64,000 nucleotides of DNA from Tubiluchus corallicola (taxonomy: Eukaryota; Animalia; Priapulida), in assembly GCA_030141605.1 (NCBI GenBank), contig JAQGDQ010000172.1, positions 248,001 to 312,000 of the forward strand, read 5' to 3'. Both the position numbers and the translations under genes were made by a program. Position 1 is the stretch's first letter. Every line of letters begins with the position of its first letter. The notes below the pieces were generated by a model. It ran no database searches, had not been told where the DNA came from, and worked only from the letters and a program-made list of their open reading frames with translations. Below, piece after piece: positions 1-64,000 of this stretch.

Positions 1-699
1 GTTTTATTTTTTTCTGGCTATTATTTTTTATCATTTTCCAAAACGTCACGCGCCCAATGCAACGCCAGTCATAGAAAAGCGCGATTCATTTTAGAAATCT
101 GTTCTCTTTATTCGGGGAATTTGCTCTTCGGCATTTTTACCACGTAACTCCTTCAGTGTGAAAATAAGTTCTGACACCTAAATTGAAAACTGGGGGGTAT
201 CATTTAAAAACATATTGCTTATAATATCTTTTCTTATTATTGTAAAAAAATCTTAAAGGTCCGCCATAACAGTTTTCAAACAACCAATAACCAATATTAT
301 ATTCTTATTATTCATTAGTAAATCAGAGATTTTTAATACTGTTCTGTAAACCAGTGCTGTCAATGCCCTCTGTTCAGAATATGTCTAACAATAATCCTGA
401 ATTAAAAAACAATTGTGGTTTTTACCGTCTCCTTCAATTTATGCGACGAATTTTGGTAAACTTTAAAACTTAGCTTAAAAAACATATTTAAAAAAATCAA
501 TTTTTGATATCAGATTTCAAAAAATTGAAAGTAGGGTTACTAATTCTACAAATGAAACTGATTGTTGTGCTTTTGATATAAGAAAAAGTTGTACTTTTTT
601 TCAAACACCACCAGTTATTGAGTCAGCGTTCATTGAAAAAAGTATGTTAACTTAAAATGATTTGTTTCCCTTTATAAGATTTTATTTTTTATACATCAC

Positions 700-1450
700 T
701 TTATTAGTCAAGTTTTTTTAGTCTTCGCATTTACCTAAACAAACAATTTCGAGCTTATCTTCTGGTGTACAGCACAAATAATTCTTTGTTGCCGTATCTT
801 TTGCTAACACACCACAAGCACTTTCGTTTTTTGTGTTTTTCAGCTTAACCGACTGCAAACGGTTTTTCAAATTTATAAATCACCTATTAGACAGCCAGTA
901 CATTTAACAAATAGAATAGTAGTATTTTATTCAGGCGTTTCTACTACAAGTGCTATTACAACACTTCGTATTTTACTATTTTGCACTCACACTGACACCC
1001 GACGTAGTTGTAGAGTTGGTAGAGAGTTTTGTCGCATCTTCCTAACTGTCCGCATACTAAAACAAAAAGCAGGGAAAAAGCTATAATGAATCACCAAATT
1101 TGGCAAGGGATGGCAAGGGCTTTGGCGAGACCTGACAACACACTGCTTTTTTATTCAAAAGGTCGAATTCACAAGGCCAGTCAAAATAAATTTTTGTCTA
1201 TAGCGACTTCATGCAAGGGGTTGGGTCTGCATCTCTATTGAAAGCCCTCTACTTGCCGTTACAAATTGCGCATTGTTGCGACTAACTTTTTGCGTACTTC
1301 GCCTATTAAAAAATAGTGTGGTATTTGGTGCATTCAATACAATTCAAGTATCTATCTTGCGCTATTTTGAAAAGCGATCATTGACTTCTACTGAACAGAG
1401 TGATTACCCCAAATCCTAAATATCCGAATGGGAATGTACATGGATCTAAA
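700..1450 (-). mobile_element. Highly degraded piggyBac-like transposase remnant
   Basis: Frameshifted fragments resembling piggyBac motifs (EVAIDKNL, KP..AKFG, a Cys-rich KCLWCVSKR..YLCC..VCLGKC tail); many stops; boundaries approximate. Confidence 0.4.
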
Positions 1451-2932
1451 TTATTTGAGATGTTTAAGCCTTCTGGCTTTTAGTACTCAAGCTATAGACT
1501 AATTGCAGACATGCGCGCAGGCTGGCAGCTAGACAGACAGGCAAATAGACAGACAGACAACATAAACCAATGAAGTGAAGTGCAGTGTGGTGTAGTGTGA
1601 CATGTTGTGATGCAACATGGCGCGGTGCGAGTGGGCAAGAACAGACAACAATTGTTTTTCAACTTTGTACTCATATTGCTGAAGCTTAGCAAATATACCA
1701 GTTTGCAACGTGCTGCCCTCCATACTTGTTTGTTCCCCATGTGCATTACAGCGAGCCGAGGCGGAAAAAATGTAGGTAATTAATCATATGAACCGCATAA
1801 AAGCAATACTAAATTCGAAAATCTGAAAATACAAAAAACCTCCATTGGGGCTATCCAGGCAAATATGTTAACCACTACCCCTCAGAGGCTGCACCATTAT
1901 TTTGCCGTGCAAAAATAAAAGAGTAGAAACTACAATTTTATCAAAATTGAGATTTTGATGCATTTTTACTAAACAGATGACGCGCTTTCTTGGTATTGTA
2001 ATGAAATTTCATTTTAAGCCGTAATTTTTGCGCAATAAGAAACGTCCTATGGCAGGTTTTGCAAAAATGTACCCCATTCAGGCCCTATTTCAACGGGGGG
2101 GGGGGAAGTGGGGATACTTCCCCGGGGCCTCACCCTACAGGGGGGCCTCGCGCTGAGGTAACTTTTTTTTGCTTTATGTTTGGCTGTTTACAAGTTGGAC
2201 TGGTACACAAAATACTAAAAGGTGCCGACTTATTGGTTTTAAATTTAGCGTAACGCCTATTCAAAAATTAGCATTATCATATCAGTTGGTGCAAAAAAGT
2301 GAATGTGCCAACGATATGAAAATAACGAAATCCCTTTATAATTACCACACTTTGGAAACTTTGTGTATAAATGACAAAAATCTTAGGTAATTTCATTAAA
2401 TTTTCCCAAAGATACATTACCTTTAAGACAATAAGTCACAAAAGTAAATGCTGGAAAAATTTCGTATGTCACTATTGTTAAAATTTACATTAAGCGTTTT
2501 ATGTGCCCACCATTCTCAATACAAACTATACAGACGAAAACGTTTCTTCCAGTAGCAGACACAGTTTTTTACTACTTTAAAAGGGATATTTGGTGTCTCG
2601 TCGCACAACAATTTTTGGTTTAGTTCTATTACATCAAACAGTTCTGCACGGCCGTCGTGCACTTTCTCTTTGCACAATTTCTCGTAGTGACTTATTTGTG
2701 CCAGCCACGTTTTTCTGCTAAAAATGTTCTCTTCTAATTCCTGATTTGCGAGTGTGCATTCTATTCTTGGTTGGCTACTTCCAGTTCCAGGTTGCTTACT
2801 AGTATCTCCACTAGGGCCACTACTTCGTATCTTTTTACTATCTTATTCACAGAAGCATTGTTCCACTCTTTCTCGTGGTGCTCTTTGCAACTCACATGCC
2901 TTCGCATTTTTCTTTGACAGCGAATTAGTGCT

Positions 2933-4091
2933 TGTAACATTCGGGTCACGAAATTCCTTGCTAGCCCAACTGAGGCTCGAACTTGGGTCGGGCAACTTAA
3001 GTCAAGATAGATTGCTGAACGGGTTGGTGACTCCAAATGTTAAAGAGCAGCAATATTTGTTTAAATTCTAAGGCAGTTACAAGCGCAGGAGGGGTCGGTC
3101 CGTCCTAAAGTACAGAGAATGGGCCAATGGTGATACAGTGTGAACGGGAACAGTGAACACAACAAAGTATAAATAAACAAACTGTTTGTCTTAGGTTTAA
3201 CATTTTAATTGGCATAATTAATTCAAAACAATAAACAAAAAGAACTCACAACTTGCACAAGAGCAGCGGGGTACCCCTCATTTAATAACAGTCTTCTAGC
3301 GTTTCACGTAACGGGACGTCTCCCGTAAAGTTCCGGGTTTCACACACTTAGGTGGCTGGAATCACTTTGCTAACAGTCTTGTCGACAACGGCGACCGCTT
3401 CAATGTCCCACACGCTTGACTGGCTTAATGAGATTAGCGGACGATGACAGACTACCAGGATTTTTCTGACGACGTCTCCTCCTAATGAGTCAGGTACCAG
3501 GCTTTCAGAATATATTAGAAGTCTACTTTTTGTGTCGTCTTGGTTGGAAACTCCACCATCACGGAAGCATACCCATCACAGGAAAATGTCATTTGCCAAA
3601 TACTAGACGTATGGCTCACGTTCTGTCTACTCAAGATAAATGAATGGTAGTGTGAACAATTCAATCCACGTAGCTATTGCGAGTCACGAAGTTGATTATA
3701 AAAGTATCAGAAGCGATGTCTTGTCGGCCAATGCCCCGACAAAGACAAAATCAATTGGCCTTTTAGCTGAGTCGGCCATTAAAAAACTATCCGTAGCCTC
3801 GTGGAATAATCTGCACCTCTCAAGTCATACCTGTCGTGACCCAGTTAATCATCCAATCACAGCGGTACTATAGGTATGAGATCATGAAGCCAGAATTTAG
3901 TCCAAAAAGTTGAACCGTAACGTTTCTTTGTTGAACTCCCAATAGGTGGAGCCACCAGTTTATAACATTTACCAAATTCGGTTAATTAGTTATTAATGAC
4001 AGGTTCAATACAATACATTTCAAATGCCACGTAAACGTGTTATTACAGTTAAATGGCTATTCGTTTTAATCTGCTAAACACGACCGTGACA
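2933..4091 (-). repeat. 3' LTR (1159 bp)
   Basis: Begins TGTAACAT and ends CGTGACA; matches 10254-11420 except for 8 substitutions and one 8-bp indel (by-eye alignment). Confidence 0.97.
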
Positions 4092-4094
4092 GAG

Positions 4095-4102
4095 CTCCCC
4101 CC
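4095..4102 (-). promoter_or_regulatory. Polypurine tract
   Basis: Minus strand GGGGGGAG, 3 nt before the TG of the 3' LTR. Confidence 0.75.
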
Positions 4103-4626
4103 AAAGAATATATCATATATACTTCTTTAACAACAGACATGATTATAACAAAGTCATTTAAATGTGCAAGTAATAACACATAATAACACAAAATCATATT
4201 TATGCCAAACCAATACAAAATTGACTGAGTCAGTAATTAATCATTCAATTAACATTCAGAACAACAAGGATATAAAGGAACATATCAAACTTTAACTTTG
4301 GGTATAACTGAAATTGGGTTGACTTTTCCTTTAAACTAAACACATTACCCAAGTCTACTTCGTATTAAACGGAAATGAAATATGGCTGATGTATGATCAT
4401 TGACGAACTGCATTAATATTAGTAAAAATGCTATTTTCCCATAGATAATAATAGCTTCCCTGCTAACGAATAAGCAGAGTCATTAAATAAACGATAAAAA
4501 TTCTCCTGAAAAAACAAGGGTTTATCCAACCATTGGTGAAAATTAACCCACTGACATGAGATAAATGATTTAAATTCTTTTTTTTAAATCAACAAAGAAA
4601 AGGGTATTCATAACGCAAATGCATGT

Positions 4627-7600
4627 TTATGGACGGCTTAATGCATCTGCCACCAAATTTTGTGAACCTGCCACATGATCAACTGTGAATGCAAATTCAC
4701 TCAAAAGTAGGGCCCAATGACAAAGACGACGGTTATTGCGCCGCATTTTGTCAAGTGCCAAAAGGCTTCTTTGGTCTGTGCGCAGGGTGAAATTCTGCCC
4801 CTCTAAGTAATAACGTAATTTTTGAACGCAGTAAACCACACTCAGCAGTTCAACTTCAACAACAGAATATCTAGTTTCTGTGGTGGTTAACTTTCGGCTA
4901 ACGAAAGTTATCGGCACTTCACCCAAACCATCCTCTCTATCCTGAGACAACACGCCACCTATACCAACAAAGCTGGCATCAGAGGTGAGAATGAAGGGTT
5001 TGAAAAAGTCGGGTGAGTGTAGTACAGACTTAGAGGTCATGGCATTTCGGAGCTGGAAGAAACTTTTCTCACAAGCATCTGACCATTGGACCTGACTAGA
5101 AGCGTGCTTTTCAGTCAAAGCAAACAGGGGAGCAGCAATAGTACTAAACTGTGCGATGAACCGACGGTAGAAACCTACCATTCCAAGGAATCGTCTCACT
5201 TGGGATTTAGTTTGAGGACGAGCACAGTTATGGATCTGTTCTAGCTTTTGGGGCCGTGGCCGTAAACGGTTCTTGCCAATTACGTAGCCTAAAAAGTTGG
5301 CCTCTTGCAGAGCAAAGTGACATTTGCGGGGTTTGGCTGTTAAGCCTGCTTTGCGAATGCATGTCAATGTGTCTTCCACGTGTCTCAGATGGTCTGCCCA
5401 ATTTGATGACTTAATTAGTACATCGTCAATGTATCCACGTGAAGAGTTGGAGACAGTTTCTAAGATGCGATCCATCAATGACTGAGCTGAACTAGCAGCA
5501 TTCATTAGCCCAAATGGCATCACAAGGAACAGCGATGTTACAAATGCTGTCAATGGGATCGACTCTGGCGTAAGTTCTATCTGCCAGTATGCCTTGGCTA
5601 GATCGATAGTCGAGATCCATACTGCATTGTGGAGGTCATCCACTATGTCATCAGGTCTGGGCATGACGTACGGACAAAAGATGGTACGTGCATTCAACTG
5701 TCGATAATCGACGCAAGGTCTCCATTCATCATGAGGCTTTGGCACAAGAAGCATAGGGGATGCATATTCAGATTCTGAGCGTCTTATAACCCCGAGGTTC
5801 AACATTTGTTGCAGCTCCTGTCGTACTACTTCATTGCGTGCCTGGGGAATTCGATATGGATGTTGACGGACTGGTGTTTTGTCAAACAAGTTGATGTGGT
5901 GTCTAACTACCATGGTCCTCCCTGGCAAGTCGGTAAACATTTCGGGAAATTTGTGGAAGACTGTGCGAAGTTGGGTATTAGCTAGACTGGAGAGGTTTGA
6001 AGACAGCTCTAAATCATCTACAGATTGTGTAGCTTTAGCTGTCGGCAGAAAAGCATACTCAGGGAGCCCAGAAGATTGTACAACACCTTGGCCAATCGCT
6101 GGTTCAGACTGCAATTCTTCTACTTCCTCTTCATTTCCAGCCCAGAACACTTCACCCTCAGTAATACTGACATCATCGGTGTAGTCTCTTTCTAGATCAG
6201 GAACTTCACTACTAGTACACATTGCCCACAATACCAAGTTTTCCTGACGGTCAATGTAGTGCTTCAGTTTATTCACATGATAAACTCGGACATCGCGCCG
6301 CTTGCCTTTTGATCCTATGCATACTTTGTAGTTCCAGTCTGACAGTTTATCCACTACTGGAAAGGGACCACGCCAACCTGGGCTCATCTTTTTGCCCTTA
6401 CGCATATTGTGGATCAAAACACGGTCACCAATTTCAAAGCCTCGCTCCTTGGAAATCCTGTCATACCAGCGTTTTTGGGCTAGCTTAGCCTCCCTCAAAG
6501 ACTGGTGGGCATCCTCTGTAGCTGTTTCTATCGTATTGATAACTCGGGCTACATATTCATCGATGTCCTCTAAATTGGGGGGCTTGGAGCATCCCCAGCA
6601 TTCTTTGAGCATAGCCAAAGGACCACGTATAGGATATCCAAAGACAAGTTCATTGGGTGAGTAATTGGTCGATTCCTGGGGCACTTCCCTGTAAGCAAAC
6701 AGGACGAAATCTACAGCTTGGTCCCAGGGTAAAGAAGGATTGTCTTGTTGTAGGCGAAGAATGGAAGCTTTCAAAGTGGCATTATATCTCTCGACAAGAC
6801 CACAAGTGGAATGAGAGTAGGGACTGGCAAAGATACCCTTTACTCCTAATTGGCGCTCTAACTCTTGAGTAAGCTCGGAAGTGAATTGTGTACCACAATC
6901 CGTAATTATCTGTCGAGGGATTCCATACCTGCAACAGAACTTAAGGAGAGCATCCAGTACAGTGATTGTTTCTATGTTAGGAAGTGGATAACAATCAGGG
7001 TAGCGGGTTGAGTGATCAACCAGTACCAATGCATATCGGTTTCCACTAGGAGTACGATCCAGGGGGCCAATGATATCCATTCCAATAGTGCGGAACGCAG
7101 TGTCGGCTATGGTCAGTGGTTTTAGAGGTGCCCCGTCTGCCTGACGTACTCTAGCTGTACGCTGACAGGTATCGCAAGAGCGACAATAGTTACGAACGCT
7201 TCGTTTTAAGTGTGGCCAGATAAATTCTTGGAGTATACGTTGCGTAGTTTTGTTTATGCCAAGGTGCCCAGCAAGTCGACTGCCATGTGCTAAAGCAAGC
7301 ACTGTCTTACGTCTAGGTTTGGGCAGTACGAGAAGTTCACGGGGAGATTGTCCTTTCCTTTCCCGGCATAAATAAAACAAAATGCCATCACGCAAGAAAT
7401 ATCCGCTTCCTTTTTTATAGGCTGCTTCGGGAGTTCCTGCATTATCAATGAGGTTACGAATGGACACATCTTCTTCTTGTTCTTGCCCCAACTCCTTTGC
7501 ACTAGCTTTGAGCAGTTGATCGTGCACTTTTGTGGATTGGTGCAGATCCGTTTGTCCACTCTCCGCCCTATTCAACGCGTATTGATGCTGTTGCGAGTCG

Positions 7601-9537
7601 CGCCTAGCATCAGCCTCTTGCCTTGCAGCTTGTGAGCGGGTTACAACATAAGCTGACTCTGTCATTTGCACTCTTGCTTCGGCGTTGTCCCTGACTTCTG
7701 TAGGATATGTGTTAGTATTACTAGGCACATGTCCTTCAGTATTGGCCCGACGTGGCTTGGGAAAGGGCTTTAAAGCAGAAAGGTAGTTATTACCGAGTAG
7801 AAAATCTGTAGGTAACTTTGAGCTTACACTCACCGTAAGGATGCCGGAAAAACCAGGACCCTCAATTTCAATCTTTGCAGGAAAGCAAGTGCTTTGATCA
7901 CCGCAAATACAAGTGAGTTGCTGAGGTGATTTATCTAAATATTGGTCAGGCCGCACAAACCTCGAATTCACCATAGAAACAGAGGCGCCTGTATCGCGGA
8001 CGCAATCGGCATGCAACCCATTAATGAGAGCCTTGAAGCAAACAGGTTCTGTCTGTCCTCGGATATGCCGCCATTGATTGTTAGCTAAGTCATCACTGTC
8101 AACCTCTCCGAATAATTGTTTTCCAGCCGAAGTAGATCCAGCAGCTTTGAGACTTGCCTCCGTATTAAGGTTGGCACGACATTCATTCCGTTTGTGCCCG
8201 GTCCTGCCACAACGATAACACTGTATCCGTGTGCTCTTCATTGTATTGCCACCTCCACCACTAACTCCACCTTTATTTTCTTTGGAGCGCTGACTGGATT
8301 GGGTAGATCTATTGTAACGACGCGAAACCAGAGTACTCCTTTCATGTGGTGTTACTAAATTTGCAGCCACGTATCGATCTGCGCGTTCCGTAAGTTCTTC
8401 TAATTTCAGAAGAGTTTTCCTCCTGAGCCATGCCGCCAAGTCATTTGGCATCAAGGAAAGTACCTGTTCAATTGCGTCAATTTGACACACTCCCTCATAG
8501 GTAGAAACACCGAGAGCTTTGTGATAATCTCGCAGGCTACTATCCAGCCTGCGACCGAGTTGAGTGTAGCTTTCATTTTTCAGTTTGCTAATACTTCGGA
8601 ATCTTTCCAAGTACATATCAGGACTGAGAATGTAAGCACCAAGCAATGCCTTACGTAATGCATCATAATTTCGCAAACTGTCTGCTGGCAATTGCTGAAA
8701 CGCATCAGCAGCCCTGCCAGTCAATGCTGGCCCCAGGCAGGCTGCCCAAAATGTCTTAGGAATATCATTGGCAACCGCACAAAACTCGAACCAATCCAAG
8801 TACTTCTGAATATCATCCTTAGATTCTTCATATGTCCGGACTTTAAAATGCCTGATTTTGTCAGCAGCAGAATCTAAAGTTGAAGTATTGGGGTTAGAGA
8901 AGGAGATATTTTGTGCGGGGGATGACCTAAGTTCTTGACGTCTCAATTCAACTTGAGCCATCTGTTGTTCATGTTCCATTTTCTTTATGGACACTTCAGC
9001 TTCAAGTTCCAATCGCCTAATTTCAAGTAAGGCTTGGGTTGTCTTCTCAACAGTAGTAGAAAGCGTTTCTAAATTAATTGACGCAGTTTTACGACGCCTA
9101 GGAGTAGGCAAAGGTACCCTATTTACATGCGTTGGCATCGAGACCGGATCTAGCAGGGGCTTTTCGGCAGCAATGGTTCGCACCCCTGTTGTAGCGAAGT
9201 GAAGCGGCTTGCGCTTGACACTAGTATCCTCTCGTTCACTTAAAGCGGCTGTAGCCGGTAGGGGCAGCTCCATGTCATTATCCGAGAGAGAACCCTCCTC
9301 TGACATGCGATCCAGTTGATCCAGTGGATCTTTCATCTCACCGCCTTCTGGATTTTCCAAGTCCGCCCTAGTTTCCGCTCCCTCTTCGGGAAGCCCTGCT
9401 GCTTTAAAAATTGTAGTAATCAACTTCGCTCTCGTAGTTCGTGGGTCAACCAGGAACAAATGCTCTGCAACGATATATTGCAACTGTTTTTTGCTAAGGG
9501 AAACTAATTGTGACAGTTTATATCGTTTCTCAGACAT
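4627..9537 (-). CDS. Gag-Pol polyprotein (SCAN-like capsid, CCHC knuckle, protease, integrase, RT, RNase H)
   Basis: First ATG at 9537 (MSEKR). Capsid YLDWFE...LTGRA...Y..L..ALL; knuckle CYRCGRTGHKRNEC; protease RDTGA; integrase HGSRLAGH..CDTC, MDIIGP, TDCGTQF, GLVERYN and GPF; RT WRPCVDYR, IDLAKAYWQI, YIDD; RNase H SDAS..ADALSR. Confidence 0.95.
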   Translation of the reverse strand: MSEKRYKLSQLVSLSKKQLQYIVAEHLFLVDPRTTRAKLITTIFKAAGLPEEGAETRADLENPEGGEMKDPLDQLDRMSEEGSLSDNDMELPLPATAALSEREDTSVKRKPLHFATTGVRTIAAEKPLLDPVSMPTHVNRVPLPTPRRRKTASINLETLSTTVEKTTQALLEIRRLELEAEVSIKKMEHEQQMAQVELRRQELRSSPAQNISFSNPNTSTLDSAADKIRHFKVRTYEESKDDIQKYLDWFEFCAVANDIPKTFWAACLGPALTGRAADAFQQLPADSLRNYDALRKALLGAYILSPDMYLERFRSISKLKNESYTQLGRRLDSSLRDYHKALGVSTYEGVCQIDAIEQVLSLMPNDLAAWLRRKTLLKLEELTERADRYVAANLVTPHERSTLVSRRYNRSTQSSQRSKENKGGVSGGGGNTMKSTRIQCYRCGRTGHKRNECRANLNTEASLKAAGSTSAGKQLFGEVDSDDLANNQWRHIRGQTEPVCFKALINGLHADCVRDTGASVSMVNSRFVRPDQYLDKSPQQLTCICGDQSTCFPAKIEIEGPGFSGILTVSVSSKLPTDFLLGNNYLSALKPFPKPRRANTEGHVPSNTNTYPTEVRDNAEARVQMTESAYVVTRSQAARQEADARRDSQQHQYALNRAESGQTDLHQSTKVHDQLLKASAKELGQEQEEDVSIRNLIDNAGTPEAAYKKGSGYFLRDGILFYLCRERKGQSPRELLVLPKPRRKTVLALAHGSRLAGHLGINKTTQRILQEFIWPHLKRSVRNYCRSCDTCQRTARVRQADGAPLKPLTIADTAFRTIGMDIIGPLDRTPSGNRYALVLVDHSTRYPDCYPLPNIETITVLDALLKFCCRYGIPRQIITDCGTQFTSELTQELERQLGVKGIFASPYSHSTCGLVERYNATLKASILRLQQDNPSLPWDQAVDFVLFAYREVPQESTNYSPNELVFGYPIRGPLAMLKECWGCSKPPNLEDIDEYVARVINTIETATEDAHQSLREAKLAQKRWYDRISKERGFEIGDRVLIHNMRKGKKMSPGWRGPFPVVDKLSDWNYKVCIGSKGKRRDVRVYHVNKLKHYIDRQENLVLWAMCTSSEVPDLERDYTDDVSITEGEVFWAGNEEEVEELQSEPAIGQGVVQSSGLPEYAFLPTAKATQSVDDLELSSNLSSLANTQLRTVFHKFPEMFTDLPGRTMVVRHHINLFDKTPVRQHPYRIPQARNEVVRQELQQMLNLGVIRRSESEYASPMLLVPKPHDEWRPCVDYRQLNARTIFCPYVMPRPDDIVDDLHNAVWISTIDLAKAYWQIELTPESIPLTAFVTSLFLVMPFGLMNAASSAQSLMDRILETVSNSSRGYIDDVLIKSSNWADHLRHVEDTLTCIRKAGLTAKPRKCHFALQEANFLGYVIGKNRLRPRPQKLEQIHNCARPQTKSQVRRFLGMVGFYRRFIAQFSTIAAPLFALTEKHASSQVQWSDACEKSFFQLRNAMTSKSVLHSPDFFKPFILTSDASFVGIGGVLSQDREDGLGEVPITFVSRKLTTTETRYSVVEVELLSVVYCVQKLRYYLEGQNFTLRTDQRSLLALDKMRRNNRRLCHWALLLSEFAFTVDHVAGSQNLVADALSRP

Positions 9538-10242
9538 TATTGAAACAATTATTAAATTCAAGCCTGAAAGCGAAAATGTAATTAGCTACGGATTATAGTT
9601 TGATAGTTTGATATAATTTTCCACTTCTCACGCCTCCACACACTCTTGCACTCAAACACAAAGAGAAACGTTTTTTAATTCTATTTCTTGTTAACGAGCT
9701 TCAACCCGTACAATTAAACTGGAGTTTTTGAGCGTAGGCCTTTAGTATCAAATGTATTGGCCAGAATTTTGTATGCGCAAAGTATATTTAAAAAGCTATA
9801 AACGCTTAGAACAAGCAACAGAGAAGCCAGGTAAACATGCAGCATGTATACTTCCTGCCAACGAAGCTTTTTCCATATTTAGTTTGCGAATAAACTGGAC
9901 TTATGCCAAACTTTCAATAACGTCCTATGTAAACCTGACTAGACACCAGAATACAGTTAGGAAACAATATTTAGGTTAAACTGCAAAATATTGAATAAAT
10001 TGGTGTACCTACAAAGTTTAAATAGAGAAACTGTTGTAACTACTATTTTCTGCCCGGTTTTTCACTTTTCGTTTAAGTAAAGCTGAATCGTTTATCACAC
10101 GGACAAAAATATTTCCTACTAGTAGTTAATGAAAGAAATTAACATTTCCGTGGCATTTGTTTAGCTCACACTGTATAACCAAGACTTGTACAAAACGGAT
10201 GAAGATATCAACTCAAGTTGATATTAGACACGACAAAAAACG

Positions 10243-10252
10243 TCTGACACCA
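10243..10252 (-). promoter_or_regulatory. Primer-binding site (probably tRNA-Leu)
   Basis: Minus strand reads TGGTGTCAGA 1 nt after the 5' LTR; complementary to the ...UCUGACACCA 3' end of tRNA-Leu(CAA/CAG). Confidence 0.85.
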
Positions 10253-10253
10253 G

Positions 10254-11420
10254 TGTAACATTCGGGTCACGAAATTCCTTGCTAGCCCAACTGAGGCTCG
10301 AACTTGGGTCGGGCAACTTAAGTCAAGATAGATTGCTGAACGGGTTGGTGACTCCAAATGTTAAAGAGCAGCAATATTTGTTTAAATTCTAAGGCAGTTA
10401 CAAGCGCAGGAGGGGTCGGTCCGTCCTAAAGTACAGAGAATGGGCCAATGGTGATACAGTGTGAACGGGAACAGTGAACACAACAAAGTATAAATAAACA
10501 AACTGTTTGTCTTAGGTTTAACATTTTAATTGGCATAATTAATTAATTAATTCAAAACAATAAACAAAAAGAACTCACAACTTGCACAAGAGCAGCGGGG
10601 TACCCCTCATTTAGTAACAGTCTTCTAGCGTTTCGCGTAACGGGACGTCTCCCGTAAAGTTCCGGGTTTCACACACTTAGGTGGCTGGAATCACTTTGCT
10701 AACAGTCTTGTCGACAACGGCGACCGCTTCAATGTCCCACACGCTTGACTGGCTTAATGAGATTAGCGGACGATGACAGACTACCAGGATTTTTCTGACG
10801 ACGTCTCCTCCTAATGAGTCAGGTACCAGGCTTTCAGAATATATTAGAAGTCTACTTTTTGTGTCGTCTTGGTTGGAAACTCCACCATCATGGAAGCATA
10901 CCCATCACAGGAAAATGTCATTTGCCAAATACTAGACGTATGGCTCACGTTCTGTCTACTCAAGATAAATGAATGGTAGTGTGAACAATTCAATCCACGT
11001 AGCTATTGCGAGTCACGAAGTTGATTATAAAAGTATCAGAAGCGATGTCTTGTCGGCCAACGCCCCGACAAAGACAAAATCAATTGGCCTTTTAGCTGAG
11101 TCGGCCATTAAAAAACTATCCGTAACCTCGTGGAATAATCTGCACCTCTCAAGTCATACCTGTCGTGACCCAGTTAATCATCCAATCACAGCGGTACTAT
11201 AGGTATGAGATCACGAAGCCAGAATTTAGTCCAAAAAGTTGAACCGTAACATTTCTTTGTTGAACTCCCAATAGGTGGAGCCACCAGTTTATAACGTTTA
11301 CCAAATTCGGTTAATTAGTTATTAATGACAGGTTCAATACAATACATTTCAAATGCCACGTAAACGTGTTATTACAGTTAAATGGCTATTCGTTTTAATC
11401 TGCTAAACACGACCGTGACA
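10254..11420 (-). repeat. 5' LTR (1167 bp)
   Basis: Near-identical to 2933-4091, with an extra AATTAATT near 10541-10550; followed on the minus strand by the PBS. Confidence 0.97.
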
Positions 11421-12689
11421 GTGCTTTATATTCTGTAATGAAGATCATGAACTGGTTGACTTCTTTATCGGTTCGCTGCAATAACTTAGAAACTACTAAA
11501 GCTGTAAACTCATTATTAACATCATTTATTTTCGAACACATATGTACAGTTAAGTTACATAAGTGCTTCAATTAAAAGAAATTAGTAGGCTAATAGTAAA
11601 GTAAAAATAAATATTAAACACTGACAACAACAACAAAAAAACAAGCACGGATATTATTTACATACAAGAAGACAAAGCAATTAATTTAAAAAGATGCTAC
11701 ATATTCTAAAATCTCTCTCAATTGATACTTTGATAAAAAATTAATATTCCTGTTTTCAATACAATTTATACAATCTTTTGCTAAGTTTATTGTCGCTAGC
11801 TGCCTGGAACTTAACTCGCAACTTTTTACAGTTTTACGAGATAATACATGAAATATCTAAATGCATCTTCTAGGGTAACATAATTTTCTATAACAATTTT
11901 ATACAAGTTGAAACCCATTATTAAGTTTACGTTATATAATGTATGTTTGGCTATAAAGTTAATTATCGAGTTACTACTATTTATACATAGCTGAAAGAAT
12001 TTAAAAGTGCTTACGTGACTGAACGGTAGCAACAACATGGGACAAAATGATGGTTTTGCCCCCTCTAAGCGGCAGTTCCCATAATTTACGGATAGCTATA
12101 TTCCAAGCGATATCAATAAAATGTATTTTCGAATTATTTAACCTCCAACTCTGGCAATCGTATTAACTTTCACAGCCGAAAGCTAATGTGTCGTAATACC
12201 TAAAGTGCAATTTCAGCTCGGTGGTTACTGGTTTTTAATAATTTGTTATTATAGTCTAAACTTCTTTCAACGCACTTTTTTCCGCTATCCGATATAATTT
12301 GAAAGTCCATTAGGTTCTTAAAATACGTTTTGCTTCAAACTTTGTTTAAATCTTGAAATTCTATAACTGAAATCAACATCCATAACTTACTATAAGAAAA
12401 CAAAATTGTGATTTTTTAACAACTAGACGATTGTGTTCGTAAAATTATGTGGCTAACATCAATAGCTTTTTGCATTCGTGAGGTCAAAACAACAGATGGT
12501 CAAATCTAGTAACTAATGGCGCAGTTTAAACAGCAAACGAATGTTGTATTTTTGTTTTTGTGGAATCGGTGTCTTTTTGTTTGGTAACAAATAAATGCTT
12601 TCATTTATGTTATTTTCATAGATTTCTGTAACGAATTTGTGATTTACGAGCAGTTGCAATGTAAATAGCGTGTTGCAACATTTTGAGAC

Positions 12690-13997
12690 GAACATTTGGA
12701 CTCAGGACGTTTCGTCACACGACTGAACACAAAGGTCAATTGGACACAAGGCGATTTCGACACATAATATGGACGCAAAGCGATTTGAACACACAGGTCA
12801 TTTGGGTACAAGGCAATTTGGACAACAACTTACATTGACACGCATTGTAATTCTCACTCATTATATAATTTATACCTGTGAAAAAATGCAGTCACCGTCA
12901 TATCATGGGGGTTTAAATTGTAACATGTTGTTATCTGATCTTTTGCTAACTAGTAATGAGTCATAATTCGTTTAGCAGCGTCGGTTAATTGCAGCACGAG
13001 TTTTTGTACCCGAATATTTTAAAATTAATACGCTTTGAAGTTGACCCACATCTTATCAGTATAACTCAACCATAAAAACCTCTTATAATACCTAATACAT
13101 AACATAATGTCCGTATGGCTGTAACGAAAATGCCGAAATTTATTAATTATCTGCGGGAACTGTGACTGAGTCTGAGAAAGTTCTTTATCACATGACAATG
13201 CGCGAACTAGAAAATTTTTTGCTGCCCATTTTACTAACTTATAAAGAAAAATCTTCTCCTGCCGTCCTTAATCACTTAATCTTGATCAGACCCTAAACAG
13301 TTTACGTATATTTCATCATTATCACACTTAATTGCACATTAGATTTCGGTTTTTCAGATCGGCGTGAAAAGTTTTAGCATGAAATTTCGCGCATTCGTCC
13401 CAATTGCTTTACAACAATCGCAACTGTCGCTCTTGCCACATCCGGATGTCCACATACTATGAAAACGCCTTAAAATTAACATACTTCTTGACCTGCAGAC
13501 TGCAGGAACTGTTGGCGGAGTTGGATTCGAAGTAGCAAGAAAAAGAATATTTCCAAATAGATAATAAATCATCCAAATCGAATCCAAATGGTATCTTTGG
13601 TGTCTAAACAGTTAATGTGTCCACATTATCTAAATATCCATGAAAAACCTAGTGTCCAAATGGCTTATGTGTCCAAAACCCTAGTGTCAAACAGTTATGT
13701 TTCTAAATAACCTTTGTGTTCGAATCACCCTGTGTACAAAAGTCCTATGTGTCCAAATGTCCTTGTGTCCAGATGTGATATGGATCCAAATTACCATGTG
13801 TCCAAATGTCCTATGTATCCAAATATCCTTGTATCCAAATGTCCTATGTGTTCAAATTACCTTGCGTCCAAGTGTCCTGCGTTCTAAATGGTCTATGTGT
13901 CCAAATGTCCTGTATCCAAAATACCTAGTGTCCATATAACCTATGTGTCGAAAATGTCTGTGTCAAAACAGCTTGTGTCCAAAATCCCTGTAACCGT
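12690..13997. mobile_element. Foldback-like non-autonomous DNA element with inverted arrays of ~17-bp repeats
   Basis: The left array (12690-12830) carries TTGGACACAAGG-type units; the right array (13595-13990) carries the reverse complement, CCTTGTGTCCAAATG-type units. Confidence 0.55.
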
Positions 13998-14236
13998 AAA
14001 AACGCACTTCTGAGCATCGTAAAATGATATTGCCCGAAATTGTAGTTACAAGCAAAAGTTTCCAGTTCATAAATTTGAAGAGCGAAAACGGTAAAGTATT
14101 CAAATACAATAGACTTGGAAAAACTATTACGTACATTGAATAAGTTTATATTACACTGAAATAAATCGAGCTTTTGCTTGTCAAACTCTCACACATTTGT
14201 ATTACAATTTTGAATAATTATGGATTATTTGCTTTC

Positions 14237-14602
14237 TTGAACCATTCACATTCTTTTGTTGAACCGCTCACATTCACTTGTTGCACCATTCACATTCATT
14301 TGCTGAGCCATTCACATTCACTTATTGAACCATTCACATTCACTTGTTGAACCATTCACATTCACTTGTTGATCCGTTCAAATTCACTTGTTGATCTGTT
14401 CACATTTATTTGCTGAACTGTTCACATTCATTTGTTGAGCCATTCACATTCACTTGTTGAGCCGCTCACATTCACTTGTTGAACCATTCACATTTGTTTG
14501 TTGAACCATTCACATTCACTTGTTAGACAATTCACATTCACTTGTTTAGCCATTCACATTTGCTTGTTGAACCGTTCACACGTTCACATTAATTTGTTGA
14601 GA
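14237..14602. repeat. Minisatellite, ~22-bp unit ACCATTCACATTCACTTGTTGA
   Basis: About 16 degenerate head-to-tail copies without unique spacers. Confidence 0.9.
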
Positions 14603-15869
14603 CTTTTTGTCATATCAGTATTTCATAAGAATTAATACACGTTGCTACACTGAAGTCCTAGCAGTTTACTTTTTTCACCCACGAAAACGCCACTAATCCC
14701 AATGTTTCACAATAATGTCTTCACCGACACATTTTTTTCTTTGTTTTAACTTTGCGTTACTACAAATATGCTCAATAGCTTCTCATGTCTTTTAGGGACA
14801 ATTCAGATGTCGTGTGAGCTGTAGACCAGAGATAAGGTTTGAACTTGAACCTCCCTTACGAAGCAGAGCATTGTGTTTACAATTATTACATTAAGTTTTA
14901 TTATTAAATTAATATTTTTCACTTTGTTTTTCATTTTAAGAGCACTAATATTTCATTTGCATATCTTTAATTTTTCATAATTTACTAAAATTTTCTTAAT
15001 GTCGTCCACAAACTGTTAAAAATCTTCATGTAAAACAAAATTACATTTTTCCATTCGGTAAAATTGTAAAACCGCCATTTTGAATTATATTACTAAATGC
15101 AGCTACGCTCTTGTGATTAAGTATAGTCTTGTTGTCTGAGAGACTGCCTTTGAAAGAATTTTTAATTTTAAACCAAAAGGGAGTGCAGCACTCTCTTTGA
15201 TTTTGAAAATACCTTTTTGATCATCACAAATTTGTTCATTAATGGGTTCTATACAAAAAATGGGTGTTTTGCAGTGAGTCTTTTTGTGAACGTTTAAGAA
15301 GTATTTAAATAGTAAAAAATATCATGAATAGTTCACACTTTGTTTGCTAAACACAATAACAGCAATTCAAGGCCGACACTTAAGATCCCACTCGAGATTC
15401 GAACCAACATCTTTTGTCTCAAGGTACCCCCGCAGAGGTACCTAGGGCCAACTTATTCAGTTTCTAAACTACTATCATCTGTGTACTACTACCTCACCGC
15501 TTGGCTACGAGTACTAGTTTGGGAATTGTTGGAGGAAATCTGGTTAAAAAAAGTACAGAAAACAAACCCGGCGTCACAATTACTAACGCTTACGCCTCGG
15601 CTACGTTGCACTTTTGACTGCCATTTAACAATTTTGCAACAAAGGTTAAACCTTTTAATAGTTTTTTCAGCATCAACCAAAAAATAATTATTGTACAACT
15701 CTTTGACACTGGTAAACATAGCGTGTTACTAAAGTTTGTGCATTTTAATTGCGGGCAAAACGTACGTGTATGCGTACATACGCGCATGAGTTCTGCATAC
15801 CTGCTATATGTGTACGCGCGTGTGTGCATGATGCGCACGAGGTATATTGATAAATATAAATATATTGAT

Positions 15870-16556
15870 AGCGTTCAAAAGTTACGAGCATTGAGAATAA
15901 TCTTAAATTGTAGTATCCGAGATTGCCATGTAAATGTAATGGGATGTATAACGAATTATAATTAATGAAAGTAAAGCAGAGAAGAGATTATCTGAAAGAA
16001 ATAATGATGCACAAATGTTTAAATAATGCTGCTGAAGTCAGAACTTTCAATTTACCACAATTGCTCATAACCGTGTCACAAGGTCACAATTACTGTTATC
16101 TAATCAGTTATATACAAATGTTGTTAAGCTTGAGCATCGTAAGCGTACATTTTCATACTCAGGGGCTATGCTTTGGAATATTCTTTCAAATTATATGAAG
16201 GACACAGCATCTTTAGATACTTTCAAAAGATTTGCTAAAACTTATTTTTTGTGTATTGAATACCCTAATGTCAGATATAAGTTACAGTTATTTATCTTGT
16301 TACTTGATTTATTTTGTAATTGACTTAATTTTATGTTTCTTTTAATGATAGTTATTATTATTTTTACGACCTGATAATTATTTTATTGTGTTAGAAAATC
16401 ATAAATGCAGCCTGTTTTAATGTATTTGCATGAGTGGTATGTATATATCTGTACATATGTATATATTTGTAAATAATTGAGGGCTTTCTTGAAAAGCAGT
16501 GCTAAGCTCTGAAGTAGCTATCCTCATAAAATATTACTATAAATAAATAAATAAAA
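15870..16556 (+). mobile_element. 5'-truncated CR1/L2-group (Crack-like) LINE 3' fragment
   Basis: Remnants VQK.RALRIIL, MHKCLNN and TFSYSGAMLWNIL...SLDTFKR; ends in an (AAAT)n tail. Confidence 0.65.
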
Positions 16557-16710
16557 ACCCAATCCTTTGCATTCCAGACTAGTTTTTGTAAAAAAGAAGT
16601 AGGCTAGCAGCAGAACCTAATGTGATCTTTCACTAAACTCTGCTCACAATGCGATATTTACAATGTTATTGAGAAGCTTGCGCTAAGTAGGCCTACGTCT
16701 ATGTACACGT

Positions 16711-16851
16711 ATTCATTACATTAAGCTATTGCAGTATAAAAAGAAGTAGGACCAATTTGCACAAGAGACAAGCTGAAGTTGAGAGTCCCTCGTCTAACAC
16801 ACGAAGCAGTTAGCAATTGTACCTTAAGTGAAGTTAACATCAACAACTAAG
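16711..16851 (+). promoter_or_regulatory. Candidate promoter and non-coding exon 1 of deiminase gene 1
   Basis: Motif ATTCATTACATTAAG (16711-16725) shared with gene 2, TATAAA at 16735, donor AAG|GTAATC at 16851/16852; matching acceptor TTTTTCAG ends at 18205. Confidence 0.45.
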
Positions 16852-18218
16852 GTAATCTTTTTTTACTTCGACTTGCTTAGATTGTGCGAGATTGAACAAG
16901 CTGCTTTAGAATTTCTTTTTACATTTAATAAGCATAGATTGAGTGTCTATGTAAAAATCATACAAATATAATACAGTGCGTGTTTTCAGTGTTCTCACAC
17001 AAATTAAAATTTAATAAGCTACTGTATTTCTAAATCCGTTTTAAGAATACTAGTTATAGGAGGGAATGACTGCACGATTTATAAATTTTTGAAACCACAC
17101 CTTACCAAAAATTAATACTTGTTTGTGTTTTTCATCACTTCCAAGTAACCTTGAAATTCATATTATTAACAATTAATTAGTTACCCGCGGATCATTCAAA
17201 GATAAAAATTAATTAAAAAAATATTTTATTAGTTAGTACCAGCTTCCGCGTAAGTAACTAACACTTTTTGATTTATTAGTCTGGTGAATAAACTAATAGG
17301 ATATAATGAAGACCTGTCAATATATCAAGCGGCTGTGCTTGCAAGTGAGAGCAGTAGAAGTCATTGTGGCGACGTAAAATTAAGAAGCAACAAAGTAGGG
17401 TGTGCGGTGTTCCACATAAATATTTTCATGCAGTATATTTAATGGTAGACGCCTTCAAGAATGACAGACGTTGTCCAGGTCTGTAAAATAATTAAGTAAT
17501 CTAGAAAATGTATATATGTAGTGACATCATTATAATTTTCCAGTTTATATGTTTTACCAAATACATCGTGTATGTAAAATTAGGTTACATGTTTAGATAT
17601 TTAGATACTTGTTGATTTATTCAGCATAACAATGTAATTGCAACATATGTTCACAAGAGACCAACAATAGATAAAAATAGACATTGTAGTTGCTGCATAG
17701 CACCCAAGTACTATCATTCAAAACAGTAAAATAGTTGAATGTGAGCGAAAAACATCCGTAATAAAACCGGATCAACCTGTAATATGATCCTCACTCATAC
17801 AGATTTACAATTGGAATGTATTAAAGCCCTACTATCGCAACAAACAAACAAATAATCATTTGTGGACTAAAAATGTCAAACCTGCCACCAACATTTGATA
17901 TTTGAAATGTAAATAACCAATATCAAAAATTAGGTTTCTAATAGAGTAATTATTGGTCTTTTTTGTTACTTTAGTTGAGGACACCCCCTTAAGGTCTGCC
18001 AGCTGATGCTGCCATTATATAAAAGACTACTCATCCGTCACATGCTTATAGCTACATTGTACAATGTTTAGTGGTCAAACAGCATGTTCTTGATAAAGTG
18101 GTTATTTTGCCACAAGCTGTCTGACTGTTATTGTTTTCATCTGTTTACACGGTTGTCACCGCCATCGTAATTAACAATTAAACGGATTTTATTTTCATTT
18201 TTCAGTGCTCCGTTAATC

Positions 18219-19355
18219 ATGGTGGTAAATTTGCTAGTCGTAGCTGTGGCTGCACTACTAACAATGGTTGCAGGATACACCAATGACGAGAGTGATCCGA
18301 CACGTCATTTGATTGTTTTGTCTCCTCCAAAACATAAAGATCCATACTATGACATACAACATAATGTTGCTGCAGACATCGTCAATTTCCAGATTTCTTA
18401 TGCTAAACAGATTATGGGCAGAGATAACGTGGTCATCGTCGGAGACAATGATGGCCTTCAGCCTTTCCGAAATGCAGGCATTCCCGAAGATATCCTTCTG
18501 GTGGTGAAGAATCCGATGGAAGATATTTGGATGAGAGATTTTACAACCATTAATCCATACAGTCCATTTCAGCTGCGGTACACAGCAGATGCACAAGCTA
18601 GTTCTGACAACACTGAGGCAGAAGCTCAGCAAATTGCTGATTACGTTCAAAGTCATTTCATAAATACGTTTTGGTTAATGGGTCTCACATTTCCTTACAA
18701 TGGCAATTTGGTAATTGATGGTGGGAACGTAGTGGATAATTACATAGACAAGATCATAGTAACGTCTAAATTCTCAACAGATAATAGGATTGACAATAAT
18801 GAAGCAGTTGAAAAAATGCAAGGCTTTTACGTAGGCGAAGAAGGTAGCATTGTCAATGTTGCAGTTATTCCACGTGATCCAAATGACCCTTTAGGCCATG
18901 CTGACGGTATGGTGTCATTTATAGATGACGACGTCATTGCTATAGCCGATTTGAACTATGGTGGTCAAAATTTAGTCCAAGGAACTAGACAAGCATTACT
19001 CAATGCATTTGATGGTATCACACTCGTTAATATGAAAGATCTTGGCTATGAAGAAGGACCAGATCCAAACTTCTCTTCTGCTTGTGGTATAAGCGTGAAT
19101 GCTGTACTTACGGAAAATTACCTGTATCTTCCTGTTTTTGGAGAAGAAGGTAACCCAGAGGTGGTGAAGTTAGTCAAAGATAATACTAACAAAATAGTTG
19201 TACCAGTTAATGCTGATGGCGTATGCACTATGGGTGGAAGTGTTCGATGCCTCTCTTGGCAGCAAACTGGCAAGAATGCTAAAATAATCATACAAAAAGC
19301 ACGTCAAACCAATGCCAACAATGTTTTTGACAACCCTCTTCCTGGCGTCTATTAG
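18219..19355 (+). CDS. Secreted agmatine deiminase / PPAD-like (pentein, PAD_porph) enzyme, paralog 1
   Basis: 378-aa single-exon ORF; hydrophobic signal peptide ending VAG|YTNDE; motifs DIWMRD, IDGGN, GHADG, SVN and GGSVRC (catalytic Asp/His/Asp/Cys); splice acceptor 13 nt upstream of the ATG; AATAAA near 19627. Confidence 0.9.
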   Translation: MVVNLLVVAVAALLTMVAGYTNDESDPTRHLIVLSPPKHKDPYYDIQHNVAADIVNFQISYAKQIMGRDNVVIVGDNDGLQPFRNAGIPEDILLVVKNPMEDIWMRDFTTINPYSPFQLRYTADAQASSDNTEAEAQQIADYVQSHFINTFWLMGLTFPYNGNLVIDGGNVVDNYIDKIIVTSKFSTDNRIDNNEAVEKMQGFYVGEEGSIVNVAVIPRDPNDPLGHADGMVSFIDDDVIAIADLNYGGQNLVQGTRQALLNAFDGITLVNMKDLGYEEGPDPNFSSACGISVNAVLTENYLYLPVFGEEGNPEVVKLVKDNTNKIVVPVNADGVCTMGGSVRCLSWQQTGKNAKIIIQKARQTNANNVFDNPLPGVY

Positions 19356-21099
19356 AAAGAATTGATAACATGTAATGATCCGTGGTTTTTATTTTTTTAA
19401 TTATTAGCTTTCTATCATCTTAGCCTGTCGCCAGAATTCAGGGCCTTTTTGGTTTATTATTCCTTTTCCTGTTACGTCCTCAACCCCAGGAACGCATTGA
19501 TTTATCGATGAAATTGTTAAGCATTTTGACCTACAACGTAGTTTGGCCAGCTCTTTATTACAGTTCTTTAATTCTTCTGCCCGTCGACTCCTTCCCCTAT
19601 TAGCCTACCAAGCTCGTAAATGAAATAATAAATAATACAATAGTGTAGCGTGGTAGTTTATTGGTATATTACCGAGAGGAGTAACAACTATAATTTATAG
19701 TTTCTACCACTAACGTAAAGCCAGGTCTCAATCGCAGGTATCGGACAAATAAACAACTCGCAATTGTGTTAGAATGCTTCAGAAAACGGATTTTGAAAAA
19801 TGATATCTGTCAAATCAGTTGAACGAAACAACTTTGTGATGTTGAATATAAACTCAGGCCGCTTTTACATAGATTAAAGGTGTTACACATATTAAAAATC
19901 CAATCTGAATAAAGGGAAAACTCAAATAAGTTTTGAGAATTTGCTAGTCGGGGTGCTATAGTTTTATTTTTTCATAAGTTAGCTTTTCAATTTAGATTTG
20001 CCTCATTAGGGATAAGGGAGTGGATGGTACTACAGAGACTGCCATGCCAGTGCACTGTATTTTAAAACTACATCTAACTATTTTGAGAATACTCCGAAAA
20101 AACACGTAGTGAGAAGAGAGTGTAACAGGATTTCTGCATCTTTGCATCTTTTCTGTGTTATAATCAGCAACTTATTTGAGATGTCAGCCCGTTGTAAGCC
20201 TTGATAATTTCATATCACAGGATGAAAGCAACTCTTTCAGTTCTTGAAAGAATTTAGACAAACATCCAATTTCAGTCTTTTTGTATGTTTACTGATTGTA
20301 GTTTGTAGGTAGTGACGCGAACGATACGCTTTTAAGACTTAGCTGGAATTTATTTGCTCAATAATAGTTCATTGTGAAGTTTTATTGGTATTTTCATTTA
20401 AACAAAGCTTATTGCAATATGCTATCTTTAAAATTGTCATTGGCAGAATTTTAGAATTTGTCCTTATTAAAAAGTTCAGATAACTCAGTAACTATTCATT
20501 TGCACGTGTATTTTTGCAATGCAAGCGAAACCTTCAAAAGTACACCTGAAAAACATTGTGCAGCCTATTTAAACTGCAATGTACAGCTTGTAACCCAAGA
20601 CTCTATGTCATTTGTGTATTCATTTTATCAAATAACATTTTATTTCAATTCATGCGCCAGAAATTTTAAAAACACATTACAGTTTTCTTAAAAACAAAGT
20701 ACACCGTGTACACCGTACATTACAAGACTGAGGCTTGCGTAATTTTATAATACCTACATAATCACACAACTTGCCAAATGTAGAACTACAAAATATAACT
20801 AGTTAAAATATGGAAAAAACAAAACTACTTAACCTTTTGATAAGTTTGTTTACATCTTTTACTTATTACAATTACCTGCAATTGCGTAATGGGTGAATTA
20901 ATTACTACAAGAGAAAAGAATGCAGATGTATATCACAGTCGCCTCAGAAAATAACCTTAAGAAAAAGTAGCTATGCGCAATCACAAATATGCTGAGAAAA
21001 TTGTAATTTTTTATGCGGTTCGGCACTCTGCAAGGCGAAATCTGCCCTACTTAACGAGGATGAGTATGGCGGGATTGGAACTTTGCTAATTATAAAGGA

Positions 21100-22300
21100 T
21101 AATACTCTAACGCGTAACATTCGATCGGCAGGAGGATGTACACACGTTCTTCTTCAAGAAAAAAGAGTCTGTCAGTATGATAGGTGAAAGTGCCAAAAAG
21201 AATTTTCGTGGCAGTCACCAATCCATTCACTGACCAGATTCAGTACTGCCCAAGTTTGGTCATTAAGCATGTGCAGCGAACACTAAGGCATTTTGGTGTT
21301 CTCTTTTACACTGCAATTAAAACTGAAACATACTGAGAGTACGAATTTGATCAGGCATTTATGAAAAACACATTCAGAAAAATTTAACTACAGAGTTTTT
21401 TCTGATATTTCCACACTTTTTGGGAACTAAATCTTAAAAGTCACTACTGCAGGAAGAACCAATATTTTAACGCGAAATGATATCGCATGAAAATACTGCG
21501 AATGCGGCGCCAATTAAAATAGTATTAAATAAAGTGCTAGAACACGTCACAGCAAAGTGGACGCCAAACAAATTAATGGCCACGGGTGTCAAGAAAATGT
21601 GAACCGTCCACCACAGTTAAAACCAACTCTAAAACATGGAAACGTTAAATCAATAAAGAGCTCTTGTGAACAATAAATACTTGGATTACAAGTGTAGAAC
21701 CGACAAAACAGCAGACGATATTGATGATGAGGAAGAGTTTACTTATTAAAGCTCAGTCGATTATCCAACTGGCATTAGAATATGGAATTAGGCATTGCCA
21801 AAACTGTCAACTAGCAAATTCAAATGCTAAAGAAATTTTTACGTAGATTAATTCACTCGTTTCCAAATATGAACATTTCCCAACGAAATAACATTTCTCA
21901 CTAGATTCCGGTGATGACTGAGAAGATTTATTTGTCACCAAAGCTATAACAAGTACCAGAAAAACAATAATTAGAGCTTATGCTGTAATTACGATGCACT
22001 CTACTTTCTCATTGCTGTTTCATAGTTTTGTTTCAAAGGTTAAGCCTCTTAATAGATTTTTACCTGCATACATTGAAAAAGCATTTATTGTACAAAAACT
22101 CTTTAGTAACTTTTGCTCGCAGAAACTTATATGGAGATCTCTCAACAGCAAGAACCGTGTCGTGTAAAGCATACGCTGCCATATTACAATATCTACATCA
22201 AATGCTAAATGAATGTCGTGAAGTTTGGGCTTCACGATTCGCCCGCCATAAAGAAGCCATTGAATTGAATTGACGTGTAACTGTAGGAACTGTTTGGAGG
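21100..22300 (+). mobile_element. Possible degraded piggyBac-like remnant
   Basis: QY..PKFG-like fragment near 21241-21265 and a Cys/His tail (ECREVWASRFARHK); very decayed, boundaries approximate. Confidence 0.3.
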
Positions 22301-22500
22301 AGTTGTTGAGGGGATAGGAAGGAAAAAAACTGAGGTAATGCGCTCTGGTAAAAAGAATAAATTTAGCATTACGGCGGAAGTAAAAATTCTCGTTTTTTTC
22401 GTTTTACTGTTGTCACAAAAGTCACCACGACAATGAAAAACTAATAAAAATAATTTTGTGCAACTTGTATTTTCAACAGTGCATTTAGTACAACAACCGT

Positions 22501-22617
22501 ACACTCGATTTGTTTTGTGCTGTTGCTGACAAGTGCAATCTAGTTTGCTTCAGAGCTACACTCGATGTGTTTTGTGCTGTTGTTGACAAGTGCAATCTAG
22601 TTTGCTTCAGAGCTACA
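22501..22617. repeat. Tandem duplication of a ~57-bp unit
   Basis: ACACTCGAT.TGTTTTGTGCTGTTG.TGACAAGTGCAATCTAGTTTGCTTCAGAGCT occurs twice. Confidence 0.9.
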
Positions 22618-23005
22618 TATTTGGTAGCATGTTCCTATTTGTTACAGCAGGTATTTTGCTTAACCTTACTTTTACACTTACGTAGGTTGTCCGCTGCTTG
22701 ATGTTCATTTTGTTAATGTTAACAAATGGACTTTTTCGCAATTAGTTTCTTCAATATCTGGCAAATTATTAATAATGCACAGATTATATGGTGCGACATT
22801 ACTTCATAGCATGAGCTATACCGCTGCCACGATGCAGAAATAATCGTAAACTGAAAAATTCGTTCGATGTTTGTATTGTGCAACTATGCACTTTACTGCG
22901 CTCCTTTTCTAAAATAATTTCACAAGGAGCATTTTTTAATATGCCCAAAAAGATATTCCCGAAATTTCTCAAGTACACAATTATGTTCGTTTTTTATTTT
23001 ATTAT

Positions 23006-23169
<164 letters not shown>

Positions 23170-24142
23170 GCCTATTATCTATTAAAATTATTATTTTGAT
23201 AGATATTGCCAAAGCAATGTGTAGGAAAATCATTGCTCATGTAAGTCGGTTATTGCCTGCTTATTACCTTGCTTAAAGTTGGCTTACCATAGCGTATGTT
23301 AATTACTTGCGTCTGTTCAATTATATAGCCCTCTCATTCATTAGCATTCATTCCGCTGAGACCTTTCTAGGCTTAATCTCAAAGTGCACAGTAGACTGCA
23401 TTTTTAGTAAAGCTCCTGTCACATAATTATGGTGCTTTGGTCGAGAGATTTTTGTTACTAATGTTTGAAAGTCTTTGGGTTTGCGAGTAGCGTCACCGTT
23501 ACTTTCTTAAAAATTTCTTATCGCGTTTTTATATAAAAACTAAACAGCCACAAAAACAAGGACTTTAACAAATAGGACAGTGCACAAGAGAGCTTTCCTG
23601 AGATTTATCATCATTAACAGAGAAAAACGTAATTTATAATCTCAAAAATTAACTATAAAGGGCATTATGTTTTTCTCTGTTTAGGACTGTGTACACTTCA
23701 TACATGATAATCAGCACTTCATGACTGGAATGCACTTCGACGGGGCGAAACTTCATACCACTATCCTACTCACCTTTAAAGATCATTAACGGCTGCTATT
23801 CGATTCTTGATTAAATATGGGCTAGTTTTATTGTTTGTGAAAGACACCTGAGCAGAGCTAGGTACTTCGGTGTACGTTTGACTTTCCAGATCTATTGCAA
23901 TCACGCGTCTCTTAGCGTGAGAAATGCAAATGCTTGCAAAAGCTTTGGTATACGAAATAATCAACTTTGCGTATTAATGTAATCAGTAATAAACTGTAAA
24001 AGAATTTATTATATTTTAAAACAATTTTGAGCAGAAGAATTAAATAGCCAAGGAAATTAATCAAAATGGTCCATTAATGAAACCTAATAGGAAAGAAATG
24101 CAGATAGACGTTTGACAGACAATAGAGAGACATATAGACAAG

Positions 24143-24152
24143 TTGACAGACT

Positions 24153-24184
<32 letters not shown>

Positions 24185-24550
24185 GACTGACTGACTGGCT
24201 GACTGACTGACTGACTGACTGACTGACTGACTGACTGACTGACTGACTGACTGACTGACTGACTGACTGACTGACTGACCGACCGACCGACCGACTGACA
24301 GTCAACCGACTGATAAACTGATCGACTAACTGACTGTCTGATTAATTGATTGGTTAGATGACAGATTTGCTCATTCACTGCAGTCTGCCAATGCGTTGAC
24401 AACAACAACAACAGCAGCAGCAGCAGCAACAACAACAACAACAACAACAACAGCAACAGCAACACCAACAGCAACAGGAACAAAAAGAGGAACAACTGCA
24501 CAGCAGCGGCAGCACCAGCAATAGCAACACCATCAACAGCAACAATAATG
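24143..24550. repeat. (GACT)n/(GACC)n followed by (CAA/CAG)n microsatellites
   Basis: Direct reading. Confidence 0.95.
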
Positions 24551-24823
24551 ACAACCATAGGAGCTCCTTAAAGATAGCTGCTCTTGTAATTATAAAAAAG
24601 CGTATTATTCCGCAAACGATTTTAATGTTGTAAAAGTTTCTAGACCAGAATTGTGTTAAACCTGTGTAAATATTAACATTAGAAAAAATGAGATTTGTTT
24701 GGTTCTCTAATGACGGCTAAATCCTGTTCTAGTTATTTACATATAAGGGTGTTTTCAAAATTTCTCAAATCTTCGTGATATTTAGAATGTTATCAAGTAG
24801 TTTGCCGAACATTTGGCATTTAG

Positions 24824-24938
24824 ATTCATTACATTAAGGCGTCAAGCTGTCGCCACGTATGTGGGTGTTGTAATGCGGACTATATAATAAGAAAATCCGA
24901 AATAGACAAACAGAGAAAACGTTGAACAACACATAAAG
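24824..24938 (+). promoter_or_regulatory. Candidate promoter and non-coding exon 1 of deiminase gene 2
   Basis: Same ATTCATTACATTAAG motif (24824-24838), TATATAA at 24881, donor AAG|GTATAT at 24938/24939; acceptor CTTTCTTTATAG ends at 25487. Confidence 0.45.
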
Positions 24939-25514
24939 GTATATATTTTATCGTATTAATGACAGAAAACAACGACCAATGAGACGTCACTTCCAAATAT
25001 CTTTACAATTTTACTTCACCTTCGAAGTTTCAGAAATTAAAACGTTGCGAAATTTGGAAGATTTTGACTGCATTTTTTACATTCGTTGAGTGTTGAGCAT
25101 TTGTGAAATTTCTGGGTCAAACATGAATATTACATTTCACTATGGTGCCTGGTGAATGCCTGGTGCCTGAACGCATTTTTGTGTATGCTTTGAATTCAAC
25201 GCATTGGCAAGAATAGAGGATTTCTTTGGCTTAAGAAAAATATAATGACTTGGATTTTTTGTCCAGGATGAAGCTCAGCTTACCTCAAACTATGAAAAAA
25301 GGTCAAAAACTAAATGTTTAACTCGTTTTAATACAAGTGTTGCTTACTTGAACTCTTTTTGCACAACTATTTGTATAAATGAGCAACTTAGAAATTAACT
25401 ATAGCAGGTATGGTACAACTGTTGTAATATGCAGACATGTAAAAAGACATTCTGTTTAAGATATCAAATAATTGACTTTCTTTATAGGTTTTTGAAGAGC
25501 GCTCACTTGTAAAT

Positions 25515-26636
25515 ATGCTGGAACGTATGCTTGTCCTCATTTTTGCAGCATTAATTTGCAGTACAGCTACGGCGTACACCAACGATGAAAACGATCTGAA
25601 TCGTCATCTGATTGTTTTGTCTCCACCAAAATATAATGATTGGTACTACGAGCAGCAATACCAGGTCTCGGACAAAATCAACGATTTTTTAATTCGATAT
25701 GCTAAAGCCATTATAGGGAAAGACAATGTTGTCATTGTTGGCAATAATTTGAGTCTTAAACCCTTCCGAGAAGCTGATATTCCCGATGACGTCCTTCTGT
25801 ATGTGAAAAATCCAATGGAAGACATTTGGATGAGGGACTTTACAACCATTAACCCGTACGATCCATTCCAGCTGCGTTATTCTCTAGATGCACAGTTTAT
25901 TTACAGTGCATCGCAGGCCCGCAGAGATGCAGATTATGTTCAGCGACATTTTAGAAACACATTTAGATCATTGGGTGCTGACATTCCTTACATTGGTGAT
26001 AGAAAAGCATGGATACTCGATGGTGGCAATATGGTGGACAATTATAAGGACAAAATTATAGTGACACATAAATTCACGTGGGAAAATTATCTCTCTGATA
26101 GTAGAGCTATTCAGGAGTTACAGTACTTTTACCATGGAACCGAAACCAATAGTGTCGATGTCGCAATTATTCCATGGCTGGCAGGTGATTCTTTGGGTCA
26201 TGCTGATGGTATGGTGTCATTTATAGACGACAACGTCATTGCAGTAAGTCATGTGGGTCAGCAACAAACCATACAAGCATTAAATGCTGCATTTGATGAA
26301 GTGGAATTTGTTGAAATGCCCAATTTAGGATATACACCGCCACTCGACACGAACTTCGATTCTGCTTGTGGTCTAAGCGTTAATGCCGTACTTACAGAAA
26401 ATTACCTGTATCTTCCTGTTTTTGGAGAAGAAGGTAACCAAGAGGTGGTCAAGTTAGTCGAAGATAATACTAACAAAATAGTTGTACCAGTTAATGCTGA
26501 TGGCGTATGCGGTATGGGTGGAAGTGTTCGATGCCTCTCTTGGCAGCAAACTGGCGAGAATGCTAAAATAATCATACAAAAAGCACGTGAAACCAGTCCC
26601 AATAATATTTTCAACAACCCTCTTCCGAGGTACTGA
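25515..26636 (+). CDS. Secreted agmatine deiminase / PPAD-like enzyme, paralog 2
   Basis: 373-aa single-exon ORF; signal peptide ending ATA|YTNDE; the same WMRD, DGGN, GHADG and GGSVRC motifs; clear paralog of 18219-19355; AATAAA near 26752. Confidence 0.9.
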   Translation: MLERMLVLIFAALICSTATAYTNDENDLNRHLIVLSPPKYNDWYYEQQYQVSDKINDFLIRYAKAIIGKDNVVIVGNNLSLKPFREADIPDDVLLYVKNPMEDIWMRDFTTINPYDPFQLRYSLDAQFIYSASQARRDADYVQRHFRNTFRSLGADIPYIGDRKAWILDGGNMVDNYKDKIIVTHKFTWENYLSDSRAIQELQYFYHGTETNSVDVAIIPWLAGDSLGHADGMVSFIDDNVIAVSHVGQQQTIQALNAAFDEVEFVEMPNLGYTPPLDTNFDSACGLSVNAVLTENYLYLPVFGEEGNQEVVKLVEDNTNKIVVPVNADGVCGMGGSVRCLSWQQTGENAKIIIQKARETSPNNIFNNPLPRY

Positions 26637-27409
26637 AAATGAAATCTCTTGATCATATTGTAAAATTTCGTCGTCAGTTGCTTTTGCTGAATGGGCTTAA
26701 TGTCAACTATATTTGAAACCATTTAGCGGAGAAAATGGACATCCTAACGACAATAAATTATTATCAACGTCAGTAAACAATTTTTATGTATGGTGACAGT
26801 ACTGTTATGGTAATGGGCTTGCTGTTTTTTCACTACAGTTCAAGATTACTGTGGGAACTGCTGTACGGTACCAGTCGTTCTAGATAAATGATTGCATCCC
26901 CACCAACGTATGCGTGACAACATTATCCAGAAAAAATGAAGGCTTGTCAGTAAATTTACATTTCAGAATCCATCAGGTCCATTTTAGAGTCAATATTGTG
27001 TTAGACTATACTGACTTTAAAGTAGGTTTTATAACTTATGAAAGGTGGTTAGCAACTTTAATCATAAGGCTTTATTTTTCTGAACAGTGTTGCTGCACAT
27101 ATCTTGGTGGCGGTGCAGTCATTTATGCAGAAACTTTCTAGGTGTGGAAAAATTAATTAAAGGTAAAAAATAATTGATAGTTATTGTTATAAGGCCTGAA
27201 AAATTCCGAAACTTTCATTTGGATCATCGTGCATCATTTCGTGACTACGCAAATGTTGTTAATGAATTTTTCAGTGAGAAAAATTATTTAAAACAAAATA
27301 AATTTTTATTAAATTCACAATTTAACGCTTGTGCTAAATTTTTGTAAAATCGCAATAAACTATCAATCAAAATCAAATACTGTAAATTGTTTTTTAATTT
27401 AAGAACAGG

Positions 27410-27557
<148 letters not shown>

Positions 27558-28355
27558 TACAATAACAGCAAAATGTTATAGTTGTTGGAAGTCTTGTTTA
27601 TTTGTTGAAGGAATAAATAAATGTTCTTAAAATCCAAATGTAAGTATCGTGATCGTATCAAATTATTGTAGTACATAAATATTAACACCGAGTAGCAATC
27701 TTCTGTGGCGAGAGCAAATGCCCATATGTTGAGCACAAGTGTCTAAACCGTAATCCTTTTCTCTGCAACAGCATTCTGCAGCTGTTTATATATGCCTCAG
27801 TCTCCGTGCTATTTTTAACTCATGATATCAATACTATTCTTGGAATGATTTGCTTGACAGCAGAGAATCGTCCTCTGCTGGCTTGTCACCTTAGTAACTG
27901 CCCTCTCCTTACTTGCTAGTTAGAGGTCAAAATCTATTTTTAGTCTCTGACATCAGCTTTATCTTTAGAACCCTCTGGTCAGTAGTCATCGCACTGTAAC
28001 GGTTTCGAAGAATGAAATGAGCACAACGGGGCATTGCCTTGTTAACATTGATTCTAGGAAATGGGGTAGCTAATGTCATTGACCACTAACTACAACAAGT
28101 ACATATAGTATAAGCACAGTAGTATAAGCCCGAATTTTATGCTAAACAACTTGGTGCGCTTATTGATTACATGGTTCACTGATTCATTGGTTACATAAAC
28201 GTTGAATGACACACTTATAATAAAATTTTAAAACAAATTCAACAATCTTGCTGCTCCATCCTTTAAGTTGTTCTATATTTATTCAATTTTATTGTTTCCT
28301 TTAGTAGTTATTAATATTTGTTTCTAAATACATTTATTATAGTTAAAAGGAGAAG

Positions 28356-29860
28356 ATGAAATTTTTTAAACTACAGTGCATGGCCCCAGATAAGAAAGCC
28401 TTTGGCTTGGATGGCATAGTCTATGAGCATTTAACACGATCCATAGTACACATGCCACATTTAAACTGCTGTTTGTGCAATATAGTACAGTGCATATATT
28501 GGACTCGGGAAGTGTTCTTAAAGCATGTAAAACAGTATAATGAAAGTCCTGTACAAAGGAAAAGGTGATCCAAAAAAACTGTTATCGAGTTATCGAGGTG
28601 TAACACTCATGTGTAACACAATTGAGATACTGACACAAATGCTAAGCGCAAGACTGTACCAGCATGTCAGCTTGGTTTAGATGAGAAAGACCAAATATCT
28701 CAAGCATTTAATAGTTTAATAGACGCAATCAACACATGCCAAAGTCGCCCATCTATTCCGTCTTCATAGATGTTCAAAAGTGCTCTCTGAGAGTAAACTA
28801 ACTTGCAAGTGTGAACGACTTGACAAACTCTTGCGCAAGTTCTCCCTGAGTGATCATGTAATTTAAGACGACCATTAAAAGCTAGATATTGGGTCTAACG
28901 CATCGTCACCATCGAGTCAGCCATAAAACTATTAATCAAGTAAAAAATAGTTTAAAATAAACATCTCGTATATCTCGTACATAATTATGTAGCTTTTTAA
29001 ACCTAAAACAATAGTATGGAAATTCAAAGAGCAGCTCTGTTTTTATAGTATGCATAAATTCATAATAATAATTGATAAATTTGTCATTTTTACAATTAAT
29101 TTTTATGCCACTAGTATGTAGATCCTCCATGATTCCCTAGATGCACTTGGTGCGGAATTACGGTTCGAAATTTTTTAAAGGTACGAAGTATGTTGTGTTT
29201 TTTTTGGTACCATACCGTCCTGCCAGCCTTGCTCTGAGAGTTAAACTCGCAACGATTTGGCAAGTTCTCTTGCCAGTTATTGTAACTGTCGAAGATTTGC
29301 TGAGAGTTAACTAGCGCAAAAAATTGCGAGAGAACATTCCAAGTCGTTCACACTTGCGAGTTTACTCTCAGAAACAACTTGTGACAGAACCCTCTAGTCC
29401 GAAAGCGCAGTTAAGAACATGTTCATATAATTTCATATGACTAGTAAAATCCTAGTCTACTCATTTTCGTTAGAAAATTATACATTCTTGACGATGGACT
29501 TGGATATCTGTACCTATTTCGCAGAAAAGTGGTGTATTATAAGGAGCTTCTCTTGGCCCCCTACTTTTCTGTTGTTCCTTAAAGATTTTCCAACCTATAT
29601 TTCAAATGTTTCAATGCTCTGAGGCATCTTCTCTTTTATATGCTGACGATCTTGTTATTTATGCTACGTTTCAGCTAACTGCAAGCGGCAGAAAATAAAT
29701 GCTTTAGAATGGTGAGCTTATAACAACAAAACGATGTGGAAAGAGAAAAAAATCAAAAGTATTGAAGTTTAAGAACAGAGCTTGTCTTGCAAATGGTAAC
29801 AAACCATTGCAAATCGTATCATATGTCAATATCTTAACAACTAAAAGTTTGTGGGAAAAC
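28356..29860 (+). mobile_element. Degraded non-LTR retrotransposon RT fragment interrupted by a MITE
   Basis: Remnants KKAFGLDGIVYEHL, FIDVQK, GASLGPLLF and LYADDLVIY, with stops and frameshifts. Confidence 0.65.
28786..29372. mobile_element. MITE-like element with ~35-bp terminal inverted repeats
   Basis: TCTGAGAGTAAACT..GCAAGTGTGAACGACTTG at the left end and its reverse complement ending at 29372. Confidence 0.75.
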
Positions 29861-30612
29861 TAGCTTTGCATAGACATAGCCGAATATTCGTTCCACATAT
29901 TCCACTGAATAGTTGGTTAATATAGTTAATGATAGTTAATGATATAGTTAATGATAGTACTGGCCTTTTGCCTTTTACAGCACCCCAGCCATGAAACAAG
30001 AACAGTAGAAACAGCCTAACTATACCAATCGTCATGTTGATGCTCGGTGCTTTACGCACGGATTACACCGCAAATTAGGTGAATGTGTATAACATTATGT
30101 GGTTTGGGCGAGGTGTATAACTGTATATCCTCTACTCTCTTGCAGCAATAATGGCGATTAGTTGTTAGCAATTTTGTTCATTGAACAGTATTATAGCTTG
30201 AATTTCTTGCTATCTTGTTGTAACTTTGTAATCGTTACATATTTATATGTTTACTATAGTTGAGCATATAGTTTGTTGCAGCATAGGGTTTAACAGGGTG
30301 AGCGGGCATTTACTGAGGTCTGAATAGAGATGTCGTTTATATGTTTGAAAGCATCTTTCTTTTCTACTTCAAACACCATCCTGAAAGAAGTGGAATGCAA
30401 TACCCCCATCATTTGAACAGTTTGGCTGATCTTACCTTAAGTGTTTGCGTGGATTAGGTGTCAATTATCAAATTTAATTAAATTAATTTTACACCATCTT
30501 ACGGTTTAAAGTGTAGATTTTTATCTCACACAAGGCTCACACAAGGTTTTATCTTTTTGACTATTTTTGAAACATCCTCACACCTCACGAAAGGTCATGC
30601 ACACCCGTGTAT

Positions 30613-30925
30613 TATTACAACAGTCTCTTTTATCTTTTTATACTCTCTACCGCATTTTTATCGCGAATTTTAAAAAAATAAAAGAAAACAAATAAATAAA
30701 ATATTTTGATCTCAAGTTCTTAATCTCTTGGTCTAGATAAGGACTTCCGCGTGGAATGTGGAGCCGTATGCTATTACAACTGTTTCTTGTATCTTTTTCT
30801 ATTCTCTACGGTATTCTGTACCGTGAATTTGAGAAAAAGAAAACTAACTAAATAAATAAAATGTTTTGATCTCATATTCTAAATCTCTTGATCTGGAGAA
30901 TTCCGCGTGGGATTGTGGAGCTGTT
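30613..30925. repeat. Diverged ~160-bp tandem duplication
   Basis: Two copies of TATTACAAC...TTTTGATCTCA...TTCCGCGTGG..TGTGGAGC. Confidence 0.8.
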
Positions 30926-33208
30926 GACAATAAAAATCTTTAGTTTTTACTATACCTCTTTCCATAATCTTTTTCACAGTATTATTAAAATAATTTTGTG
31001 TTTACAAATGTAGTTTGCATCCACTGAAGTAGAACGACAGGCAATTTTTACAGTAGATATGCCATAGTAATTTTTCCCCGCTGTAAGGTTTGGTGATATC
31101 ATAAGTTTTTTTTCACATAAAAATCGCTCCACACAGGTGAATACACTGAGAAAGGTTGAAAAATAAGCACAGATCAAAAACAGATTAATAGTAACTAATT
31201 TCCTATTAATAGAAGGTACCTGCTAAAGTTTTTCTTAAACAGGTGATGTTGTAGTTAACAGGAAAGGTATTTTCTTGTAAAAGATTCCACGGGAGAAAAA
31301 TGGAATTAACAATGATTAAAGTTGCTTTTCAATGACTATAGAGGGTGTGGAATTGCTTGGTGAAATATTTGTTTGACAAAAACCCAAATTTAGTACACAA
31401 TATTGATTTTTATTCATTTCGACCAGGACATTAATTGGTGGCCATTTTGAAATCACGCTATTTAGGACATTTGGACTCATTTTGGCTGATTTTAGATTAT
31501 CAGCTAGCTAGGGGCATGTGCAACTTTCTGAAATTACGTTATTTAGGACATTTAGCCTGATTAAGATGAGCTCAGCCCAACTGAGAAAGTTTCTGTCGCA
31601 ATTTATTTAGGTTCACCTCCTTCTTTACTAGTAGGACCCTCCTAATATAGTTCGCCGCGAGTGCCGGATCCCCTCTTCCAGAGTGTCGTACTATGTAAAA
31701 ATGGCGTAAACCTGCCGAATATTAATTCAATTTTACCCTCATGCAGCGTTAGATAGTTACTATGCATCATCAATAAATTTTCAATTGTACTGAACGACTG
31801 AACATCTCATATATATAATAGTCTATATGGTTCCTCTGTATTGTAGAGTATCATAATACTTTCTATCTTCTCTAGTTTATGCATTTTCTATATCGCTATC
31901 CTATGGTTCCATAAGTCTAAGTATTTTGAGAGTTTCATAACACGTATCATTGCGCTGAAAAACCCCAGCCGCAGAACAGAGCTTCGGGGAAAACACCTAT
32001 TTCCACTCATATACTGATCAGACTGAAGTCTGTTTTACTCTGTTTGAGACTCTGTTTGACAGGTAAGATGCAATTAAGTAATGTCGCTCAGCTGAACTCA
32101 ATGTAAAATCTGCACTAGAGGTAATTAAAATTTCGTGGTCAGCTGTAAAAATATAACAAAGCCTTTAATTCTAGCCGGACTTTGATTCAAGGTTACGAAG
32201 GTTTTTGCAGCAGAACTATTTTCACATTTGTATTTTCCTCATCTTTTAGAAAAGTTTCAACTTTTCAACAGTAAACCAATTTTATTTGCGTAAAGGTTTT
32301 GAAAGCAGCAGGTTCACCTGACGTGCAGCTCAATCAACCTATACCTGGCCAGGTGAATTACAATGGGTGACGAACATACACGAAGAGCACGGACTCTTTT
32401 CGCTTCAAGGATCCCGGTAATCGTTCCCTCTCTATAATTCAAGGCTAGGACATGTGGGCAGTGATTTTAGTTTGTTTATGTTCGTCGCGGAGAAACTTAT
32501 TTGTTGCCATTTTTTGATATTATACACGAAGTAGCTTTTATACATATATTTTTGTATAAAATAGTGTGTTATAAAACAGTTTGTGAATTCTTTGACGAAG
32601 TATATGTTTATTAATTTTATCTTTTTGAAACAATTATGATTTTATAATTTTGAAATAATCAAAATTACATTTTGTGTCAACTCCACTTAAAATATAAAAA
32701 AAACCGAGAGGATTTGTCAGTGTAAATAGTGTTTCTATTAATATTGTCATACTTGACAAGCTTGGGGTATTGAATTTCACGGCTTTGCGCAAGTTACGTC
32801 GATTCATTCAAAGAACGCTAATGTAAGTATTAATAAGCTTTTTAGATAGCTACTAAGAAATCGCACACTTTTACTGGATACTAGATGACTACACTTTTGC
32901 GCACGAGAAATCCTGTTCTAAGCCACTTATATGTTGAGATATGTTGAGATTTTGAGATATGTTAACTATTTGGCACCAATTTAATACTATTCTTCACTTT
33001 TGAAAAATTTCTATGGTACGCACGGAAGGGTTGAAAATGTCATTCTCTTCTTTAGTCAGTTTTTCTTTATTTTGCCCATTTTTCTATGCCTGCTATAGGG
33101 CAACATACGTCTTTCTGAAAGAGTAACAAACACAATAATAACTTGATTAAATACTGAAATTAATTAAATAACTAATTATAGTTATAGTATTTTACATTGT
33201 ATGTTTAT

Positions 33209-33972
33209 ATCAGGTGGTGCAAAATGTGCCCAAGTTTTAATTACGATATTATAAAAAGGAAGTAACGGAATCGTAAAAAAATTACCATACTGATGTTACA
33301 GACGCTTATGTATAAGTACCCGAAAAAATTTTAGGTCATTCTTTTGACTTTTCTAAAAATACAAAAGTTTTAAATAAAAATTCAAAAAATTGAATGCCGG
33401 AAAAAATTTGTATGCCACTATTGTTAAAATTTACAGCAAATGCTCTATGTATCCGCCATTTTCACTGCAAGATAGACGAAGGCGTTTCTTCTAACAGCTC
33501 AGGCATTTTATCATTACTTTATGGAGTATTTAGTCTCAGCACTCAATAATATTTGCCTTTAGTTCCTTTCAATCAAATGGTTTTGCGTGTGCTTGGACTT
33601 TCTCTTTAAGAAAATTCCAGATACCGTAATCCAGAGGATCAAGTCCAATTTTTCTTGATCATTCTTCTTGAACAATTCTTTATCAGTTCTTTATTTTCTG
33701 TGTGAATACCATGGTGTAAATTACTTTGGTGTTTTTCACTTGACAGTTATAGCTGACATTGTTTCGACATTTATTTTTTAACATGAAAACGTTTTTAAGC
33801 ATATTTAAAAACCACTAATAATTATAAACTAATAATAATTATAAGCACCTGTAAACTTATAATTTTCACAACGAAAAATCCATGCATTGTAATATCACGC
33901 TTTGAAGTTTCAACTTTTGAGGACGCGTACTCCCATTAATATTGTAGTCTAAACTTCTCTCTGCGCCACCCT
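33209..33972 (-). mobile_element. Internally deleted Tc1/mariner (maT-like) element, second copy
   Basis: Imperfect TIRs (CAGGTGGTGC.../...GCGCCACCCT) near TA dinucleotides; minus-strand remnants MVFT.., DL.PLDYGIWNF (33611-33646, SPDLNP-like motif) and KKRLRL..ENGGYIEHLL*. Confidence 0.75.
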
Positions 33973-35107
33973 ATATGTCACTGAATACAAAACAACCGCA
34001 CTTTTGAATTACGTCTTTTTGCGGTTTTCCCGAATTTAAATGCTCACCTATCTTTTTATATGTTCGTTTTATATTTTAGAGATTAAAAACATTTGAATGC
34101 AGATAATTAGCCTTGGCATTTAAGGCGGTCAATATTCCAGAAATGTGATAATGTTATGTTGACGTTATATATAACGTTACACCCTACTTCACCAATCTAC
34201 AAGTAAACAGTGGGACAGGTCCTGTTTGTTTAGTTTGTTTGGACTTGCAAGGCTTACAGACCACTTTGTGTTAATATTAAAATACGCCATTTAACCGGCA
34301 CAATAATAAAATTTAGTCAGTTTTTACTTAAACTTTTCAATTTTTGTCCCATTATTAGACAGCAACTTCTAACCTACATAATTCACAGTAATTACGCTTT
34401 ATAAATTAACAATTCAGGTGTCACTGTTGAATAATAAAACCAAATGTCTCTACAGTCAGGCATGTATAGCAGCTTAGATTTTTTTATACCTTGTGATTGT
34501 GATTTGTAAATTTTTAATACATAAGTTTCGAAAAATTCTCGCCTCGGGGCACACTATGGCAGTTTTCATAAATGTTGACCTACATGTGTTGTGCAAAAGC
34601 AACTTCTACGAAATGTTTAGCATTACTAACGTTCATTGCGTAAAGGATTCACTCGTGGGTGGACTTACTTGTTTAGGAAATTTTAAAACGGATGTAACAA
34701 AATGCACGCAGCGCAGCTTTGAGTCGCTGCGTGTAATTTTTTTATTCAATAGCACCTGACAAGCAGATCTAATACCAGAAAAGATTAATTGTTTTTAAAC
34801 TTTTGTAAGAACAGAAGAAGCAGAGCACCACAGAAGTACCACAGAAGAAATAGCAGAAAAGATGAAATTATTTTTTATCATATCGTTAGTCACTCAAATC
34901 AATTATGACAATCATTGAACATTAATGGTATGACAATTACAAATGACATTTTAAACTTAGAATCATAATTATCGAGATTAAAAGGTATTGAAACAAATTT
35001 AAGTTATCATTAAAAAATAAACCCGTTTGCTCTTTATGTGTAAACGTATCTTAGTTGAATATCAAGTGATAGATTTTCATGGGTATAAGGTAAAGAAGTG
35101 ACAAACA

Positions 35108-35322
35108 ACCTAGAACAAGTTGCAATAGAATTTTTCTATTCAGATTCTGTTAGAATGTAGTCTCAAGTGCCCTCAACAAAAAATCGGCCAAAATCTGCTT
35201 CAGTGCTTTTGAGATATACGAAAAGGCCACTAAAAGTACCAAAGCCGAATTTTGTTGAGGGCACTCGAGACCACATTCTAACAGATTCTGAAGGGAAAAA
35301 TTCTATCGAATTTGTTCTAGGT
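35108..35322. mobile_element. Hairpin MITE-like element, ~80-bp inverted arms
   Basis: ACCTAGAACAA...GTGCCCTCAACAAAA..TCGGC (35108-35188) pairs with GCCGAATTTTGTTGAGGGCAC...TTGTTCTAGGT (35244-35322). Confidence 0.8.
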
Positions 35323-36009
35323 ATCTCTTTATTTGGAACAGGGAAACGAGAATCAGAATCACGGACCCAGAAATAAATGAGATTCACACAAGCAGTCGAA
35401 CTGCAACACTTGTGTGAAAGGGGCGTACATGAGGGAGGCTACGATAAAATAGATACGATAGATACGATTAAATGGCCGTACAATGCTCAGTGTATCAAAC
35501 GAGACTAAAAAGCAACACTCAAAAACTGATAATTATGTACTTTCACAAACCGATTCCGTATTACGTAGAGCAACAATATCTGCCTAATATATGTTGTAGG
35601 GCCGCTTAAAATTCTTACTATACCAACTTTTTTTCCCGTTTTACTACCTAATAACGTCAGTTTCATAAGTTTGACCTTTCCGACATGTACATAAAGAAGT
35701 TGTTTGGCAGAACAATATCATTGCACCGTTTCCATTGAACCGCCCACTCTATCCATTCAATTTACGATTCTAAAAATGCTTGTTGACTTAAACACAAAGG
35801 CTGTTTGACGACGAGACTAGAATAATTTGTATGTGTTTGCTCTTCTTACATTTGATTACTTCTTATGGCTCTTGAGTTCTGCAAGATGGCTGCCTGGAGA
35901 CAAATAGCCTTCAATGTGGACAAGGCCACTCAATGTCGCACTAAAGTTCCTCATCATATAAGTTTTGGCGTCACTTCATGTAATATCTCATTACATCAAG
36001 GTCGTTCTT

Positions 36010-36069
36010 GATGATGATGATGATGATAATAATAATAATAGTAACAATAATAATAATAATAATAATTAT

Positions 36070-36125
<56 letters not shown>

Positions 36126-36131
36126 TAATAA
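36010..36131. repeat. (GAT)n/(AAT)n microsatellite
   Basis: Direct reading. Confidence 0.95.
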
Positions 36132-37849
36132 GGTTGATGACAGTACTATTGATGATATTGTACTACTTCTAGAAACAATGGTCTTGTCAGAATGTTCTGT
36201 CATCTTTAGTTTTTATTAGGCTATTGTTTATTGTTTGCGATAGAGTAACCTGTGAATCGTGTTGGTAAAGTCTGAATGGTTTGCATCTCCTGCGATTCTT
36301 AGCTGTAGTCACAATAAATGTCGGAAGGCTGTCGTAAACTGGAAAAATTTTATGACTAATTCAAGGGTCTAATCAGTCCTCTTTGGTTGTTGTGAACTTC
36401 ATTAGCACACAATCGAATAATTTCATTAGTTCAGATAGCCAGAAGAGCACAAAGTGTGAAGAGGACGTCCGTCCAATTACAGAAACTATTGGTCTATTTT
36501 GCTGCGCGCTATTTGATGTGATAATCTCTAATGTCCCAAGTAGCTAGTAGTAAACAATTTACAACTGTTGCTACTTAACGTCTCTGTATTCTTATCAAAT
36601 CATCGAATCGCGACAAATGGTCAGAAAGACGATCTTATCTGAGCACAGAAACTTCTGAATAATATTTCCTCATCTAGAGTGATAATTTAGTTTTCGTTTG
36701 ATGAATAAAACTTTCGTTTCTGTAAATGCCTTATTAGTTAATAAGTGGTGCCAATTTGGGAACACTAATAAATGTTAAATACGTTTTGACGAAACAGGAT
36801 AGAAAAGCATACTGAATACTGAAAACCCAGTGAAAAAACCCACTATAGAATGTCCCCAACTCTGTCAACTTGCATGATATAGCAATTAATCCAAAAAGTT
36901 AACATCAGTAGGACAAATAGTGCATGTAAGAACAAGTAGATATTTTTCAAAGATTTAGGAAAACGGTAGTTAAGCATGTACTTTTATTATTTTAATTCTA
37001 ATTTATTTTGCGGGTTTGCACCAGACAGTTTTTACAACGGATAAGAGGGCATTCCCGAAAGCATTTGAAATCTGTAAACCAAACAATGTTCTTAGGATAT
37101 TGCAAGGAAAGATTGTGACATCCCGTGACAATTGACAGTGTCTAATACATATAATTTTCTTAGAACTATTATAATCAGAATGACATAAGCGGATGTTATT
37201 TATGAGTTACATTGTCGCTGTCGCAGTTCTCAAAATGACAACAACACAATAATACCCGAAGTCTAAGCATAATTATTTTTCTGCACCTTTAATTTTAACT
37301 CATTATGATCGTTAACCGTCTACTTATGTAGAAAACATGGTAATAAGAACTAAATTTGTCTTGATTATAGTTTAGTGCTTAGTAGCACCGTGTTGGTCAC
37401 GTTGTATGACAGTAATGCAGTGCAAATCCATAAACAGTGTACTTGACAGCTGCGGGGTACAGTAATTGTAGCCTACCTATATTATATACGGTTGTAAAGA
37501 ACCTTACCCTAAAATTAAGGGCGAGTCTTTCAATTTTTCGCACGCATGGCCACTTATGGATATAAACTGATTATCGCGGAACCAGCCACCCAATGAAGAA
37601 CCGGCTCCAAGATCGCAGAGCATTAGAGTTAATGTAGCAGAATAAAAGAAAAGCACAAACACGAGAAAGTTCTATGACAGTGTGGACTAGATTTTGTGCT
37701 TAATATTGTAAAATTTTTGACTGATGTTAATTCGTTAAATATAATAATTAAGGATAATAAATTTGCGAAAAGATTTGAGAGCCGACAAAACTTTTTTATT
37801 GCCAGCCAATAGCAGCAAGGTTGTTTTGTTGTTTGGACAGGCCAAGGCT

Positions 37850-38815
37850 ACAGGAATATGCGTTTAGGAAGTAACAAAGCAAAAAAACTTGAAAAGTAGA
37901 ATTATATCCGCTGTACTGAGATGTCGGAGTCTCAGCTTTTAGAAATGATTAGGAATTTTTGATGACCTTGCATTGTTAGCGCTTAGTTTAAAGCTCGACA
38001 AGAAACAATAAAAATTTGAAAGGCTTTGACTTTGTTAATATCCAACGTATCCAAGGTAAAAAGCAAGTCATTCCACAACCATCAACATACTAAGCGTGGA
38101 TTCCGGATTGCTTAAAATATAGAGCTATTTCATGCAGATGATATAATGAGGAAATTTATTCTTAGAAATAATAACGCAACTGGAAATTTCGCTTGGCTTC
38201 ACCAAATTTTAAAATTTTATGTATGACAATCATAGAAACTGCATAAAAATCATGTAGGTGTTTTTATTCGTACAAGTAATACTACAAAACTCACTATTCA
38301 GGCAATAGTGTATGTGTACTTTTTCATTAATTTTTTGCTTATGTGAGGGAAATAATACAAAATGTTTATGTGAAACATACAATGTTATCAATATTGTTTA
38401 AATCAATAAAAGTTATGCCCCAGTGTGCGCGAAACTTTGTTTGAAAAAAGGAAAGACGAATATACATTTATTAAGAAATTAGTGATTTATTAATATAAGC
38501 AACCACATCTTAATTTACCTTTTTATTAACTCATCATATTATCCCTTATATCTTTCATGTAGTTCCCTGAATTCCTTTTTCTTCGTTGTCCTTTTCAAGA
38601 AATAAAAAGACGTTATGTATTCTTAGTATGTAGAGTTCAATGTCAAAAAACACAAATTATAATTATATCTGTCAGTACCTTACAAAGCTGTCAAATCGTT
38701 GCTAGCGTGTTTCATTGGAATGCGCTATGTCACATACTTGTATTTTATAAGCAGGTACTCCCTGGGGGTCTGACGTAGGCCCTCTGCTATTTCTTATACG
38801 TATATAACGATCGAA
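37850..38815 (+). mobile_element. Very decayed LINE RT fragments
   Basis: DDLALLA at ~37961 and GTPWGSDVGPLLFLI at ~38754; boundaries approximate. Confidence 0.4.
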
Positions 38816-40306
38816 CTAAAAGCTGTGACCATAGACGGTCTATTACTGAACCACTAGTTTTTTTCCTCTTCAGCAATCAGTCACTTATGTTTCATACCTG
38901 TCATGACACAATTTGTTTTTTGCTTCTGAAACTTTGCAAAAACAACAGAAGTTTACTGGTATTACTTATCTACAGCTAAGAATACTTTTGTGAAACAACG
39001 TTATTCACTTTTTACCGAAATGCCCGGTGGTTGCTTGTTTACTAATCAAATACAAAAAATAATGATGCATTATAAGAAATATTATAATTAGAAAAAAATA
39101 TTCACCAGATGAAAGCAAATGTAGATGTGGAAGGGTCCTTTTCTGGAAATCTAAATTACTAAATACAAAACTAATTAAAAATGCCCTAGGCGACACAGGG
39201 GCTCGCTGTTTGTCAAATGGGAAGCTTCGACTGAAGCTCTTTCTTGTTTTGCGTTAACATTTTTATGTTAACTGAAATCTTATTATATGAAATTCCGTAA
39301 GCTCTGCCTCACTTTCGTGGACTTTGCACGAAATTTACCTGCTGCATAAACAGGTTTCGGTTTGTATGAAAAGGAAAAGAATACTGATGAACGCGATAAG
39401 AACATACTACCTGCTTATCGATGTTGTATCGAAACATAATTCCCAGCATGCTAAACAAAGCCAATTATAAAACTATTTGCCCGTTACAAATTCTATTTTA
39501 TTTTTATTTTTGTCGATAATGTACTGTGATATAACGTGACATGACTATAATAAAAGGCTTATTTTAGCCATTATTATATTATACCGTTTAGTTATTATTA
39601 GTATAATAATTTATCTAAAAAGCGAAATCTGCACACTGTATAATTGTATACATGGTGCGTTTATTTATGTAGTAAAAGATAATGGGTACCTATAAATGCA
39701 GTAAATATTATTATACTGCTGTGCGACAGCAACATAGCCTTGAGCAATATTTCTTTCAAATAAACCGGTTAAAGATTTTTACTAACATAAGCGGCAAATT
39801 GCGAAATACGCGATCTATAATTACTGTAACCCAAGAAACGTTCTCATGTCATTTTATAAATAGAGGCCAATTTATTGAGATTTATTTCCTAAACAGAATG
39901 TAATGTGTTTGCTACGACATAATGTATTACAAGGAGAAATTTTGAGAATTAGTAGAAGTTACTTCAATTTCTGCTATCTTCGATTATGAGGTTACACCAA
40001 GCGCAACAAAAGTCTTAGAGTTTCATTAAATGTCTGTATTTTTCTTTCAGGAGCCACCTTAGCAAAAAACTGGTACTGCGTCGAAGTATCCCACTAAACG
40101 AAGCATCGTCAACTTTTTGATGATACACGGTGAACGAAAATAAAATCGGATTTGCAAAAATAAAAAGACGTAAAACTGAGGCAACAAACTTGGAAAACAG
40201 AGCATCCTCACATTTAATAGAACATCTCGTTCAAGCTTGATTAACGAATTATACACCGCGCAGTTTGTGAAGTGGCTTTTATTTAGCTTATCTATACACC
40301 GACACA

Positions 40307-50778
<10,472 letters not shown>

Positions 50779-51399
50779 TATCAGAACATCAGTAACAAAT
50801 TTAAATAAGCTGCTCAAAAATTACGATAATTATGTAGCTTTCTCCATTTAGATTTGGTATTGGCCTGAGACGTTGTAAATGCACCGCTGTGCGGTAATTA
50901 AGATTATTGATATTCTATAATCTCTAGTTGTAAAATCTCAATTACAATCAGTATTGTTTTTATTAGCGACTTTAGCTTTTAAATGCAGTTTATAAATGAT
51001 TTTTTATTCATGCCGTTTTGTTGATACTAATAGTTTATTAGATATATTCATTTGTGCGACAATTTTGTAAATAGTTTTTAAAATTATGCATAACTGAGTT
51101 GGCAATTTAAGGCAAACTGTTGTATGCGTTGGGGAATTTTAATTGCAGGCGCGTTCTTTCATCATTAATTCTCTTAAATTTGTTGCAATAATGCAATCGA
51201 GACAATAAGCGTCTGTTAACAAAAAAGCAACTCTGTTATCTAATTTTTTTTCATTTTGACAGCTTTGACATAAACTAACTGAGTTCACTCAGCTACAAGC
51301 TGAGCTACTACCCTTTAAAATGTTTAGCAAAATCCAGCGAACTTTGATCGCCTTAACATCGCTGAAAATTTGCAGGCTCATTTCAGCCAAGATGCAGAC

Positions 51400-51630
51400 T
51401 CATTTCTCTTTTTTACTTTCATTCTCTTACACTCTATCTCCTCCTCCTCTCTCTCTCTCTCTCTGTCTCTCCCTCTCCCTCTCTCGTCATACCGCCTCTT
51501 TTTCTTTCTCTATTTGTCACTCTTTTCCATTCGCTTTCTCTTCTTTGCCCATCTTTCTTTCATTCTTTTTTCCCAGCCTCCTTTCCTTTCTTTCCCCGTC
51601 TTTCTCTCTCTCTCTCGCTCTAATCTCTGT
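51400..51630. repeat. CT-rich low-complexity tract
   Basis: Direct reading. Confidence 0.85.
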
Positions 51631-52699
51631 CTATTTAGCTTTGGTTAGCTTGAAAGTTATAATTTTGATTTTATTGGTTTCTATCTATACTTGACTATCT
51701 AGAAACTGCATTTCACAATGAAATCGTAACTTGGTACCCGTGGGTTAAATGTTCATCAATCTCATTGTGGAACAAAAACGGTTTTTAATTTATGGAGGGG
51801 AAAGTAATTAGTCTGGAAATAACGCTCACCATAATTAAATTTGTACATGTTGAAGAATTTAAAGAATTAATTGAATAGTATTATACTATTGTTCTTACTG
51901 CTTGGTGGTTATTATAAAGCGAAGATATGATTTTCAATTTAAACGGATCTTAAATTTATGCACAATTTTTATTTCCCAATAAATTATATAAAATTGCTAT
52001 TATTCTGAGTTTTACTTAAATTTCACATTACCAAAGACTAGACAAATTTAGCAAGTCATGTTACGTTGCATGATTCGACGAGTTTCTGCCCCAGTTCATA
52101 TATTGCATTGCATAACCATCTCCGATAAAAACCTGCGAACCCCATTCGTATCGAAAAATTGAATGAAGAAGTTTTCTTATTTTAGTTGTAAGTGAATTCA
52201 AATGCAGAATTGATATTATGGATAAAAATGTGAGGCCAAGCTTAATTAAATTTCTGCCATAATAAACACGCACAGAAACAGTAACATTTTGTGCTCATAC
52301 TAAGTATTGCACTTCAGTATCATTGCAAAAATCCAGCAAATCCTAAAATCCAAGCACTCACTTGAAAACCGTAATGATCTTTTACACTATACAGCCAAGG
52401 CCTAAGTCAAGACAGCCACTTGTAATAACACGCTGAATTTATTATTAAATAATTTTCCCAAGAATGAATCAGTTAAATCAAAAATTATACCTACTTCATT
52501 TCTTGGTACCACGTCACAAGGATGCACTCCGCTGATCAAAGGAAATGACTGGACTAGAGAGGCATTCTCAGTTTCTCACATGCCAGCACTTTCATACCTG
52601 ATGTCAGCTCCATGCAACTGTTTTTGTTCAATTGCAGAAGCTGCTTCATGTGAATTTGCTCATTGAGCTTGCTGTTATGTGTGTCTTTATTTGAACGAT

Positions 52700-55600
52700 C
52701 CAAGATATCTTGGAATGTTCTTGGAATCTTGGAATNNNNATGTTCGGACACTTCTGGATCGCAAAAATTCGGATAGACCTGAACGACGGACAGCCCTAGT
52801 TGCTAAAGAGCTTGCCAGATTCAACATTGATATAGCTGCTCTCAGTGAAACACGGATTTCTGAAGAAGGGCAGCTTGAGGAGACTGGTGCTGGATACACC
52901 TTCTTCTGGAAGGGAAAAGACCAAGAGGAACGGAGGAACCACGGAGTGGGCTTTGCCATTAGGAGTCAACTGGTCAGAAACCATAACATGGCTCCAAAAG
53001 GCATCAACGAACGACTTATGACTCTTCGTGTGCCTCTCCCAGAGAATAACTTTGCCACCTTGATTTCTGCCTACGCTCCAACATTGGATGCTCAAGATGA
53101 TGTCAAGGAAACTTTCTACCAACAACTAAGCGACACCATCTCCCAAGTTCCAGCGAGGGACCGCCTTCTACTCTTGGGAGACTTTAATGCTAGAGTGGGC
53201 AAAGACAATCTCCTCTGGGAAAACATTATTGGAAAACAGGGCATTGGTAACTGTAATGCAAATGGACTCCTCCTCCTTGGCCTTTGTGCTGAGCATGAGC
53301 TTTTCATCACTAATACCCAATTTCGGCTTCCTAACCGTTTCAAAACAACATGGAGACACCCTCGGTCTAAATTATGGCATACCCTTGACTACGTCATTGT
53401 CAAACAACAGCATAAGAAGGATGTTTTGGTTACTAGGAGCTTGCCCGGTGCTGATGACTGTTGGACAGACCACCGTCTTCTGATCAGCAAAATAAGAATG
53501 AGCCTGCATCGAAAACCAAGAACTCGCATCAACAACCAGGTTAGAAGAAGATATGACATCAGTAAACTAACAAGCCCAACCACGTCTCAAAACTATAGAG
53601 ATGCGCTCAATCAAAAGATAACTGCAAACCAAGTTAATACCTCACTAGACTCAGAGTGGACTAACCTACGCACGGCTATGGAAGAGGCAGCCCAATGCAC
53701 AATTGGACTCCAAGAAAGGAAGCATCAAGACTGGTTTGACTCCCATGACCAAGAAATCGCTGCTCTCATTGATGCCAAGCGAAAAGCCAGGATAGACCAT
53801 GAGCAGCATCCCCTGTCATTCGAGAAGAAAGTCAGGTTCCAACAACTGAAAAGCCAATGTCAGTCCAGAATGAGGGAGCTCCAAAACAACTGGTGGCAAC
53901 AGAAGGCAGAAGAACTTCAACATCATGCAGATTGCAGAGACCTTAGAAGTTTCTACGCAGGCACCAAGGAGATCTATGGTCCTAGAAGAAGATCAGTGGG
54001 AACTCTTATGTCAGCCGACAACACCACCCTCCTGACCGAGAGCCAAGATATTCTGGACCGATGGAAACAGCACTTTAACACCTTGCTAAACCGGAACTCA
54101 ACGACAGCAGCTGACTTCCTAAGGAATGTTCCACAGCATCCCCTGCAACCCCAGTTATCGGTTCCACCCAACTTTATTGAGTTTGAAACAGCCATTAAGC
54201 GTATGCCTCGAGGGAAGGCTGCTGGACCCGACAATATCCAAGTGGAACTCATCAGTCATGGTGGACCTGCTCTCAAGAACCGACTGTTCAACCTGATGCT
54301 TCAAATGTGGGAAGCAAAACGAGTCCCAGATGACCTGAAAAACGCACTCATTGTCACTATCTTTAAAAAGGGGGATCGCAACCTGTGTGGAAACTACAGG
54401 GGGATATCACTGCTTTCAATTGCCGGAAAGATTCTGTCAAGAATTATCTTGAACCGTCTTCAGGGGGTTGCAGAAAGGATCATACCTGAATCTCAGTGTG
54501 GGTTCCGAGCTTTACGTGGGACCATTGATATGATCTTCTGTGCGCGACAACTGCAGGAAAAGGCCCGTGAGCAGCGGAAGCCTCTCTTCCTCGTGTTCTA
54601 TGACTTAGAAAAAGCCTATGACAGCGTTCCAAGAGAAGCCATGTGGGCTGTCCTGCAACGTTTTGGTCTTCCAGATGACTTCATCAAGATGATACAAGCT
54701 ATGCATGATGGTATGACGGCACGTGTTATCAACCAAAACACTATCTCAGAAGAGTTCCCAATCACTTGTGGACTAAAACAAGGCTGTGTCCTCGCACCAA
54801 CGCTCTTTTCACTCTATCTCACTGCTATGCTTCATGACCTTCCACCAGACAATCCAGGGGTGGAATTGAGATGCCGCTTTGATGGGGGGCTCTTCAATCT
54901 GTCGCGTTTTCGAGCCAGGAACCGCACCACAACTTTCAGAGTGACAGAGCTGCAATATGCGGATGATAATGCGGCAACAGCCCACTCAGCCAATCACCTG
55001 CAACAATCAGTCAGCAACTTCTGTGACGCATATTCTCGCTTTGGCCTTACAGTCAACATAGGAAAAACCAAAGTTATTGTCCAATCATCACCTGAAGCAG
55101 ACACACCAGTATGTAACATTTCCATTAATGGTGCAGATCTAGAATGTGTTGAACATTTCCCGTACCTGGGCAGTCTACTCTCCGTCCAGTGCAACTCAAC
55201 AAAGGATGTGGAAAATAGGCTTAGAGCTGCCCATGCCGCTTTCGGCAGACTCTCAACCCGTGTCTTTGGTAATGCTCATCTAACTCGTCGAACCAAGCTG
55301 ATGGTCTATAATGCTATTGTCGTTTCCACACTCCTTTACGGATGTGAAACATGGACTCTGTACCGCCAAGACCTGAAAAAACTCGAACAGTTCCACCAGA
55401 AAAAGCTTCGCTCAGTTTCCAACATCAGATGGGATGATTATGTCACCAATAATTCAGTTCTCGAGAGATTCAACACCACTAGTATAGAAGCTATGATTAC
55501 GAAACATCGGCTAAGGTGGGCAGGTCATGTAGCACGTATGGACGAAAACAGACTTCCCCGAAGGATCCTCTTCAGTGAGCTGAGCACTGGAAAACGCCCC

Positions 55601-55956
55601 CTGGGCCGCCCTAGGTGCCGCTACAAGGACCAACTAAAAGAAACCCTGCAATCAGCAAGGATCGATCCAGAAACCTGGGAGCAGACAGCGCGGCAGCGAA
55701 CAAAGTGGAGAAGAGTCATCCAGGAAGGGACTGAGCATTTTGAAACAACCAGACGAGCAGCAATTGAAGCCAAACGTCAACGAAGGAAAGAGAAGGCCCG
55801 TCAACCTCAGGTAACTTCCACCATCCAATGTGACAAATGCACCAGAATGTTTCGAGCAAGGATCGGGCTGTTAAGCCACCAACGTGCCCACCACAGCTAG
55901 TAACTTCGACCGAAAGGACAATACTCGGAAACGAGTGAAAGCCGACGACGACGACG
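52700..55956 (+). mobile_element. Near-full-length RTE-clade (RTE-1/BovB-like) LINE
   Basis: 11-bp TSD ATTTGAACGAT at 52689-52699 and 55957-55967; short 3'UTR ending in a (GAC)n tail; 5' truncated at the start of the endonuclease; NNNN at 52736-52739. Confidence 0.95.
52742..55900 (+). CDS. RTE ORF: AP endonuclease + reverse transcriptase + C-terminal C2H2 finger (N-terminally truncated)
   Basis: (SWN)VRTL, ALSETR, GVGFAI, AYAPT, LGDFNARVG, TDHRL; RT NYRGISLL, QCGFR, DLEKAYD, GLKQGC, YADD, YLG; CDKC..F....GLLSHQRAH; no internal stops. Confidence 0.9.
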   Translation, partial: VRTLLDRKNSDRPERRTALVAKELARFNIDIAALSETRISEEGQLEETGAGYTFFWKGKDQEERRNHGVGFAIRSQLVRNHNMAPKGINERLMTLRVPLPENNFATLISAYAPTLDAQDDVKETFYQQLSDTISQVPARDRLLLLGDFNARVGKDNLLWENIIGKQGIGNCNANGLLLLGLCAEHELFITNTQFRLPNRFKTTWRHPRSKLWHTLDYVIVKQQHKKDVLVTRSLPGADDCWTDHRLLISKIRMSLHRKPRTRINNQVRRRYDISKLTSPTTSQNYRDALNQKITANQVNTSLDSEWTNLRTAMEEAAQCTIGLQERKHQDWFDSHDQEIAALIDAKRKARIDHEQHPLSFEKKVRFQQLKSQCQSRMRELQNNWWQQKAEELQHHADCRDLRSFYAGTKEIYGPRRRSVGTLMSADNTTLLTESQDILDRWKQHFNTLLNRNSTTAADFLRNVPQHPLQPQLSVPPNFIEFETAIKRMPRGKAAGPDNIQVELISHGGPALKNRLFNLMLQMWEAKRVPDDLKNALIVTIFKKGDRNLCGNYRGISLLSIAGKILSRIILNRLQGVAERIIPESQCGFRALRGTIDMIFCARQLQEKAREQRKPLFLVFYDLEKAYDSVPREAMWAVLQRFGLPDDFIKMIQAMHDGMTARVINQNTISEEFPITCGLKQGCVLAPTLFSLYLTAMLHDLPPDNPGVELRCRFDGGLFNLSRFRARNRTTTFRVTELQYADDNAATAHSANHLQQSVSNFCDAYSRFGLTVNIGKTKVIVQSSPEADTPVCNISINGADLECVEHFPYLGSLLSVQCNSTKDVENRLRAAHAAFGRLSTRVFGNAHLTRRTKLMVYNAIVVSTLLYGCETWTLYRQDLKKLEQFHQKKLRSVSNIRWDDYVTNNSVLERFNTTSIEAMITKHRLRWAGHVARMDENRLPRRILFSELSTGKRPLGRPRCRYKDQLKETLQSARIDPETWEQTARQRTKWRRVIQEGTEHFETTRRAAIEAKRQRRKEKARQPQVTSTIQCDKCTRMFRARIGLLSHQRAHHS

Positions 55957-56508
55957 ATTTGAACGATATGCACTGCAGAAGCCATCATTAATAAGTAGCG
56001 CCAAGGAGATGAAGATTATATTTGGCACTTTCCTAGACTTTGCAAATATTTTTCGACATTCTGCTTGTCATTCTGGTTTAGCAAAAAGAATGGCTAAATC
56101 TCATCTTAATTTTATTCCATAATTATAATATAATACAGATTTCTATGCTGGTATAAAAATTGTTTTTAAATTTATCAGTCATTAATGTTTAAATATTTCA
56201 AATAATATGTTACATATATCTTAGCTTGTGTTTATATTATTCAGATTTAAAATCAGTTAGAAAGTACTCTTTTAATGTGACATAAAATTTCAATGAATAT
56301 TTAAACAGGAAAACAACCTTGATCTCAGAGTAAAATGCAATATTCACGTTTCACAATACTAAAAAATTATGCACAATTAAAAGCATATTACCACATAAAG
56401 TATAGTATTAATTTTATGGAATTTTATTTCGCTTCTCTTTGTTAAAGGAAGTAAAAAAGCAAAAAAGAGATCTTATTTCACAAAATGTAAAGGCTGATAA
56501 ATGATAAT

Positions 56509-56885
56509 TAGGGGTGAGCGTTCTCTACCAGAAAGCGAATTCGAATCGAACCGAACTTCAGTGTTTCGGATTCGAATTGAGATTGAACGATTTTCGAACA
56601 AGTTTTCGAACCACCAGAAAAAATTAGTCTTACAAAGATCATGTGTATCACTAGATATTGTTCTGCAATAAAACGACTAGTAATTTGCTTAAAATTGTGC
56701 ACAGAAATCACTGCTAAATTACGCTAATTGCTTGTTGTTTCGATCGTTTTAGTGATCAGGAACATATGTGATTGAAGTGCTGAATTATTCGAATCGAGTG
56801 CGAACTAAAAAAACTCATTCGAATCTATTTCGAGCGTTCGAATTCGATTCAACGTTCGAACCCGAACGTTCGATGTTCACCCCTA
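56509..56885. mobile_element. hAT-type MITE
   Basis: TIRs TAGGGGTGAGC / GTTCACCCCTA; perfect 8-bp TSD ATGATAAT (56501-56508, 56886-56893); subterminal TTCGAA repeats. Confidence 0.92.
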
Positions 56886-57298
56886 ATGATAATATCACTT
56901 TTGTAGTGCGGCATAGCCGCAGTGGTGTGACAATAAACTGAAGTTGAATGTTATCGCCCTTGTGTTGACAACAAAGTGTGTAACCCTTGCAGACGAATAT
57001 ATAATTATTATAGCAATTGTTTTCTTTCCTTTTTTGAAAATTAATTTTAGTAGTGGCGTATGAGCTGCAAGGAATTTTCTTGTAGTTTGTCAAACAAGCT
57101 CTATTTCTTGACCCATAAATTTCGAAACTCGCCTAAGAATTTTACACTTTTAACTATATAAATTTGCAGTCAAAGAAGATTCATGTTCTTTTTTACGTGT
57201 TATATTGTTTTTTACCATAATTGTATTTGAGGCCAGCAGTTCACGAAAATTGCTCTTGATTTAATTTATTTGTATTTGTCTATCAAGGCCAAAATAAC

Positions 57299-58858
57299 AT
57301 GGATGTGAACAGTTTACTGAATCACCATGAAGAACTCAGGCAAGAGAATATTGCACTTGGCAGAAAAGCGATTGTTGCTAAGAATGCACGTGTTGACGCA
57401 CAAGGCTCAGTAGACGAATTAGATGGTAAGTAAGAGCGCTCTGCAGATATAGTTATGCCATTACTTCTTAAAGGTCATGGAACAAATTTTAGAAAAGTAA
57501 TTTTCTTCAACAAGCAGACTCCATTGTTATTTGAAAGTTGGCTTAGTTGAAAATACCCATCGAAATTTTTAAATCGGGGCCATTTTTGATGTCACGCTGA
57601 CGGATCGATTGCAGTAAAGCCGTTTTTGACAACTTCACAAGTTTCCTGCTCAAAACTTAGGACAGTACGGAAAATGAAATTTCGGTAGATAAAAGACCGA
57701 CAACAGTAGTTTAACTGTATTAATTTGATTTTTAATTTACTTTCATATTGTTTGAAAACTGATAACCGAAATATGCCAGAGAATGATGTTCTACCTTCAT
57801 CTCCCACAATATGGCGGCGCGCGTCAGCCACCCTATTAGTGCACTTTTGTAAGGCTATTCAGATTAATTTTTCCATGAGCGATAGACATGTTTTAAAAAA
57901 ATTTAAGTGTTATTCAAAATTCGTCTCTGAAAACATTTTTGAGTTACTCGTGATGTGATTTTGTTTTGTCGTGAATCATTCTCATTTTCATTGTTCACTT
58001 AATAAATTTTTATAAAGTGTTGAGTGTGACATCTCAGTAGAATAAATTTGTTTTCTAAATTTTTATTATGATGAAACAGATTCTATGTTAGTGCTAAATA
58101 AGATATATTCAGACAGTCAGTAATAAACTCATTGAGTAGCCCATTCTTCGCATTCCGGACTAGTTTAAAGTTTGCAATAGCAGTGGTTGAAATTAACAAA
58201 TAATCATTCTGTTGTCATGTTTTTGGCTCGTATGAAGTGAAGCTCCTACCAAAAAAATGTGCTATGAGTATTTTTGTTTTCTGAAGGAAAAATTTCACAG
58301 TTATTCGAAACTAAACTGAAAATACTGGAAGCTAGCCAGGTAGCAGAGCAAAAACAGGAATTTGCTAATGCTGAGATTTACCAACTTAGAGAACAGCATA
58401 AAGAAGTGCAGGATGAAAAAGAAAAGCATACTCAAAGCATTAATGACCTAGAGGAAGAGTGTGAGTCAAATGCTGTGCAGTTCGAGGAACGGCTTGCCTC
58501 TGCCGCAGCTCGGTTACGGCATGCGAAGGACGCCTATTCAGATGATTGTATTCTTGCAGAATTGGATAAGCTTGATGTTGCAGTACAGGAATGGGGAAAT
58601 CAGAACACGGCTTGCTGCAATGAACAAAACAACTTTCATGAACAGATGCTGCGCTGTGATATCAGTGACATGTCTCCGATGCACGCAGTTACTGTGTACA
58701 ATATATGCGAAGAAGAGTACGAAGCTGCAAAGCAACGATTAAGCAATGCACGGAAGTCGTGTGAAGCACTCGAAGACAATCTTCATCGACTAAAGATGGA
58801 GTGTGACGAGTTAGAACTGAAAATTGCAAGCCTGGGAAGTACACGTGCACTCGAATAA
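57299..58858 (+). CDS. Uncharacterised coiled-coil protein (~232 aa; exons 57299-57425 and 58287-58858)
   Basis: Exon MDVNSLLNHHEELRQEN...DELD G|GTAAGT joins in phase 1 to AAG|GA-KISQLFETK; E/K/Q-rich heptad composition; AATAAA at 59129. An acceptor ending at 57287 implies a further upstream exon, so the N-terminus may be longer. Confidence 0.72.
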
Positions 58859-60606
58859 ATCAGACATGTATAAACAACCAGAAATAAGTTTCAAAGTGCC
58901 AACATTGACAACTATATCTGATTATAGTACAGCTTTTTTATGCTATGTGCTTATTGCAAACTTATGCATTTAAAACATAATTTTCTGCTACTTTTTTCAA
59001 AGTTTTGTTGCACACTTTCTTATTTATTAATTTTGTTTTAAAGGTTGACAGGTATAACAACTTTGTTCTCTTAATATGAGGATAATTTTGAGTTTCTAAT
59101 TTTACATTTGTGCTTTATCATTGTAAAAAATAAAACTGGAACTCTTGAATAGCTGTCATACAATTTAAAGTATATTATAAAAGAACAATTTTTACAGATG
59201 ATTATAAATAACAGCATGTAATAATACAATAATGCGAACCAAAAATGTTCTTGGGCAATAAGACAGGAAAAACTACTACAATTTAACTTAAAAGGGACTA
59301 AGGAAAACCAGAAATCTGTTTTGACACATGTATGTAAGGCGTTTGCTACTTAAAAAGTAGACTAGGTTGTGCATGAACACCAAACTGATTGAAACAATGA
59401 TGTAATACTAATACTGTCTTGGCAACAAATACAATTAAATTTGACATCTACCTGGCTAATGGTGCATGATTATGGTCTATCAATTAAATTCAATATGTTA
59501 AATCATGTCAACAAATAATGGTGTCTCATCAAAAAGCAAAAACGTTAACACATTATATTTCGCGATAAACATAAAACCACAGTGCATTAAAAACTTCTGG
59601 CATAATCAGAAGTCAAGAAAGTAAAAAGCAACAGAAGACGGATTATTTATCCAGCTTAATTTGTTGAACAGTTTGTTGTATACATGCAGTCTTCGAATGA
59701 AGACGTCATTGCTGCATTTGAAAATGCTCTAAATGATTCACTAGCTGTTCCAAGAAATGTTAAAGCTTAAAAAACCCAGTGGAAGAAACAGCACTAACGC
59801 TCCTGAATGCAGTAGTGACCTTTTTAACTGAAGACTAAAGATATACAACTCTGACGATAAGATTGTTACATGTTGGCTGCAAGTAGGTTCAGCAGAAAAT
59901 CTGCCTTGTAGCCAACATGCTTTCTTAACAAGGCACCCACAATCAGAAAATTATGACTAGTAAACAATAAAATAAGAGAATATAATTGTCGGACATTTTT
60001 TATGAGAGATTCCTAAACACACAACCTCCCAAGCAACAGTCATGCATAATCCTTCTCGGGATATCTATTTTGTCAGCTCTAGATTTTACAAGCTGAAAAC
60101 CAACTATGTTATTTACAGGTTAACTATGTACAAGACATTAACAATAAGATTTTGGTATTAAAACAATAATAGAAAACAATACAAGAATAAAATACGAAGA
60201 ATTTGGCTTAAAACACAATTAAATGCCTGATAAGAGCCAATGGAAAGAAATTAAACACAATGCACTCATTTAAAGCCTAGAATTACACTTCAACATTGTA
60301 ATGATACATGATCTAATAAAACAAAAAATTCTCTTCCTTAAGTCAATATGCTCATTGGATATACTAATTATAAGCCACAATTTTTAAACTTTCAATGATA
60401 CAAGACCTAATCAAAAACAAAAAATTCTTTTTGCTATCATAATTGTCAAAAGCTGTGCAAAATGAAAATTTGAATAGAAATGCCCGGCAAAAGAAATAGC
60501 ACCATTTTGTTACAATGTTGTTTTAAGGTTTTTGTTGCTTATAAACCACCATTCTAAACACACTTCTACTCTACAAACTTCATTATTTACAATCTAATCC
60601 ACACTG

Positions 60607-63600
60607 TTAATCTTGAGTTAAAGATGTACTGACAGGACTTGGTGGTGGCGGGAGAGGATTGAAAAAGCTTCTCTCGGTACAAGGCGAAGGTGGAGCACCA
60701 CCTATATCTTCATCACTAAAATAGTTCCTTGGCGTCGGCGGAGGTGGATATAGTGGCTCCGAATCATAGTTATCAAGGTTATAATATTTTTTACAAGAAT
60801 ATGGTTCACTATCATCACAAATGTCTGTGCTACACGGAGTAGGAGGTGGCACTACGTTGCGCGATTTATAATGTCTATACGAACGATTTGTGCTTGGTGT
60901 AGAAAGATTCGGTGTGTAGTAATACTGTGCTGAGTGCACAGTCGCTGGTGAAGGTGGCGGATTTAAAGTTTCACGCGGATATTGAGTCATTGACGATGAT
61001 GATGAAGATGCACCTGTGACATGGTTACGGTCGTACATCATCGTTGACCCACTAGGACCACTTGACACAGACATGGGAGGGTGGGAGCGAGAGTACGTAC
61101 TCCTTTGCAAAGAACCTACAAGAAAATACATAAATTTCAATGAACTTTCACAATTTTCAACTTCACTGTGCATGCATTTTAGCCTACATGTCTACAGTAA
61201 GATATTTTTTATTAGCACATAAAATCACGTACACGAAATCTTGATTTTCAAAATGATTAAAGACAACAAAACAAAGAGAAGGACGAAGATACGGTATTTA
61301 GCTTATAAAAAACAAAAATTGTTACATACCATTACTGTGTGTGTGATTACTAACCCCACTCACACCATTTGACGAAAGTTTGGGTGGCATGGCGATCATA
61401 TGTTGATCATAGTTTTCCGTCTTGCACTTACGCCTGCACACAACAGCAACCGTGGCAAGAATGACGACGACGACAATCGAGACAATGATAGCTAACGCAT
61501 GTTGCATGGACAATGATGCACCACTGCCCATCTGTTCAGGCGTCACCACATCACAATCATTTTCATCCTCTCCTGGAATTATGAAAAGCAAAAGACTAAA
61601 TGCATTACTGAACTTTTTATGACAGGTAAAAAGATGAATTCCAAAACCAGGTGATCAAAAAATTTAGAACAATATTATCCATTTACAGATTGCTATTAAG
61701 AGAAAGAAGTTTTACCAAAAGAAACAAAAAGAGATGTGACACAGTCTTTAGGATAAAATAAATATTATAAAAAATCAGGTGTTCCATAAGAAAAATTGAT
61801 AGGCAAATGCACTTTGCAAGGTATGTAATTGTAAATTATAATATCACAAATACAGTACTTCGTAGCATCTTAATAGATTAAAAAGATTTGTGTCAACTTA
61901 GAGCTGTGACACAGTATTTAGGATATAATAAATATAAAAAACCAAGTGTTCCATAAGAAAAACTGATAGGCAAAATGCACTTTGCAAGGTACGTAACTGT
62001 AAATTATAATATCGCAAATACAGTACTTCGTAGCATCTTAATAGATTAAAGAAACTATGCGTCACCTTTATCACAATCACTAGTCCCATCGCAAAGCTTA
62101 GATGTCGGTATGCAACGATAATTTTGGCATTGAAAAAAGTCCTCCTCACAGCACTTGATTTCATCAGATCCATCAGGACAATCCTTGCTGCCATCACATC
62201 TCTGTAATTAATGTGAGGTTGAGTTAAAGATGCAAAGATTAGCATTATTTACAAACGATTCACCCACTTGTGGGTCCATAGCAAATCACTGCAGTCTAAT
62301 GGACAAGGCTAAACAAGACTAGTATGGTCATAAATGTACACAATTATTTTTCAAGGGTTAAAAACTATCATCAACAAAAAATATCACTAAAGTAAAGAGA
62401 GGCAATGATAAAATTTTAATTTTAAGCTGTAATTCAGACTTAAAATTAGACTGTATTCAGCACGAATGACATTTTTCTAAATGCAATATGCAGCAACTTG
62501 ATTGAAATCCTTAGCTAAATAAAATAAGATCTATGCTTTAGACTAAAATTACATGTACTTGTTAATTATGATTTGTCCTAAAAATTTTTTTGCATTTTAA
62601 TGGTCCATCACCATTTTCTAAGAAAATAGAATAATAATCACAGTTTATTGGCCATTTAAAATGCATTAACATCAAAATGAATAAATGTGTTTTACATACA
62701 TAAATCCTAACACAAACGGTGCATACACAATAGATTATAATAGATAAAGCTAAAGTCATAATGCGTGTATATAAAAATCGCTAGAATTCAGCCCAAAAAA
62801 CATATTAAATTTTTAATTAATTAAAAAGGCTTCTTTGTAAAAACAAGTTTTAAGAAATGACTTGCTTTTCAACATTAGTTATTTCACGTGCATAAAGTGG
62901 TAATTTTTGATGTTGCCATTAGTGTTGTTCTGGATACACTTTTGCCGGATAGCGAATACCGGATATCATCGAATATTTCCTCAAGTTGACTTCCGGATTC
63001 GGATTATGGCTGAATAGGTTAGCTAAATTTGGATCGAATACGCGGATCTGTTCGGATAATGAAAAATTAGTGAATGTTTGCAAACTTTAGCATTTTCATT
63101 TAGTCTATCATCTTAAAGGACCTAGCCCGAAGATACACCGTATTACCATACACTTGTAAACGAAAAAATGTCTGTAAAATTTTCGTTTTGAAAACACAAA
63201 CATGGGCTAAAATGATCTCTAAGTGTTGCTTCATTTATTTATTTTCAACTGTTAAATTATTCAAAAACTATTTTCAATAGTACATTACAAAAACCGGATA
63301 GCGAATATTTGCGATTATCAACTTTTTATAACTGACAAATAATATCGAATACGAATACCTGCAAAATCTTGCGAATATCACCATTTTTGGATACGAATCG
63401 GATATCCGGAGCGACACCTAATGCTATGTAAATATTACGAGATCAATGTGTGGACTACATTGTAACGTGGTGCAATAAGTGTCAATGAACTAATTCATCT
63501 AAAATTAAGCTTGGGCACATACGGCTTCAAAAATCACATATACGAGATGGCACTGCACCATTAAGAGCTTTGAATGAATTAAGCATTAGGAATATGTTGC

Positions 63601-63792
63601 ACGTATGGCAATCACCTTGACAACTAGCATCGCATGAAGCAAATTAAAAAGGCAGATATTTATGAAGCTTACCTGATTCTGTGGAATACATTTGCCACTC
63701 TCACACCTCCAGTATTTGTGAGAGCACTGATCAGGACAATCTTCTTCGTCGCTGCCATCATTGCATTCTGTGAGACCATCACACACCCAAGA
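60607..63792 (-). CDS. LRP5/6: LRP5/6 (arrow) Wnt co-receptor, 3' exons (partial; continues beyond the window)
   Basis: Exons 63673-63792, 62066-62201, 61330-61572 and 60607-61115 (phases consistent) encode LDL-A repeats (CDG..EC.DGSDE), a TM segment and five PPP(S/T)P-type motifs ([43 protein letters not shown]). Confidence 0.95.
61735..62060. repeat. ~170-bp tandem duplication in an LRP5/6 intron
   Basis: Two copies of TGTGACACAGT...GTGTTCCATAAGAAAAA...CAGTACTTCGTAGCATCTTAATAGATTAAA. Confidence 0.9.
62920..63420. mobile_element. Degenerate hAT-like MITE in an LRP5/6 intron
   Basis: Ends TAGTGTTGTTCTGGATA / ATATCCGGAGCGACACCTA; subterminal CGGATA/CGAATA repeats; TSD not clean. Confidence 0.6.
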
Positions 63793-64000
63793 CTAAGAAG
63801 CACATATGCTGAATTAATTACGTGAAAGCACAAAGTCTCTGTTTATGCAGTTAACATACACATATCTCAGTATTTTTAATACTAAATGCTGAAAACAAAG
63901 TTGCTGTGCCGTGGGCACACAAAACATCATCTCATGCAGTACCATTTTATTTCCAACAAAACTGGTATAATGCAAACAGAGACACATGAATTAGATAACT

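What the first reader, a model, noticed from the sequence alone, without database searches (positions are those of the whole stretch)
18219..26636. Tandem pair of secreted agmatine/peptidylarginine deiminase-family genes in an animal genome: candidate domesticated bacterial HGT
Seen: two intact, intronless CDSs with signal peptides, the same predicted mature N-terminus (YTNDE) and a full pentein catalytic set (WMRD Asp, GHADG His/Asp, GGSVRC Cys). They lie among animal transposons, SLC13 and LRP5/6, and each is preceded by a spliceosomal acceptor, which argues against contamination. Known: the AguA/PPAD family is typical of bacteria and plants, AguA is cytosolic, the secreted member PPAD citrullinates peptides, and it is distinct from vertebrate PADI enzymes. 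Inference: a bacterial gene was captured, gained host expression signals and duplicated, giving an invertebrate an extracellular guanidino-modifying or citrullinating system. Possible roles include mucus or microbiome control, ammonia release, or disarming Arg-rich peptides.
Basis: partly seen in the sequence, partly recalled or inferred. Interest (0 to 1): 0.82.

Follow-up and report, generated by a model that had tools for sequence, protein, structure and literature searches.

The report
Bacterial deiminase kept by ancient invertebrates
Two intact side-by-side genes in this invertebrate's genome encode enzymes of a mostly bacterial family, predicted to be secreted and likely to strip ammonia from guanidine compounds such as agmatine; their closest named relatives are uncharacterised horseshoe-crab genes, so animals likely took the gene from bacteria long ago and most lineages likely lost it.

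Summary
In detail: two intact, intron-free ORFs (378 and 373 aa, 63% identical) carry hydrophobic leaders and all five catalytic residues of the agmatine-deiminase/PPAD superfamily, among animal transposons and spliced SLC13 and LRP5/6 genes. They are neither canonical AguA nor PPAD. They belong to an uncharacterised exported subfamily found in 13 bacterial phyla (32-45% identity), with a covarying cysteine pair. The leader is already present in the bacteria, so secretion was probably inherited, not gained. The pair is also not unique: with one unnamed protein and four Limulus/Tachypleus proteins it forms one clade (100/99) nested among bacteria, although the host's LRP5/6 falls outside arthropods. 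Best reading: one old bacterial transfer, wide loss, then tandem duplication under purifying selection (dN/dS about 0.2) with a likely conversion tract over the catalytic end. Fold and pocket residues favour an agmatine-like substrate over PPAD-type peptide citrullination. AU tests do not exclude old eukaryotic inheritance shared with diplonemids, or separate transfers. Expression of these two genes and any enzyme activity are unshown; a third family member appears in a close relative's spliced-transcript contigs. Ten paper searches found no description.

The parts
18219..19355 (+). Gene 1 CDS, 378 aa, intron-free, PF04371 pentein fold; W104, D107, D223, H227, D229, N294, C344; cysteine pair C289/C336
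25515..26636 (+). Gene 2 CDS, 373 aa, intron-free; W105, D108, D225, H229, D231, N290, C340; cysteine pair C285/C332
18219..18275 (+). Predicted 19-aa signal peptide of gene 1 (cleavage before YTNDE is inferred)
   Evidence: sequence; hydrophobicity 3.32; single helix 2-15 in model
25515..25574 (+). Predicted 20-aa signal peptide of gene 2
   Evidence: sequence; hydrophobicity 3.35
18191..18205 (+). Acceptor-like pyrimidine tract plus CAG, 13 nt before the ATG; candidate end of a 5' UTR intron, upstream exon not found
   Evidence: as good a site before 60 of 2365 ATGs
25473..25487 (+). Acceptor-like pyrimidine tract plus TAG, 27 nt before the ATG; weaker
   Evidence: as good a site before 155 of 2365 ATGs
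19071..19301 (+). Near-identical tract shared with gene 2 (codons 285-361, covers N294, both paired Cys and C344); likely gene conversion
   Evidence: 94.8% vs 66.7% nucleotide identity; synonymous differences 0.076 vs 0.64
26355..26585 (+). Matching tract in gene 2 (codons 281-357)
19627..19632 (+). Candidate polyadenylation signal of gene 1 (AATAAA); common by chance in AT-rich DNA
26752..26757 (+). Candidate polyadenylation signal of gene 2 (AATAAA); common by chance in AT-rich DNA

Best explanation
The window holds two intact tandem genes of an uncharacterised, mostly bacterial branch of the agmatine-deiminase superfamily, predicted to be secreted, likely acquired once from a bacterium by an early protostome and likely lost in most animals, and likely acting outside cells to remove ammonia from agmatine or a similar small guanidine. 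Shown: ORFs, family, catalytic residues, nearest relatives, purifying selection. Inferred from solved relatives: D107 and D229 would clamp the guanidinium, C344 would attack its carbon, H227 would act as acid/base and release ammonia, and water would then free the ureido product (N-carbamoylputrescine if the substrate is agmatine); D223 would bind the substrate's terminal amine, and a C289-C336 disulfide would brace the loops beside N294 and C344 in an oxidising compartment. Inferred history: the bacterial gene already had a leader that the animal secretory pathway could read, which would have eased domestication; later tandem duplication let the substrate-entry half diverge while conversion kept the catalytic end alike. 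The likely use is clearing or salvaging guanidines from food, sediment or microbes in gut or body fluid. My odds by step: real host genes 0.93; active hydrolase 0.9; secreted 0.85; bacterial origin 0.8; one event shared with horseshoe crabs 0.6; agmatine-like small substrate 0.45.
For: Family and fold: PF04371; model pLDDT 83 from a 16-row alignment; best structural matches are agmatine deiminases, Z 25.4-26.9, rmsd 3.0-3.4 over 296-307 residues, above PPAD 21.4-21.9 and human/mammalian DDAH 20.0-21.1. Catalytic positions are 98-99% conserved in 348 family rows and map on C351/H236/N297/D238/D130/W127 of PPAD and the AgDI equivalents (PMC4487231, passages). An acid four residues before the catalytic His (D/E in 77% of 348 rows, D in both genes) matches Asp220, which binds agmatine's amine in Medicago AIH with His224 (PMC6447857, passages). 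Net charge -23 and -19. Cysteine pair: both in 258, neither in 82, second only in 6, first only in 0 of 346 rows; independent pairs 6.4 vs 0.0 of 10, median p 0.03. Origin: apart from one unnamed protein (P0001, 51%) and horseshoe crabs (41-46%), all named hits among the 120 listed in each are bacterial; 80 of 140 GTDB loci were kept and span 13 phyla. Animal clade 99* (348 rows), 99* (mixture model, 78 rows), 100/99* (38 rows); nested inside several bacterial branches when rooted on two canonical AguA; joining the window trio to the nearest bacterial clade without horseshoe crabs is rejected (p 0.014); 4 rare shared residues vs mean 0.19, max 3 in 300 controls. Selection: dN/dS 0.21 over 257 codons, bootstrap upper bound 0.33. 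Expression hint: run X2 holds spliced LRP5/6 contigs 91-97% identical to the window and one 180-nt contig of a further family member.
Against: AU tests do not reject animals plus protists as one clade (p 0.28), animals basal to the subfamily (p 0.20) or eukaryotes basal (p 0.13), or horseshoe crabs joined to the nearest bacterial clade without the window trio (p 0.10). No bacterial sister is resolved in any tree. Horseshoe-crab proteins are more identical to bacterial P0005 (51-52%) than to the window's genes (41-45%). The second tunnel Trp of agmatine deiminases (Trp125 in Medicago) has no clear counterpart in the animal rows, going by sequence alignment only, and PPAD also has an acid at the His-4 position (E232, inferred from numbering), so that residue does not prove agmatine. 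Identity to solved AgDIs is only 13-17%. Only 2 of 118 bacterial neighbour genes are canonical AguA and none is an N-carbamoylputrescine amidase or polyamine antiporter, so context gives no substrate. The host phylum is unresolved.
Confidence: 0.5

Rival explanations
1. Same origin, different chemistry: the enzymes citrullinate arginines in secreted peptides or proteins, for example disarming cationic peptides or modifying body-fluid proteins, giving these animals a second citrullinating system independent of PADI.
For: Secreted like PPAD; full catalytic set; strongly acidic; small residue (Pro/Ser/Gly) at the position of PPAD Tyr233, whose replacement by Ser468 in PAD4 makes room for extended substrates (PMC4487231 passages); the AgDI lid Trp appears missing. 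Citrullinated proteins have been reported in Limulus haemolymph (cited in PMC8464700 and PMC9988307, passages; the primary paper was not read).
Against: Fold closer to AgDI than PPAD or PAD4 (Z 26 vs 22 vs 17.7); no R-x-R pair in the loop after D107 (sequence), which PPAD needs for carboxylate binding; AgDIs also have a small residue at the Tyr233 position (alignments); the same kind of citrullination report exists for sea urchin, lobster, shore crab and bivalves, where my searches listed no member of this clade.
Confidence: 0.22
2. Separate transfers: the window's lineage and horseshoe crabs each took the gene from one unsampled bacterial clade, or one animal lineage passed it to the other.
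For: Very patchy animal spread: 2 window genes, 1 unnamed and 4 horseshoe-crab proteins among all listed hits; 0 of 75 fragments had an animal best hit; host LRP5/6 is outside arthropods; AU p 0.10 for horseshoe crabs joining bacteria alone; both animal stems are long (0.34-0.35).
Against: Clade support 100/99 and 99* under a mixture model; 4 rare shared residues; the path between the two groups (1.55) is about 15 times the Limulus-Tachypleus orthologue distance (0.1), which fits an old split rather than a recent animal-to-animal jump.
Confidence: 0.25
3. Old eukaryotic inheritance: animals and diplonemid-like protists kept an ancestral eukaryotic gene that nearly all other eukaryotes lost.
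For: Homologues in the diplonemid Flectonema neradi (P0193, P0195) and three unnamed proteins that group with them; AU does not reject joint monophyly (p 0.28) or a basal place (p 0.13).
Against: No best tree joins the two groups; 0 rare residues shared by the window trio and two protist rows; coding sequences are intron-free; it needs loss in almost every sampled eukaryote.
Confidence: 0.12
4. Artefact: bacterial contaminant or symbiont DNA misjoined into an animal scaffold.
For: No introns in either CDS; no long read or contig was listed that bridges a CDS into its flank; no whole genome was available for checks.
Against: Two copies 6 kb apart separated by microsatellite-rich, ORF-poor DNA with no bacterial neighbours; nearest relatives are chromosome-placed horseshoe-crab genes (contigs of 169 and 59 Mb); synonymous sites near saturation between copies; GC3 0.34-0.36 like host LRP5/6 0.37, though bacterial relatives span 0.27-0.52.
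Confidence: 0.04

Closest known systems
Agmatine deiminases / iminohydrolases (AguA, AIH; PDB 6NIB, 6B10, 2JER, 3HVM; TIGR03380)
   Same: Single pentein domain, best structural match (Z 25.4-26.9); same Trp-Asp, His-Asp, Asn and Cys set; acid at His-4.
   Different: 13-17% identity; TIGR03380 score 13 vs cutoff 382; hydrophobic leader and cysteine pair; DGG for EGG, RC for HC, no NAWG motif; bacterial members are not in agu operons.
Porphyromonas gingivalis PPAD (PDB 4YTG, 5AK7)
   Same: Same Pfam family, exported, same catalytic residues.
   Different: Lower structural match (Z 21.4-21.9); no Ig-like domain; no Tyr233 equivalent and no R-x-R pair for the C-terminal carboxylate.
Limulus polyphemus XP_013790147.1, XP_013787712.2 and Tachypleus tridentatus XP_076314901.1, XP_076356884.1 (all named 'uncharacterized protein')
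   Same: 41-46% identity, same length, catalytic set and cysteine pair, same clade.
   Different: Their two paralogues and the window's two genes are separate duplications; they lack the two-residue insertion before MEDIW. Their gene structure could not be fetched.
Animal PADI enzymes (PF03068), acquired from cyanobacteria (PMC8826395)
   Same: A bacterial guanidino-modifying enzyme taken up early by animals and kept patchily; that paper lists Priapulus, Saccoglossus and Branchiostoma as the invertebrate holders.
   Different: Different family, three domains, calcium-dependent; PAD4 matches the model at only Z 17.7; the paper treats pPAD/AgD-type proteins as phyletically distinct.
Diplonemid homologues (Flectonema neradi P0193, P0195)
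   Same: Same subfamily; P0193 has a hydrophobic leader.
   Different: Separate clade in all best trees; both paired cysteines missing; P0193 and P0189 add a Ser/Thr-rich linker and a likely membrane anchor.

Membership tests
PF04371 PAD_porph (pentein) superfamily | Profile score above gathering threshold | tested here: met
   48 and 53.5 bits vs 25
PF04371 PAD_porph (pentein) superfamily | Five-fold alpha/beta propeller fold | tested here: met
   (gene 1 only was modelled)
PF04371 PAD_porph (pentein) superfamily | Cys, His, Asn and two Asp catalytic residues | tested here: met
   C344, H227, N294, D107, D229 and equivalents in gene 2
Canonical agmatine deiminase AguA (TIGR03380) | Equivalog score above cutoff | tested here: not met
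   12.9 and 13.1 bits vs 381.8
Canonical agmatine deiminase AguA (TIGR03380) | No export signal | tested here: not met
   hydrophobic leaders 3.3 vs -0.67 and -0.21 in two AguA controls
Canonical agmatine deiminase AguA (TIGR03380) | Acid at His-4 that binds agmatine's amine | tested here: met
   D223 and D225; Asp220/His224 in PMC6447857
Canonical agmatine deiminase AguA (TIGR03380) | Second tunnel Trp (NAWG loop) | tested here: inconclusive
   not seen in animal rows, but the loop alignment is unreliable and no residue-level structural alignment was available
Canonical agmatine deiminase AguA (TIGR03380) | Converts agmatine to N-carbamoylputrescine | not testable with these tools
   needs assay
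PPAD | Tyr233 at His-3 | tested here: not met
   P224 and S226
PPAD | Arg152/Arg154 carboxylate clamp | tested here: inconclusive
   no R-x-R in the loop; one Arg (R120) kept in all six animal rows; structural equivalence not established
PPAD | C-terminal Ig-like domain and sorting domain | tested here: not met
   protein ends about 30 residues after the catalytic Cys
PPAD | Citrullinates C-terminal peptidyl-Arg | not testable with these tools
   needs assay
Animal PADI (PF03068) | PAD_N, PAD_M, PAD_C domains | tested here: not met
   only PF04371 found at E up to 1
Domesticated bacteria-to-animal transfer | Nested among bacterial homologues | tested here: inconclusive
   nested in all best trees, but AU does not reject a basal or all-eukaryote placement
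Domesticated bacteria-to-animal transfer | Physically linked to host genes | tested here: inconclusive
   linked in this assembly; no bridging read or contig listed
Domesticated bacteria-to-animal transfer | Purifying selection in the host | tested here: met
   dN/dS 0.21 between copies
Domesticated bacteria-to-animal transfer | Transcribed and spliced by the host | tested here: inconclusive
   acceptor-like sites; one contig of another family member in a relative's spliced-transcript run; none for these two genes

The most novel reading that the evidence does not exclude
A second, independent uptake of a bacterial deiminase by early animals: a secreted, single-domain enzyme acquired before this non-arthropod lineage (priapulid-like, by earlier unchecked notes) split from horseshoe crabs, kept for over half a billion years in a few marine bottom-dwellers, and able to citrullinate extracellular peptides. 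It would be a host-encoded candidate for the citrullination reported in horseshoe-crab haemolymph, and the first characterised member of a large exported bacterial subfamily.
Probability: 0.15. Interest if true: 0.85.

Novelty: new variant of a known kind. Interest (0 to 1): 0.6.

Why it matters
Agmatine deiminases are described as missing in higher eukaryotes (PMC4487231, passage), and the known animal citrullinating enzymes come from one cyanobacterial transfer (PMC8826395). A secreted relative shared by horseshoe crabs and a distant invertebrate would be a separate, old acquisition of guanidine-modifying chemistry outside the cell. It is easy to test: the proteins are small and single-domain, Limulus is available, and one assay would give a function to several hundred unnamed bacterial proteins as well.

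Tried and rejected
No whole genome was held, so copy number and synteny outside the window were not checked. RNA search: no RNA holder listed for window 17500-20000; this is no evidence either way. Run X1 (contigs with 0-3 differences over 200-690 nt, possibly the assembly's own sample) covers gene 1 bins at depth 3-13, like other non-repeat bins, but no listed piece bridges the CDS and depth is not copy number. Single-sequence PDB search gave only E 0.98; profiles were needed. No relative in viral contigs: 0 of 44 pattern matches. Metagenome scan: 24 of 174 stretches, best 28-40% identity, none close to the animal clade; they were not put in the trees. Bacterial neighbours: 118 genes from 64 of 80 loci (12 Acinetobacter loci dropped as redundant, 4 not parsed, neighbours over 900 aa left out) show no conserved operon; 2 canonical AguA, 3 flavin amine oxidases in related Anaerolineae. 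GC3 does not separate host from donor. Host placement from 334 residues of LRP5/6: outside arthropods and deuterostomes in both trees, between arthropods and the rest under LG+G4, with spiralians at 94 under the mixture model; no priapulid reference was in the set. No protein named as Priapulus was among the 120 rows listed in each. The careful mixture-model trees did not finish; AU tests used LG+G4 only. Atlas search of the coiled-coil ORF gave no usable lineage. Literature: ten searches listed no paper on this subfamily or on these Limulus/Tachypleus genes; an amphioxus HGT paper has no deiminase mention (PMC13350694, term search); the supplement of PMC8826395 has no Limulus or Tachypleus text hit, though figure labels may not be searchable. 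Subscription papers, and bioRxiv supplements, were not searched and could hold a mention. No earlier finding of this scan matched by sequence or by all words.


Full report
Observation. Both pass the Pfam cutoff for PF04371 and fall far below the AguA equivalog cutoff (13 vs 382 bits). The window is animal DNA: a Gypsy element with 98.5% identical LTRs, a LINE, SLC13 exons, and LRP5/6 exons whose three introns are skipped in contigs of run X2. Between and around the two genes lies ORF-poor, microsatellite-rich DNA. The acceptor-like sites are real but modest: sites as good precede 60 and 155 of 2365 ATGs in the window.

Relatives. A search with gene 1 found 301 proteins among 5078 candidates and listed 120. 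The best are an unnamed 366-aa protein (P0001, 51%), Tachypleus and Limulus proteins (44-45%), then mostly unnamed proteins at 34-44%, whose named rows are all bacterial. A profile of the five animal-side rows added a second Tachypleus paralogue, and its cluster holds the Limulus orthologue. The unfiltered search of 50% representatives found 801 and listed 150; among ten looked up, two are diplonemid proteins. None of 75 fragments and none of the other full-length rows had an animal best hit. In GTDB, 140 loci encode relatives; the 80 kept span 13 phyla.

This is a distinct exported subfamily. Among 257 rows other than the animal and protist ones, 200 have a hydrophobic N-terminus, and 171 of the 196 with a long leader do. 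Two canonical AguA controls do not. The rule is crude, since 15 of 35 short-leader rows also pass. The mature-start motif and two extra cysteines are shared with bacteria. The cysteines covary: both in 258, neither in 82, second only in 6, first only in 0 of 346 rows, and 6.4 vs 0.0 of 10 independent pairs. That suggests a disulfide next to the active site; I could not measure the distance in the model.

History. The window pair, P0001 and the horseshoe-crab proteins form one clade in every tree: 99* in 348 rows, 99* under a mixture model in 78 rows, 100/99* in 38 rows. Rooted on two canonical AguA, it nests inside several bacterial branches. No bacterial sister is resolved. The tests cut both ways. 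Joining the window trio to the nearest bacterial clade without horseshoe crabs is rejected (p 0.014); the mirror case is not (p 0.10). Animals plus protists as one clade (p 0.28), animals basal (p 0.20) and eukaryotes basal (p 0.13) are not rejected. Four rare residues unite the animal rows, against a control mean of 0.19; none unites the trio with two protist rows. The host is not an arthropod or deuterostome by its LRP5/6. Earlier unchecked notes on this genome call it priapulid-like. I had no priapulid reference, and one of my two trees grouped it with spiralians. Either way the family is shared across a deep protostome split.

Selection and duplication. Over codons 20-284 synonymous sites are near saturation and dN/dS is 0.21, with a bootstrap upper bound of 0.33. 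Over codons 285-361 the copies are 94.8% identical, with synonymous differences of 0.076 against 0.64 (p 1e-13, boundary chosen after seeing the alignment). Gene conversion over the catalytic end is the likely cause; assembly homogenisation is not excluded. The horseshoe-crab duplication is separate.

Expression. Nothing shows transcription of these two genes. Run X2 holds spliced LRP5/6 contigs 91-97% identical to the window, so it is a close relative's transcript set. It also holds one 180-nt contig matching gene 1 at 42 of 49 bases across the DIWMRD motif. Its loose ends, read by eye, stay in frame, differ from both genes and from P0001, and carry the two-residue insertion of the window subclade. 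This is a weak hint that a third member is expressed in a relative.

Mechanism. The model of gene 1 (pLDDT 83) matches agmatine deiminases best (Z 25.4-26.9), then PPAD (21.4-21.9), DDAH (20.0-21.1) and PAD4 (17.7). W104, D107, H227, D229, N294 and C344 correspond to the residues that PMC4487231 lists for PPAD and E. faecalis AgDI (passages), and are 98-99% conserved in the family. The chemistry, a covalent thiouronium intermediate with ammonia release, therefore follows with high confidence. The substrate does not. For a small amine-tailed guanidine: the fold ranking, an acid at His-4 like Asp220 of Medicago AIH (PMC6447857, passages), no Tyr233 and no Arg pair of the PPAD clamp (PMC4487231 and PMC4893104, passages). 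Against: very low identity to any solved enzyme, an apparently missing lid Trp, and no polyamine operon around the bacterial genes. I put agmatine-like at 0.45, peptidyl-Arg at about 0.22, and other guanidines at the rest.

What is known. The closest precedent is the cyanobacterial origin of animal PADI (PMC8826395; passages and a supplement term search), a different family. Citrullinated proteins in Limulus haemolymph are cited in PMC8464700 and PMC9988307 (passages); I did not read the primary paper, and similar reports exist for animals where I found no member of this clade. bioRxiv 2020.07.16.207027 (passages) names PPAD as the only other characterised bacterial PAD. Ten searches listed no description of this subfamily or of the horseshoe-crab genes, which RefSeq names 'uncharacterized protein'.

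Verdict. The feature is real and is a new variant of a known kind: an exported agmatine-deiminase-like subfamily with a small, old animal clade. Bacterial origin is likely but not statistically proven, and function is untested. Interest 0.6.

Noticed in passing
window 2933-11425: Young LTR retrotransposon: 1.17-kb LTRs 98.5% identical, one open 1652-aa frame on the minus strand with integrase before RT and a weak SCAN-domain match in gag.
   Followed up: partly
window 40271-50780 (+): Multi-exon SLC13-type sodium/sulfate or carboxylate transporter gene.
   Followed up: no
window 52667-55900 (+): Nearly intact endonuclease-RT LINE, 1077 aa, with a few N bases near its start.
   Followed up: no
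window 57260-58858 (+): Coiled-coil-like exons (57 and 196 aa open frames) converging on the LRP5/6 3' end; no clear Pfam or Atlas family.
   Followed up: partly
window 60608-63789 (-): Last four LRP5/6 exons; three introns confirmed by joints in X2 contigs.
   Followed up: yes
window 56488-57025 and 14237-14580: Very high-depth repeats in run X1 (about 9500 and 2700 vs about 3-14 in unique bins); the second is a 22-bp tandem array.
   Followed up: no
window 35108-35322: 215-bp imperfect inverted repeat, 78% self-complementary; possibly a small non-autonomous transposon.
   Followed up: no
P0188, P0189, P0193, P0195, P0226: Protist-side clade of the same subfamily, including diplonemid proteins; some add a Ser/Thr-rich linker and a likely membrane anchor, all lack the cysteine pair, and P0226 has lost the catalytic His. 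Possibly a second eukaryotic acquisition.
   Followed up: partly
L060:2409-3506 and L070:4999-6030: Two bacteria place the exported enzyme directly beside a canonical AguA, the only context hint towards agmatine.
   Followed up: partly
L009 and 12 other Acinetobacter loci: The subfamily is common in Acinetobacter with a lipoprotein-like leader and is uncharacterised there.
   Followed up: no
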